From Eledone cirrhosa (taxonomy: Eukaryota), in assembly GCA_964016885.1 (NCBI GenBank), contig OZ024747.1, positions 20,336,001 through 20,400,000 on the forward strand: a stretch of DNA of 64,000 nt, given 5' to 3'. Numbering within the stretch: position 1 is the stretch's first letter; every line of letters begins with the position of its first letter. A program made the translations under genes and the position numbers. Below the pieces are notes generated by a model. That model searched no databases. It saw nothing but the letters and a program-made list of their open reading frames with translations, and had not been told where the DNA came from. Below are positions 1 to 64,000 of this stretch, one piece after another.

Positions 1-287
1 AAATTTATGATACACAAACACATGCATACACTAAAACACACTCACACACACCCATAAACACACGCACAAACACACACATACACACACACACACATATATA
101 TAGATATATGTATATATGTCGAGCCCGTTTGTCTACTAGCATATCATGAAAACATTATGCATCTGCTGGCATGTATTTTGAAGAGGGACATGTTTTGGTA
201 TATGTTATACATAAAACTTTACATCTTCGAAATATATATAATAAAATAAATAGAGGTGATACAAAGTATATATCTATCGTTTATTGC

Positions 288-340
<53 letters not shown>

Positions 341-343
<3 letters not shown>

Positions 344-1090
344 GAATATATGATAGGGATAAACACTGATACAAGTATACATGTGTTTGCATTGCAAATG
401 ACCAAGTTACCTAGATTGAAAAATACTAATTAAAATAATACGGTTTGCCTGTCTCGATTTAAAATAATAAATCAATTAAAACAAACCTATATTGGCAATA
501 GCCGTGATACCTGGACAAATTTTAAATTTTAAATTTTAAATTTGTTTCGCAACAATTAAGTGAACTTTCCTATTCCTGTGCTCTTCTGCAGGTATCCACA
601 AATTGGTAAGTTTCACTTCAAAATACTTAAGAAGACTGAGAGAAATGTGTTGTTGAACGCACATGTGTCCCAGCGTCAAGCACGTCCTATACTCGTGTCA
701 CTAAAAATAGCAGCCGGTTTTATGGGAATAAAAAATGAGCTCAACGCATGGAGCCGAGAATATTATATATAGAGTTATAAACTCAAATAGTCTTTTACAA
801 TTAAATAGCTCAAAGAAAGGAATATTTCTGAGCCGTGTAATACAAATGAATATATGATAGGGATAAACACTGATAGAAGTATACATGTGTTTGCATTGCA
901 AATGACCAAGTTAGCTAGATTGAATTAATTAGTATTTTTCAATCTAGCTAACTTGGTCATTTGCAATGCAAACACATATATACTTGTATCAGTGTTTATC
1001 CCTATCATATATTCATTTGTATTACACGGCTCAGAAATATTCCTTTCTTTGAGCTATTTAACTGTAAAAGACTATTTGAGTTTACAACTC

Positions 1091-1100
<10 letters not shown>
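341..1100 (-). mobile_element. Fold-back HHR retroposon (PLE-related, family A): 504-bp terminally redundant unit plus inverted arm, flanked by (TA)n
   Basis: 341-420 is repeated at 845-924 (period 504). 761-924 is mirrored by ~938-1100. (TA)n on both sides. HHR on minus strand. Confidence 0.75.
506..596 (-). ncRNA. Type I hammerhead ribozyme, CAGAAGA core variant
   Basis: Minus strand reads GATACCTG-CAGAAGA-GCA..TGC-GAAA-CAAATTT..AAATTTG-TC-CAGGTATC: 8-bp stem I, stems II and III, GUC site. Confidence 0.8.
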
Positions 1101-1142
<42 letters not shown>

Positions 1143-1148
<6 letters not shown>

Positions 1149-1680
1149 GACGTAAAATAAGAAAATTTTAAAAACATTAAAAATTAACTTACTTACTAAA
1201 ATTTTCACTCCAACTAATTAGTTTCTGTAATGGTCACGTGATCGATTCTTTAGAATCTGCCATTTGACGTGATTGATTCTTTAGAATCTGCCATTTGACC
1301 AGAGACAGCGAACTTTTTCAGTGCATGGAATTCAGTCCCCGTTAGCTGTTCCATCCACCGAATTTTTATTATTTTTATATGAGTCCCTAGTGTCCGCGCA
1401 TTGCCTAGAGACTTAGCTGAGAATAGACTCCCTGATGACGTAATGAATTCTCGATGGTTACATTATGTAACTATCTTTATCCCATTACAGAAACTAATTA
1501 GTTGGAGTGAAAATTTTAGTAAGTAAGTTAATTTGTAATGTTTTTAAAATGTTCTTATTTTACGTCTTTCATATAATTGTTCTGCATCCTCCTGCATTGA
1601 ACCACCTAGGTACTATGACATAACTTATGTATTTGCTAGCATTAGTGTACATCTGTACGCATATGTTGGTAGATATACTA

Positions 1681-1685
<5 letters not shown>
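1143..1685 (+). mobile_element. Fold-back HHR retroposon (family B)
   Basis: 1143-1233 is the inverted copy of 1482-1572. A unique tail runs to ~1685, then (TA)n. 31-bp tandem duplication at the junction (1237-1298). Confidence 0.75.
1427..1508 (+). ncRNA. Type I hammerhead ribozyme with palindromic stem III
   Basis: ACTCC-CTGATGA(1432-1438)-cGTAATG..CATTACa-GAAA(1490-1493)-CTAATTAG-TT-GGAGT; GUU site after 1503. Confidence 0.85.
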
Positions 1686-1765
<80 letters not shown>

Positions 1766-2100
1766 CCTTTACTTTGCATGGTTTAACTAATAGGTAGTTG
1801 TGTTTGAATTCCAGTCATTCCTAACAGTAATCATGATGCAATGAACTAAAGCACTCAAAATTAGGTGTATATTCCCTCATGTTTGCGGTATGTCTGGTAG
1901 AAGAAATGAGTTGAATACTTCAATGTATACATGAGAAGTCTGGATTCTTTCATTGCTGCCTACTTACAAAATATGTATTTCTGTGGATGATTTACGTCAC
2001 CAAACCATAATGCATAGCAATCGGTGACATCATGAGATGGTATGGACATTAATAGATTTATATAAGTAATACTTACTGGAGCATAGCAAAATATATATTT

Positions 2101-2226
2101 TCCGTAGAAGTACCCGACAACTTCTGCTACCTAGGGAACAAAATTAGCAGTGGAGGTATGTATTATGAAAGTATTGTAGCCACAGTTAAAACTGGATGGA
2201 AAAAGTTCAGAGGGTTACTACCAATG
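2101..2226 (+). pseudogene. RTE-clade LINE reverse transcriptase fragment
   Basis: Translates SVEVPDNFCYLGNKISSGGMYYESIVATVKTGWKKFRGLLPM, matching the RTE FxYLG..IS..G..ES..AR...GW.KF.ELLP region. Confidence 0.7.
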
Positions 2227-2273
2227 ATAGATTCAAATCCTTTCCCCTTAACGTCCGTTTTCCACGCTATACT

Positions 2274-2387
2274 AGCGTGGCTGAGTGGTTAGAGAATTGG
2301 ATTCGCAATCGTGAGGTTGTGAGTTCGATTCCCGGACCAGGCGATGCGTTATGTCCTTGAGCAAGACACTTTATTTCACGTTGCTCC
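2274..2387 (+). mobile_element. tRNA-derived SINE, 5' part (CORE/Meta-like central motif)
   Basis: A-box TGGCTGAGTGG and B-box GAGTTCGATTCC, followed by TGTCCTTGAGCAAGACACTTTATTTCAC. Confidence 0.75.
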
Positions 2388-2525
2388 TTCTACCTGGAGT
2401 TGCGACCGATAGAGAGTATTAGCAATTAGAAAGACCAATGGAAACATGGTTTCCTCGATCCGATTTGACCAAAAAAAGTCGATCGATTGAAAAAAAATAT
2501 ATATATATATATAGAGAGAGAGAGG

Positions 2526-3076
2526 GTGAATTTGGAAATAGCACGGAAAATGTATTTAAGGGTTGTTTTTCTTTTTTTATCCTTTAATTGATTCGTCAAA
2601 TTGACATTATCGAAAAGATGAGAGAGACAATTCTTTAAAAAAAAGTGTTATAATGTATATAAAGTATATAAAGTATTACCGGTTTCGATGTATTATTAAA
2701 ATTCATCTTATCAAATGTGGAGTATTAAAATAAAATATTAAAAACAATTAAAAACTAAAAATTAAAGATTTAAAATTAGAATCAAATGTTGGAGTAAGAT
2801 TTTTTCCCATCTTTCTTGCTCAAAATTTGGCTGGAGAATGAGTTCTCGTTAATAGAGAGGTGGTAGCAGCAGCTATGTTTCTTCACAGAACAAAGTTGTT
2901 TTTGCGAAGCAAAGGAAACATCCGGTAAATATGTCAGTGTATATCTGATTGCGTTAATTAACTGGTCAAGAGTTCAAAAGGATATGGAGATTTGTAAGCT
3001 AGAGTTAAACTCTATAGCAGCAGCAGGAGTGTAAGAAGAGCTCTATCATTGGAATATGGTTTTAGGGTGTGAAGTT
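2526..3076 (-). mobile_element. PLE-like 3' remnant (family C) with U3-A8 HHR-like motif at 2675-2716
   Basis: Minus strand reads TTGATAA-GATG..CATC-GAAA-CCGG-TA. Flanked by microsatellites. Same GAAACCGGTA as 43829-43838. Stem I is weak. Confidence 0.5.
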
Positions 3077-3202
3077 ATATATATATATATAAATAGTGTG
3101 AGGTTGTATATATTGTATATATATAACAATACACACATGTGTGTGTTTTTTTCCCATTGTTTTGTATAGAACCTTACTTCCCTTTATTAATATATATATA
3201 TA

Positions 3203-3300
<98 letters not shown>

Positions 3301-3307
3301 TATATAC

Positions 3308-3368
<61 letters not shown>

Positions 3369-3372
<4 letters not shown>

Positions 3373-3914
3373 GTGTCTGCCAACTCGTTTTCGAGTACGG
3401 CCACTACTTTATATCCGTGTAGGAGAACCCCTACTGATGCGCTGAACGAGTGTGAATTTTTAGTCCAGCCAGCGACTTGAAAACTCTGGTACAAACACTA
3501 CACTTGCGACAATTACTGACACATAGTGTTGGGCCCATGGTACCATGTGATGACAAGTGCAGAGAGGTCTCCAGATATAAAGCAATGTCTGTGCCGTGAA
3601 GCTTTCATGGTGAGCAAAGGCACTGCACAAAGCCAGTCCCACGCTCTTAACCAAGATGATATTTACCAAAAAGAAGAACAAGTCAACATCATTGGATACC
3701 ATCAGAGTTGCAGGTGTTATATCAGAGTTTTCCTTCTCCTAGAATTCTACCTTGACAAAGGCTAAGGGGTCATCTCTCCCGGTGATTTTGGATGGCCATT
3801 GACTCTTAAGAGCTCCTTTGCCCTTTGTTTTTAGTCCTGCAGGATGTCCAAAGTCACCCTCCTCACCAAGAAACCTTGGTGGGGTTGGCAGTTTAGTCGC
3901 CAACGACCCGACCA
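3369..3914 (-). mobile_element. Short non-autonomous RTE-derived retroposon
   Basis: Minus strand encodes the terminal zinc finger [22 protein letters not shown] then a stop, followed by an ACTCG-AAAA-CGAGT 3' stem-loop. Near-identical to 7137-7560 with the same two ends. Confidence 0.65.
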
Positions 3915-3954
3915 TGATATTTATATATATATAAAGAGAGAGAGAGAGATAAAC

Positions 3955-4038
<84 letters not shown>

Positions 4039-4045
<7 letters not shown>

Positions 4046-4256
4046 TAACAGATTAAAGTTTAAGCAAAGAATCGCTGCTTTCACCCTTTGTTAGTTCAGA
4101 AGATCCCGTTAAGGGTGAAAGCAGCGATTCTTTGCTTAAACTTTAATCTTATTTAATGTTATTTTAATAAATATTTGCTCTACGGTTCTTATATATTTGA
4201 TATATATTTTCCTTATCGAGCCCTCTTTGGATTTTAGTCTTCAATTTTATTATTAT

Positions 4257-4260
<4 letters not shown>
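4039..4260 (+). mobile_element. Fold-back HHR retroposon (family D); HHR at 4093-4142
   Basis: Inverted arm 4039-4088, then the direct part with CAGAAGA-tCCC-GTTAA-GGGt-GAAA-GCA..TGC-TT-AAACT. (TA)n flanks. Several more copies in the window. Confidence 0.8.
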
Positions 4261-4335
<75 letters not shown>

Positions 4336-5549
4336 CTGAGAGAGAGGTGGAGTGTGAGACAGAGTGATTGACAGGAAGATCGACAAACACACGTACACGC
4401 ACACATGCATTAATCTTTACGTTGACAAATATAAGTAAAATAGAAGAGTTTGTTACATGTTTCCAATACCTCGCTGCATTACTGATGGAATAAAATAGAT
4501 ATATGTGTCTCATCAAACAACCTATCTTTTGGGTACTTTCTTGTTCTTTAGAAAAGATCAGCCTTCATTAAGCAAACAATTGATTACTGCCGTGACTACA
4601 CTTGTATTTTGGGTTAAAGAGATCTGTACCATGTAAAAGCTAGAATGTAATTTGAGGTATATTTAGCTACCGTTTCTAATACGTCGATTGTCACCTTGGT
4701 AGTTCCGTCACAAAAGATAGATAAACCGTCCTTCATTATTAGTTTAATATACTGGGTAATTGCTGGCCTTGTGCCATAATAGAAACAATTATTAGTTATG
4801 TTCGTTTATGTTTTGATATGAAACAAAGTAGATGAAGATTTTACATTTAATTCTATCTAGTTCGATATACTACGTATCTGCTACTTGTGGTGTAGTTTGG
4901 CATTCGCGACTAAAATGACCGAGTGTATTCCGCAAATTATTACTCTGAGAGAAGAAAATTGTCTTTCTAGGTGCATTTCGAAATATATTAACTGCTGTGT
5001 CATCGCTATTTCGAAAATACTAGAGTCTGTAATTTTAGCAGGTCAAGCGATTTAGTATAGTTTCCACATTGATTCCAAAGCATAGCAGTCATTTACTTTG
5101 GTGTGAGTGTAATATACTGTTCCATTATGATATAAACCATTACCATCACCACAACAAAAATATGATATTATAAAAACAATAGTCTTCATCGTATAATATT
5201 CTTTTAAGTGCCATAACGTTTCATTAAACAGCAAAAAATAGCAGTTGTCATCACAGCGTCTCATTCAGCAGATATTCACGTGAAAATGACTGATTATGAA
5301 TAGTCAAAGAATCCTTAGTTATTACTACAAAGTGAATATCCATTGTGGCATGCAAACAGCTCTTCAATTCATTTGCTTCAAACGTTTCTACAGAGAAGTG
5401 TCGAGAGACATAGCGTACTTTTGGTAATGCTAAAACAACTCAAGATAATTGAAGAAGCGAAAGAAGTTACTGAGATTGGACATTACACAAGCGCTCATAC
5501 ACAGACACGCGCACATACACACCGATACACACATTCATATATACATGTG

Positions 5550-5642
<93 letters not shown>

Positions 5643-5659
5643 ATATATATATATGTATA

Positions 5660-5940
<281 letters not shown>

Positions 5941-6175
5941 TGGCGGGTAGATTTCAACCTAAAACAGGAAATGTTCTCTACCTTCCTTTCTCTTACTGCA
6001 GGTTCGAGTATCAAGAAATAGCGTTGACCATTTCACTAATTTAAAACGATAATCTCATCAGATGTTTTCTTTGAAAGTGCAAAATAGCATTCACCTGTTA
6101 CTAAACTGAATAAATCATTATTGATCCAGCATGGTGTAGAAAGTTACACGCATGAGTAGATTATATATACTAGCA

Positions 6176-6735
6176 AATAATAATAATAATGAAATTATTG
6201 TGTACAGTGCTCAGGTGCACTACAACTCCTCAAAGGTGCATGTATAGTACATAGAACAATGTAAAAATGTCAGGAAAATGAACAGTGAACAAGTCATGAA
6301 ATACATGTGTGCGTGTGTATGGAGGGGGGATATCAGGTATAGTGTTGGTGAATCTCAGGAAGCATGGATGTTTTAAAGGATGCAGTGTCTCGACAGCTAA
6401 CAACTGATGCAGGTAGTTTGTCCCATATTTCAGCAACTATGAGCGTGAAAACATGTTTCCGAAAGTCATAGGAACTGTGCTGTTTTCTGACATTGTGGGC
6501 ATGCCCACGTGTATTAGACACATGGAAATCAAAAAGGTACTCAGAGTTGTTGTTGGCAAGATGGTTAATAATTTTGTGGGTGTTTACCAAGTCAGTTGCC
6601 AGACGTCGGAGCTTCAATGTAGCCATGCCCAGAGAAGCAAGGCGTAATAGAGTTAGCAGTTTCAAAGGATGATATAGGGGTGAGTATTTCATCCACATGT
6701 CTACTGACAAAGGCATGTGTTAAGCACCTGGCGTT
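6176..6735 (-). mobile_element. CR1-clade LINE, 5'-truncated 3' end
   Basis: LRRLATDL..TRGH..FRKHVF..WDKLP C-terminal motifs and (ATT)n tail. Same family as 62846-64000. Confidence 0.85.
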
Positions 6736-7136
6736 CTAGTTGGTGCAGAAAGGTAATGGACATCATGATTATAACATTAACCCTCATCCCCACCATGAGC
6801 ATCATCAGCAGCACTGTCATAACGACCACTACCATCATCACAACCACATGTGTCATCATCATCATAATCCCTAACATAGACAAAGACACAGAAGTTCAAT
6901 ATTTTTGACCAGTACTTGTTTTATCAAGCATACATTAACCAAAGTATGTTCATGCCATGGACATGTTAAAATAGCTCCTACATACATGCATGACACATAT
7001 ATACATACATACATAGTACATACATACATTCATTCATACAAATATACATTCATACAAACGTACATACATACAAACATACATGCATACACATATATATATA
7101 TATATACATGCATACATGCGTACATAAATAATTATA

Positions 7137-7560
7137 TGGTGTCTGCCAACTCGTTTTCAAGTACGGCCACTACTTTATATCCATGTAGGAGAACCCCTAC
7201 CGATGCGCTGAATGAGTGTGACTTTTTAGTCCAGCCAACGACTTGAAAACTCTGGTACAAATGCTACACTTGTGACAATTATTGACACATAGTGCTGGGC
7301 CCATGGAACCATGTGACGACAAGTGCAGAGAGATCTCCAGATATAAAGCAATGCCTGTGCCGTGAAGCTTTTATAGTGAGCAAAGGCACTGCACAAAGCC
7401 AGTCCCACTCTCTTAACCAAGATGATATTTACCAAAAAGAAGAACAAGTGAATATCATTGGATACCATCAGGGTTGCAGGTGTTATATCAGAGTTTGTCC
7501 AAAGTCAGGATGTCCAAAGTCACCCTCCTCACCAAGTTTAGTCGCCAACGACCCGACCAT
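7137..7560 (-). mobile_element. Second copy of the short RTE-derived retroposon, with internal deletion
   Basis: High identity to 3369-3914. Lacks ~3730-3840 and has a short TGTCCAAAGTCA duplication at the junction. Confidence 0.65.
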
Positions 7561-7994
7561 GAGACAGGTTGTACTGTGATACATGTTACCAGTAGCACCA
7601 TACATAATTACATACATAGATACATACATACATACATGCGTACAAACATACATAAATACATACATACGTACATATATAATTACATAGATACAAACATACA
7701 TACATACTCACATACGTACATACATATAGAGAGATAGAGAGATAAACATATTATTAATGACCCACAGGATCTGATGTCATCCGATGTTTCCTCAACAAGA
7801 TATCATATACTGTATTTACACTATAGTAGATGATTTAAGGGTTTTCTCTTATTTTCTCGCTCCCTTTGCTAATACCTAATATGTAATGGCCAGATACTCT
7901 ATCTGCATTATAACTATCAAACCATCTGTTTCCACTTTGATGCCTGCTTTAATTAATCACCGAACGGTCTCTTGTATTTATCACTAGTATTGGT

Positions 7995-8221
7995 CTGCAT
8001 TGTTAATGTTATCATCAATATCATTATACTCATTCTCGTTATCTATGCCATTATCACCATGACCATCATCATCATCATCATCATCACCATGACCATCATC
8101 ATCATCATCATCATCATCATCATTTTCATCGTCATCATTATCGTCATCCTCATCATCATCATCATCATCACCACCGTCATCACCACCATCATCATAATCA
8201 TCATTATCGCCATCGTCATCG

Positions 8222-8254
<33 letters not shown>

Positions 8255-8286
8255 CCGCCATCGTCAACATTATCATCGTCATCTTC

Positions 8287-8318
<32 letters not shown>

Positions 8319-8359
8319 CATCATCATTATTATTAATGTTTCTTCTTCTTCTTCTTCTT

Positions 8360-8390
<31 letters not shown>

Positions 8391-8475
8391 TTATTATTAT
8401 TATTATTATTCTTCTTCTCAATGTCATTATTATTATTGTTATTATTATTATTGTTGTTGCTGTTGTTGTTGTTAT
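7995..8475. repeat. Compound trinucleotide repeats (ATC)n/(TTC)n/(TAT)n/(TGT)n
   Basis: Direct inspection; the source of the poly-I/D/M ORFs. Confidence 0.95.
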
Positions 8476-9460
8476 GCCGTTGTTTTACTATCTTTATACA
8501 TATTGTAGATCTTAACTACAGGAAGGAAATTGAATATAAAATGTCTGTCCTTCATCTCTTAAAATATCGATGGAAGCGATCAACAACATTAACATCGTCA
8601 TCATAATCTCAAGTATCTTCATCGTGTTCATGATCATCACCAATACCCCCTACTATCATTATTAACACAACAACCATCACCACCATGATTACCATCATTA
8701 AAATCGTGATCACCTTCTATGGAGTCACATTGGTCTTTGCCGTCATTCTTGTTTTTATAATTGTTGTTTATGTTTGAGCAGCAAACATAAATCACAATCA
8801 ATGTTTGATCATCATCATCGCCGTTATCACCAATATGCACATTATCATCGTTACCATCACAATCACCAACATGACCACTACCAGTTCCATCATCATCAAT
8901 ATGCATATTATCAACGTCACCTTCTCCACCAGCAACGTAACCACTACCGGTACCGTCATGTACTTCATCATCAACTTCATCCTCGTTTTTGCCATCATTG
9001 TCAAAATTGTTTTGTTTATGTTGTTGTTAGCAGGGAAATCTGGGAAGGTTTAAAAAGAGACTGCTGAGTATGATTAACAAAAACCGTGGATACATTTAGC
9101 ATAATATTCTACATTATCTGTACACTGATTAAATAATACCTGGTGTTCAATTAAAGAAGCTTTTGAAGGATATCAACGTAATACAGTGATTTAATTGTGA
9201 ACAGGCTTTGCAGTTTAACTTATATGCAATGAATATTAGAAACACATATACTGTTTAGCAAATATATACCGCTGTTAAATACATTTTGACTGTGTATGTG
9301 CAAAATCAAAATGAGGCGGATTCAGCCGCTTCACACAAAACAAAATTACAAACAATACAATTAAAAATTGTATCATTCAGTTCAAGATTAATAGTGTAAT
9401 GCATGCCAAAAAGTTGATGCTTAAGCAGTAAGCAAAATAGTGCTTTAAAAGCCTACGCAT

Positions 9461-9612
9461 TCGGACGCCATGCTTTCCAGCAAAGTTTCGTACCTTTACG
9501 GTCTGAGTTCAAATCCCGTCGAAGTTAACTTTGCCTTTCATCCTTACGGGATAAAATAAAGTAATGTACTGGGATAATTGCTGGCCTTGTGCCAAAAGTA
9601 GAAACAATTATT
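9461..9612 (+). mobile_element. Nin/Deu-domain tRNA-SINE (5'-eroded)
   Basis: GAGTTCAAATCC B-box, then GCCTTTCATCCTTACGGG..GCTGGCCTTGTGCCAAAAGTAGAAACAATTATT. Confidence 0.8.
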
Positions 9613-9809
9613 ACAATTAGATAAAGCAGTATGAAAAATAATGAACAGAAGACGAGAAGTTACACTGATAAACGAAATAACATGGATGTTGCATTAGCAA
9701 TATTAGTTTGACTCGAATTAATTCGGATGAGATATTTATTTTCAAGGTAGGAAATTACAGTTGAGTTTGAAAACCTGTTGCACAAGAAATAATTCCAATG
9801 TTCCAAAGG

Positions 9810-9968
9810 ATATGAGTCATGATATACACGTGTGCGTGTGTATGGAGGGGGGATATCAGGTGTAGTGTTTGTGAATTTCAGGAAGCATGGATGTTTTAAA
9901 GAATGCAGTGCCTCGGTAACTAACAACTGATGCAGGTCGTTTGTTCCATGCTTCAGCAACTCTGAGCA
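9810..9968 (-). mobile_element. CR1 fragment between ~70-bp direct repeats
   Basis: Matches 6293-6445. 9731-9800 is repeated at 10045-10114. Confidence 0.8.
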
Positions 9969-10625
9969 GGTGTAATGTCTTAATATATTTTGGCTTTCAA
10001 TTCATTTCACTGCATCATTGCAAAAAGAGTATTTCGTTCTTTGGGATATTTATTTTCAAGGTAGGAAATTACAGTTGAGTTTGAAAACCTGTTGCACAAG
10101 ACATAATTCCAATGCACTACCAGACACTTAAATTGCAACATCATTTCTTGAAACAAGAATTTTGAAGAACTTTCGCCACAACAGCTTCACCATGTTATAT
10201 AACTATGTATGATATATAGTAAGGCAAACAGCTATTTCAAAATAAAATTATGATAAATAAATAATACATTTTTAAAATGGTAACTGTATGAATGCATCTT
10301 TTAAACCTAAGGCTTCAAAAAAGTGCACCTGATGCCGTTTCAAGTTATTTAACGTAGTCTGTTTTAATGCACTATGTAAATTAATCTAGTTTCTGAAAGG
10401 TATAAAAAGAAGATAAAAAAGAACATATAAATACAAAATCATATAATTTTAATAATAAGAAAGAATAGAGTTGGAATTTTCAGATTTCATTTTTTGCAAG
10501 ATAAGAAAGAACTATACATTTTTTGTTAAAGTAATATTTTATATTCAACTGCAAATTTTAGTTTTGTTAAAACTTTTTTCCTCATCTATAAAGTTCCAGG
10601 ACATAGAAAAGAGTCTCTAACTTTT

Positions 10626-10714
<89 letters not shown>

Positions 10715-10804
10715 GTATATACAGAAACACACAAAGCATGGAGACACAAACACACGTACGCACAGATATATATATGTATGTATAAGTATATAGGTATATA
10801 TTTG

Positions 10805-10846
<42 letters not shown>

Positions 10847-10874
10847 CATATAAAAAATATATATATATACATAG

Positions 10875-10920
<46 letters not shown>

Positions 10921-11020
10921 CTATGTATATATATATTTTTTTCTATGTATGTATGTATATATATATATATATATATACACATACAAATATATACCTATAT
11001 ACTTATACATACATATATAT

Positions 11021-11085
<65 letters not shown>

Positions 11086-11145
11086 TGTAAACATCCCGAC
11101 CACCGTGCCGAGCGGTTTCGGCTTGTGTGTTCATCAAGTCTTTTT

Positions 11146-11230
<85 letters not shown>

Positions 11231-11231
<1 letters not shown>

Positions 11232-12139
11232 GAGGTGTGTCAGAAAAGTTCCAGGACTGATGTCACAATAGATTTATTTCAATTCCAAACTTCACAATAA
11301 GAGTTTTCTCCTTCAAAGTAATCCCCCTGGAGTATGTAACTGTAATCTTAGCTCTCTGCAGCGACCAAACCTTTTTCTTCATAATTGTATATACATGTCC
11401 TCTGTTTCAGGTCGTCAAGCAATGAGCACAGAGCAACGAACAAACTCGAAGTTTCTGGTACGGTTTGGGAAAACTCCGTCAGAAGCACTGGGATTGCTGC
11501 AGCAAGTGTATGGAGATGAGACGATGTCACGCTCACGTGTTTTTTTAGTGGTGCAAGAGGTTTAAAGAAGGACGCGAGGAAGTGGAAGATGACCCCCCAG
11601 GAGCCGAAGGGCCTCAACAATCAGAACTGATGTCAATGTTGAGCGCGTCAGGCAGATGGTGCGTAGGGATCGTCGGCTGAATGTTCGAATGAGCTGGACA
11701 TGAATCGGGACAGCGTCTGGAAGATTCTCACTGAAGATTTGGACATGCGGAAAGTCTGCGCGAAGATGGTGCCAAAACTGCCGAACGATGACCAGAAGGG
11801 TTGACGCATGCAAGTGTGCCAGGACATCCTCGAGCGTCTTGAAATCGAACCAGACTTGCTAGGGACAGTCATCAACGGTGATGAGTCATGGATCTTCGAG
11901 TAAGACCCGGAGGGAACCCGTTTTGAAGACGTGGACGACATCAAAAAGGCCGTGACGATGGAACTGCGGAGGATCCCGGAATAATCCTTCCAGGAGTGCG
12001 TGCAAGCGTAGCAGAAAAGGATGGAAAAGTGCATTAGACTCCAGGGGATTACTTTGAAAGAGAAAACCCTTAGTGTGAAGTTTGGGTTTGAAATAAATCT
12101 TTTGTGACATCAGTCCTGGAACTTTTCTGACCCACCTCG
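11231..12139 (+). mobile_element. Mariner DNA transposon, internally deleted
   Basis: Inverted ends CGAGGTG(T/G)GTCAGAAAAGTTCCAGGACTG... with TA flanks and a transposase relic inside. Confidence 0.92.
11422..12073 (+). pseudogene. Mariner transposase relic
   Basis: MSTEQRTNSKF..VYGDETMSRSRVF..RFKEGREEVEDDP..RKVCAKMVPK..GDESWIF, then a jump to GTRFEDVDDIK..KCIRLQGDYFE. Contains stops and frameshifts; most of the catalytic domain is missing. Confidence 0.9.
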
Positions 12140-12146
12140 TATATAT

Positions 12147-12936
12147 AATAAATGTAATCTGGGTTTTTCGAATATTAATAATAACATTCGACTCATTTGC
12201 AATTATGCAAACAAACCTCAATTGTATAGCCATGTCAGTAGAATGACCTTTCATTCTTGCTCTTGTGTTGGCATGGGAACAGAACTGCAGACACTAATAT
12301 TTCTTTGTATCAACCTTCATCAATACAGCTCAGTGTTCACTTGCCAAACTGTGAGAGCTAATGAAAATATATGCTATTTTCAAAAATACACAGTGACTGA
12401 TCGACCTGATTTGCATATTAGCAGACTGGCCAGTCAGTTTCCAGTACACGAGCGATAAATGGCCGGCTTTGCCAAATTCAAATAAAAAGAACATTTTCGC
12501 TCTACATGGCTGAATACAATAAATGTAATCTGAGTTTTTCGAATATTAATAATAACATTCGGATTCGTTTGCAATTATGCAAACAAGCCTCAATTTTATA
12601 GCCATGTCAGTAAAATGAACTCTTCATTCTTGCTCTTGTGTTGGCATGTGAACATAACTGTGTATTTTGAAATTAGCATATATTTACACAAGCTCTGGCA
12701 GTTTGGCAGGTGAACAGTGAGCTGTACTAATGAAGGGTGATACCCAGAAACATTACTGTCTGCAGTTCTGTTCACATGCCAACACAAGAGCAAGAATGAA
12801 GGGTTCATTCTCCTGACATGGCTATAAAATTGAGGCGTGTTTGCATAATTGCAAACGAATCGAATGTTATTATACATATTAGAAAAACTCAGATCACTTT
12901 TATTGTATTCAGCCATGTAGAGCAAAAACTTTCTTT
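12147..12936 (-). mobile_element. Fold-back HHR retroposon (family F): 371-bp terminally redundant unit plus inverted arm
   Basis: 12147-12287 is repeated at 12518-12660 (period 371). ~12657-12936 is an inverted copy. HHR copies at ~12270-12340 (-) and 12710-12775 (+). Confidence 0.8.
12710..12775 (+). ncRNA. Type I hammerhead ribozyme (point-mutated core)
   Basis: GTGAACAG-tg-AGCTGTA-CTAATGA-aGGG-TGATA-CCCa-GAAA-CATTACTG-TC-TGCAGTT-CTGTTCAC. The sister copy has TTGATGA, so the consensus is CTGATGA. Bulged stem I. Confidence 0.75.
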
Positions 12937-13903
12937 ATATATATATAGAGAGAGAGAGAGAGCTTTCTAATTCAGCGAATACCAAACAGTGCTCGTGGTA
13001 TATTTCTCAGGTACTCTGTGGGTGCAAGTTGTAACCCAGGGCTGTTGTTTTCTTCTAAGCATTGATTCTACAACTCCTGTATGAATATTGTAGACGCTCT
13101 TTCAAACAGACTCTACCTTATGAGTTTAAAAATAAAGAAACCTGAAGTGCGTTCAAACCCGAAAACCGGTTCTAGCAACTCTCCTACACACATTTGAGAG
13201 AGAGAACTGGGAACAGATGACAACTAAATATGAAAACTAAATATGACAACAATTCACCTTTCCTTAAACTCTTTTCACCAGAAATCTTCTGCAGACCAGT
13301 TTTACTTTACAGTGACCAAACAGAGCGTATTTAAATTTAAAATATCCACTGAATTACAATCACACCTTTACCCCTATGCATTTTAGAAAGGTATAAATTG
13401 TAGCGACTATCTATAATATACATAATCTTTTAGACTGTGAGATTAAACATTATTGTTGCACACAAGGATTGTGTTTTGTATTCATTTTAGTCACATATTT
13501 TCGTTAAACTTTCCCAAGACCTTTTATATTTATATATTCTAAATAAAGCCTTCCCACATGAATGAAAAGTTTTGAGGCAATCAAATCAGTAAAATGAAAC
13601 CTATTTCTTCTCTTCATAAATATTTAACTCAATTCTATAGCATTTTCTGATCTCCTTTTATATTAATAAATGTTGATAACACAGCCGCCCAAGTGGTAGA
13701 TCCAAGAGGAAATGGAAATATGAGAAATATGAATACTTATTAAACGACAATCACCAAGTTCAATAATGCAATTGAAATATAATAGTAAGAGAGTTATTAC
13801 AGATATTACAGAGGAATACAAATCTATCATAAACAAAGGTAGTATGCGCCCTATAATTGATGTTTAATAGTTTAAATAGTAAATAAAATGTGATTAAAAC
13901 ATT

Positions 13904-14937
13904 CTAGCATTCTTTTAGTCTAGCATTCATTTAGTCTAGCATTCATTTAGTCTAGCATTATTTTGTCTAGCATTCATTTAGTCTAGCATTCATTTAGTCT
14001 AGAATTCATTTAGTCTAGCATTCATTTGGCCTAGCATTCTTTTAGTCTAGCATTCATTTAGCCTAGCATTCATTTAGTCTAGCATTATTTTAGTTTAGTA
14101 TTCATTTAGTCTAGCATTCTTTTGTTCTAGCATTCTGTTAGTCTAGCATTCTTTTGGTCTATCATTCATTTAGTCTAGCATTCTTTTGGTCTAGCATTAA
14201 GTTAGTCTAGCATTCTTTTAATCTAGCATTCTTTTTGTTTAGCATTATTTTAGTTTAGCATTCATTTAGTCCAGTATTCTTTTAGTCTCGCATTCATTTG
14301 GTCTAGGATTCTTTTAGTCTAGCATTCATTTAATCTATCATTCATTTAGTCTAGCATTCATTTAGTCTAGAATTGTTTTAGTCTACCATTCAGTTTGTCT
14401 AGCATTCTTTTAGTTTAGCATTCATTGAGTTTAGCATTCTTTTGTTGTAGCATTCTTTTAGTATAGCATTCTTTTGGTCTAGCATTCTTTTGGTCTAGCA
14501 TTCATTTAATCTGGCATTCTTTTGGTCTAACATTATTTCAGTCTAGCATTCTTTTAGTCTAGCATTCTTTTAGTCTAGCATTTTTTTAGTTTAGCATCTA
14601 TTTAGTCTAGCATTCTTTTAGTTTAGCATTCATTTAGTCCAGCTTTCTTTTAGTCTAGCATTCATTTGGTCTAGCATTCTTTTAGTCTACCATTCATTTT
14701 GTCTAGCATTCATTTAGTTTACCATTCAGTTAGTCTACCATTCAGTTAGTCTAGCATTTTTTAGTCTAGCATTCTTTTAGTTTAGAATTCATTTAGTCTA
14801 GCATTCTTTTGGTCTAGCATTCTTTTAGTCTAGCATTCTTTTAGTCTAGCAATCTTTTAGTCCAACATTCATTTAGGCTAGCATTGTTTTAGTCTAGCAT
14901 TCTTTTCCTCTAGCATTCTTTTTGTCTAGCATTATTT
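13904..14937. repeat. 16-bp tandem satellite, ~64 copies, consensus GTCTAGCATTC(A/T)TTTA
   Basis: Direct inspection. Confidence 0.95.
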
Positions 14938-14947
14938 TAACCACTAG

Positions 14948-15106
14948 TATATCAATGGATTAATAAACGCTTCATTGACTTGTGATACTGGGATCCCAGC
15001 TTTAGGTAACATGTATATGCCTAAGAACTCTAGGATTATAGGCTTGAGCCCTAACATTGTGACATTCGTCAAACAAATGCAAATAAAAAAATTTACAAAT
15101 ATAAGC
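14948..15106 (+). other. Candidate coding exon (unidentified gene or pseudogene)
   Basis: AG|...|GTAAGT boundaries and a 159-nt open phase-0 frame: YINGLINASLTCDTGIPALGNMYMPKNSRIIGLSPNIVTFVKQMQIKKFTNIS. Confidence 0.35.
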
Positions 15107-15467
15107 GTAAGTATATGTACACATATATTCTAAGGAATGACAGATAGCTATAAAGAAGTGTCTGACAATGCGTATAGCGAATAAAACAGATAAAAACATT
15201 TTTGCGTTTGCATAAATCTGAACATCAGATGTTTATATAAAATCCAACAAATGTCAAAAATAAGATCGTCATATGAAGCAGCGCTTTAAATAAAATATGC
15301 CAAGTCTTCCAAATTATAGTGTCTTTATTCCAAGTCATAAAAGATAATGAAGCAAAGTATTATATTAGAAAGAAAACAGCTATTTCACTTCTCAATGAAA
15401 TATTGATAAAAATTGTGACAGATTTGATGACAAGTTTTCCTAAATAAAAATGATATGTTCAATTTAG

Positions 15468-15602
15468 AATCACGAAACAAAATGTTGATATCAATGTTTT
15501 TGGTAGGCTGTTGGAATCGATATTATATCAGAGTTCTTCTGTCATATATGGCAATGACGGGAAGCAAGAAAATGAATTTGCGGAAGCCATAGGTGCCTTC
15601 AA
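15468..15602 (+). other. Candidate coding exon
   Basis: tttag|...|gtaaat boundaries and a 135-nt open frame: ITKQNVDINVFGRLLESILYQSSSVIYGNDGKQENEFAEAIGAF. Confidence 0.3.
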
Positions 15603-16806
15603 GTAAATAAATCGTCTAGAAATGAATTATATATATGCGGTTTAATAGAATAAATGATAGTGTAAAAGAAAAGCAGATTGTATGGAGAAATTAGTTTATT
15701 GTCATCTATATCTGGTATAAAAGAGAAAACCTTTATTTACAGGAACATTCAGTTATTTAATGAGACAGAGTGATGTTTCCTTCTATGCCAGCTTCCAAAC
15801 CTACCATTCGCATTCACAATATCTTAAACAATATGACGCATCATAAACAAACAAGTGAAATTTCATTCTATGCAATCCTCTGTTAGAACTAGTAAGATTG
15901 AATTCATAACGTAATAACAATGCTATATGACCAAAAAGAAATACATCTAGTGTAATATATTTTTGATTTTGTTGTTATAGGTTTTAGCCCCTATTAATAT
16001 AATCTATGATCTGATTAATACCAGCGAAGTGTATGTACAATATGTTGATCCTAGTGAAATGTATACACAAAATCTTTTATGTATAATATACATATATGCA
16101 GGTTTCACTAGCTGTTGCAGGATAACAGCTTAAAAGATACATAGTGAGACATATATATGATTTTTATGCATAAACATACATATGCCTACTTCTGCAGCCC
16201 TCTCTTATGAATCACGTTATGTTGAAGCTACTGCTAATATGACCATATGTTTTCCAACTAATTTTTTTTTTTTAAAGATAGGTTGTAGTTTGTAGGCGAT
16301 TAGCTTTGAGTTTCTAGCAGGCTAAGTAACATCTTAGTACATCTGTCTTTCACATGTATTACCCTTGACATCAAGAAAACCTTTGTTAGCAAATGCTCAA
16401 CTGTGAATTCAATCGCCAAGAGGAAATGTGAGCCAGTGAACGTAAATAGAGGTTTGATAGAATTAATCTCTTCTGCAGAAAATATACATGTACTGCCATC
16501 TCAATACACGCAACCAGATAAAATGGACTACATAGATACTGAGCTTCTATCCTGCTGTACAAATATTACTGACATGGCAAAAATCTTGACCTTACTCTTT
16601 AGAGTCAAGAGGCTTTCTAAAGGAAAATCTTGTATTCTTATTAATTCAATATGAATGAAGCATGATATACACCGGTGCCATATGCATCCGGGCCTGGGTG
16701 ACTGTTTAATACACAACATATATATATAATTTATGATAAACACAAACATCTGAGTGACCATACACCCGTCGCAAGCAGCGATTCTTTGCTTAAACTTTAA
16801 TCTGTC

Positions 16807-16909
<103 letters not shown>

Positions 16910-18789
16910 TATATATATATATATATACATTGCGAAGAGTGTATGGTGACTCAGATATTTGTTTTTATCTCAAATATATATTGATACAAATGTGATAAAA
17001 TGTAATAATATTATATTTTACAAACATCAACTCTGCTATGTTTTCCATTAATAAACTCTAAATGTGGTCACGATTCATGTCCGTATTATTTAAATAACTA
17101 ATTAGTTATCATATTCAAAGACTCTCATCGCAGACAGATGACTAGAAATCCGTGGAAAGATCACAGAATAGTGACAAAGCACTTTGATATGAATAGCAAA
17201 ATAATCAATTCATTAAATATTTAATTGATTAATTATTTTAATTAATAAAGAGTAGTCGGAAATGAATATAACCGTTCGTGATGCGTATGGCAGAGATTAT
17301 GTTTCAAAATTATGATTCCAAGTAGGGGATTTATCATCAATGCGAAATGCTTGATATATAAATATTGAATTTAGTGTTGAAATAATTGTTATGGCGCACA
17401 ATATTCTAAAGTTTTGAATGAAAGACCTTATTTTAATAACTAAAATTATATTAGTCATTTCAGCATGTGAGTAATGTCAGCCGAGCATGTTTCAGTATTA
17501 AACTTGCCGAACTAGTGATGAGGTTTTAAGTGTAATAAAATTCATGCGTATAATTATCATATTTACAAAATATAAAACTAAGGTCGAATGCTTAAAAATG
17601 CATTGCTCCTCATAAGAAAATCGTTAAGTTATTATACCATAATCAACATAGAAATAATTACGCTGCAACCAAGGAGCAATCCAGTGGCTTATAGAAGAGA
17701 GAATTATTTACACCATGTAGCGGAATAACACTTTTTATAGATTCATTCAACAAAGAATTATTAACACAGTAAATCAGGCATGGGCACCATTTTTGAGTAG
17801 TGAGCCACATAGAATGTAGCTCAAAATAAGATGAGCCACACTACTAAATATTTCAATTTTGAAATTAGGTGTGCCATTCAGATAAAACCAAACGGCCACA
17901 GTTTGTCCTTGACAGAACAAAACTAGTACAAGGGTTATTGGTATAAGGCTATATGATAAATAGTTTATCACAAAATTATCGAAATGCTGAATCATTACGA
18001 TGCCAATCTAAATGAGGATTGTTATCCATGAGGGAATATAATAAACACGTTGTACTATAACAAACACTGCTGAAGTGAACCTATCTAGTATATGTTTATT
18101 CAACAGAGAAGCCGCGAAGAAAACCGAAGTGTAAGGATAAAACAATAAAACAAAATGTAATGAAATATATGGCTTAACAAACCATATATGTGGCTGTAGT
18201 AATAGAAACGAATCCCCAAGTTAGATGCTCATTAGTGGCAGAATATCAAGGGAATCTTATTGGTTTTCTGAAAAGAATGGTTTTCATTTAATGAGATGTT
18301 GGTCAATTTAAAACAAACTGAAGCAATAAATTAGACTCTTTCCTCGGGATACTACTTTAACTAGCACATATCTTCTTTAATGTAATCCCTTGTATATAAA
18401 GCTTCATTCTACAGGAATCTTTATATCCGTATGAAAAATGTTTCAACATCACATTAGTTCTGTTCATTTTCATGAAAACCATAACAACATCAACGACAAA
18501 AGCCACCAACAACTTATATGTAGCCACCACCACCTCAAAACGCGGCATAATAACGGCACAAATAACGGCACAAATAACGGCATAATGAATTTCCAGAAAG
18601 TGGAGCTTGTGCCCAGTATCTCGACCAATGAGAAATAGTCACCAAATCTCCTTCCAGTCATATCCAATCATATAAATATAAAATATATATTGGATTATGT
18701 AGTCCTAAGTACATTGAGTTGTCTAGAAAAAGGCGAGTTGTTTATACATAGAACCGTCGTTTGTCATTTCCACACTTGTATAACATAAT

Positions 18790-18979
18790 TTTTTCTACTT
18801 CTGTTTGGCACAAGGCCAGCAATTACCCAGTACATTACTGGTACTTTATTTTATCGACCCCGTAAGGATGAAAGGCAAAGTTAACCTCGGCGGGATTTGA
18901 ACTCAGAATGGCAAGGGCCGTAACTCTATGCGTCAAAGCATGGCGTCCGACCCTCTACCGATACTGCCAATCCACCGCC
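18790..18979 (-). mobile_element. Full-length Nin/Deu-domain tRNA-SINE with TSD
   Basis: Reverse complement of the 27805 family. TSD CACTT(G/A)TATAACATAAT at 18773-18789 and 18979-18995. Confidence 0.9.
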
Positions 18980-21373
18980 ACTTATATAACATAATGCAAT
19001 GATTATCATAATTTAGTCCCCTATATCATCATAACCATTAGTAATACATAATCATTAGTAATGCATATCTCCACTTAGACACTAAACCTTCAGTTGTTCA
19101 CCCAACAGAAATTCCACTAATTGAAATTAAAGTGTAAGCACCTGGATATCTCGTAGACTTCCTGCACTTTAAAATCATGGTTGCATTAACCATTAATGAA
19201 AATAAGCATATGCTTAGTGTATTTAGTGAAGAGTGGCACTATTTTATCTAAATTGCATATATTTGTCATTAAGAAAAAAAAAAAGATTTTTGCAGGCTTT
19301 ATTGCCGTAGGGTTTTACGTCCTCAATATTACTTAATCCAGGTCTGGGTTACATGGATATTCTATTTGTTAAAGCTGTCCTGTACTCTCTCGTGTATTTT
19401 CTATATACTGACACTTGAGCTGATATGGTCATTAAGCAAAGTAAGCACCTGCTTAGGATAGCTAGAGAAGAGGGACACCATTTTATTAAAATGAAATTTA
19501 TTTGTCATCCCACTTTTTGTTTAACACTTTAATCTTTTAAGTGCTTAAGAGCACACAAAAAATTAACATATTATTCGAGGGGGCGGGGAATAGTTGACAT
19601 TCAGGTATAATCCAAACGATTATTTTTTTTACTACATTTTCCTTCTACTCAAATGCATTCACACGTTTGGGTCCCCACTCAGCTATAATATAATATTTGC
19701 CTAACATGATATACAATAATATCAAACACAAAACCTCATAATTCTGAAGCGAACTTGTTACCCATTCACTTCTGCGTTCCCTTACGTCATGGTATTACCT
19801 GCACCATCTCTATTGTAATTATTCTAAGAGCGGACCTTTATGAATGAGGATAGGCAGAGAAGTTAGAGCGTCAAGCAAAAATGATTTTGCATGATATAGT
19901 TAGGACCCGTTACCTTGTAAGTTCATATTCCGCCAAGGTCAGCTATTTCCAAGGTCAATAAAACAGTAATATTTATATTCTTTGTAATCGACTTCCTCGC
20001 CCCACATGATAATTTCATATTTTACAAAACTTCACGCCATCCAACTTAAACATTCTTACTCTTCTCAATAAATGCTAAACTTACACATTTTAAAATATAT
20101 CGATATATATTAGATAACGCTAGTATATGACTAATAGTTTACCCTTTAAAACTGATAAATGTTCTGGTATAGCCATGTTATCTAAAATCGAAATGTATGT
20201 CTATTCCAATTAAATTCTTCCGATAAATCTGTCATTTAATCTTAAATCTTCAATATATTTCCTTGGGGTCTTAGAGGCTTTGTCTGCACTTTCTAACTGA
20301 AAAAATATTAAATTGAATTTTATCATTTTTCTTTAATTATTGTAATATTAGCTGAAGTTCATTTAAAAGAAAAATACAAAAACGTTGAGTACTCATGTAA
20401 TCTTTTTATTTTTTTTATTTTTAATACATATTCAGTAATAGAAAATGGTGGTGGAATGGCAGAGTTGGTAAAGTGTCAGATAAAATACAATTGTAATATT
20501 TATTCTGTCTGTTTACACACTGAGTTAAATCCAACCATGTTCGACTTTGCATATCAACCTTCCGGGATCGTGAGAATATAATCCCAGTCAATAAATGTTG
20601 TTGGTTCAATCACCTTCTTACTACCCTTCAAATGCCTTTGGCTGATTTAATAAACACCTTCGTCCTGTCCTCCAATATGTCTGGCCTTGTGCCTAAATTA
20701 GAAATCAATAATTATTTAGTGAGAGAAAGAGATGGAATCAATCCCCATGATAATTTTAGGAATAGAAACTTTTGTAATATTCTAAGATTTGCAAAGCAAG
20801 TGAATTATGTTATTTTTTAAAAACAGATTTTGTTAGTAGTTTCTAATTTCATAGTCTTATCTTTGATGGCTATTTAAGTATATAGTTAATAGCTATAGCC
20901 AAGCCACGTGGATTTCATAATCTTACATCTTCCCTTTAGCTGTAACAACTGTTTAGTCTAGACGTTATTTCCCTATACAATGAAATACATTAAAGTTTTT
21001 TTTAGTAGTTATTAATCATCATTAAGACTAGTTTACTGAAGTGTTATAACTGTGTTAATTAGCTAATATTTTTAATCGTGGTAAAAACGCGCTTTGAACA
21101 TTTAAGCAGGTAAAAATGTATATTTTCCTTAAATATAAATTTTGCTTGCTCTTAATTGTAATATACATAAGTATTGCACCTGAATAAAACATTGAATGAA
21201 AAATGCTCTACCAAATACGAATTTTAGCATGTATAAACTATATTTGAGCTGATTTAAGGTATAGTATGATTTAAATATGTTTTATTTCAAACCATTTTCA
21301 TACCCAACCAACACACGTATAATGGATAATTCAGCAGATAGTTACGAATAGATAAACTCCACACCATCTGATG

Positions 21374-21430
<57 letters not shown>

Positions 21431-21703
21431 CTCTCGTCCATGAATTCACCAAGCTTAAGCTTATAGATATCATGTACTTGTCTCTTCCTATCTTTCCGTT
21501 GCAATACCATCTTTGTTTGTTTACATGTCTCGCTCGCTTCCCGCTATTTTACTTGTCCCAATAACTTTATTTAGTTGCACCAACCAGAGGTATATGATTT
21601 TTAAAGCGATGAAATACCAATGAAGGTTGGAAGATCACTGATGAAGGACTAACTTTATTCATATGTAACCCATGTGCAACCACACAGCACTCCATTTTTC
21701 TTA

Positions 21704-21755
<52 letters not shown>

Positions 21756-21803
21756 ATCGTTATCTGGATGCACTCTTTAGATTTTGGTCTTCATATTTAT
21801 TAT

Positions 21804-21843
<40 letters not shown>

Positions 21844-21864
21844 GCACACACACAGAAACACACA

Positions 21865-22314
<450 letters not shown>

Positions 22315-23003
22315 GTACATATAAGTATAAGACAATCAGATGGTGTGGAGTTTATTTATTCGTAACTATCTGCTGAACATTCATTCTTTTGCTACTACTA
22401 GTTACTTTCGAACTTGAGTTACTCCAGATGTCGCAATGTTGAAATATTGGAGCGTGAAAATCTGTATATGGACGAAGGGAATTGTTACCTTCGAATTCGT
22501 TTACTCATGCATTATAAATAATATATATTTGCAGAGTGATATTTTCGGAGGTATGAATAACAATCCTGTTGATAAAAATGAAAGAAAAATTGTCATTTTT
22601 CTCTGGCGGAAACTAACGGAATTTGTGTGCGAACTTCAGACTATTTATTTCTAATAGACATTTTGTACATATTAACAATACATATGATTAACGAAAAAAT
22701 AATTAAATACTATATACAGAGAGACAGATATATATATATAAAGAAAATACGCAATACATTGTGTGAAGCATGATGCATGATAACCCCAACAAAACTAATT
22801 GGTGAAGTTCGTTGTTGTTTTACAGGCCAACTCGGCTTTAGTTTTGAAGCACTTTCTTGATTTTTACTTTGTCTTGTGCGATATAGATTTGGTGAGTGGT
22901 ATTCAACGTAAGTGTGTGGATGACATTGGAGTGATGAAGATTTCATTATGCTCGGATTAAGGCAATTGCCGGTTTAGTTACAACCCTCTCTCTCTCACTC
23001 TCT

Positions 23004-23145
<142 letters not shown>

Positions 23146-23452
23146 GTGTGTGTGTGCCTGTATGTGTATGTATACACACAGTCACACACATCTCTCTCTC
23201 TCCTCTCTCTCTCTCTATATATATATATAATATATTTATATATATGTTGATGTGTGTGTGTGTGTATCTGTGTGTATGCATACACATACGTGCACGTCCC
23301 CCGCCACACACATACATACACACGATAATCTATATGAACATGGAAGCCATAAATATTGCGTTTATCGACATATCAAACACTGAACCATCTATGTATTTTG
23401 TTGCCGGTGGATGAACACATATAATTGTTGCTTTATCGTGAGAAAATGTATA

Positions 23453-23571
<119 letters not shown>

Positions 23572-24044
23572 CCACACTCACACACCTCCACACTCACATA
23601 GAGGCACACAATTCAAAACATATTATAAACAACACGCATACACACACACAGAGAAACACAAATGAATGTACTGACAATCCGCTCACATACACACAAGCAC
23701 AGAAGACATTAACATCAAATACTAACTCAATAGCACAATCACACAATTACACAGCCACTCTTCCACATGGAGTTAAATGCACATGACTGCACATATTAAT
23801 ACACCCTCACTTGCTTCATGGACACCCATAAAATCTATCAGTCTCCATTCACGAAACACAGGTTTTGTACACAACCAAAAAGAACTCTTGTTTCAACATG
23901 TATGAAAACCCTTTGTTTATTAGACTTTATATGTTCGTACACATATGGGTGTATGCAGTGTTTGTGTACACTCGCACACACACACGCACGCGCACACACA
24001 CACACACACATACACACACACGTACACATACACACACATATATA

Positions 24045-24062
24045 GAGAGATATAAACATATA

Positions 24063-24101
<39 letters not shown>

Positions 24102-24118
24102 ACAGGGAGAAAGAGACG

Positions 24119-24164
<46 letters not shown>

Positions 24165-24257
24165 ACACACAAACACATATATATATATATATAGATATAA
24201 CCATATATATATGTGTGTATATATATATATATATATGAAAACAGGGAGAAAGAGACG

Positions 24258-24297
<40 letters not shown>

Positions 24298-24428
24298 ACA
24301 CACACACACACACACACATGTATATATATAGATATAAACATATATATATGTGGGTGTGTATATATATATATATATATATATATGAAAACGGAGAAAGAGA
24401 CGATTATATATATATATATATATATATA

Positions 24429-24461
<33 letters not shown>

Positions 24462-24479
24462 GATATAAACATATATATA

Positions 24480-24524
<45 letters not shown>

Positions 24525-24560
24525 ACAGGGAGAAAGAGACGATTATATATATATATATAC

Positions 24561-24600
<40 letters not shown>
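24045..24600. repeat. ~140-bp compound tandem repeat, 4 copies
   Basis: GAAAACAGGGAGAAAGAGACGATT anchor at ~24098, 24237, 24384 and 24521, separated by variable (TA)n/(CA)n. Confidence 0.85.
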
Positions 24601-24609
<9 letters not shown>

Positions 24610-25069
24610 GTATATATAGTATATGTGTGTGTAAGTGTGTGAATGTGTGTGTATGTGTACATATGTGCGTATTTGAATTAATATATAAGTGAATTCTAAT
24701 TTCACGAAATTTATAGCAGACTTGATGACAATGATGATGAAGATGACGATGACGATGATGATGATGACAATGATGATGAAGATGACGATGACGATGATGA
24801 TGACGGTACTGATAAAGAGATTAATAATATCGATGTGAAAAAGGACAACTATTATAATGTAGAAGATATGAACAGTTATATTAACAGCAATGATGCAAAT
24901 TGGTATAGTAAACCATTAAAACCAGACGAAACTATTGATAAATGAAACAACAGTGCAAAAACAAGTCAGACAATTAACATAGACATAGGTGTAATAGCAA
25001 CAGAGTTTCCTGACCATATTATAATTCTCTCTAGCCATTCTACCAATCCACCAACCTAGAAATTATATC

Positions 25070-25240
25070 AATAATTGTTTCTACTGTTGGCACAAGGCTA
25101 TCAATTATCCCAGTGCATTACTGGTACTTTATTTTATCGACCCCGTAAGGATGAAAGGCAAAGTTAACCTCGGCGGGATTTGAACTCAGACTGTAAAGGG
25201 ACGTAACTATGCTAGAAAGCATGTCGTCCAACCCTCTTCC
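25070..25240 (-). mobile_element. Nin/Deu-domain tRNA-SINE
   Basis: CTGGTACTTTATTTTATCGACCCCGTAAGGATGAAAGGCAAAG core. Confidence 0.85.
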
Positions 25241-25250
25241 TTCAATATAA

Positions 25251-26200
25251 TCTATATATATAAAACTGTGGTTGTCTGTCTGTCTATCGATTTTTGGCAC
25301 ACATCTCCTCTTAGAATCTCTCACGGAATTGCACCGAAATTGCTATACTTGTACATTGAGCCCTAGCGAAGACATCGGAAAAAAAAATTTCAAATTCACC
25401 CACCCTATGTGACGAAATCGAATATAATGTATCGATTTTTGAGCGTAAGTTATCAGTTATTTCCCTTTGTTCTGTTTACATTGAGCGTCTTACGTAAAAA
25501 ATTACGCTGGCTTTCTCAGCGTTTAAAATGACATTAACACAATACACGAAGCTTCCGTTTTGCTTCATTTCCATTTAAAAGCATTTTAAAACAATATTTT
25601 TACTTGAAAACAAGTCTATTTAAAGACTACGTAAAACAAGCAAATATTTCGTCGTTAGGCGTGCAGACAGACAGTCGTGCAGAGAGGTGATATACGCGTG
25701 CAGACAGACAGTCGTGCAGAGAGGTGATATAGGCGTGCAGACAGACAGTCGTGCAGAGAGGTGATATAGGCGTGCAGACAGACAGTCGTGCAGAGAGGTG
25801 ATATAGGCGTGCAGACAGACAGTCGTGCAGAGAGGTGATATAGGCGTGCAGACAGACAGTCGTGCAGAGAGGTGATATAGGCGTGCAGACAGACATAACT
25901 GATAATTTGGTTACGCCAATGTTTTTCTCTGCGTTGCAGTGTTTACATTTTCGATCTTTGTTAATAAATAACCAGTGCAGTTTCTATCCCCAGCATCCTC
26001 TTTTGTTATAACATTCGGGTTATCGTTATGTTTTCTTAACTTCATAAGGCATATTGTTGGTTGAGGGAATATTAATCAAAAACACCACATGCAAGTCTGC
26101 ACAGTAGACACTACAGTTTTTAAGCCAAAAAAGAAACTTAACATTGTAACTTTAACACAGCTACTGAGCGACCCCGAGCAACGCCGGGCTTTACTGCTAG
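25251..26200 (+). mobile_element. Non-autonomous Helitron
   Basis: 5' end A|TCTATATATATAAAA. 3' GC hairpin CCCGAGCAACGCCGGG followed by CTAG|T. No TSD. Confidence 0.85.
25657..25895. repeat. 37-bp minisatellite, ~6.4 copies, inside the Helitron
   Basis: Unit AGGCGTGCAGACAGACAGTCGTGCAGAGAGGTGATAT; copies nearly identical. Confidence 0.95.
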
Positions 26201-26445
26201 TATAATATAACATTAACTATACTATTTTTAGCGTGACTATTTGAAATGTTGATGAACGAGATTGAACTCTGTAAAACTGCTATAGACTTAATCCTTCCCT
26301 CTCTATGTATATTTTTTCTCCTCCATTTCCCTCAGACCATAAAGGGCCCTAACTCTTTGCTGCAAAGCATGATGTCCGACCCTCTACCGATACTGCCAAT
26401 CCAATGTTAACTAATAAAGGCAGATTACCGCGGGTGCGGGTTCAG

Positions 26446-26542
26446 CTTAACTGGTACTTTGAGGGTCCAATACTTAACTGGTACTTTGAGGGTCCAATAC
26501 TTAACTGGTACTTTGAGGGTCCAATACTTAACTGGTACTTTG
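26446..26542. repeat. 27-bp tandem repeat, ~3.6 copies, in an old SINE remnant
   Basis: Unit CTTAACTGGTACTTTGAGGGTCCAATA. Confidence 0.9.
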
Positions 26543-26794
26543 TTTTATCGACATCGGAAGGAACAATGGCAAAATTGTCCTCGGCAGTATTTGTATTAAG
26601 AACGTAGTAGAATCATATCTAAATACCACAAACGTATATAGTCCGATGCTGCACCGACTCAGCCAATCCAGTGCCCTAGTAAAAATACAAATAATGATTG
26701 GTCACATAAGTATGCAGCCATAAAATGAGAAAGACAAAGTCAACATCAGCAGAGTTTCACCCCAGAATATCTATTTTCATTATTAGTGTCCCTT

Positions 26795-26921
26795 TATGAT
26801 CTGAGTTCAAATCCCGCCGAGGTTAACTTTGCTTTTCATCCTTGCGGGGTCGCTAAAATAAAGTACCAGTAATGTACTGGGTATTTGCTGGCCATGTGCC
26901 AAAAAATAGAAACAATTATTA
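26795..26921 (+). mobile_element. Nin/Deu-domain SINE, 5'-truncated
   Basis: Matches 27872-27995. Confidence 0.85.
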
Positions 26922-27804
26922 GTGTTGCTGTTGTCTTGTCTTAATTTGTTATTGCTGTTATTGTTAATATTGTTCTTAATAGTATTGATTTTTGCTATCA
27001 AAGACCATTAGTTTGATGAAATGTTTGCTATTGAAATATTGAGTTGATCGAATCGTTGAAGAAGCTCCCATCTCTTATAACGACATGCCTATGTCTATGT
27101 CACTATTACAACTGATTATTATTATAGTTAATTACTATAATTATGTATTACCGCCGTGGTAGGAATCTCAAACCAGAACGAATATTTCAATTGACATTGA
27201 GAAAGTCAGAGTGGGTGATTACCGAGTCTGTAAAATTATCATTAGTAAAATACCACACAAAATATGAGTTTATGTATAATTTTTCATCATCTGTTTAAAT
27301 TCTGAGTTCAAACTTTCAGACGAGACAGCATTTAAAACCCAAACCATGCAAGAAAAGGTGCCCCACAACGGGGAGAAATGAGACAAAATAGGGAGATTTT
27401 ACATAATGAAACCTATACCCACTTTCACAAGAGAAGACATCTCTCACCCATCCCAAAGTGGGTGGGAGATCACCCCGTTGGATGGGGATAGTTGGCAGGC
27501 CTGAATTTAACTGGTTGTAATTGTATCTTTCCCCAGTTCCAGAAAGCGGAGATGTATTGCAAACACTACGATAGATTTAATCGATGAATTGTACATGACA
27601 ACACAACCTCAGTTTCTCTTCTTTACATCTATGGCCTATGTGCCAAAGTCATAAATCAATTGAAGAATTACGATTGCTAACTAAAATCTGGCAAGGGCTC
27701 GATTTTTCTTGTATTTTTTTATATATTTAATTTGATCGAATAACTTCCAGTTGTGTGTTGTGAACTGAATCGATAATCAATGCACATTATTTACAATTAG
27801 ATCA

Positions 27805-27995
27805 GGGCGGTGGATTGGCAGTATCGGTAGAGGGTCTGACGCCATGCTTTCCAGCATAGTTACGTCCCTTTACGATCTGAGTTCAAATCCTGCCGAGGTT
27901 GACTTTGCTTTTCATCCTTACGGGGTCGATAAAATAAAGTACCAGTAATGCACTGGTTAATTGCTGGCCTTGTGCCTAAAGTATAAACAATTATT
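27805..27995 (+). mobile_element. Full-length Nin/Deu-domain tRNA-SINE with 18-bp TSD
   Basis: GGCGGTGGATTGGCAGTATCGG..GAGTTCAAATCC..TTTCATCCTTACGGGGTCGATAAAATAAAGTACCAG. TSD ATTATTTACAATTAGATC at 27786-27803 and 27990-28007. Confidence 0.92.
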
Positions 27996-29985
27996 TACAA
28001 TTAGATCGTGTGTCAGTGTATGATGAGCATTAACATTTCGCTTGTGAGGGTTTTAGATAATAGAATCGGTAGAGCAGCTGTTACAATACCTTGTGACATG
28101 CAATTATATCTATTTACCTTCTAAGTTGAAATCCAATCGAGATAGAATTTGTCTAACCTACTATGGTAACATTGATATCAATATATAATCCACAATAGTC
28201 TCCAGTTAACATGTACCCTTATATTCATATTAAAATCATTTGTTTAAAGCGGCGGATTCTTCTTCTTCTAACCCACTTACAGCGGTGAATTGATTCATGA
28301 ATTCGTTAGATAGAATAAGTCGGATTATACGTCGTGCTCTCTGTTCTATGTTGATATCCTTTCGGGGTCGATAAAGACGTGATAGTCCAGTACAGGTAGG
28401 GGTATCAGTAATGTATCTTTAATTTAAAGACCAGCGTCTTCGCGTTGTGCCAACAGATTTTGGGTGTCAAATACCGTAATAGAAAAGAATCAATTCTAAT
28501 GTCAATAGTGCATTAGAAAGGAAGACAGAGAGAAAGCCACGTGGAGGTTTCAATAACTAGAAATAGAAGATCAATTTCCCTTCAACTATTCCCTGCCACT
28601 TTTCTTTCTCAAAAGTAAAATGTTTTAGTCAATAGTTGAAATAGAAAGACGAAAATGTGATGGCAGGAAGATAGGACGATCGAGAAATAAACAACAACAA
28701 CTAGATAAACAACCTGCAAAATTATTTATCCATATTATTAGTATATTCTATCTTAGGTCAACACACTTCTTTAGAATGCTCGTCGCTATAATTCAATTCT
28801 ATGCAAGTAAGCACAACTGAGTAAAAACAGTAAAATACTTCGATAGCGATACTTTAATATTACTGAGTTTTCTAGTATGCAATATTGACTTCAAGACATT
28901 TTATGCTAATGGATGATGGGGGATGTATACACGATGCAATTATAAGTGTATTTATATCACATGCCAACATGTATAATCCATCATTCAGTCAGAATATGTG
29001 TAGAGTAAACATATGGAAGAAAGTACGACCATGTACAGACATTGGATTGGATGAGCTTTTGAATTTTGAGTATTAAGTTAATTTGCTTACTACGAACTAA
29101 TGATGGTAGGGATGGAGGCCACCGTACAAAATTGTTACATATGTTACATACGTTATTGACTGCAGAAAGATTAAGTCTACACCACCCAAACGATATTCAA
29201 ATTTATAAATTGTACGGGGCGTAAAGAAGTTGTGAATTATTTCTACAAATTTAGCTCACATGCGCAAACATGAAGACCCAGATTACGAGAAGAGATTAGA
29301 TCAATGCCTGTCGACATTTCTTACCCTGCCTCCCATTTAGATTTTTTTTATTTAAGACTGCACCCCTCCGTATTTGGACAATGTTAGTATATAAAATAAG
29401 TAAATATATACACCCCATTCTGAAGTCCCACTTCCTTTCAAAATATTGCAGCATATCACTGATCCACCTTGCGAAATACTGTAGCAGATGATATAGCCTT
29501 AGATAACTGTAAAACAAATGAACGGAATGTAGGCATAGGTTTGTTTCACTATGGATGAGCTGGGCTTTAACGACAACAGCAACAAAAGCGGCAGTTGCAG
29601 TAGCAACAAGAACAAAAACAGCTGAACTGATAAAACACAACTAAATAGCAATGACTACACATGGTTTGGGTGCATGTAAGCCATATATATATCAGTGTAT
29701 AATGCATGGTAGAGTATGCCAAGAATATTTTATACAAAACCAACATATGTGATACGTGGTTATCATTAAAGTGAATACAAGCGTAATTATATATACTTGT
29801 TACTAGATTCCATGCCTAAAATAATGTTAAAGTGTTTCTACAATTTTATTTAAATATATATGAAAGACGGTGAGTTATATCGCTACGTGTAAATGAATGT
29901 GTGTGTGTCTGTATGTGTGTGTGTATGCATGTGTGTGTGTATGTGTGTTTTGCTCGTGTAATAAACACGCCTTTATATATACACG

Positions 29986-30033
<48 letters not shown>

Positions 30034-30086
30034 GAAAAAATGAAACGGAATTTCATTTCTCACTGTTAGTACGGCTGTTACTTAAA

Positions 30087-30289
30087 TATAGGTATGTATA
30101 CGTACACACATATATGTATACAGACGTACAGTAGTATGCATATATATACATACATGCACACATATATATATGTACGTATGGATACTTATCCATACGTACA
30201 TATATATATATATGTGTGCATGTATGTATATATATAGATACTACTGTACGTCTGTATACATATATGTATGTACGTATACATACCTATAT
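30087..30289. repeat. ~200-bp palindrome of degenerate microsatellite sequence
   Basis: Arms mirror about GGATA-CT-TATCC (~30186), e.g. CAGACGTACAGTAGTAT / ATACTACTGTACGTCTG. Confidence 0.85.
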
Positions 30290-32547
30290 ATATATATATA
30301 CTATAAACGCACACATATACATATGCTTACACACACACACACACACATATATATATACTGTAAACGCACACACGAATCTAGAATTCAGTGGGGGAGATAT
30401 ATGAACATAGAAACTAAGTGCGAAAACAGACGATAAGACTATATAAATATATGTATGTATGTATATATATATATGTATGTATGTATATCAACATATACTT
30501 ATATATGTTCATGAATATATATATATATATAAATATATATATGTTTATGAATATATATATATATATATTCATATGTTCACATACTTATATATATACTGAA
30601 ATCTCCAATACCTTATATGTATGACCCTCCTCTCTCTCTCTCTCTCCCCTCTCACTCGCTCGCTGTTCTTTTCTGACACCCTCCCTCATTTTGATCATTC
30701 TGCTTCTTTCTCTTTATATAGCCATCTGTATATTGAGTTTGTTCATCAATCAGGTTCACTAAATATATGCTATGTCTCATTTAGTGCATGAGTAGAATTT
30801 AAGTTATAGAATCGTCACTGAGGAAATGCCTTCGACGAATATGATAATTAAAATAATATTCACTGTTGATATTCTTGTATTTCATGTTGGCTTTGATGTC
30901 ATTGTTCATCAGACATCGTTTTGCCTGTTTTGATATAATCATTCTGCTCCAACTGCCATATAGTTTTATATCCTAGTTCTAGGTCTACATCATTCCCTTT
31001 TTTACGAGTTTCAGGAATATAGAAGCACAACATTTTGAGTAATAAAGTATGGCGTGTGACGCCATCTTTAATCAAAGCCTAGGGCAGAATATACGCTCTT
31101 CCGTATGAGAATTAAGCCTTTATGTACTAACAATAGTGGAATCTACGGAAGATTTGAAATGAAAACGTAAAGATGCAGAAAACATACCGCAAACCGATCT
31201 ATTTTCCTCGCTACCAATTCGGTAAATTCAACGCTCTTGAATGATAATTTTCTGTATCAACCATGATGGAATGAAAGGCAAAAGTGACTTACCGGAGCGA
31301 GATTTAGACTGCAGAGATCGAGAACAAATAGCGCGTGATATTTTGATCTAAGTTCTAATTTGCCACTGATTCTTAGATGTTTATTTTTAATTCATAATCA
31401 TAACAATGATTACATACCGCAGTTAAAGAGAAATAAAAGTAGCTTTGGCAGTTCGAGTGACTAGAAGTCGTATGTGAGCTGGATTGTCTACCACTTAAGA
31501 ATATATACAGTCCAATTGAGCTCAAACCAGGGCATTACCACCCGTAACGTGGAGGAACTTTAGATATCCAAATACTGGGCCTTGACCGACCAATTCATTT
31601 TTGTGTTGGTCATTTTTGTGCTTCTTGCAGTTGAGACATCTCGTGTTCTATGTGGTAGAACAGCCTAGAGAATTGGAAGGAATGCATCCTCTTCTAAAGG
31701 GATCGCTCTGAGGTTGTGTGGCTGATCAGTGGATGTCATTGGCTCGTCTCCGTGGTAATGATTTCCCCAAGGGTTTAGAATCTGGTATTTCCTCTCTTTT
31801 CTCCTAACGTTTATTAATTGTTTTTGATTTATTTCTTATGTGAAATTATTTATTATTGGTTTTCAAGGTAAGGGAAGGAAGTGGTAAAATTATTTAAATA
31901 CATTATCCCGAAATAATACTTATTTCTATCTCTTGTCTTTCATTTACAAAAAAAATATCTTGACCCTTGGTTAATTTAAAATAGAAATGTCTTAGTTTCA
32001 ACGGTTGAATCGAACGCAGGACTATATAACTGGGAAGCTGACGTCTTATAGTCATTTCTACGTGAGCCAAGATGAATTATTCTGATAGCAGTTTCAAATT
32101 CTGCCAGGCAGGGCAGCTAAGTCGTTTGAATCCTATTGATTTGCAAGTGTCAATCACGGCCTCTAAGACAAATGGAAATTCTATCTATGCCAACTAGACT
32201 AGATGTTTCTGTTTAAACAACAAAATAACGTTGATCCTAAATCTTCTTCTTATGCCATATTTAATGATTGCGCGTAAATATTTTCTGGTGAATCATAAAT
32301 CATATTTATGTGATAGGGCAGATATTTGTATTTGTGTTGAAAAATATGTAAATATGTGTATATTTTTATGTATGTTGAGATATTCAGAAAATGTCTCACT
32401 ATGTAAAACATTCGGGAAATAACAATTACTAGAGATTATGTGAGCATGTGTATATGTATACTTGAGTATAAAGAGAATTGTACACACACGTAAACACACA
32501 CACACACACATACACATACACACACACACAAACATATATACACACAC

Positions 32548-32579
<32 letters not shown>

Positions 32580-32728
32580 GGGGGGAGAAGTAGATAGATA
32601 GAAAGCTAGATAAATACATACATACATACACACATACATATGTGTTTCATGAAATATGTTATATTGTTATAACAGCTGAAATATTCAATGACATATTGTA
32701 TCGTGTCACAAGAGAACAAAATGCCTAG

Positions 32729-32825
<97 letters not shown>

Positions 32826-32851
32826 CATATATGTATATTTGTATACGTATA

Positions 32852-32927
<76 letters not shown>

Positions 32928-33696
32928 TGTGTGTGTTTGTGTATATATATATGTATATACATCTAAATACACATGTAATACACATACAGGTATACATGCG
33001 TGCGTGTGTGAACGTGTAATGTTGTGTATGCTTACATTTCTTCGAAAACGATACAAGATCTAAGTATTTCTAAATATGAACAGCGTGTCTATAAAAGTGA
33101 CATCATATATAAGTCTATTCATTAACATATGTCTATGTACAGGGATATATAATTATCCTTAGACTGCCTGGCTTGCAAGGCTATTATTAATCAGAACCGG
33201 TGTGAACATCATATATAAACACTGAAAATACTGTTGCAGTTATTAACAGGTTTTCTGAATACTACATAAAACTAAAGACCCAACTTTATATCCGCAAACA
33301 TATAGAAACTGTCACACCTTCATAAGTGTATGCCTCACATATATGCACTTATATAAACATAATCCTTGCCCGGTCTGTTGTACTAAGGCAAAAGATGAAA
33401 AAGGCAAATAATCAATAAGATTATTGTAGAGATATAAAGCAGAACATAGAGAGGGCGATGTGAATGACTTTTAATAAACCAAGGATGTACAGTAAACTTT
33501 CATTGAAATAAAAAAAAACTGGCGTGAAGTAACAGGAAACCTATAAAATACAAGTGTATTCATGGTTCGCTATAAAATAGTGTCAATATATGTTAGTTTT
33601 CATACTGACATCCCTTACACACACACATACTCACACACACGCACATACATATATATGTACACACACTCACACACACATACACACACTCACACATAC

Positions 33697-33739
<43 letters not shown>

Positions 33740-33827
33740 CGCGTGTAAATATATATATAAACATGCATATCCACATATAAATGTATATCCACATATGCAC
33801 ATATGTTATATATAATGTATATACATA

Positions 33828-33890
<63 letters not shown>

Positions 33891-34101
33891 GGGGGGTTGT
33901 GTGTGTGTGTGTGTGTTTGCCTGTGTATGTTTATACGTCTGTGTATGTATGGAAGTGCACGCAAGAAAAAATATCAATATTATTCAGGTGTTTACCTTCA
34001 CATAATTATATGGTATATACATGTGTAAGTCTCTGTGTTTGCGTGTGTGTCTGTGTGTGTGTATATATATATATAAGTATGTGTGTGTATATATATATAT
34101 A

Positions 34102-34174
<73 letters not shown>

Positions 34175-35199
34175 CTACTGGGGATGGCCGAATAAGTAAA
34201 GGAATCGAAGAACAAAAACATCTTGTGTTATTTGGTTGTCTCCCTTTACGCCCAGTGTGACTTTGCCTTTCATCTTTAGAAATCAATAAAATTAAGTACC
34301 AGACAACGTAATGGGGTCTGTATAATCGACTAGAACCATTCATATCAATAAAATATTAAAATAGTAACCAGTCTGTGTGATTGTGCCAATAACGGTCTGT
34401 ACATCTGAAATATTACAAACAATAATATTCCCAAGGCAAGGTACTTTAATGTGTATAGTTTACTTTTTTCAAAATAAAAACGTAGGCGTTAGATGCAAGC
34501 AAGGTAGTAAGGTTTATACGTTCAGGCTGTATTCGTGACATCAGCAATTTGAGCTCACCTCGTGGTTTTTTGTGCAATTCTGATTTCATAGCTTGTTTTC
34601 GATCCTAAACTTTTATTGGGCTAATATTTGGAAGCCTGTCAAATAAATTGCACCCATAAATTTTTAGATGATATGTGTAGTTGGTTCTCCACAAGAATTA
34701 AGACAGGGGAATCCGAAGCCAAGGAATATTGAACCACTGACACGTTATTTCAATTAGTAAGACGTTCCATTCATTCAAACAGTCATGCTTGTAATCATCG
34801 AAAATCGTGTTTATTTTTGTTGATATTTCCTGGTTTGCAGATATAAATTGACTTCTCTTCTATGCAGTTGGAAAGAAAATTACCTACTTACTATATAGTT
34901 TCGGGTTAGAAACACTAACTCGTGACCTTGGGCAAGCATCTTGGATGGAACAGCTTTGTTTTTGAAGAGAAGATTTATAATGTCTCTCAGTGTAGTATCG
35001 CTATATGGTTGACTTTAGCAATGACAATATCTTATATGGACCTATATAAGCATTTACGAATCCCAGTCGATGTTGTCTACGAAAGGAGTGTTTCTGTGAT
35101 CTCTCAGAAACCATTGCTCCTCCAAACTTTGACTTTTGACAGTCTCTAATTCAAAAAATTATAAAAATGCATCCATATGTTAAAGGACCTCTGTTTATT

Positions 35200-35490
35200 C
35201 TGACGACGAGTATACCAGTTGATTCAATCAATGGAACGGTCTACTCCAGAAACTTATTTGTATGGGCCGAGCATTCCATGGTCAAGTAAACCATTACCGT
35301 AGTGCTCAGATATATCCAGTGTCATTCAGTTTATGCTATACTGGCTCATTGAGTTACAGGTGCAACTCGTTTTTGCCAACAGATTGAACGGAAGCAGCGT
35401 GAAATAGAATGTCTTGATCAAGGACACAACGAACGACTCTATCCGGAAATGGAACTCGTGATCTTACGCTCGTGATCCCGTAGCATACCC
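35200..35490 (-). mobile_element. Degenerate tRNA-SINE related to 2274-2387
   Basis: CGTGAAATAGAATGTCTTGATCAAGGACACAAC is the reverse complement of the central motif. Confidence 0.55.
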
Positions 35491-35885
35491 CAATACACTC
35501 CCATATAAATCCACTTTAGATTCACACGTTGGTTCAAGAGTTGATTCAGTTCAGAAGTTAAGCACATTTAATTTCTCGACATTTTCCGTCATCATCATCA
35601 TCTTTCATAGATATTTTTAGGCGGCGCTTCAATATGTAAAGTGACAAATTAACATAGTAGAAGCCTTTCTAGCACTTGATTCAGTATTAGTGTTTATATA
35701 ATAATTCATACAACAGATCCTTCGTAAAATCATATATATATATATGTATACATATATATATACATCTATATGTGTATATATATATGCACATATATACGCA
35801 TATGTATGTGCATATATCTATGGAGCGTAGTGTGTGTATGTGTGTGTGTGCGTGGTTGTGTGTGCGTGTGTGTGTATACATATAC

Positions 35886-35936
<51 letters not shown>

Positions 35937-35945
35937 TACATATAC

Positions 35946-36054
<109 letters not shown>

Positions 36055-36188
36055 AGTCCACTGGTAACATGCAATCTCGTAAAATGTGTGTATATACGTA
36101 CGTATATGATATTTATGTATATATAAATATATATGTATGTGTGGCTATCAATATATGTGTGGCTATGCATATATGTGTGTACACACAC

Positions 36189-36267
<79 letters not shown>

Positions 36268-36268
<1 letters not shown>

Positions 36269-39200
36269 TGTTTCTTTTATTTGCCACAAGGGCATCAAAA
36301 GTGGGACAAGTACAATGGGGGGAGTTTACAAAACAAGGCGTCCTCAATAGGGAGGAGGCAATAACAATATATAAAAATAAAATAAAATATAACAATAAAT
36401 AGAATTATAACAAAATCCTCAATAGAGGATTTTGTTATAAAATATAACAAAAAATAAAATTTATAACAAAATCCTCAATAGAGAGGAGGCGCCTTGGGGG
36501 GTCGCACACACCCCCGAAAAAAGTGTGCAACCCTTTTCCTCAGGAGCACAGAGAGGGGGTGCTCCCTTGTTCCTTCCTCTTTTCCACCTACAGGCTCATG
36601 TAAAGAGAAGGCCCATTCACACGGGCCATTCTCGCCACTTTCACCCACCTTTCATAAAAACGACTGGGGTGCAGCACCTCTCTCTCCATCCTGATCCTTC
36701 TTCCGAAATGATATCGGAAGAAACGGACCAGTTGTTGGCCAGAGAGAAAGGTGCCTGACCTCAGTCCTTTCAGACGCGTCCACCATACAACCTCTTTCGC
36801 CATGGCTATTACGCACAGAAACACCGCCTCTGCTTCATCTTTGAAGGTGGGAGGCGGCTTGATCATTACAATAGACTCGGTGGCCAACCGGATCGGTCCC
36901 ACCCTTGACAGCAGTTGTTCGACATAGCCCCACAGATCGGCTACGCCCGAGCAGTGTACCAATGCGTGTGTAACGGTTTCCTCGTCGCACACGCATCTGG
37001 GACAGATCTTTTTGGCGGGGTCTCTACCCGGGCGCCCGTGTCTGTAGAGCCTTTCTCGAACGGGTAAAGCTCCTCGGTAGCACTGCCAGGCCAGGGACTT
37101 CTGGAAGTTGTCCATAGGTCCCGGGCTGAATGTCCTACCGAACAGGCTGGCCAGTTCGTCCTCCTCCATGTCTAGGGCTTCTCCGAGGGCGTCGTCGCAC
37201 CTGCTGCGTACCAGCCCTCTATAGAATGTTGCGGTGGAGTCTCCACTGATAACCGGATCCGCCTGCCAGAGGGCGGTGAGCGCCTGGGCACACTCAGTGT
37301 GCCAGGCGCCCAGTTTTCTCGGTCTTTGCTTGACCCAGGATTGCAGCTCGGTGAGTGAGACGAGTCTGGGAAAGGTTCGTCTCACAAACGAGGCCCACAC
37401 CGGTTGTCCGGTGAGGAATACGTAGAGGTGCCGTAGCCTTAATGCGTGTTTACGCATCATTAGCCACGGCATCCCCAGCCCTCCTTTCGAAGGGTGTTGA
37501 CAGCAGATGGATCTCCTCACCATAGGAGCCCGCCTCTTCCAAAGGAATTGGAAGAGCGCGCGCTCCATCTTTGTGAGGGTTTCCCTTGGGCAGGGCACTG
37601 CGGTCAGGCGGTAGTAGATGACGGACGCTATATAAGTGTTCGCCACCTCCGCCCGACCTTTCAGGGATAGTTTGCAACTGGCCCACTTCTGTGTCAGTGC
37701 AAACACCCTGTTCGTAACCTCCGCCCAGTTTTTCTCCACCTGGAGGTCCGGTCCGAACCAGACCCCGAGCAACTTCACCGAGCCCTCCGTCCAGCGTCCG
37801 ACGACGCCATCGGAGGGCATCGGTCTGCCCCTCCACGTGCCGAGTTGCAAACCGATCGACTTGTCCCGGTTCAGCTTAGCCCCTGTGAACTTTTCGTACT
37901 CCTCCAGTAAGGTGCCGACCGCCTCGATCCCGGAGGCCGTCGACACCATTACTGTCACGTCATCGGCGTAGGCCGACACCGCTTTCCGCAATCCCGGTTC
38001 CAAAGGGATGCCCTGCAACAACTCCAACTTCCGCAGTAGTGGCTCGAGAGTCAACACATACAGAAGGGAGGAGAGAGGGCACCCTTGTCGGATGGACCGA
38101 GAGGTAGCCGTTCACCTTGACCCTAGAGCAGATGCGGCTGCTATGCATAGCAGTGATCCAGCCCCTGAAAACGGGTCCGAAGCCTGCCGCCGCTAGCACC
38201 GCATCCAGGTAACCATGGTCGACCCTATCGAACGCCTTAGATTGATCCAAGTTGATCAGAGCCCCACCAAAGCCGGGTTCGTTCCCAACCCTCTCTATGA
38301 TGTATCGCATGAGGTGGAGGTTGTCATGGATGGACCTGGACGGGATAGCGCATGTCTGCGCATCTCCCACCAGGTTGCCCACGACAAGCGCCAACCTCTT
38401 TGCTAGCACCTTGGCCAAAATCTGTAACTCTGTATTTAGCAGAGTTATGAGCCTGAAGTTACTTATTTCGTCCCCCTTGTTCTCGTCCTTCCTCACTAGC
38501 GTGACTACGCCCTTGGTCACAGCACAGGGAATTCTCCCGTTCTGTTGCCAGTTGCAGTAGACCGCCTCGAGGAAATCGGGGAACAAGTCCGGCATAGCTA
38601 GATATAATTCGTAAGGAAGACCATCGAGACCGGGGATTTGCGTTTGCCGCATTGGCTCAGCACGTCCTCTATCTCAGCGGCCGAAATCGGCTCCTCGCAG
38701 GACTTCGCCTCCCTGTCCGAGAGGCGCGGCAGGCCGTCGAGGTATGGACCGAAGTCCACGTTCCCAACCGGCTCCCCGCCCCTCCCGAACAGTCAGGAAA
38801 AGTGCCTTTGAAAGGCCTCACACATCTGCTTAGGCTCAAGAATCGCCCGTCCATCCAGGTCTCGCAAAGACCGGATGGTGGATTTAGTTCCACTGTTGGC
38901 CTCTGTCACGCGGGCCCAGCTAACAGCTTTGGTTCCCTCGTTCCCTAGAGCACGTATTTTACTTCGGACAACGCAGCCTTCGTGCTTCGCGTCGAAAAAC
39001 TGGCTCAAAGCCGTTCTCGACGCTAGCACTCTGGCCACGTCGCCGCTTCTAATTGCCTCTTCTACTCTATCTATTAGCTCCCTTTCCTTCCTATTCCTAT
39101 CCGCAGCTAGAACCTTACTAAATTCTATCGAGACTACTCTAATCTCTCTCTTTAGAGATACCCACCACCTGCTGTTGACGATCGCTCCAGTCAACCGTTC

Positions 39201-40054
39201 CTTAACTAACGTACTAATCCGATTCCTGTAGGCTCTACTTGCCGGCAAGGACAAGTTGAGCTTCCAGTAACCGGGGCCCTGTCTATGAGTTCTGTCAAGG
39301 TTGACCATGCAGGTCACTAATTTGTGGTCTGAATAGCCAACCATGCGCATTTTTGGACAACTTAAAAAGTCCTTATCCTTAATTCTAACTAAGAACCTAT
39401 CTAGGTACGACCTAGATGATCCGCTACGATTTGCCCAAGTCCAGGTTGGCGCAGTCGGAAAATCTAGTCGATATCTATCGGCCAGGTCAAATCGACCGAT
39501 TAACCCTTTGAGGCTATTACACCCCTCTCTATCGGTGCAGGCCCCTACGTAGTCCCAGCGTGCATCTAGGATACCATTCCAGTCCCCCACTAATAGCAAG
39601 GAGCGGGACGTCCCTAGAAAAGTCTCCAGACGATGGAAGAAGTCCGGCCGCATTGACCCGAAAGGGCCGTAGGCGGCTACCAACCTAAACGCTCCGCCTT
39701 TACCACTGCCAAGGTCCTGAACCACTAGTCGACCCTCCGGGTCCAGATGTACCATCTGTGTTGCGAGACCCAGATGTTTTTGCAGCAGAACGACAACTCC
39801 AACCCCACCTCCGGGCTGACAGAGAGATGCGTGCATCTCAAAGTTATCAAAGGTGGGGGCCAGCTGTCGCACGTTGCTGATCCGGGCCTCGCAAATAACC
39901 ATCACATCTATACGTTGTGACCTGAGGTCATTTAGAAGCATTGCTTGCTTCCAAGTTGAGCCCAGGCCACGCGCATTTAAACAGCCTACTCTTAGCATAG
40001 CCATGTTGGTGGTGAAGAGAAAAGGCACTTACCTCTCTGCGTCCCGGGTATCGA
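36268..40054 (-). mobile_element. Tx1/L1-clade non-LTR retrotransposon, 5'-truncated just upstream of ORF2, inserted in (TATC)n
   Basis: GC-rich island with APE, RT and CCHC domains. 3' end CTTGTGGCAAATAAAAGAAAC. (GATA)n on both flanks. Confidence 0.92.
36588..40004 (-). pseudogene. Frameshifted ORF2: AP endonuclease, reverse transcriptase and CCHC finger
   Basis: GCLNARGL, GDWN, YLDRFL, SDHKLV (38793-40004). PGLDGLP, RLITLLNTE, LDQSKAFDRVDH (37960-38652). RQGCPLS, AYADDV, CPRC..ETVTHALVHC (36588-38100). At least 2 frameshifts. Confidence 0.92.
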
Positions 40055-40198
40055 GATAGATAGATAGATAGATAGATAGACATATATATATATATATATA
40101 GAGTGAGAGAGAGGGGATAGATAACTTTCTATTTAAGAGAAAGGGAGATAGATAGATAGATAAATAGATATATAGATAGATAGATAGGTAGATACATT

Positions 40199-40261
<63 letters not shown>

Positions 40262-40262
<1 letters not shown>

Positions 40263-41139
40263 TCTTTATTTGCCACAGGGGCGTACAAAAATGGGACATT
40301 ACAAGACGTGACGGCGGGGGTTTTACATAAAAATAACTTTAACATTAATAAATAACAATAAACTATATATAAGGAACACGTTTTATAGGTATTCCTGTCT
40401 TCCCTCTGTTTATCTTCCTCAACCTACAGGTTTATATACAGAAAAGGGCCATTCACTCGGGTGATTTTCGCCACATTCACCCACCTTTCAGCGAATTTAC
40501 TGGAGTGTGGCACCTCTCTCTCCACTCTCACCTTCCTTCTGAAGTGATACTTAAAGAAGGGCATAAGTTGTTGTGCGGAGAGAAAGGTGTTTGCCCTCAG
40601 TCCTTTTAACCTCGTCCACCATATTACCTCTTTCGTCATAGCCACCAGACAGAGGAAAACCGCCTCTCCTTCGTTCTTAAATGAAGGCGGCGGGATGATC
40701 CTCACGATGGACTCGGCTGACAACTGGATGCGTTCCACACGTGACAGCAGCTGTTCGACATATTTCCACAGGTCGGTCACCCCTGGGCACTGAACAATTT
40801 CGTGCAGAACGGTTTCGATGTCCTTCTCGCATCTTGGACAAGTCCTTTTAGCAGGATCTCTGCCAGGGCGTCCGTGCCTGTAGATTTTGTCTCGAACTGG
40901 TAGAGCTACTCGGTAGCACTGCCAGGCCAGAGACCCCTGGAAGTTAACCATAGGCCCTGGACGGAAAGTCCTCCCGGACAGACTGGTCAGTTCGCCCTCC
41001 TCGATGCCTAAATTTTCCCCGATAATCTCGTCGCACTTATCCTCCACTAATCCCCTATAGAATGTCGAAGTGTAGTCTCCGCTGATTGCCGTTTCCGCTT
41101 GGTAGAGGGGTGTGAGCGCCTGTAGGCACTCAATGTGCC

Positions 41140-41140
<1 letters not shown>
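40262..41140 (-). mobile_element. Second, diverged Tx1-like copy (3' ~880 bp) in (TATC)n
   Basis: WHIECLQAL..LAWQCYRVALPVRD..CPRC..ETVLHEIVQC is homologous to the first copy. Same 3' end TGTGGCAAATAAAG. (GATA)n flanks. Confidence 0.9.
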
Positions 41141-41230
<90 letters not shown>

Positions 41231-41231
41231 T

Positions 41232-41288
<57 letters not shown>

Positions 41289-41578
41289 CAGATAGATAGA
41301 TAGATAGACAATTAGATGGAGCGATAGATAGAAGATATGTTTCTCACCTTCTCTTAAAAACGTATTCTATAGACCGAGATATCTGAATCTCATTAATAAC
41401 ATATTTCGTGAAAAAAAGAAAGTCTACAAGAGACAATTCAATGTAATTAATTTTCGCTTTGAAGCGCTTCTAAAATTCATTTCACAGCAGATTTCAGTGC
41501 GATCCTGCTTCTTCCATCTCCCCTCTACCTCTCTCTCAATCTCTATATCCCATATATATATATATATATATTTATATA

Positions 41579-41692
<114 letters not shown>

Positions 41693-41695
41693 CAT

Positions 41696-41781
<86 letters not shown>

Positions 41782-42290
41782 ATACATATATATATATACA
41801 CATACATACATATATGCACACACACACAACACACATATGTATATATGTATGTATGCATGCATTTATGTGTGCATTTGTGTATATATAGTAATTCATTTTG
41901 GTACGTTTGTCGGCTTCGCTGAACTTGAATTGACACCATGTTAACGATTGTTAAGTTCACCGACCATAGATAGTTCGGCCTTATCGACCAGCCTGAAGAA
42001 GTTATCTGCACTTAACTAATACATTGTCACTGGGGACATTTACGGCGCTGCACGCTTCATGTTTTAACAGTTTTTATTCACAGTTTACACATTATAAAAT
42101 ATGAAAATGTCCGGTCATTTCGTTTGAGATTTATACTCAATTGAATGTGAATAATGATATACACTCTCACTGCCAAGAGCTGAACCTGCGTTTTAAGCCT
42201 CCTACTATATATAACAGATAACGCAATTTACTTGTCTGGCCTCTGTGTCTAATACATATATATACACAGAGACACATTATATATATATAT

Positions 42291-42374
<84 letters not shown>

Positions 42375-42379
<5 letters not shown>

Positions 42380-42521
42380 AAAAAGTATGTCTCTGACGGC
42401 AGAGCTCAAGCCGTTTCGACGTCGGAGTCATACTTTTTCCTATTTCCCACTCTACTACCCTAAGTATTGAGTACTCTGATGCGTTATGGTACATATGGTT
42501 CGTTACCACAATTCCTTCGTT
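42375..42521 (+). mobile_element. Fold-back retroposon (family E), short
   Basis: Inverted arm 42375-42420 is joined to the direct part at GTCGGAGTC. Shared tail CCCACTCTACTACCCTAAGTATTGAGTACT..CCTTCGT. Confidence 0.75.
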
Positions 42522-42540
42522 ATATATAAAAGATTATATA

Positions 42541-42791
42541 TATGAAGATTATATAGGACAAACTAAACTCACACTCAGAAATAGAATGACAGTTCATCGC
42601 CAACAATTACGAGATCCAACCACGAGACAGATACCACTAAGCGCACATCTAGACATTTGCGCAAGTAATAAGACACTCAAATTCCAAGTCTTCCCATTTT
42701 ACCTTTGCGCTGACAATACAACAGAACAAATACGAATAAATAAGGAAATATGTTTATTCAAAAATATAGACCAGCATTAAATATGGTTTAA
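42541..42791 (+). pseudogene. C-terminal GIY-YIG endonuclease of a Penelope-like retroelement
   Basis: YEDYIGQTKLTLRNRMTVHRQQLRD..LSAHLDIC..FQVFPFY..IRINKE, a 1-nt frameshift, then MFIQKYRPALNMV*: the YIG, R..H, E..FI....P.LN motifs. Confidence 0.88.
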
Positions 42792-43805
42792 TATACATTA
42801 TGTCAACACCATAACATGCTAACCATCCAAACAGACACATACACACACACATAACACCTTCTACTTTAGAAAATAAAAACCCGAACTAAATAAACCTTAA
42901 CATACGTTTGCGCTGACAATACAACAGAACAAATACGAATAAGTAAGGGAAATATGTTCATTCAAAAATATTCCTACTAATGGATTCATTTTCCTACACA
43001 CACACACAAACACACACGCGCGCGCGCGCACACACACAATATACATTCACTTCATCTTAACATGCTAACCATACTCCCACACACACATAACACCCATACA
43101 CACACACATAACACCCCCCACACACACACAACTCCCTCCCCCATTTCTACTAATAGAATCACTTTCCTACACACATACACACATACACACAATATATATT
43201 CTTTCCATCTTAACATACTCCCACACACACACAACTCCCTCCCCCATTTCTACCAATAGAATCATCTTCCTATACCCACACTCACACACAAACACACAAA
43301 TAAATATACATATGTCTACTTTCTTTATTTCAATAGAAAATCTGAACTCTGACACCCCAGCGAACTAGCCATATTCACTGAACCAGAAAATTCTCCCATA
43401 CCATTTCTCTTGACCATTCTTTTGCTTGTCATAAATTCTCTAAAAGGCTACAAAATAAATTCCAAAATACGGGCGCAAAGTTTAATGAACTTGTTCACGT
43501 GACAACCATAATTTCTCTTATAATCAATCAAATTACATTTTTAAAAAAGGCTTCGTGAGCCCCCTTTTTTAAGTAAAACGAAATTCAAACACTCATATAT
43601 GAAAAAACAATCTCAGCCCCCCCCCCCTTGTTTGAAGAACTTTGTAACGCGAACTGGCGCGAAATTTATTATACTTATTGACCAACCAATCAAATTACTT
43701 CTCTAAAATCCTGGCGTTTCGAGCCACTTTTTTCCGTATAAAACGAGTAACATTCAAAGACCAACCAGATGTGAGAAAAACCACAGACCCTCCATCTCAA
43801 CTCTA

Positions 43806-43841
43806 CTTTTGAAAAGCAGAAGAACTGCGAAACCGGTAAAG
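43806..43841 (+). ncRNA. Minimal type I hammerhead, U3-A8 core
   Basis: CTT-TTGAAAA-GCAG-AAGAA-CTGC-GAAA-CCGG-TA-AAG; palindromic ACCGGT stem III, GUA site. Confidence 0.72.
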
Positions 43842-43994
43842 GAACCTAATAAATATATATATTTTTTTAAATAAGACTCCAGTTGCATTTTCGATTTCAT
43901 TTTTTTTCTTTATACTTTCACTCGTGTAGGACACCTCGGTTATTTTTCATTTTGTAAAAAAACCTCACTTTCTAATAAATATATATATATATAT

Positions 43995-44084
<90 letters not shown>

Positions 44085-44628
44085 TAAAAGTGGAATAATG
44101 CACTTGTATTTTAGTAAGGTGTGTTAAGCTCGATGCGTTAATAATGTCGTCATTATGCATTACGATACTGGTAGATAAAGACAGTGAGAGCCGCTGAGCA
44201 TACTTAATAAATATAAAACGAAAACTAACGTTGTTATTCAAATCCCATCTTCAATTTCTACAATTGTTTCTATGTAGATAAATGAAGCACCAGTATGCAG
44301 AATAAATCAATTATTGAGTCCAACAATTAATAATCAATAATCAAAATGGCACCCCAGCATGGATCACCATTTCGTAAGGAAAATAGATAGAAACATTCAG
44401 TTCCTTAGAGTATTAACGCGACACTCTGCATCTGAACATATCAACGAAATAAAAGGTAAAATCTATTCCAACATTATGTTTTCCTGTTTTTTTCTGTTCT
44501 AACTGCATGATGAGATCATAGCTATTGGATAATGGCTATCACCGAAATATATATAGCAGCGAATATGAATAAACGAAGTTAATTTTAACCTGTTGACTTA
44601 CACTTCTTGTTTATATATATATACATAG

Positions 44629-44713
<85 letters not shown>

Positions 44714-44827
44714 TATGCGCGTAAACATATATATATATATTTATATTTGTAGTAAGGTTGCTTGGATGCGTCCATAGGCGTTATGCCGGTTGAGCACTCT
44801 ATGCACCTTCAAAGAAAAGTATAATGA

Positions 44828-45014
44828 TAATTGTTTCTACTTTTGGCAAAAGGCCACCAATTACCCAGTACATTACTGGTACTTTATTTTATCGACCCTG
44901 TAAGGATGAAAGGCAAAGTTAACCTCTGCGGGATTTGAACTCAGACCATAAAGAGCCGTAACTCTTTGCTGTAAAGCATGGCGCCCGACCCTCTACGGTT
45001 ACTGCCAATCCACT
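44828..45014 (-). mobile_element. Nin/Deu-domain tRNA-SINE
   Basis: Near full-length reverse complement of the 27805 family. Confidence 0.88.
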
Positions 45015-45239
45015 GATGATAATGATATTTAGACAGAAGATTTGCTTCGAAGTTGCTAGACGTATCTAATGCACTTGCGAATTCAGAGTCAGGTTCGATC
45101 CACAAATAGATTGTACCTTTGAGTCGTTCGCCGGAGAAACAATTATAATACGTTATTAAATTGTTTCGATGCATCAGTGATTCTTCGTTTTCCATATCAA
45201 TATATATATATATATATATATATAGTAATAATAATAACA

Positions 45240-45290
45240 TTTCAGAAGATCCCGTTAAGGGGAAAGCAGCGATTCTTTGCTTAATAAATA
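45240..45290 (+). mobile_element. Family D fragment (HHR core only)
   Basis: TTTCAGAAGATCCCGTTAAGGGGAAAGCAGCGATTCTTTGCTTAA between (TA)n tracts. Confidence 0.7.
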
Positions 45291-45305
45291 TATATATATA
45301 TATAT

Positions 45306-45550
45306 AAATGAAAGGTATACAAAATATTGTAGCAAAAAGCCAACAGTATTCCATAATACATAAGTGACTATAGCGTCAAAATGGGTAAAATAGTTAACGT
45401 AAGATGTGGGAAAAATAATTCAAACTCATCTCCAAAAAGAATCAGGATATAGATTCATCCAACAGAATTTAGTGAAATCCAGGGAAAAAGTCAATATAGC
45501 CTTAACTCATCATAAAATAAACTTTTGCTACAATATTTTCTATACCTTTC

Positions 45551-45555
<5 letters not shown>
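45306..45555. mobile_element. Insert with ~32-bp inverted ends between (TA)n tracts (family L)
   Basis: AAATGAAAGGTATACAAAATATTGTAGCAAAA vs TTTTGCTACAATATTTTCTATACCTTTCATTT. Confidence 0.6.
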
Positions 45556-45637
<82 letters not shown>

Positions 45638-45640
<3 letters not shown>

Positions 45641-46054
45641 AGATCAAAAGATGGTTAAAGGAGTTCCATATATTTTATTATGCGCATTTCAAAAACAAAC
45701 ATCATCAAACAATAATATTTGTGTTTTCATCAGATAAAACAGGAGAATATGATATGAGGGCTAAAAAACACTTGTTGATAGTGCAGTTTTAAATCAACAT
45801 ATGTTGATTTAAAACTGCACTATCAACAAGTGTTTTTTAGCCCTCATATCATATTCTCCTGTTTTATCTGATGAAAACACAAATATTATTGTTTGATGAT
45901 GTTTGTTTTTGAAATGCGCATAATAAAATATATGGAACTCCTTTAACCATCTTTTGATCTTATATTATGCATACTCCAGTCCCACAAACTGTAGAGTGCT
46001 TCTTATCCGATATCTGCATTGCTTTATTGTACTACAATAAAACTCACCTCCTAC
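45638..46054 (+). mobile_element. Fold-back HHR retroposon (family H): 326-bp perfect palindrome plus ~90-bp tail
   Basis: Arms 45638-45800 and 45801-45963 with no spacer. (TA)n flanks. Confidence 0.88.
45862..45928 (+). ncRNA. Type I hammerhead (mirror copy on minus at 45673-45739)
   Basis: TTTTAT-CTGATGA-long stem II-GAAA-TGCGCA-TA-ATAAAA; palindromic ATGCGCAT stem III, AUA site after 45922. Confidence 0.85.
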
Positions 46055-46091
46055 ATATATATATATATATATATATACATATATATATACT

Positions 46092-46190
<99 letters not shown>

Positions 46191-46617
46191 CAGGGATATA
46201 AATATAGTTTTAACATAAGACGAATGACAGCTGCATATCTATCTCATCAACCAACCTAGTGACAGTTCATTGTCCTGCATTAGTATGGTACAACAATCGT
46301 GACAACAGTTTACGGGACCGATCATATGACAGGTCTGTTGGTGAGATATATGTAAGGCGATAACATATATACAATAATAGTTACAAATTTATTGAAATAA
46401 TGAGTTGAAAAAAGTACACATTAGTAGAGTAGGTAAATATTTATTTAACATTGATATATGCCAGTACAGACTTAGTACGTTTTCATTTGGCGAAAGAAAT
46501 ACTGTTATAGCCTTCGAGAAGTCATTTAAATACATATATATGTATATATGTATATATATATACATATATGTTATAGAATACTTTTAGCTTCTCGCTAAAA
46601 CAATCTCTATACCTCTC

Positions 46618-46695
<78 letters not shown>

Positions 46696-46743
46696 TCCCC
46701 AACAACCCCACTTAAGGGTTTTTACATTGTACATTTACCATTC

Positions 46744-46855
46744 TGCTCTGAGGAAACAGTGGTCACAGCATTGGATATTCGAGTTCTGCAAATACTTGTG
46801 AATTTGCACGTAGCGGAACTAGGCTGCAGTACCACCGTGGAAACTCTTGTAAGCA
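46744..46855 (+). ncRNA. Type I hammerhead with very long stem II, in a ~210-bp insert (46693-46906, family I)
   Basis: TGCT-CTGAGGA-aACAGTGGT..ACCACCGTg-GAAA-CTCTTG-TA-AGCA; GUA site. Confidence 0.75.
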
Positions 46856-46902
46856 CACGGAATAAATTACCTTTTTATGATGTCTACCTGTTATTATTCA
46901 TT

Positions 46903-46933
<31 letters not shown>

Positions 46934-46934
46934 A

Positions 46935-47214
46935 GTATTGAAATTTCCGTAGGAAACAGAAAAGGTCATAGAAATGAAGAGTGCTCTATGTAAGTATCAG
47001 AGCAAAATTTAATGTATAAAATCAATACAATATAATTACCTCATTACCAGAGGTTTCCCGAATGAGACGAATACGAAATAAACGACTTCATTCGTTCGTC
47101 AGACGAGGCAATATTGCCTCGTCTGACGAACGAATGAAGTCGTTTATTTCGTATTCGTCTCATTCGGGAAACCTCTGGTAATGAGGTAATTATATTGTAT
47201 TAATTTTATACATT
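46935..47214 (-). mobile_element. Fold-back HHR retroposon (family J): 204-bp palindrome plus tail
   Basis: Palindrome 47011-47214 centred at 47112/47113, tail 46935-47010, (TA)n flanks. Confidence 0.85.
47113..47190 (+). ncRNA. Type I hammerhead (mirror copy on minus at 47035-47112)
   Basis: ATTGCCTCGT-CTGACGA-aCGAATGA..TCATTCGg-GAAA-CCTCTGG-TA-ATGAGGTAAT; 10-bp stem I, GUA site after 47180. Confidence 0.88.
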
Positions 47215-47263
47215 ATATATATATATAGATATATATATATATACATATACATATATACATATT

Positions 47264-47336
<73 letters not shown>

Positions 47337-47380
47337 ACATGTATATATATATATGTATATATGTATATATATATATATAT

Positions 47381-47516
47381 TTATTAAAATAACAGATTAA
47401 AGTTTAAGCAAAAATCGCTGCTTTCACCCTTATTTGCTCTACGGTTCTTATATATTTGATATATATTTATCCTTATCGAGCCCTCTTTGGATTTTAGTCT
47501 TCAAATTTATTATTAT

Positions 47517-47520
<4 letters not shown>
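47381..47520 (+). mobile_element. Family D copy (short inverted arm plus tail)
   Basis: Same arm start and tail as 4039-4260. Confidence 0.8.
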
Positions 47521-48098
<578 letters not shown>

Positions 48099-48129
48099 CA
48101 TACATAGGTATATATATATATATACATAT

Positions 48130-48190
<61 letters not shown>

Positions 48191-48235
48191 TACATACATA
48201 TGTATATATATATATATATATACATATATACATAT

Positions 48236-48306
<71 letters not shown>

Positions 48307-49597
48307 AATGTATACATGTATATATATATATATATATACATATATATATGTGTGTGTGTGCGTATGTATATGTACGTAGATACGCTTCCAAAGATCATAC
48401 ATTTCGAATGCTCCCACATCAAGAGACAAATAAACGTATAAACATTCACTCCACATCAATACTAATGTTTGCATATGTGAAAACGGAAGGAAAACAACAC
48501 CATTTATCCCAGTCATTCCGCTAATCGTTGCACTAAAGAATTCATCAAACATGGTTTACTTTTCTATTAGTGACGTGTCGATCTCTTTAATGTCAGAGAG
48601 GCACCCGCATTTTTTAGCAAATATGTAGATAGATGGAAGGTTATCCGTGATGTTACATTCGAAAATTTAAGGTTATTCTATTGATTGATGCCTGCTAACC
48701 TCTGCAGTAGATTCAAAACGTTTCCCATAACAAACCAGAACTTATAATTCAGCATTCCAGATAACATTAGTTACTGTCATCATAAGATAAATGCGTATGT
48801 CATGGAAAAACTTCAATGTACAAGGACAAGAGCAATATACTGTTTGGATCTCTAACCCCAATTAAAATAGCCTCCAGTAATTTTGCAGTTAAATGTTAAA
48901 TAGTATTTTGCAGCTAATATAAAGAAAATGAATCATTTTCTAATTTCTTCAACAGGTCATGAATCAACGCTCTGTCTGTCGATTCTTACGTCATCCAGTA
49001 CCAGCACGTTAAGACACAATGGGTCTTACTGAATTCTACCAAGACCACACCCTTAACGGGAGCACTGTATATAGCCGAATGTCTTGCCTTACAACATGGT
49101 TTCTTTCACGTTTCATGTTTTAGGATAGTTCTACTATGCGCTGACTCCATATTGCCTTCCAACTGCAATTCAAAATTTAAGATTTAAGGAATATTTTGTC
49201 AACTTAGACCCGAATGTCTGTGGTCATGAGTATGGGTGTTATGTACTTCTTATGGAGAGCGTAGATTTATTAGAAGGAACGTTTTTAAAACATTTTATAA
49301 CACTACACAGTAATTTATAGAAAAATATTAGTCATCATCATATTTCACTGAATATTCTCGAAGCCTCATCAAAGAAACAATATAAAAAGCAAATATATTT
49401 AACGCACAAACCGGGAAAACAAGTATTTTATGTCAGACAATCGAAAATATGCAATATCAAATATGGTGTTAGTTACATGTATGAAATTTGTTTGCGGTTA
49501 ACATTAGATTTATTTTCACACTCACAAAATATCTTTGTGGTTGGGAGATAGACCCTTGTTTGTTGCAAGTTTGTGGCTTCTTCCATTTTATTATTTA

Positions 49598-49752
49598 CAT
49601 GCTTTCCAGCATAGTTATGTCACTTTACGATCTGAGTTCAAATCCCGCCGAGGTTGACTTTGCCTTTCATCCTTACGGGGTCGATAAAATAAAAGTACCA
49701 GTAATGCACTGGGTGATTGCTGGCCTTGTGCCTAAAGTAGAAACAATTATTT
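49598..49752 (+). mobile_element. Nin/Deu-domain SINE followed by a tiny Tx1-like 3' end (~49766-49790)
   Basis: Matches the 27805 family. GCCCTTGTGGCCAATAAAGAAA resembles the Tx1 3' terminus. Confidence 0.85.
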
Positions 49753-51998
49753 ACATAATTATATCTGCCCTTGTGGCCAATAAAGAAATTATTATCTATA
49801 TAGCTATAGTAAGACCAATGGATTGGCAGTGTTGGTTGAATGTCGGACACCATGCTTCGTGGTGTAAAGTGACTGCATTTGGTTGTATAGAAGATCAAAT
49901 ATAAAATATAGTCATTTATTGTGATAGTAGAGAGGAGAGGAAGTGGGAGTAAAGAGTTTCACACTATTAATCTGTGTGCTGTCATGTGCTACAATTATTC
50001 GTTCACCATTGTTATAGGTGAAAGTTTCGATACACGCTTGACAGGTGCAATGTGTCTGAAGACGGAAGAGCCGAAATCCCACCGTCATCGCCCCCATCTC
50101 ACTCACCCTCCCCATCTCTCTGTATAGTGAGCAAATGGAGTCCCACCTGCTCTCCCCCCCCCCCCACAGCCCCGGCGAACAGAATGGAGAAGGCGTTTCC
50201 CCGGAAGATGGTAAGGGAGATACGCTGGAAGAGCCATTCCAACTGGTGAGGCTCACACCTTCGGCTGGCCAGCTCAGCGCCTATGGTGGTGAGTGGAGTG
50301 GTAGCCCTAAGGCCAAGGACACCAGAAGTCTCCACTGCCAAGGGCACGACCGCAGACCTGTCGGAGAGCGACCGATGGCCCTATAATTTCTGATTTCAAA
50401 TACAGTCACTAAAACAAAGAACAGTAACTCACTAGGACTCATTTATTCGACTTTCTTTTGCACTTTAATCCTGGCTCTGCCAAATCTTTGCATATTGTTC
50501 TAATATCATGAATTTGTGTACTGCCATTTGTAACTTACGTTGTGTACTGCCATTTGTAACTTACGTTGGGTATCTGAAACATAATCAATGTCTAGTAAGT
50601 TTGTGCTTCATTATCGATGGTTTATTTGTGGTTCTGTTATATGAGGTTTTGTTTAAATGTTTATTTCTTCTATAGTCTCAGTGCAATTGGATACTGTATT
50701 ACATTTTATATATTTCTTCCGTTTGGAAGGTTGATTTACCTACCATTTCGTATGTGGTTCTGTATTGTATATACTAATTAAATTTTACATCCATTACATT
50801 ACTTTTCCGGTGATTTATTTTTGTATGTGAGTTTAATACTAATCCTTATTCGGAATTAAAGAACTTCTATTTTACAACTGTGCACATATTCATTAATCCC
50901 TCCCATATCAATATATTTATTACTCTTTCCTAGAGAATCATGTAATATATGTGATGCTTCTCTGTACATATACATTTAAATGGGACCGAGTTACATCAAT
51001 ATTTGCGTAAGTTTTAGAGTACATTAAAGGGGACATAAAGCAATTTTTTATTTTGTTTTCTTATAATGCCGAACCGTTACTGTGTATCTTCAGTTCCTGT
51101 ATGTTTCCAATGTGTTTTTGTGTTTTAGTATAAATCTATTTCCTGCATCAATCACTTTAAGCATCAATCACTACTTGCTACCACTGGGGTCGACGCATTT
51201 ACAAGGTTGAATCATTGTAACATAACACAAAACAAAATAGACCGAAAACATTTGTCGATAACACATTTACCTGACAATCTATAAATTTGGTCATGGAAAT
51301 TATATTAATAGCAAATATTATTCAAGATTCGGTAAATATATATAATCCAGAATCCGAGGAATGAATTCTTGCATGACGGGCAGTTACTCACCATCCATTA
51401 CAATCTATTCTGCCAGAAATCACATACCATGTATACTTCCCTTCCACCATTAACAAACATATTTATTCAATGACAAACGTAAAACATTTTCGTTTTAACT
51501 CTTGGATTTTTTTCTACTCTTACCCTCATTTGACAAAGGAATTTTGTGCGAAACGTTGATACTTCTTTATTTTTCTCCCGGCATAGTAAACTGAATTTGT
51601 TTACCTTTATTTGCCAATGTTTATTTATTTCTTTCACTACAATTTTGCTTCAACAAATATATGTGTGCATGTCTGAATGTGCAAATATATTTTCACTTCA
51701 ATATAATTTTATCACCCTTTCCCTCGTTCTTTCTCTTTCTCCATCTCTCTCTCTCCCCACTCCTCTTTCACTCAGATTGTTTTCTATTATTATGTATATC
51801 TCCCTCATACTCATAGCACACACACACACACACAAAACACACACACAAAACACACACACACACACACACACATACACACATATATATATATATATATATA
51901 AATATATATATATATAAATATACATCCACATGCATATATACATGTATGTATTTATGAATATGTATATATTAAACACACACATAAACACATACACACAT

Positions 51999-52058
<60 letters not shown>

Positions 52059-53008
52059 ATATAATTATATATGTATATACATATATATTTCCATAAATAT
52101 CTAATCACACATTCCCGCGCGCACACAGATACACACGCCAATATATAACTAAGCATATTTACATACCTACATAAATACATACAAACATACGTACGTACAT
52201 ACATACATACATACATACATACATACATACATACATACATACATACATACATACAGTTTCTGTATTAGTTAAACTGTGATCTATTTTCTACTTCACACAA
52301 CTCTCTACAGTAAATATTTAACGATTTTTTTCGTTTTTATTATTAAAGGAAGCTTTGAATATGTAGTTAGTTATTATTTGAAACCAAATATTTGCCCAGA
52401 ATTTTTTCGTACTTCGTATTTTTCCAAACTTCTAAATAATGTACAGGAGTTTTAATAAATATATCTGTCTCGTGAAGTGCTTTTTTGTTTCTTTCTTTTT
52501 AGAACTTTAGAATTCTGTTGCTTAAATTACGAATTCTGTTACACCAGATTCATGCCTGCATTATATTAATGAAGAATTTTGGTATCTGGTGATTGTTATA
52601 ACCATAGTGTACGATGGATATAGTCTTTGCGTCACTCTTCTGATAGAAGGATCATTTTCTTTCTCATAGTTTGGATAAAATGCAATCACGTTAATTTTTT
52701 CTGGCTCTGTGTATTCCGAGTTCAAATCCTTTGCTTTTTATCATTTCTTGGACAATAATGGATTTATTTGTTAAATGTTTCCCTTTCACTAAATGATCTC
52801 CCCAGTCCCTAAATTAAAACACAATATTAGGAGGAGTATAGCTCGAGGAATAGTGTAACACTGAATGAAGTGCAATCATATAAAACCACATTAGATAGAA
52901 TTATATTAAATATGTGAAATTATTATTACATATATCATGTAAATGTAATTTCATTAATGGACCAAAAATGTCTTAAGAGACATGCTTGTGACAATTTTAG
53001 GACAATTA

Positions 53009-53049
<41 letters not shown>

Positions 53050-53499
53050 CACATTATTCTATTCGAAAAATTGGATATTGTAATGCATGTTCGAGCTGGG
53101 ATGTGCATCACTTTGTGCCATTGTTAGATATAAATATTCTGCGTAGGATCTCCAGGGTGCCAGACAGTAGGGATGTCACTACCTATTGCTCTTCTGTGAT
53201 GTAACAACATGACATGCGACAGATTGTGCCCCGCCAAAGCCAGACCAAAATTTTGTAGGGGTATAAATCACTTAACGGAATTAATCTCATACCTAAATAC
53301 GCTATGGTGAGATTTGAACGCAAACACACAAGACAAACTCTCCAATGCCTCACGTCCGATCCAGTAGCGACTCTACCAATCCATGTTACTGTGTCGTTAC
53401 CTTACTTATGGCATAATAGAAGAAATTGATTTGGCTGCTATTTCTAATATGTCATACGACTATATAGAGATCACCTCCTTTGGGTAGACGTTTATTTGT

Positions 53500-54225
53500 T
53501 ACAAGCAGTGGTACCCGGCGTTGTAAGGGATAAGGTATTTTGGAACGCGGGCCGCCAACAGACCTAATCGTGGAAAAAGTGCATGCCTGGACAATATGTA
53601 AAGAAAATAAACCGAATACTCTGATGCAATTAGTATTAGGTATGCTTCTCCTTCCACGTGGAGAAAATCGGCTTGGTGTTTTGGACTTTAATAAAGTGGT
53701 CTGAAGCTATTTGTTTATAACGTGAGGAAAAAGTTGTGTGCACTTACCAACTGTTTGTGGAATGAGTGTGAGATTTGCCTTGAGCAGGGGTGGCAGAACA
53801 ACCGGAGGCAGTAGGCTGTAAGTGGTAATTCTGCACGCAGAAGGAATTGTGGGAAGATATTACCTGTCGCAATTCCGTCCACGAATTACGTCACGATTGG
53901 GCAGCAGACGTCAGTCGGAAGGTACGATATAGGCAATTGTGTGAAGTTCAAGCGGGGGGGGGGGGGGAGCATGTTTAAGTAGGGTTTTTTGGGCGATTCC
54001 AAAAAATGAATTTCTTTTATGTGCATAATATACCTTGAAATTTCGGGAAAATCGGCTCGACGTAACGCCTCAAAAAAGCCCTAAAAAGCTGAAAAAAATG
54101 AAGTGTTTCACCTAATGCGGGCGGGCCCTAGATCATAAAAAAAGTTTGATTTTCTTTGCTCACCGTATGAAGGAGAAACTGACTAATACATAGTTACAAT
54201 TTCAAGGAAATCGGTCTGACCACAA
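53500..54225 (-). mobile_element. Degenerate non-autonomous Helitron-like element
   Basis: ACAAGCAGTGGTACCCGGCGTTG is the reverse complement of a CAACGCCGGG..GCT(A)GT 3' end like that at 26179-26201. The 5' boundary is approximate. Confidence 0.55.
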
Positions 54226-55537
54226 CAACAAAAAGCAGGAGCAGCAATAACAATAACTTCTACAACAACAACGACAACGAAATGAGAAAACATACTCTAC
54301 TTGGTCAGGCGATTTGCTAAATGAACAACCATATTGCATCATACAACGATCTTTATATAATCCGTTTCATTTAGATAAAATATTGTCACAGCTGAAATAC
54401 CTTTGAACATAGTTCTAAACTGGGGATTAAACAACTAAAAACGTCAGCGCCAACAGAAATTCTATGAGATCAGTTCACTTGGCATACTATGAAATCAGAA
54501 ATAAACTTAGCAAATTAATACATGGACAGCAAAATAACCGCACCGTTACTCCAGAGTACATCATATCTTCCAGTATTTATTCCGAGGCTCTACATCCAAC
54601 ATTCGAATCCCCCATACTTTATTGTATATTTTACCCTTTCGTAGTCAATAAAATAAGGTACCAGTTTGGAGAAAGCGACTGATGGAATTGATAGAACGTT
54701 AGATGAGGTATTTTGTTGTATTTGTGCGTGCCTTTGCGTTCTGATGGGAAATTCTTCTCTGCACAGCATTGTTGATTGACTTAATCTATTGTTTGGTTTA
54801 ACGCCCCATTTGGCCCGTAGGTGCTTTTAGTGAAGTCTATTTGTTCCATATACTCTGACCAGGTCTCTGGTAAACCTTCCTCCCTTTTTATACCGGTTTC
54901 ACCTTAAAGTAGGTCATGAACGCTACATTTGCTTCCCCGAATAAGCAATAAAAATGAAATAAATAAATAAATGCTGGCTTTGTTTAACGCCGAATCAATT
55001 AGCAGAAACCAGTCGTCGTTTGCATACCTTCTTCAGTGATTGATTGCGTCAATGGAAGTGGATAAAAGTAATAGCCGACTTCATTCCTTGCAAACAATTC
55101 GTTGTAAATATCCTTGCATCAAGTGACATTGATGAGCTGTTTACATGTCCCAGTGGATTTTCCATTTGCAGCATTTCTAGTGGTTCTTTGACAACTCGAA
55201 TGTTATCTACAAGATAAGTGGCTTTTATAAGGATTTTGTGTCTTCAAAATGTATAATGATATCAGTTACGGCAATTAAACCGAAAAGATTCTTATAAATG
55301 GACATGCTCCTTCTTATAATCACGCACAGACTACTATTAGCATTGTCATAATGGAGTTTAGAATTCTTCAGATTAGTAATCCTATAATATAATAACCCCT
55401 ATTAACCACTGAAATAAAATGTTCTGTCTCTACATTCCTTTATATACATAAGCGATGTATATATGTTTATATAGTTTAATACATGAAATATATGAACATT
55501 GATATACATAAATGTGTGTCCCCGCACGCACAAATGA

Positions 55538-55574
<37 letters not shown>

Positions 55575-55682
55575 TATATATATATATATGTGTGTGTGTG
55601 TGTATATATATATATGTATATATATATGTGTGTGTGTGTAAATATATATATATATATAAGTTTATGTATGTATATATATATA

Positions 55683-55712
<30 letters not shown>

Positions 55713-55713
<1 letters not shown>

Positions 55714-56623
55714 GTAGGAGGTGAGTTTTATTGTAGTACAATTTCATCCTTAATTTATTATTATTGTAGTACAATTTCATCCTTAATTTATTATTATTTT
55801 TTTCTCCCCATCAACGAACTCATTATTAATACATATGAATTCAATATACAAACTTTAACTTCACATTATTTTTCTCAAATCCTTCTACACATAAACTTTT
55901 TTTCTCTTTGCTAATTTTGAAATTCCCACAATACATACATTTCTTCTTTTGACGTTAGAATATTCACCCACAATTATTATTTTTTTCTCTCTATCTTCAT
56001 ACATAATTTCCCTTCGTTAATTTTCAAATTCCTTTAATTTATACATTATCTTCCAACGGTTCCCAACCTCTCTATATTAAAACATTATATCTTTTTCTCA
56101 GTTATAAAAACTATCTCTTTCTCTCTATCACCCATCTCTCCCTTTCCACCTTCACTCTCATCTCCTCCCCTTTTTTTCATCCTTTCCACCCCACCCCCCT
56201 CCCTAAATAAAATATTTTTTCCTCGCACATATCCTCCCTTCGTTAATTTTCAAAATTTTTAATTTATACAGTATCTTCCAACGGTTTTCAACCCCTCTAT
56301 ATAAAATATATCTCCTCTCAGTTATAAAAACTATCTCTTTCTCTCTATCACCCATCTCTCCCTCTCATCTCCTTCCCTTTTCATCCTTTTCTCCCCCCCC
56401 TCTCTAAATAAAATATTTTTCCCAATATCACACATCAATCTAAAACCACTTTTCATATGTTGATTTAAAACTGCACTATCAACAAGTGTTTTTTTAGCCT
56501 TCATATCATGTTCTCCTGTTTTATCTGATGAAAACACAAATATTATTGTTTGATGATGTTTGTTTTTGAAATGCGCATAATAAAATATATGGAACTCCTT
56601 TAACCATCTTTTGATCTTATATT
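55713..56623. mobile_element. Family H copy: short tail arm on minus plus ~870-bp arm on plus; HHR at 56519-56585
   Basis: 55714-55742 is the reverse complement of the tail end at ~46026-46054. 56457-56623 matches 45801-45966. 33-bp junction duplication and ~227-bp internal duplication. Confidence 0.8.
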
Positions 56624-56642
56624 ATATATATATATATATATA

Positions 56643-57251
56643 TCGTTTCTGAATTTCTTTAGCAAGATTCTTTATCTGAAAACGTGTGTTGAAACCGATA
56701 TTGTTATGCTTTGGGAGGGTCATGTTGCCAATAAGAAACAAACGCACCAGTTGCTTTCATTCGAATTTATTATAAATTCAATTCATAAATTTAAGAATTT
56801 ATAAATTTCTTGTTGGTTGGTTGGTTCCACAACCAGACGATTGTTCATATATTGTCAAAGTTCTTTCGTCACACATTCTGTGACCTCTTCAGTGACTGGG
56901 GATTCTTTTCTTTGTTTTTGTGCCTCTCCTTTGTTCCGTCCTAGGCCATCTTGTTTTTGTGTATGTTGAGTGCTTAGTTTGCGCATGTGTTACATCCGGG
57001 TGTCTGTGTGTGTTTATATTTGTTTATTTATTTGTTTATTTACATGTTACTTAATCCGCAGTCACTGAAGAGGTCACGGAATATGTGACGAAAGAACTTT
57101 GACAATATATGAACAATCGTCTGGTTGTTGAACCAACCAACCAACCAGAAATTTATAAATTCTTAAATTTATAAATTTAATTTATAATAAATTGGAGTGA
57201 AAGAAACTGGTGCGTGTGTTTCTTATTGGCAACATGACCCTCCCAAAGCAT

Positions 57252-57258
<7 letters not shown>
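56643..57258 (-). mobile_element. Fold-back HHR retroposon (family K): ~200-bp arms, 160-bp spacer and tail
   Basis: 56699-56897 is the inverted copy of 57059-57258. (TA)n flanks. Confidence 0.85.
57061..57103 (+). ncRNA. Minimal type I hammerhead with an extra nucleotide after A9 (mirror copy ~56853-56895)
   Basis: GTCA-CTGAAGA-g-GTCAC-GGAATAT-GTGAC-GAAA-GAAC-TT-TGAC. Confidence 0.75.
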
Positions 57259-57282
<24 letters not shown>

Positions 57283-57287
<5 letters not shown>

Positions 57288-57527
57288 TAAAATAACAGAT
57301 TAAAGTTTAAGCAAAGAATCGCTGCTTTCGCCTTTAACGGGATCTTCTGAAACTAACAAAGTCTTTGTTAGTTTCAGAAGATCCCGTTAAGAGTGAAAGC
57401 AGAGATTCTTTGCTTAAACTTTCATCTGTTATTTTAATAAATATTTGCTCTACGGTTCTTATATATTTGATATATATTTATCCTTATCGAGCCCTCTTTG
57501 GATTTTAGTCTTCAAATTTATTATTAT

Positions 57528-57531
<4 letters not shown>
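57283..57531 (+). mobile_element. Family D copy; HHR at 57370-57420
   Basis: Palindrome centred at ~57361, CAGAAGA core, and the same tail as the other D copies. Confidence 0.85.
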
Positions 57532-57600
<69 letters not shown>

Positions 57601-58155
57601 AGTATTTGAGTGTGTGTGTGCTTTTTTGTGTGTGCGCGTTTCCATGTGTGTGATTGTGTGTGATATGGTGGAAATATAAAAGTCTTCACCGAGTTACCCT
57701 TCTATCGAATTCCATTCAGAATATCTGTCAATAAAGGATCAGAGGATAAGACCTATACACAGAAATGATACCTTGCAGCAGGATTGAAACAGAAAGCATA
57801 TCACTGTGAAGTGAATAATGTAAGAAAAAGACTATGTTTTCCGATATCGTAATATAATTTAGTGTACATATCCTAGATATGTGAACTCTGTATGAAAGCA
57901 TAAATATTAGGATTTCTCTTATGATATTAATCAAATATGTTGATACATTTGCCATTTGTACAAGCAGCTGCTTGTGTACTTTAATACACAAAATTTGTCT
58001 TATAAATATTTATTGTACAAACATACATTCCGTATAAATTGGTAAATCATTGTTTATATGTATATATGTATTTGTGTGTGGTATATGTATAAACTGCAAA
58101 ACACTTGTATATAATATATAACGTATACTACAGAGACACGCATACAAACACACAT

Positions 58156-58189
<34 letters not shown>

Positions 58190-58196
58190 GTGTATA

Positions 58197-58279
<83 letters not shown>

Positions 58280-58486
58280 TTGTATCTATGTATATATGTA
58301 TAATGCTGTACCTTTCTAAGTGAGAAGAACGTTTATAGTAACTTAATCAATATATCTAGCGAATACAGTGCCATATTGTTTTTCGTTTGATGGATTAAGA
58401 GAATCGTAATGAGATTAATTTTCTTTACAAGTGGCTGGTATATATATATATATTTTTTTTTTCTTTTTTCCAGTTTCAACATGACT

Positions 58487-58540
<54 letters not shown>

Positions 58541-59689
58541 ACATGTTGAAACTGAAAAACCTTCCTCAACGTAGAATGCTATGCTTCCCCTTTGACACTT
58601 TATAATTCCTGCTATATTTGCTTTTGTTGCAGTTGCTGTTGGTATATAAATATCTTAGAGTATAAGAAGCGATTTCAGAATGATTTGGTTACTATTTCCA
58701 CGCCACCATATATATGTTTATTTGTACGTTCCTTCACTTGTTGATATACAGTGTTAAAGATATTTGTTTCTAATCTACAACGTCATCGATGGTACAACTT
58801 CACATTCAGAAAGAATATCAGGCGAGGAAAACGAAGCATGTTGACAATAATTCTGTCATAGATGCTAACAAATTATATCGAATATAACAGCATGTGTGTG
58901 ATTTTAATAACAATTCAATTTATGAAAATATTATCAAGGAACAACGATTGGGACATATTTTCCCACTTTTATTGGATTTTTGTTTATGTGTTGTTTATTT
59001 TATTTATTCTTCTCTCATTTATCTCTACGTAATTGTTAAGGGAATCTATAACGTTGATGTGAGTGGTTTTTGATTGTATGTCCATAATATTGACCACCAA
59101 TAGCCTGTACCTGAATAAATGGCCTAGAAAGAAGACAAAAGGTTTATAATGGTACAAAGGAATTCTTTCGCATGAAAATACATTAATCAGCACTTTGGGA
59201 AATGAGTTTATCAATTTGTATCACTTGCAGTGCATTGGAATTAATTAGGGGCTAGCGAAGGACATAAACGAAGATTTATGGGATTGAGAGAATGGTTTGG
59301 TTGATGATGGTAGCTATTGTACTACTGGGGTGGAGGTCATGATGATGATAATGAGGGGGAGGGGTGATATGTGATGGATGATGGAGGAGAATGAGAATAT
59401 TAACATAGATGATTACGAAAATAAATATTTTGATGATAATGAAGCGGTGAGGAAAGGGGTGGCTGTTGATTATAGTTATGACAATTATAATAACAAGAAT
59501 GATAATGGAAGATGACGATGCTGAAAATGTCAAATGCCGTTATAGTATCTACAAATGGTGATGAAGACTAAGCTGATGGTGATGATAATAAAGGAAACGG
59601 AGGAGGTGAAGGTAGAGGCAAGGACAGTGGTGATGAGAACGATGATGATGATGATGAGAACGACGACAATAACGATAACGATCTTGATA

Positions 59690-59826
59690 AATGTTTCTAC
59701 TTTTGGCGCAAGGCCAGCAATTTCCCCAGTGCATTACTGGTACTTTATTTTATCGACCCCGTAAGGATGAAAGGCAAAGTTAACCTCGGCGGGATTTGAA
59801 CTCAGACCATAAAGGGACGTAACTCT
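59690..59826 (-). mobile_element. Nin/Deu-domain SINE
   Basis: Reverse complement of the 27805 family. Confidence 0.85.
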
Positions 59827-59992
59827 GATCTTGATAATGATAAAAACAATGGAGTTAAAAATGTCAATGATGATAAATATGATAATGTGACGATGATCAT
59901 GATGACGATGAAGACAATGATGACAAACTGATGACAAGGGGGATGTTTGCTACAGACTATGAGGATTATCATAATGGTGATGACACTGTGCT

Positions 59993-60175
59993 AATAATTG
60001 TTTCTACTTTTGGCACAAGGCCAGAAATTAACCAGTGTATTACTGGTACTTTATTTTATCGACTCCGTAAGGATGAAAGGCAAAGTTAACCTCGGCGGGA
60101 TTTGAACTCAGAATGGCAAGGGCCGTAACTCTATGCGTCAAAGCATGGCGTCCGACCCTCTACCGATACTGCCAA
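59993..60175 (-). mobile_element. Nin/Deu-domain SINE
   Basis: Nearly identical to 18790-18970. Confidence 0.88.
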
Positions 60176-60224
60176 GGATAAACATCGTGACGAAAATGAC
60201 GCTGAAGATGAGAAGAGGGAAAAG

Positions 60225-60238
60225 GAGGATGGTGATGG

Positions 60239-60278
<40 letters not shown>

Positions 60279-60287
60279 GATGATGGC

Positions 60288-60318
<31 letters not shown>

Positions 60319-60337
60319 GTGACGGTGATGGTGACGG

Positions 60338-60388
<51 letters not shown>

Positions 60389-60404
60389 CGGCGATGATGA
60401 TGAC

Positions 60405-60446
<42 letters not shown>

Positions 60447-60472
60447 GATGAGGATGATGATGATGATGGCGG

Positions 60473-60508
<36 letters not shown>

Positions 60509-60678
60509 CGGCGACGACCACGATGAACATGTTAGTGAGGATGAGGTGGATGGCGGAGGATGAGGACGAGGAGGATGAGAAGGATGATGCTGATGATGAT
60601 GATGATGATGATGACGACGATGACGATGATGATGATGATGATGACGACGATGACGATGATGATCATGATGATGATGAC

Positions 60679-60716
<38 letters not shown>

Positions 60717-60885
60717 CATAGATGACGATGACAATGAGAATGACGAGAATGACGAGAATGAGGACGGATGACAATTATGAGAGAGTTAGCGGCAGAGCAT
60801 GAGTGGATTATTTATACAAAGATAGGGAATAACAGAAGGAGGAGGAGGAGGAGGAGGAGGAGGAGGAGGAGGAGGAGAGGGGGAG
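60225..60885. repeat. (GAT)n and (GAG)n trinucleotide repeats
   Basis: Direct inspection. Confidence 0.95.
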
Positions 60886-61222
60886 AGAAGAAATGTGAGT
60901 AAGAAGGAAGTAAAAGAGGAAAGTGGTTGCATGTCAACACCCTTCATATGTCAAGTTGACCATGGCCAAATGGAATATGATAATCAGCCGAATATGTCCT
61001 CCAGCAAATAAAGGTCTCAAAAGTTACTTTGTGCAATGACTGTGTAATCAATGTTTACTGTTGATTTAAGAGTTTATTCACAAAGAAAATAATATTCATG
61101 TAGGGAGCAGTGAATATATTACATACATACGCCAGCTACATACAGTATTAATATACAAGAGAAAGATGTGCTGAACATAGAGCTAAATATAAGATATAAA
61201 AGGAGAGAAAGAACGTGTTAGT

Positions 61223-61270
<48 letters not shown>

Positions 61271-61300
61271 GGATAAGCATATATATGGATATGTTTATAC

Positions 61301-61332
<32 letters not shown>

Positions 61333-62718
61333 GCTCATATATGCATATGCTCATATATATATGAGCATATGCACATATGTATGTATATAAATATATATAT
61401 ATATAAACCGATAGTTATTCGAGACCGAAGGATGCCAATGCCATAACATAATACGTGTGCATATTTTTATCTTAAATAGAAATGAATTCTGCAGGACTAG
61501 ACGTGTTTAATGCATATGAAATCATCAGGAAATCATACGAATGAAACAGTTCTAGTTATGTAGAAGTGATTTCTATATAAAGTAAATCTGGATTTTCTGT
61601 ATCAACTTCATATAGAGTACCTATCTTAACTGGTCTATTCGAACCACATCGGTAATCCACTGTCGATTATATACATAAATTCACACATTCGCTCGCGCGC
61701 ATATGGACTTACGACGCAAATACGAACAGTCTCAAGAAGAAAAAATAAATATTGTCTGTGTTTGAAGTTCACGTTTTTAGTGGGCTCTTTTGGGCCCTGG
61801 GTTCTTTCATTTGCAACATAAAAACAAGCCGAACTCGTGCCTAAGGTATGGAATAATGTTATTTATTCGCAGAATTGAAAAAGGACATATTTTCTTTAAC
61901 ATTTTATTGTCATTAGCTTTACAGTATTTAAATTCATTGGTACTAGTTATATGTACTGTATATGTATATATATACGTATATATATAGATGTGTGTGCGTG
62001 TGTTTATGTGTGTGTGTGTGTGTAATCGAATTTATAAAAGAAAGATGTCATCATATACGAGTATATGTAGAGGTAGATTTTGATGAGGTTTTTATGTATT
62101 CTGGGATCTAACGGAAAGTTTCCTCAACAGTTTAATTGCTGGACTGTACGATGCAGAATGTTTAGATTTTAATTTCGCAATCACTGAGTATGTATGTTTG
62201 GTTTGGTAACTAATATCTTCGATTTGGTATTTGCAAAATAACTACAGAGGGGAAATTTTCATTGTTTCAAATAGAATTATATTTAACATTAAGCCACCTG
62301 AGATTACACACAACATTGCTGCCGCTTGTAGTTTCTTTTATATAAAATTCTTTCACAAACTTTTAATATCCAATGATGTTTCACACGTGACAGTCGTGTA
62401 TCATATGTACGACTTACAACACGGTTGACATTTAGAAAATCGGCAACTTTCAGTAAAACTTGTTAAATACTTTTCGAAAAAAAAAAAATCGATTAGTATA
62501 TTGTTAATTTAACACGGAAAAGATATTAGCCTGTTATATAATTAGTGATGAAAATTACTTTATGTGGCAATTACAATTTATTTATATAATGTATGCAATA
62601 AAATAAACGAAAGCGAAAGAGGACATCTCTATATTAAAAGTGAAGGAAAGGGTGGGTGAGGGAGAGGCAGACACTACACACCAAAAGAAGTGGTGTATCT
62701 CAGCTGTGCCAAGCGGAT

Positions 62719-64000
62719 AATAATAATAATAATGAAATTATTGTGTACAGTGCTCAGGTGCACTACAACTCATCAAAGGTGCATGTATAGTACGTAGAAT
62801 AACGTACAAATGTCAGGAAAATGAACAGTGTATGACTCATGATATAATAATAATAATAATAATAATGAAATATTGTGTACAGTGCCCAGGTGCACCACAA
62901 CTCATCAAAAAGTGCATGTACAGTACATAGGGCAATGCACAAACATCAGTAAAATGAACAGTGCACGAGTCATGATACACACATGTGTGCATGTGTATGG
63001 AAGGGGTACATCAGGTGTAGTTTTGGCGTATTTCGGGAAGCATGAGTGTCTTAAAGGATGCAGTGTCTCGAAAGCTAACAACTGACGCAGGCAGTTTGTT
63101 CCATGCTTCAGCAACTCTGAGCGTGAAAAAATGTCTACGAAAGTCATGGGAGCTGTGCTGTTTTCTGATTTTGTAGGCATGTCCACGTGTGTTAGACACA
63201 TGGAGATCAAAAAGGTGCTCAGGGTTGCAATTGGCGAGATGGTTAATAACTTTGTGGGTATTCACCAAGTCCATTGCCAGTCCATTCACCAAGTCCATTG
63301 CCAGTCCAATGAATCCATGCCCACAGAAGCAAGGCGTTCAGAGTATGGTAGGTGTCTGATGGAGGGTATGCGCTTGGTTGCACGTCTCAGAACAGTTTCC
63401 AGGAGGTCAATGTTCTGAGCAAGATAGGGGTTCCAGACTGATGATGCGAATTCCAAGTGTGGTCGTACCATAGCTGTATACAGTTTTAAATAGATGGCTG
63501 GAGAGCGGCTAACAAAGGTCTTGCTGAGTGATGCCAAGACACCCTCGGCCTTCTTGACAATCTTAGAGACATGCTTTGTCCAACGCAAATCGCTGCTGAC
63601 AGTAATGCCCAGGTCACGTTCACAAGAGGACTTCTTGATATCAGTGTTGTGGAGGGAGTATGTGGACGCTGGATTTTTCCTTCCAAAATGCATGGTGGTA
63701 CACTTGTCCACAACCGACTTCAGTTGCCAGTCTGTGATCCATTGCTGCATTGTGTCCAGGTCTGATTGTAGGAAAGAGTTGTAAATTTCAGGATCAGTCC
63801 TTTTGATTTCAAGGTACAGCTTGATGTCATCTGCATATTTCAGTACCGTGGCATTCTGTAAGTTGGCATCTATGTCATTAATATATGCCACAAACAAAAG
63901 GGGACCAAGAACAGATCCCTGTGGTACACCAGATGACATCTCATATGGTGAAGAATGCTGTCCTACAACCGTGACTACTTCTTTTCGGCTGAGAATGAAG
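62719..64000 (-). mobile_element. CR1-clade LINE 3' portion with duplicated 3' end (62719-62845); continues beyond the window
   Basis: SGVPQGSVLGPLLF..YINDI..YADDIKLY..ERDLGI..LYTAMVRPHLEFAS.VWNPY. C-terminus TRGH..FFTLRVAEAWNKLP. 24-bp duplication at 63261-63308 lies at the frame break. (ATT)n tails. Confidence 0.93.

Follow-up and report, generated by a model that had tools for sequence, protein, structure and literature searches.

We consider it likely that the locus at positions 341-1102 of the 64-kb window (the whole stretch of DNA analysed here) is a single insertion of a 504-bp element, non-coding and present in many copies, that carries a predicted type I hammerhead and was probably copied into a (TA)n tract by the reverse transcriptase (RT)-endonuclease of an autonomous Penelope-like element (PLE). 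By analogy with published systems, a Penelope-like partner would have mobilised the element, which is best read as a member of a non-autonomous Penelope-like or non-LTR-retrozyme-type family. Hammerhead-bearing non-autonomous partners of PLEs are described in many animals, and both this kind of element and its insertion geometry are already in print; the 504-bp family itself may be undescribed. The locus would provide a clean record of priming from two ends and of copying past the ribozyme cut site, and it bears on whether PLE templates are circles or uncut multimers. Moreover, if the A4 core of the predicted ribozyme (see below) is family-wide and active, it represents a natural core variant missed by CUGANGA-based searches, and ribozyme counts in such genomes would therefore be too low.

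Architecture of the locus

The element occupies 762 bp between two (TA)n tracts (291-340 and 1103-1144), so that microsatellite sequence lies on both sides of it, and the window as a whole is AT-rich, crowded with microsatellites and similar in appearance to animal genomic DNA, with some resemblance to that of octopus. The features of the locus are as follows.

291..340, no strand: (TA)n microsatellite, left flank, likely insertion target (TRF 291-351, period 2; sequence)
341..844, minus: full 504-bp unit, circularly permuted, 32.5% GC, no ORF longer than 61 aa (repeat and ORF analysis)
506..596, minus: type I hammerhead-like motif (descriptor scan, shuffles, lowest-energy fold of 596-506, TRF 517-543)
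738..755, minus: predicted small hairpin with a GGCUC/GAGCU stem, RNA-3' of the start of the inverted arm at about 760-763 (fold prediction)
805..834, minus: predicted hairpin with the same GGCUC/GAGCU base, RNA-3' of the start of the direct arm at about 840-845, equivalent to 336-341 (fold prediction)
845..924, minus: terminal redundancy of 80 bp in which the unit begins a second turn; it stops 93 nt ahead of the next predicted cut (repeat comparison)
925..1102, plus: inverted 5'-truncated copy that abuts the direct copy at the latter's 5' end and stops 80 nt ahead of the predicted cut (repeat comparison)
1103..1144, no strand: (TA)n microsatellite, right flank (TRF 1091-1144)

Positions 341-924 comprise 1.16 turns of the 504-bp unit. 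The direct redundancy, a partial-tandem (pseudo-LTR) structure, pairs 336-420 with 840-924 at a period of 504 (96% over 85 nt); within it, the 80-bp repeat reported by the first-pass annotation was recovered at 341-420 and 845-924, with differences at 2 of 80 positions. The palindrome which that annotation had placed at 761-1100 is also real, with arms at 760-924 and 938-1102 (98% over 165 nt; 4 of 165 positions differ), and its inverted arm starts at 925. This inverted copy (925-1102, 178 nt) is the reverse complement of the unit from 433 to 341 and then from 844 to 760, has 4 differences in 178 from the direct sequence, and adjoins the 5' end of the minus-strand copy. Read from the sequence, the head-to-head junction at 924/925 has no microhomology. 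Both arms had been said to stop about 80-90 nt before the next cut site, and by simple arithmetic they fall short of it by 93 and 80 nt. The locus ends at 341 and at 1102, the latter equivalent to unit position 760; these two positions do not coincide within the unit and are not inverted termini.

Eighty bases are thus present three times, with one private change in each copy of 341-420, which fits a single event followed by about 1% drift in each copy. These changes also bear on the idea that the palindrome or the redundancy is an artefact of assembly or amplification, which we regard as extremely improbable. Palindromes and repeats between microsatellites are hard to assemble, and the junction 924/925 lies outside the stretch compared with reads (341-844); but the two arms and the two direct copies differ from each other as counted above, each with private changes, and two other families in the window have the same layout.

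Coding capacity and the predicted hammerhead

The longest ATG frame in the 504-bp unit encodes 61 aa (886-704). It had no Pfam match and no longer homologue in a search of longer proteins only, and its candidacy as the N-terminus of a PLE was rejected on the same grounds. The statement that the unit lacks coding capacity therefore holds, and a non-coding unit of low GC content (32.5%) and a few hundred bases (504 bp) is what is expected of a retrozyme.

A descriptor scan of both strands over the 64 kb, which tolerated up to one mismatch in the core and required a stem sum of 13 or more, gave four matches, one in the 504-bp unit and three in another TA-flanked family. The match in the unit (596 to 506, minus strand) combines a stem I of 8 bp, a stem II of 3 bp and a stem III of 8 bp with GAAA and a GUC triplet. 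Its stem sum is 19, while among dinucleotide shuffles of the unit 1 in 1000 reach 13 and none in 1000 reach 15. Stem II extends to 6 bp with a bulge in the lowest-energy fold, the loop of stem III holds a 7-nt repeat (TRF 517-543), and cleavage is predicted after C514, between 514 and 513. The core reads CAGAAGA and not CUGANGA, A replacing U4 at window position 587. The hammerhead is the lowest-energy fold for both 596-506 (-18.2 kcal/mol) and 602-500 (-20.8 kcal/mol); when longer flanks are included, an alternative fold is slightly more stable than the hammerhead (-28.6 versus -27.9 kcal/mol; z = -1.29, 28 of 200 shuffles equally stable), and in the lowest-energy fold of a closed 504-nt circle stem I is missing (z = -1.8, 2 of 40 shuffles).

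No Rfam hammerhead family matched at the locus. This blank is weak evidence, because the gathering scan also missed three motifs with a canonical core at 45.7-45.9 and 56.5 kb. Other Rfam output at the locus consists of snoR64 and bxd_3 matches far below their cut-offs, and miRNA-like matches at 865-1001 were rejected as mere reflections of the palindrome. Taken together, a type I hammerhead is predicted in the unit, with a fold and stems beyond chance, a core that departs from the consensus at A4 and no match in Rfam. The earlier claim of one hammerhead per unit accordingly survives as one predicted minus-strand motif (596-506), qualified by its core and by the silence of Rfam. Judged from this ribozyme, the RNA sense of the unit would be the minus strand. 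On the plus strand opposite the motif, 571-612 could be read as a 14-nt exon bounded by a splice acceptor and a donor, a likeness that is probably fortuitous.

The locus has a single hammerhead, because the repeated part does not reach the motif. Two consecutive units, each with a complete hammerhead, are hence not present (1.16 units, one hammerhead), and we therefore do not file the locus as an active retrozyme.

As regards the core, changes in it usually reduce hammerhead activity strongly (PMC3088659, section 8), and the same review gives natural core variants such as U4C in a viroid, U3-A8, C6 and others. The term 'U4A' has no occurrence in its main text, while its Figure S7 lists inactive variants and may bear on U4A. 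Among the papers listed in a literature search, none was plainly about a natural U4A hammerhead.

Copies of the unit in public sequence runs

Words of the unit were found in five of the eight public runs listed (three studies), none of them recorded as RNA. Four of the eight were aligned to 341-844, with 517-545 masked by the tool. In run X1 the unit is covered by 1,663 contigs, of which 301 are at least 99% identical to it, 508 at 95-99%, 588 at 90-95% and 266 below 90%; run X6 contributed 2,348 RAD reads, and runs X4 and X5, both from other organisms, 13 and 2 contigs, respectively. The 1,663 contigs and 2,348 reads of mixed identity indicate a dispersed multi-copy family. A single-copy unit is thus contradicted by X1, and the proposal of an independent non-autonomous family is supported by copies that are both numerous and divergent.

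Contigs of X1 overlap across the unit (461-589, over the cut site; 570-725; 617-784; 631-842), the joint from 842 to 344 has the same depth in this run as the 631-842 contig, and one X5 contig, from another organism, covers 636-781. Among the contigs listed, none spans the whole unit, so that neither a further complete 504-bp copy nor an array was observed directly. The central segment is nevertheless a feature of the family and not a junction private to the locus, because divergent overlapping contigs cross it. The joint of 844 to 341 was rejected as evidence of circles, since it comes from where the unit was opened for mapping.

Coverage of the unit is uneven. Summed contig depth in X1, which is not a copy number, is about 3,000-22,000 over 545-765 and about 18,000-165,000 over 766-844 and 341-510, rising some 4- to 10-fold across 765-800; the contrast in X6 is 3- to 5-fold. 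This hints that short copies running from about 770 toward the cut site outnumber full turns. Moreover, five contigs leave the unit before 772 and enter TA repeats, and the depth step at 765-800 together with these exits fits what a common start point would give. Piles of read ends at 428-431, 601-604 and 799 in X6 were rejected as element ends because they coincide with AATT cut sites of the library.

The same unevenness might be expected if the locus derived from an autonomous PLE by 5' truncation or local deletion, in which case the high-copy part from about 770 to 500 would be the pseudo-LTR of that PLE and the 504-bp circle would never have been amplified alone. We find this explanation unlikely. 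It is favoured by the roughly 3- to 10-fold greater depth of 770-844 and 341-500 over 545-760, by the lack of a whole-unit contig among the contigs listed and by remnants of a different PLE family in the window (42397-42780 holds a GIY-YIG-like frame that, with E = 0.007, falls short of the Pfam cut-off). However, the period is 504 bp with no ORF between the repeats, the middle segment is crossed unbroken by divergent X1 contigs and by one from another organism, and, as a weaker point, no longer homologue was found for the 61-aa frame that covers the start sites. The ORF-free 504-bp period and the contiguity of the middle in other copies also do not fit a mere pseudo-LTR of a single full-length element, which the first-pass annotation had named as a competing possibility.

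Among the contigs listed, strand-switch joints occur at 371/498, 485/834 and 503/844; they point to fold-backs at other loci. Their variability matters for a further explanation, namely that the hammerhead is a chance fold in a unit that is either a satellite monomer or a repeat of DNA type (MITE, fold-back or Helitron-like). A long palindrome, TA flanks, an imperfect core and the missing Rfam match would all agree with this, but the ends at 341 and 1102 are different points of the unit and do not form terminal inverted repeats, terminal redundancy and variable fold-back joints are not features of MITEs, and 0 of 1000 shuffles give such a fold. An origin of this type is hence very unlikely, and a PLE-mobilised non-coding element remains the preferred reading.

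The best 40 of the 143 variant rows contain near-fixed differences from the window at 410, 477, 565, 599, 678 and 728, and no variant at 587, where A4 lies. From this absent row, and not from a count, we deduce that most copies of the 504-bp family probably do not have U4, A4 being probably common among them, because a majority U4 would rank among the best-supported variant rows. Pattern scans gave no match in viral contigs and none in metagenome contigs; the core pattern had a single match (L001), which spans 21 nt in a bacterial-type contig of 61% GC that is otherwise dissimilar, and which was discounted as fortuitous.

Proposed origin of the insertion

Each step of the following scenario is modelled on published PLE and retrozyme reports. 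A master locus with at least two tandem units would be transcribed in the minus-strand sense, giving a transcript that is either an uncut multimer or a self-cleaved 504-nt monomer, possibly closing to a circle. The PLE protein would then cut both strands of AT-rich DNA and prime from both ends at two internal RNA sites (about 760 and about 845), so that both arms would be first-strand cDNAs that start at a TA flank and run toward the RNA 5' end. One cDNA of 584 nt would have passed through the ribozyme cut site without a scar and continued 80 nt into a second turn, the other would have reached 178 nt, and joining of their truncated ends head to head would have produced the palindrome, after which the three copies would have drifted by about 1% each. 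Clean passage of the 584-nt cDNA across the cut site would need a template that is either circular or an uncut multimer, or else a precise jump between templates. With its single hammerhead, the locus would not itself release a cut-to-cut monomer and is thus likely a dead-end daughter copy. An autonomous element with the termini of the 504-bp unit was not found in the 64-kb window.

The putative start points lie close to predicted structures in the RNA. Each arm starts 4-10 nt 5' of a predicted GGCUC/GAGCU hairpin, and the two starts are 80-85 nt apart. The motif AGCCG occurs four times, which exceeds chance only modestly after correction for its post-hoc choice: a GC-rich 5-mer of some kind appears three times in 187 of 5000 shuffles. 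The left end could alternatively have lost 760-840 by a deletion into the TA tract, which would look like the offset of 80-85 nt between the start points; the tail of PLEs measures 30-40 nt.

Insertions of PLEs share much with this arrangement. Partial tandems, an inverted 5'-truncated copy at the 5' end, a (TA)n bias and non-autonomous families are reported in PMC8557442, and the insertions treated there (Poseidon, Neptune, Hydra, Naiad; Chlamys MRC1; Craig et al. 2021) have in common with the locus the pseudo-LTR partial tandem, the inverted 5'-truncated copy, a (TA)n target without a readable target-site duplication and a hammerhead in the repeat. The locus differs from them in its 504-bp unit without an RT-GIY-YIG ORF and in its end offset of 80-85 nt as compared with the tail of 30-40 nt. 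Among the papers listed in a literature search for hammerheads and Penelope in octopus or cephalopods, which covered few subscription papers, PMC8557442 alone had those taxa. For the anole PLE, assays in vitro are reported to show that both strands are cut and extended, that targets are AT-rich, that there are two internal start sites and that insertion is indifferent to ribozyme mutation (PMC11167929). An internal RT start downstream of the hammerhead, two start sites and two-strand priming, deduced here for the locus, have been demonstrated for this element (PAc, Poseidon of Anolis carolinensis; Frangieh et al. 2024, PMC11167929). In contrast to PAc, the putative starts at the locus lie about 173 and about 258 nt past the cut beside a GGCUC/GAGCU hairpin, and the unit is non-coding.

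Hammerheads in PLE repeats, with opposite-strand pairs 100-700 bp apart and a model involving circles, are described in PMC4209133. The fungal and protist PLE hammerheads with a large helix III reported there (Cervera and de la Pena 2014) resemble the one at the locus, which is of type I with a long stem III and could work as a monomer; unlike them, the latter has an animal-type genome context and an A4 core and is known from a predicted fold. Stem III is 1-2 bp in most animal hammerheads, whereas it is long here and the core has A4. Retrozymes and their circles have been described (PMC7229834), and it has been put forward that retrozymes, which include monomer copies and have units of 51-972 bp, derive from PLE pseudo-LTRs (bioRxiv 10.64898/2026.07.22.740005). 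Metazoan non-LTR retrozymes (Cervera and de la Pena 2020, PMC7229834; Li, Clavereau and Pollet 2026, bioRxiv 10.64898/2026.07.22.740005) are like the locus in their non-coding, low-GC unit with one type I hammerhead and like the 504-bp family in their many dispersed copies and proposed mobilisation by PLEs. The length of 504 bp falls inside the range of 51-972 bp (Li et al.) and above that of 150-450 bp (Cervera and de la Pena 2020, PMC7229834), and with 1.16 units and one hammerhead the locus differs from retrozymes that are called 'active' on the basis of two units. The word 'inverted' is absent from the main text of PMC7229834.

Within the preferred reading, the template could have been an uncut multimeric transcript, the A4 ribozyme being weak or dead and no circle being formed, a version that we take seriously without favouring it. 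The A4 core would suit such a template, ribozyme mutants of the anole PLE are reported to have left insertion unchanged with unprocessed RNA as the dominant template (PMC11167929), and just 1 of 9 Xenopus retrozyme dimers was reported to be cleaved in vitro (bioRxiv 10.64898/2026.07.22.740005). On the other hand, depth drops toward the predicted cut and stays lower beyond it, which fits many template 5' ends near the cut, although the mask at 517-545 blurs this pattern, and the strand-switch joints listed on the cut-site side end at or before 503. In addition, the three changes listed at 546-600 spare the stems and core of the motif (565 and 566 are in the apical loop of stem II, and 599 is outside the motif). 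It is a rather doubtful but conceivable extension that A at U4 is the family norm, that most templates nonetheless owe their 5' end to the hammerhead, possibly assisted by the PLE protein, and that the GGCUC/GAGCU hairpin marks the RT starts, which would amount to a readable recognition signal for a Penelope-type RT and an unusually long tail of 80-85 nt.

Other elements of the window

The first-pass annotation had assigned the same architecture to 12147-12936. This holds for the repeats, with a redundancy of about 143 nt at a period of about 371 and an inverted arm at 12143-12940, and fails for the ribozyme: no hammerhead at 12143-12940 passed the descriptor scans or folding, and a CACAAGA...GAAA stretch in a similar context passed no descriptor. 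The element is older, because its copies are only about 87-92% alike. In line with the earlier claim of unrelated sequence, it shows no significant likeness to the 504-bp unit: 14 of 200 and 85 of 500 shuffles reached an equally high score.

A third family (45630-45968 and 56454-56625) possesses a canonical CUGAUGA type I hammerhead with a palindromic, short stem III. At 45.6-46.0 kb it forms a perfect fold-back with one hammerhead per arm, and at 56.5 kb a solo copy; both end at TA repeats. All three copies cross the cut site, because it lies only about 45 nt from the TA-side end.

Several further elements were observed. Related fragments at 5790-5940, 22000-22170 and 42380-42800 lie beside microsatellites, and each begins with a folded-back hairpin containing one half of a hammerhead (GAAA, stem III, UC). 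The fragment at 42380-42800 continues into the GIY-YIG-like frame mentioned above. All three are probably what is left of an autonomous PLE family to which the 504-bp unit is not related. A GC-rich LINE occupies 36588-40028 on the minus strand; frameshifts interrupt its endonuclease, RT and zf-RVT frames. A minus-strand stretch between microsatellites at 11080-11150 (UUGAUGA...GAAA-hairpin-UC) has no good stem I and is possibly a decayed hammerhead. Inverted repeats of 121 nt (11213-11333 and 12038-12156) flank a decayed transposase-like stretch, presumably Mariner-like, and the right end abuts the 12143 element. Adjoining the locus, 1140-1575 is a MITE-like element whose terminal inverted repeats measure 94 nt (98%) and whose interior contains a tandem duplication of 31 nt.

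What the first reader, a model, noticed from the sequence alone, without database searches (positions are those of the whole stretch)
12147..12936. 371-bp ORF-less unit whose 5' end maps to its own ribozyme cleavage site (retrozyme/mini-PLE)
Seen: read on minus, the direct arm starts at 12660 with CAGTTATGTTCAC, about 2 nt downstream of the predicted GUC^TGCAGTTCTGTTCAC cut. It runs one full 371-nt period through the next HHR and ~140 nt beyond, and an inverted arm is fused at a short microhomology. Inference: the cDNA was copied to the very end of an HHR-cleaved RNA, which would be a genomic fossil of ribozyme activity in vivo. The terminal redundancy fits either a tandem pseudo-LTR transcript or more than one turn around a circular RNA, as established for metazoan non-LTR retrozymes.
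Basis: partly seen in the sequence, partly recalled or inferred. Interest (0 to 1): 0.82.

Follow-up and report, generated by a model that had tools for sequence, protein, structure and literature searches.

The report
Penelope-type hammerhead retrozyme, two-armed insertion
This is one old, decayed copy of a common non-coding jumping repeat that carries a predicted self-cutting RNA motif and has the two-armed shape typical of Penelope-like retrotransposon insertions; one arm stops two bases from the predicted cut site, which may record self-cutting in the cell but fits chance about as well.

Summary
The anatomy is confirmed. A 514-nt minus-strand arm (one 371-nt ORF-less unit plus 143 nt) is fused head-to-head, through a 4-nt microhomology, to a 280-nt inverted arm. 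Each arm holds a type I hammerhead with one core mutation; relatives' majority letters restore the core.

It is not a local duplication: sequencing runs of organism A hold a high-copy family. Both outer ends lie in (TA)n at two recurrent family sites 33 nt apart, the Penelope "tail". Best reading: a non-autonomous retrozyme inserted by a Penelope-like enzyme priming from both DNA ends.

The headline claim is only partly supported. The arm starts at cut+3 (chance about 4%). In one run, 6 contigs begin exactly at cut+1 with unrelated flanks (p about 0.003–0.05, from a truncated table). But contig depth shows no step at the cut, and only 1 of 13 listed fold-back joints lies at cut+1..+7. Cut-site ends look like a minority class.

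Cleavage, expression and circularity are untested. No genome was held, and the runs do not cover this locus's flank. The scan noted the same design before, in other families of this genome. Verdict: new member of a known kind.

The parts
12147..12660 (-). Direct arm, 514 nt = 1.39 units; starts at cut+3, ends 143 nt past the second predicted cut, in TA
12290..12660 (-). One 371-nt monomer, from cut+3 to the next GUC; no long ORF; predicted highly self-paired
   Evidence: longest stop-free frame 71 aa; MFE -112.3 kcal/mol, z -6.1; antisense z -4.3, flank control z -0.3
12275..12345 (-). Type I hammerhead of the direct arm, decayed: core 12323-12317 with C3U, stem II broken, GAAA 12303-12300, GUC 12292-12290, predicted cut 12290|12289
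   Evidence: majority letters of runs X1-X3 and X8 restore the core and stem II
12147..12289 (-). Terminal redundancy, cut+1 to cut+143; ends at the family's main (TA)n junction site (equivalent to 12519 in the first unit)
   Evidence: 51, 58 and 64 contigs with TA loose ends at 12519 in X1, X2, X3 and 678 reads in X8
12657..12660 (.). Head-to-head junction, 4-nt microhomology ACTG
   Evidence: an overlap of 4 nt or more occurs in 2.5% of random arm pairs
12657..12936 (+). Inverted arm, 280 nt, from cut-104 to cut+176
12706..12782 (+). Type I hammerhead of the inverted arm: core 12727-12733 with G5A, stem II GGGU/ACCC, GAAA 12747-12750, short stem III, GUC 12758-12760, predicted cut after 12760
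   Evidence: only hit of the window-wide hammerhead scan; fold z -2.9; majority A12729G and C12756G
12904..12936 (+). 33-nt 'tail' present at the inverted end only; its end matches a second recurrent (TA)n junction site
   Evidence: alignment to unit 1; 43 contigs in X2 with A-run plus TA loose ends at 12495 (the row is listed for 1 of 3 contig runs)
12396..12430 (.). Internal segment of about 33 nt, single here, apparently present in 2-3 copies in many family members
   Evidence: joints going back 30-35 with letters between, over 1,000 and over 2,000 reads in X8 (tables 5 and 5c)
12936..12962 (.). Right target flank, (TA)n(GA)n
11231..12139 (.). Neighbour, not part of the element: decayed mariner-like transposon with TA on both sides, abutting the left end
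   Evidence: inverted repeat arms 11223-11326 and 12044-12147, 93%; weak HTH_48 hit, E 0.0029, below cut-off

Best explanation
This is one decayed copy of a high-copy, ORF-less, hammerhead-bearing 371-nt repeat, likely a non-LTR retrozyme inserted into a (TA)n run by a Penelope-like RT/GIY-YIG enzyme, and its long arm probably ended by running off an RNA 5' end made by hammerhead cleavage. Shown: two head-to-head arms, outer ends at two recurrent family sites (cut+143 and cut+176), a 4-nt junction microhomology, and an intact hammerhead core in the family majority. Inferred: a tandem array is transcribed and the weak, probably dimer-dependent hammerheads cut only some sites, giving a multimeric RNA with a cut 5' end. 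The borrowed enzyme nicks both strands of (TA)n and starts reverse transcription from each DNA end at its two internal start sites. One cDNA reads through an uncut hammerhead and runs off at the cut end (514 nt); the other stops after 280 nt. The two cDNA ends anneal at ACTG and 2 nt are trimmed. I put the element class and Penelope-type insertion at about 0.88 and the run-off at a cut end at about 0.5.
For: Anatomy. High-copy family: 9,963-11,130 contigs laid per run on 11900-13200 (a stretch that includes the mariner end), and 2,806 contigs and 26,275 reads on the 145-nt hammerhead stretch alone. Unit path bridged by other copies: records 12227-12412, 12408-12585, 12497-12654. Both outer ends match recurrent TA junction sites. 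Core restored in 15,928 of 16,726 X9 reads at 12729. The stem III segment of the direct-arm hammerhead self-pairs over 10 bp, -6.4 kcal/mol. 6 X2 contigs start exactly at 12761 = cut+1 with unrelated flanks, agreement 0.53, median 51 nt (p 0.003-0.055). The three copies differ in a star-like way and share a minority haplotype at 12773-12774, compatible with one template. Literature: partial tandem, inverted 5' copy, 30-40 bp tail and microsatellite bias (PMC8557442); both-strand nicking and two internal RT starts (PMC11167929).
Against: One locus, at cut+3 rather than cut+1, at a microhomology. The 6 contigs are about 4% of 161 partly laid contigs outside the listed variant rows, and 237 of 249 rows are hidden, so other positions may match them. 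No cut-site row is among the 24 of 2,205 loose-end rows shown. X2 depth rises 339k, 375k, 405k across the cut, like neighbouring bins. 1 of 13 X9 joints at cut+1..+7 versus 0.85 expected. Both arms read through a cut site, so the template was partly uncut or re-ligated. The family hammerhead has A opposite A next to the core instead of the usual closing pair. The runs have zero depth on the right flank 12956-13200, so they are probably a related species or lack this locus. No autonomous partner was found. For the anole element, cleavage was dispensable in vitro and no RNA-seq reads began at the cut (PMC11167929).
Confidence: 0.5

Rival explanations
1. Same element and enzyme, but the template was a circle or an uncut multimer; the long arm went 1.39 turns and was joined where a microhomology (or a pause in the stem I hairpin) allowed, near the cut by coincidence.
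For: Both read-through GUC junctions are perfect, with no indel. The 4-nt microhomology is rare by chance (2.5%), so it shaped the junction. X9 joints are scattered from cut-53 to cut+53. No depth step at the cut. The monomer is predicted highly self-paired. Circles are the main form of known retrozyme RNAs (PMC7229834).
Against: Needs a 2-4% coincidence. The 6 contigs at exactly cut+1 show that ends at the cut do occur.
Confidence: 0.3
2. The template was the fully cut linear monomer; RT ran off its 5' end, jumped to a monomer 3' end, copied one more unit and ran off again, which gives 143 + 371 nt.
For: Predicts the arm length almost exactly (514 nt). End-to-end template jumping is known for R2 RT (recalled, not checked).
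Against: Jumps should often leave indels or extra bases at GUC; both junctions here are clean, and no indel at 10% or more was listed across the cut in X2 or X9.
Confidence: 0.08
3. The 'unit' is a partial tandem of 5'-truncated pseudo-LTR pieces of an autonomous Penelope-like element, not a non-autonomous monomer.
For: The anatomy is that of canonical PLE insertions. In the anole element the RT starts lie a similar distance past the hammerhead. Contig depth is several-fold higher at the 3' end than in mid-unit.
Against: Contigs of other copies bridge the place where an ORF would have to lie (12408-12585, 12408-12545). No consistent loose end leading off into other sequence is among the rows shown. 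No ORF.
Confidence: 0.1
4. A local DNA-level duplication and inversion of a single decayed repeat, with no RNA step.
For: Only one such locus in the 64-kb window.
Against: Both outer ends coincide with recurrent family TA junctions and the family is high-copy.
Confidence: 0.02

Closest known systems
Metazoan non-LTR retrozymes (Cervera and de la Pena 2020, PMC7229834, parts 2-4 of 6 read; Li, Clavereau and Pollet 2026, bioRxiv 10.64898/2026.07.22.740005, parts 1-3 of 5 read)
   Same: ORF-less repeat of 170-400 nt with a type I hammerhead and a predicted self-paired fold; mussel units are 350-390 bp; Penelope-like elements are proposed as mobilisers.
   Different: Only 1.39 units here, both hammerheads mutated, expression untested. 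In the parts read, neither paper maps insertion ends, two fixed 3' sites or head-to-head arms.
Endonuclease-positive Penelope-like elements (Craig et al. 2021, PMC8557442, passages read; Cervera and de la Pena 2014, PMC4209133, parts 1-2 of 4 read)
   Same: Partial tandem, inverted 5'-truncated copy, 30-40 bp tail at one end, microsatellite target; small hammerhead with palindromic helix III; opposite-strand hammerhead pairs 100-700 bp apart were already noted.
   Different: No RT/GIY-YIG ORF; the clade of the helper is unknown. Naiads target (TA)n but lack canonical hammerheads.
Poseidon element of Anolis, PAc (Frangieh et al. 2024, PMC11167929, parts 1-2 of 4 read)
   Same: Nicks both strands of AT-rich DNA and starts RT at two internal sites that define the tail, downstream of the hammerhead cut.
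   Different: Autonomous; cleavage was dispensable in vitro and no reads began at the cut, whereas here a few genomic ends lie at the cut.
R2 retrotransposons with HDV-like ribozymes (Eickbush et al. 2013, PMC3774820, abstract only)
   Same: The ribozyme cut sets the RNA 5' end, and genomic 5' junctions reflect it, with chance microhomology.
   Different: Different ribozyme and enzyme; in R2 this is the rule for full-length copies, here at most a minority class.

Membership tests
Metazoan non-LTR retrozyme | Type I hammerhead in the repeat unit | tested here: met
   Stem I, CUGAUGA-type core, stem II, GAAA, short stem III and GUC in both arms; core intact in the family majority. Rfam gave no match at gathering score.
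Metazoan non-LTR retrozyme | Head-to-tail repeat of about 170-400 nt | tested here: met
   Period 371-373; the path is bridged by contigs of other copies. Long arrays were not seen, as records are short.
Metazoan non-LTR retrozyme | Two consecutive units with complete hammerheads ('active' in Li et al. 2026) | tested here: not met
   One mutated hammerhead per arm at this locus. This concerns activity of this copy, not family class.
Metazoan non-LTR retrozyme | No protein coding | tested here: met
   Longest stop-free frame 71 aa on the circularised monomer; the two overlapping ORFs of 100 aa or more that were scanned have no Pfam hit.
Metazoan non-LTR retrozyme | Highly self-paired monomer | tested here: met
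   z -6.1, 0 of 100 shuffles fold as well; 68% of bases paired when folded as a circle.
Metazoan non-LTR retrozyme | Expressed as linear and circular monomer RNA | not testable with these tools
   Needs RNA; see Tried and rejected.
Metazoan non-LTR retrozyme | Self-cleavage at the predicted site | not testable with these tools
   Needs an in vitro assay; 1 of 9 predicted Xenopus dimers cleaved in Li et al..
Metazoan non-LTR retrozyme | Target-site duplication longer than 4 bp when present | tested here: inconclusive
   Both flanks are (TA)n and the left is interrupted by a mariner-like element.
EN+ Penelope-like element | Partial tandem with inverted 5'-truncated copy at the 5' end | tested here: met
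EN+ Penelope-like element | 30-40 bp tail at one end | tested here: met
   Ends at cut+143 and cut+176, both recurrent in the family.
EN+ Penelope-like element | Microsatellite insertion bias | tested here: met
   TA flanks here; 51-64 contigs per run with TA loose ends at one site.
EN+ Penelope-like element | Minimal hammerhead with G10.1-C11.1 pair next to the core | tested here: inconclusive
   An extra A follows A9 as described, but a further A precedes G12, with no majority change listed there; helix III is self-complementary.
EN+ Penelope-like element | ORF with RT and GIY-YIG endonuclease | tested here: not met
   None in the unit, so this is not an autonomous PLE; it looks like PLE cargo.
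Retroelement with ribozyme-defined 5' end (R2-like behaviour) | 5' junctions concentrate at the cleavage site | tested here: inconclusive
   6 contigs at cut+1 in X2, but no depth step and 1 of 13 joints in X9.

The most novel reading that the evidence does not exclude
Insertions of this family record two steps that are proposed but, in the papers read, not shown for animal retrozymes: a Penelope-type enzyme primes the same small RNA from both ends of a broken (TA)n site at two fixed points, and part of its templates are hammerhead-cut RNAs whose 5' end is written into DNA. The share of cut-site ends per family would then be a genomic read-out of hammerhead cleavage in the germline.
Probability: 0.45. 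Interest if true: 0.6.

Novelty: new member of a known kind. Interest (0 to 1): 0.38.

Why it matters
The role of hammerheads in Penelope-like elements is open: cleavage was dispensable in the one in vitro system, and Penelope mobilisation of retrozymes rests on co-occurrence and sequence similarity. A high-copy family with two fixed 3' start sites and a measurable class of cut-site 5' ends makes both questions testable from genome sequence and with a short RNA in vitro. This locus alone proves little, and the scan has younger examples of the same design.

Tried and rejected
No whole genome is held, so the breakpoint histogram could not be built. Rfam at gathering score: 0 matches in the window. 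No second copy in the window. Sequencing-run search: no RNA holder listed, which is no evidence on expression; 5 of 10 listed runs were laid (X1, X2, X3, X8, X9); X4-X7 and X10 were not, so the small shares in organisms B-D are not evidence. A core-motif scan of metagenome contigs gave 13 loci, none similar to the element beyond the motif. The look-up of earlier findings by sequence and near this place gave nothing. ADAR scar: A>G is 3 of 31 listed locus-versus-majority differences, not enriched (only top-listed rows used). 'Both read-through hammerheads were already dead in the template': both cores would be hit by decay alone with probability 0.27, and the cluster of changes in the direct-arm hammerhead is weak (p 0.015-0.06, post hoc). 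Autonomous partner: Pfam scans of 16 and 60 window ORFs found only an L1-like element, an RT fragment and a weak GIY-YIG remnant with no DNA similarity to this unit. Supplements of the papers were not read (those of the preprint are closed); Fig. S2 of PMC11167929 and Fig. S9 of PMC7229834 may bear on junction claims.

Full report
Observation. On the minus strand a 514-nt arm runs from 12660 to 12147: one 371-nt unit and 143 nt more. It begins at the third base after the predicted GUC cut. A 280-nt inverted arm runs on plus from 12657 to about 12936, from 104 nt before a cut site to 176 nt after it. The arms meet head-to-head and share ACTG at 12657-12660, so the long arm's breakpoint lies between cut+3 and cut+7. 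The three copies of the post-cut segment are 89-92% identical and differ by private changes only, so the insertion is old. Both outer ends lie in TA repeats; the left one abuts a decayed mariner-like element. The monomer has no frame over 71 codons and folds far better than shuffles (z -6.1; flank control z -0.3).

The ribozyme. Each arm has a type I hammerhead layout with a long stem I, a 4-bp stem II and a very short stem III. Both are damaged: G5A in the inverted arm, C3U and a broken stem II in the direct arm. Rfam gave no match at gathering score. The majority letters in related runs restore the core (15,928 of 16,726 reads at 12729 in X9) and make the stem III segment self-complementary, as in hammerheads that work as dimers (PMC4209133). 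One oddity is general to the family: an A faces an A between core and stem II. Cleavage is untested.

The family. No genome is held. Ten runs were listed and five were laid. Runs of organism A hold the element at high copy: 2,806 contigs in X2 and 26,275 reads in X9 on 145 nt. Contigs from other copies chain round the whole unit (12227-12412, 12408-12585, 12497-12654), so the ORF-less unit is a family property and not a local duplication. All four runs have zero depth on the right flank, so organism A is probably a relative or lacks this locus. Many copies appear to carry one or two extra 33-nt internal segments.

The 3' ends. In X1, X2 and X3, 51, 58 and 64 contigs leave the element for (TA)n at 12519, the site equivalent to this locus's left end. 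In X2, 43 contigs do so near 12495, which matches the right end within a few bases once an A-run is counted (24 of 2,205 rows were shown). Two fixed ends 33 nt apart, an inverted 5' copy, a partial tandem and a microsatellite target are the described anatomy of Penelope-like insertions (PMC8557442). A purified Penelope-type protein nicks both strands of AT-rich DNA and starts at two internal sites that define this tail (PMC11167929). I infer priming from both DNA ends, followed by joining of the two cDNAs.

The 5' end, for. A breakpoint within cut+1..+7 has a chance of 1.9% per arm and 3.7% for either arm. In X2, 6 contigs begin exactly at 12761, the first base after the cut, with unrelated flanks (agreement 0.53, median 51 nt). 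Of 269 partly laid contigs, 117 are in the six listed rows. Spreading the other 152, plus 9, over 60-114 eligible positions gives 1.4-2.7 expected and p 0.003-0.055.

The 5' end, against. 237 of 249 loose-end rows were hidden and the ranking is not by count, so other positions may equal the cut. The 6 contigs are about 4% of 161. X2 depth climbs through the cut without a step (326k, 339k, 375k, 405k in 5-nt bins, like neighbouring bins). In X9, 15 of 25 joint rows were shown, giving 13 distinct positions from cut-53 to cut+53; one lies at cut+1..+7, against 0.85 expected, though these may include library chimeras. A 4-nt overlap arises in only 2.5% of random arm pairs, so microhomology shaped this junction and could have trimmed a longer cDNA. 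Both arms also read cleanly through a cut site.

Mechanism. I commit to a partly cleaved multimeric RNA with a cut 5' end, copied from both DNA ends by a borrowed Penelope-like enzyme (0.5). A circle or uncut multimer with a chance stop near the cut is the main rival (0.3). Truncated ends of an autonomous element (0.1), monomer jumping (0.08) and local duplication (0.02) follow. The element class stands in the first, second and fourth of these.

Known relatives. It fits metazoan non-LTR retrozymes in size, fold and ribozyme (PMC7229834), and a 2026 preprint argues that these derive from Penelope pseudo-LTRs. Ribozyme-set 5' junctions are known for R2 (PMC3774820, abstract). Seven paper searches listed no paper that maps retrozyme insertion ends to the hammerhead cut and none describing a cephalopod retrozyme; the library lacks most subscription papers and supplements were not read.

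Earlier notes of this scan (unchecked AI notes) describe the same two-armed design in 310-, 422- and 467-nt families of this genome and call the host a cephalopod; I did not test the host label. They are split on cut-site ends: one reports turns more often just past the cut, two report that other copies end elsewhere.

Verdict. A real, decayed insertion of a new family of a known kind. The Penelope footprint is well supported; the cleavage fossil is about even odds for this locus and at most a minority class in the family. Interest 0.38.

Noticed in passing
window 11231-12139: Decayed mariner-like transposon with inverted repeats at 93% and TA on both sides; weak Mos1-type HTH hit (E 0.0029); high-copy in organism A.
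   Followed up: partly
window 12396-12430: A 33-nt internal segment varies in copy number in the family, suggesting units of about 371, 404 and 437 nt (joints).
   Followed up: partly
window 12706-12742 (run X2): 36 contigs diverge upstream of 12742 but keep the core: a second subfamily whose stem I change would turn a G-U into an A-U pair.
   Followed up: no
window 42378-42800: Small two-armed element in (TA)n followed by a GIY-YIG-like remnant (Pfam E 0.0072, below cut-off) and a CA-rich tail: probably another Penelope-like family, unrelated in DNA to the finding.
   Followed up: partly
window 22003-22218 and 5554-5939: Related small elements in (TA)n, one with a 131-nt near-perfect palindrome; may belong to the rearranged-hammerhead family of earlier notes, not tested.
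   Followed up: no
window 36591-41311 (minus): L1/Tx1-like retrotransposon pieces: endonuclease, RT and zf-RVT hits, with a diverged duplicate of the 3' part.
   Followed up: partly
window 63289-63999 (minus): RT fragment, RVT_1 E 5e-15, cut by the window end.
   Followed up: no
window 9461-9622, 18785-19007, 25060-25240, 26788-26920, 27772-28007, 44816-45013, 49598-49765, 59687-59827, 59993-60175: Nine copies of a 130-220 nt dispersed repeat with a shared start and variable ends, SINE-like (label by inference).
   Followed up: partly
window 13865-14940: 16-nt satellite of about 1 kb.
   Followed up: no
window 760-1102, 45638-45963, 46906-47319, 47214-48348, 57280-57444: Several long, near-perfect palindromes, some nested and sharing sequence with 3917-4335 and 16773-16930.
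   Followed up: no
L001:792-824, L003:3001-3033, L004:315-347, L011:113-145, L012:3001-3033: Hammerhead-like cores with a paired stem II in metagenome contigs, unrelated to this family.
   Followed up: no

Follow-up and report, generated by a model that had tools for sequence, protein, structure and literature searches.

The closest described systems to the locus considered here are the EN+ Penelope-like elements (PLEs) of the Neptune clade, with which it shares a C-terminal GIY-YIG endonuclease, a CCHH motif, the catalytic residues R, H, E and N, a 3′ hammerhead, 5′ truncation and a microsatellite target, and whose reverse transcriptase (RT), DKG motif and long CX2-5CxxC linker recur in its nearest full-length relative, P0001 (PMC8557442). 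Naiads also have the long form of the linker, together with an N-terminal endonuclease, a DKA motif and, in the accessible text of the same report, no canonical hammerhead (PMC8557442). The U3-A8 variant of the hammerhead was found by homology with the Schistosoma Cercyon PLE, where it has low activity and needs a dimer, and the cleavage of minimal hammerheads is weak and dimer-dependent (PMC4209133). In vitro, the Poseidon PLE of Anolis nicks AT-rich DNA and reverse transcribes from its 3′ region, while the Anolis PLE hammerhead is assisted by protein and unnecessary for insertion (PMC11167929). Inverted 5′-truncated arms with optional tails are standard insertion products of PLEs (PMC8557442; PMC3846280), hammerhead-bearing non-autonomous PLE derivatives have been reported (bioRxiv 10.64898/2026.07.22.740005), and 31 recently active Penelope-like families are described from Octopus vulgaris in a report whose accessible sections never mention hammerheads (PMC13282606). 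Hammerheads in PLE ends, the U3-A8 variant, microsatellite targeting and inverted arms are thus all already published, and the family described below may itself be catalogued in Repbase or Dfam; in a literature search that covered few subscription papers, we found none on hammerhead-bearing Neptune elements in cephalopods.

The stretch of DNA that was analysed (the window) comprises 64,000 nucleotides of Eledone cirrhosa (contig OZ024747.1, positions 20,336,001 to 20,400,000, forward strand), and all coordinates refer to it unless another locus is named. It contains, among other repeats, a frameshifted minus-strand LINE relic (36588-40028 and 40424-41311) in which AP-endonuclease, RT and zf-RVT domains are recognised and which is accompanied by a second 3′ piece that has diverged (75% identical), as well as a tandem minisatellite array of about 1 kb at 13900-14940. 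We take the LINE relic at 36588-40028 to be L1/Tx1-like. Between two TA runs, the segment 42542-43979 is very probably a dead, 5′-truncated copy of a repeated PLE, likely of the Neptune type, with a hammerhead that is likely its own. It consists of an endonuclease half with one frameshift, a 3′ region of 1.2 kb and a U3-A8 hammerhead motif. The element is real, was correctly seen by the initial annotation, and has an arrangement that is ordinary for PLEs. The features of the locus, all on the plus strand, are as follows.

42378-42522, plus strand: left neighbour and no part of the element: terminal portion of family A, an unrelated fold-back repeat that is inserted in TA and far more abundant, 86-87% identical to two other copies (5795-5940, 22006-22210)
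42523-42541, plus strand: TA-rich target or junction, with an 11-nt copy (42530-42540) of the first bases of the element (42545-42555), from sequence inspection
42542-42791, plus strand: 5′-truncated GIY-YIG endonuclease half, from ORF translation, Pfam, homologue alignment, tblastn and contigs of public runs
42790-43307, plus strand: CA-rich 3′ UTR made of short internal duplications, from self-alignment
42903-42971, plus strand: internal duplicate of the endonuclease 3′ end, equal to 42700-42767 (94%, one gap)
43481-43793, plus strand: degenerate direct repeat (43481-43623 with 43631-43793), local alignment score 120 against a best of 105 in 300 mononucleotide shuffles
43806-43841, plus strand: type I minimal hammerhead motif with a U3-A8 core, from a descriptor match
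43842-43979, plus strand: 3′ end of the element, from contigs 43768-43899 and 43903-43985 of run X5
43980-44081, plus strand: right flank, (TA)n followed by a (GA)n microsatellite, from sequence inspection

What the segment 42542-42791 encodes is a GIY-YIG endonuclease reduced to its C-terminal half. Aligned to its homologues it retains the YIG motif and the catalytic R, H, E and N, as well as the two His of CCHH; the Cys pair belonging to CCHH falls 5′ of the truncation point, where P0001 and the loose end of one X5 contig show it, and the first half of the GIY-YIG motif was lost through the truncation. The Pfam GIY-YIG model matches the relic with an E-value of 0.0045, below its curated cut-off, and tblastn of P0001 against the window gives an E-value of 1e-28 at the relic. 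The 64-residue ORF at 42586-42780 is open upstream through YEDYIGQT, while FIQKYRPALN is encoded in another frame (42753-42782), followed by a stop at 42789-42791, in agreement with the initial annotation, which had joined the two by one frameshift. This frameshift is a single base missing at 42745 in the window copy: an extra base behind this position is present in 577 of 622 reads of run X10 (another individual), in 17 contigs of run X1 and in one X5 contig; in run X6 it was not seen as an insertion. The partial duplicate, noticed previously at 42907-42971 as preserving the corrected frame, indeed does so, since it lacks the one-base loss and a single frame reads through the break point. Other copies in X1 and X5 also cover the duplicate (X10 covers it thinly and X6 not at all), which makes it a family trait. 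A telomerase-like RT of the PLE kind was not detected in the window by tblastn, and the relic copy carries none. Searches of the 64 kb with blastn and nhmmer gave no further copy of the relic element.

A search with the relic fragment returned seven protein hits among 11 candidates. All seven contain Pfam GIY-YIG, three of them with RVT_1 upstream, the other four being shorter ORFs, and each ends at or near the endonuclease. All seven are PLE proteins and none is SLX1- or UvrC-like, the host types that had been named as the outcome that would speak against a PLE. The nearest, P0001, is an ORF of 772 residues with an RT and a C-terminal endonuclease, over which it is about 74% identical to the relic; no intact ORF of the exact relic family was found (best protein 74.6%), and P0001 had no match among PDB sequences. 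In a tree of the endonucleases, whose bootstrap is not fully settled and in which the relic fills 50% of the columns, the relic groups with P0001 and P0002 (support 100/99). Since this tree leaves the deep forks open, the number of U3-A8 origins is not readable from it.

The clade is indicated by P0001 and its relatives, the linker part having been lost from the relic itself. In P0001 a CX4CxxC motif is separated from the next Cys by 24 residues, and of the 132 retrieved relatives that have a YIG-type motif close to their C-terminus, 100 carry a long-spaced CX2-5CxxC linker (spacings of 22-29). By eye, Fig. S2 of PMC8557442 gives a linker spacer of 25-27 for Neptune and 7 for Nematis, the Penelope and Poseidon rows shown there being without the linker, and its RT3-4 rows of XtropNep4 and DreriNep1 resemble P0001 most. 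Furthermore, P0001 carries DKG and not the DKA of Naiads. The match lies near the C-terminus in 115 of 116 hits, a biased count because most of the 199 proteins were retrieved with P0001, so that only the initial seven hits are unbiased. Together, the DKG motif, the long linker spacing and the C-terminal endonuclease of P0001 make the family likely Neptune-like, an assignment by diagnostic features rather than by a tree of named Neptune references. The earlier reading as a PLE with a C-terminal endonuclease, and not of the Naiad/Chlamys type, thus stands by way of the homologues and is refined to Neptune-like, whereas the C-terminal position as such is not readable from the RT-less relic. The relic stop directly follows the endonuclease, which matches an endonuclease C-terminal to the RT. 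Naiad/Chlamys was rejected as an assignment, because its N-terminal endonuclease, DKA motif and lack of a canonical hammerhead do not fit the relic and P0001. Apart from its likeness to Neptune, the window copy differs from the clade in being without RT, linker and inverted 5′ arm, and in having a 69-nt duplicate of the endonuclease end in its 3′ region.

In four public runs the left boundary of the element is sharp (42528/42542). Loose ends of family A at 42528 run on as (TA)n in all four, and the depth in X1 is 0.39-2.3 million over the family A end, against some 60,000 immediately past it. The match to a contig of organism B begins at 42542, upstream of which this contig has 239 nt more, whose last codons encode the missing first half of the motif. 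The relic is therefore 5′-truncated at 42542, where homology begins, and does not start at 42530 as had been proposed; the first Y of its reading is a junction codon, one base of which comes from the TA flank. The right end of the element is at about 43979, directly before (TA)n and (GA)n. The sequence CTAATAAA(TA)n is found at 43846-43862 and is repeated at the very end (43972-43988).

Within the 3′ UTR, 42790-42858 resembles 43038-43115 and 43117-43199 resembles 43220-43307, and a 48-nt family recurs at 42970, 43143 and 43246. The hammerhead motif lies 1,018 nt 3′ of the endonuclease stop, which bears out the minimal U3-A8 hammerhead that had been reported about 1 kb downstream. Its parts are a core (TTGAAAA, 43809-43815), stem II (GCAG-CTGC, 43816-43828), GAAA (43829-43832), a palindromic CCGG (43833-43836) and TA (to 43838), with a stem I of only 3 bp; cleavage is predicted after 43838. 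The descriptor, which was set after sighting the match on which it was tested, was found in none of 3,000 dinucleotide shuffles of 42794-43985 and in one of 40 block-shuffled whole windows. Rfam gave no hammerhead in the window at gathering level, and none at E-values up to 5 over 42000-46200, where all that matched was noise from hairpins and microsatellites. Folding prediction gives stem II but no stem I, with a stability no greater than that of shuffles (z −0.43). Like the Cercyon hammerhead of Schistosoma, the motif is of type I and U3-A8, with a G10.1-C11.1 pair and a palindromic helix III region calling for a dimer; by comparison, its stem II has 4 bp (7-8 bp in Schistosoma), its stem I 3 bp (4-5 bp), the usual extra, unpaired base after A9 is absent, and, unlike in Cercyon, it is attached to a Neptune-like endonuclease (PMC4209133). 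Two copies are predicted to pair through ACCGGU, which fits the dimer dependence of minimal hammerheads (PMC4209133).

That this hammerhead belongs to the same element as the endonuclease relic is probable from the arrangement of the sequence and its relatives. Four public runs (X1, X5, X6 and X10) from three organisms were mapped on 42380-43985; X1, X5 and X10 cover all 30 bins of this stretch and X6 covers 26 of 30, and the entire stretch is repeated in the three organisms. In X1, which may be the window's own sample and whose depth ratio is not used as a copy number, the depth climbs toward the 3′ end, which is the trend that 5′ truncation should produce: it is about 60,000 over the endonuclease and reaches 1.3 million in the bin of the hammerhead. 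In X10, an uneven RAD library, the rise is not clean. A joint in X10 connects 42755 to 43721 on opposite strands (110 reads, single start), and joints in X1 link 43610 with about 43370, the latter and 43826-43774 being listed without their kind and not counted as fold-backs. Among the 24 contigs listed of 20,261 pieces, none spans from endonuclease to hammerhead, so that shared membership is likely only.

Of 15 related loci, three have a descriptor match at a distance of 55-180 nt past the endonuclease match (C3-G8 in L001, U3-A8 in L002 and L003); the other 12 fail the strict descriptor, three of them having at most 60 nt downstream while the others look decayed. The GAAACCGGT arm of the window hammerhead was recognised by eye in L011 and L007 as well. 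The spacer of 1,018 nt is at least five times that of the related loci (55-190 nt), and a comparison of the element 3′ end with the 3′ ends of five related loci gave nothing better than shuffles, the word GAAACCGGT in L007 and L011 being all that is common. At L011 a second, minus-strand Neptune-like copy (2112-2800 of that locus) lies tail-to-tail with the first, and each hammerhead motif ends in GAAACCGGT. An inverted 5′ arm or partial tandem, neither of which every PLE has, is absent from the window copy; short inverted pieces occur upstream of the ORFs of L003 and L011.

The long spacer, compared with L001-L003 and L011, could also mean that two elements adjoin, the relic ending near 43400-43560 and 43568-43979 being a separate, commoner short PLE derivative. 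The X1 depth dips to about 21,000-27,000 at 43406-43567 and then steps up at about 43568 (from 20,662 to 120,858), as a separate inserted element would cause, and none of the contigs listed crosses 43514-43571. We nevertheless regard two elements as improbable: the step has neither a (TA)n run nor a listed loose end in all runs, unlike the true junction at 42528; the degenerate direct repeat 43481-43793 straddles it, and joints connect both sides; the CCGG arm matches relatives of the relic endonuclease; and a depth gradient toward the 3′ end is what 5′ truncation yields. A peptide from a Naiad or from a host GIY-YIG gene of the SLX1/UvrC kind, with a hammerhead match by chance, is largely refuted and has very little probability left. 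Naiad endonucleases are nearly indistinguishable from those of Neptune, and Octopus Naiads with a (TA)n preference appear in the supplement of PMC8557442, but here a stop directly follows the endonuclease and non-coding repeats follow the stop, all seven unbiased hits end at or near the endonuclease, and Naiads are without canonical hammerheads. Chance is opposed by the 3,000 shuffles and by the highly repeated nature of the stretch.

The window also contains at least nine unrelated inverted-repeat families, mostly abutting (TA)n and showing no alignment between families. Hammerhead cores are canonical (C3-G8) in families D, E and F, apparent (CAGAAGA) in C, represented by the 3′ half in A, and absent from B, G, H and I. 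Family C (4041-4259, 47381-47971 and 57284-57530; fragments 16773-16809 and 45240-45284) is a fold-back in (TA)n, in which all copies seen have an apparent hammerhead with the CAGAAGA core (U4 to A) and a longer helix III, with an 89-nt tail at one end only. Family D (45638-45963, 56454-56622) includes a perfect palindrome of 326 nt with a canonical hammerhead on each arm, and a solo copy that begins at the palindromic CATATG of the fold centre, which suggests a fixed 5′ end. In families E and F (47012-47213, 56698-57259) the canonical cores CTGACGA and CTGAAGA lie shortly past the fold point. Family A (5795-5940, 22006-22210, 42378-42522) is very abundant in X1; its fold-back point differs per copy, only the 3′ half of a hammerhead-like motif is found, and the direct arm of the copy at 42378 restarts at the GTC of the would-be cut site. 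Terminal inverted repeats with a spacer and TA flanks, in which no hammerhead core was found, lie at 1145-1570, 12482-12940 and 45310-45560 and are possibly MITEs of the Tc1/mariner type.

The initial annotation had proposed the element class as the driver of these fold-back inserts, which is plausible at class level and in print; for this family, no similarity to the ten arms above the level of shuffles was found. The relic copy, without RT, cannot mobilise anything. An RT-endonuclease of its family acting in trans would be compatible with a dead, truncated Neptune-like copy, and would account for the taste for (TA)n common to relic and fold-backs; four fold-back families have hammerhead cores and the head-to-head arms typical of PLEs, and trans-mobilisation through pLTR sequences is reported for a rotifer PLE (PMC3846280). 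It is quite doubtful all the same, since neither the last 250 nt nor the whole relic resembles any of the ten fold-back or inverted-repeat arms above shuffles (in the best case 15 of 200 shuffles reach the score), the relic copy has no inverted arm, 12482-12940, 1145-1570 and 45310-45560 may be DNA-transposon MITEs, and in the same rotifer study cis signals are reported to be co-adapted with their own enzyme, and its two PLE types not to cross-mobilise (PMC3846280). With no RT, no inverted arm and no arm similarity, the driver reading is unsupported for this family. The hammerhead fold-backs, compared with known systems, likely represent standard PLE insertion products, each from its own family, and the inserts nearby probably represent 3′ ends of further PLE families and, in part, possibly MITEs. 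They recall non-LTR retrozymes, which are also short hammerhead-bearing repeats related to PLE ends, but those are described as tandem arrays, whereas the relic stands alone as a truncated coding copy and the window inserts are head-to-head fold-backs (bioRxiv 10.64898/2026.07.22.740005).

For the Neptune-like copy at 42542-43979, the known biology of the PLE family suggests the following course. A full-length RT-endonuclease copy elsewhere would have made a nick in the (TA)n tail of an earlier insert, reverse transcription would have started at the RNA 3′ end (about 43979) and halted inside the endonuclease at 42542, and TA-rich microhomology would have joined this end to the target. The hammerhead would cut only as a dimer via the CCGG palindrome, in tandem transcripts or with the help of protein.

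As a single locus the element matters little: a repeat-rich animal genome gains a further Neptune-like family, one that has the already published U3-A8 hammerhead variant. Its value for annotation lies in the boundaries now given for a repeat that the Pfam cut-off and Rfam miss. The locus would gain in weight if the short 3′ unit moves on its own or if the co-resident variant cores are active, the latter because the in vivo role of PLE hammerheads is still open in the accessible literature (PMC8557442; PMC11167929). Conceivably, as a conjecture that we consider rather unlikely, the last 250-400 nt with the hammerhead are now a short non-autonomous element of their own, far more abundant than the coding parent and one of several TA-targeted ribozyme units with altered cores (U3-A8 here, an apparent U4 to A in family C), some of them copied from a fixed palindromic start (family D). 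If this were true, the genome would allow variants of the minimal hammerhead core to be compared across many co-resident families.
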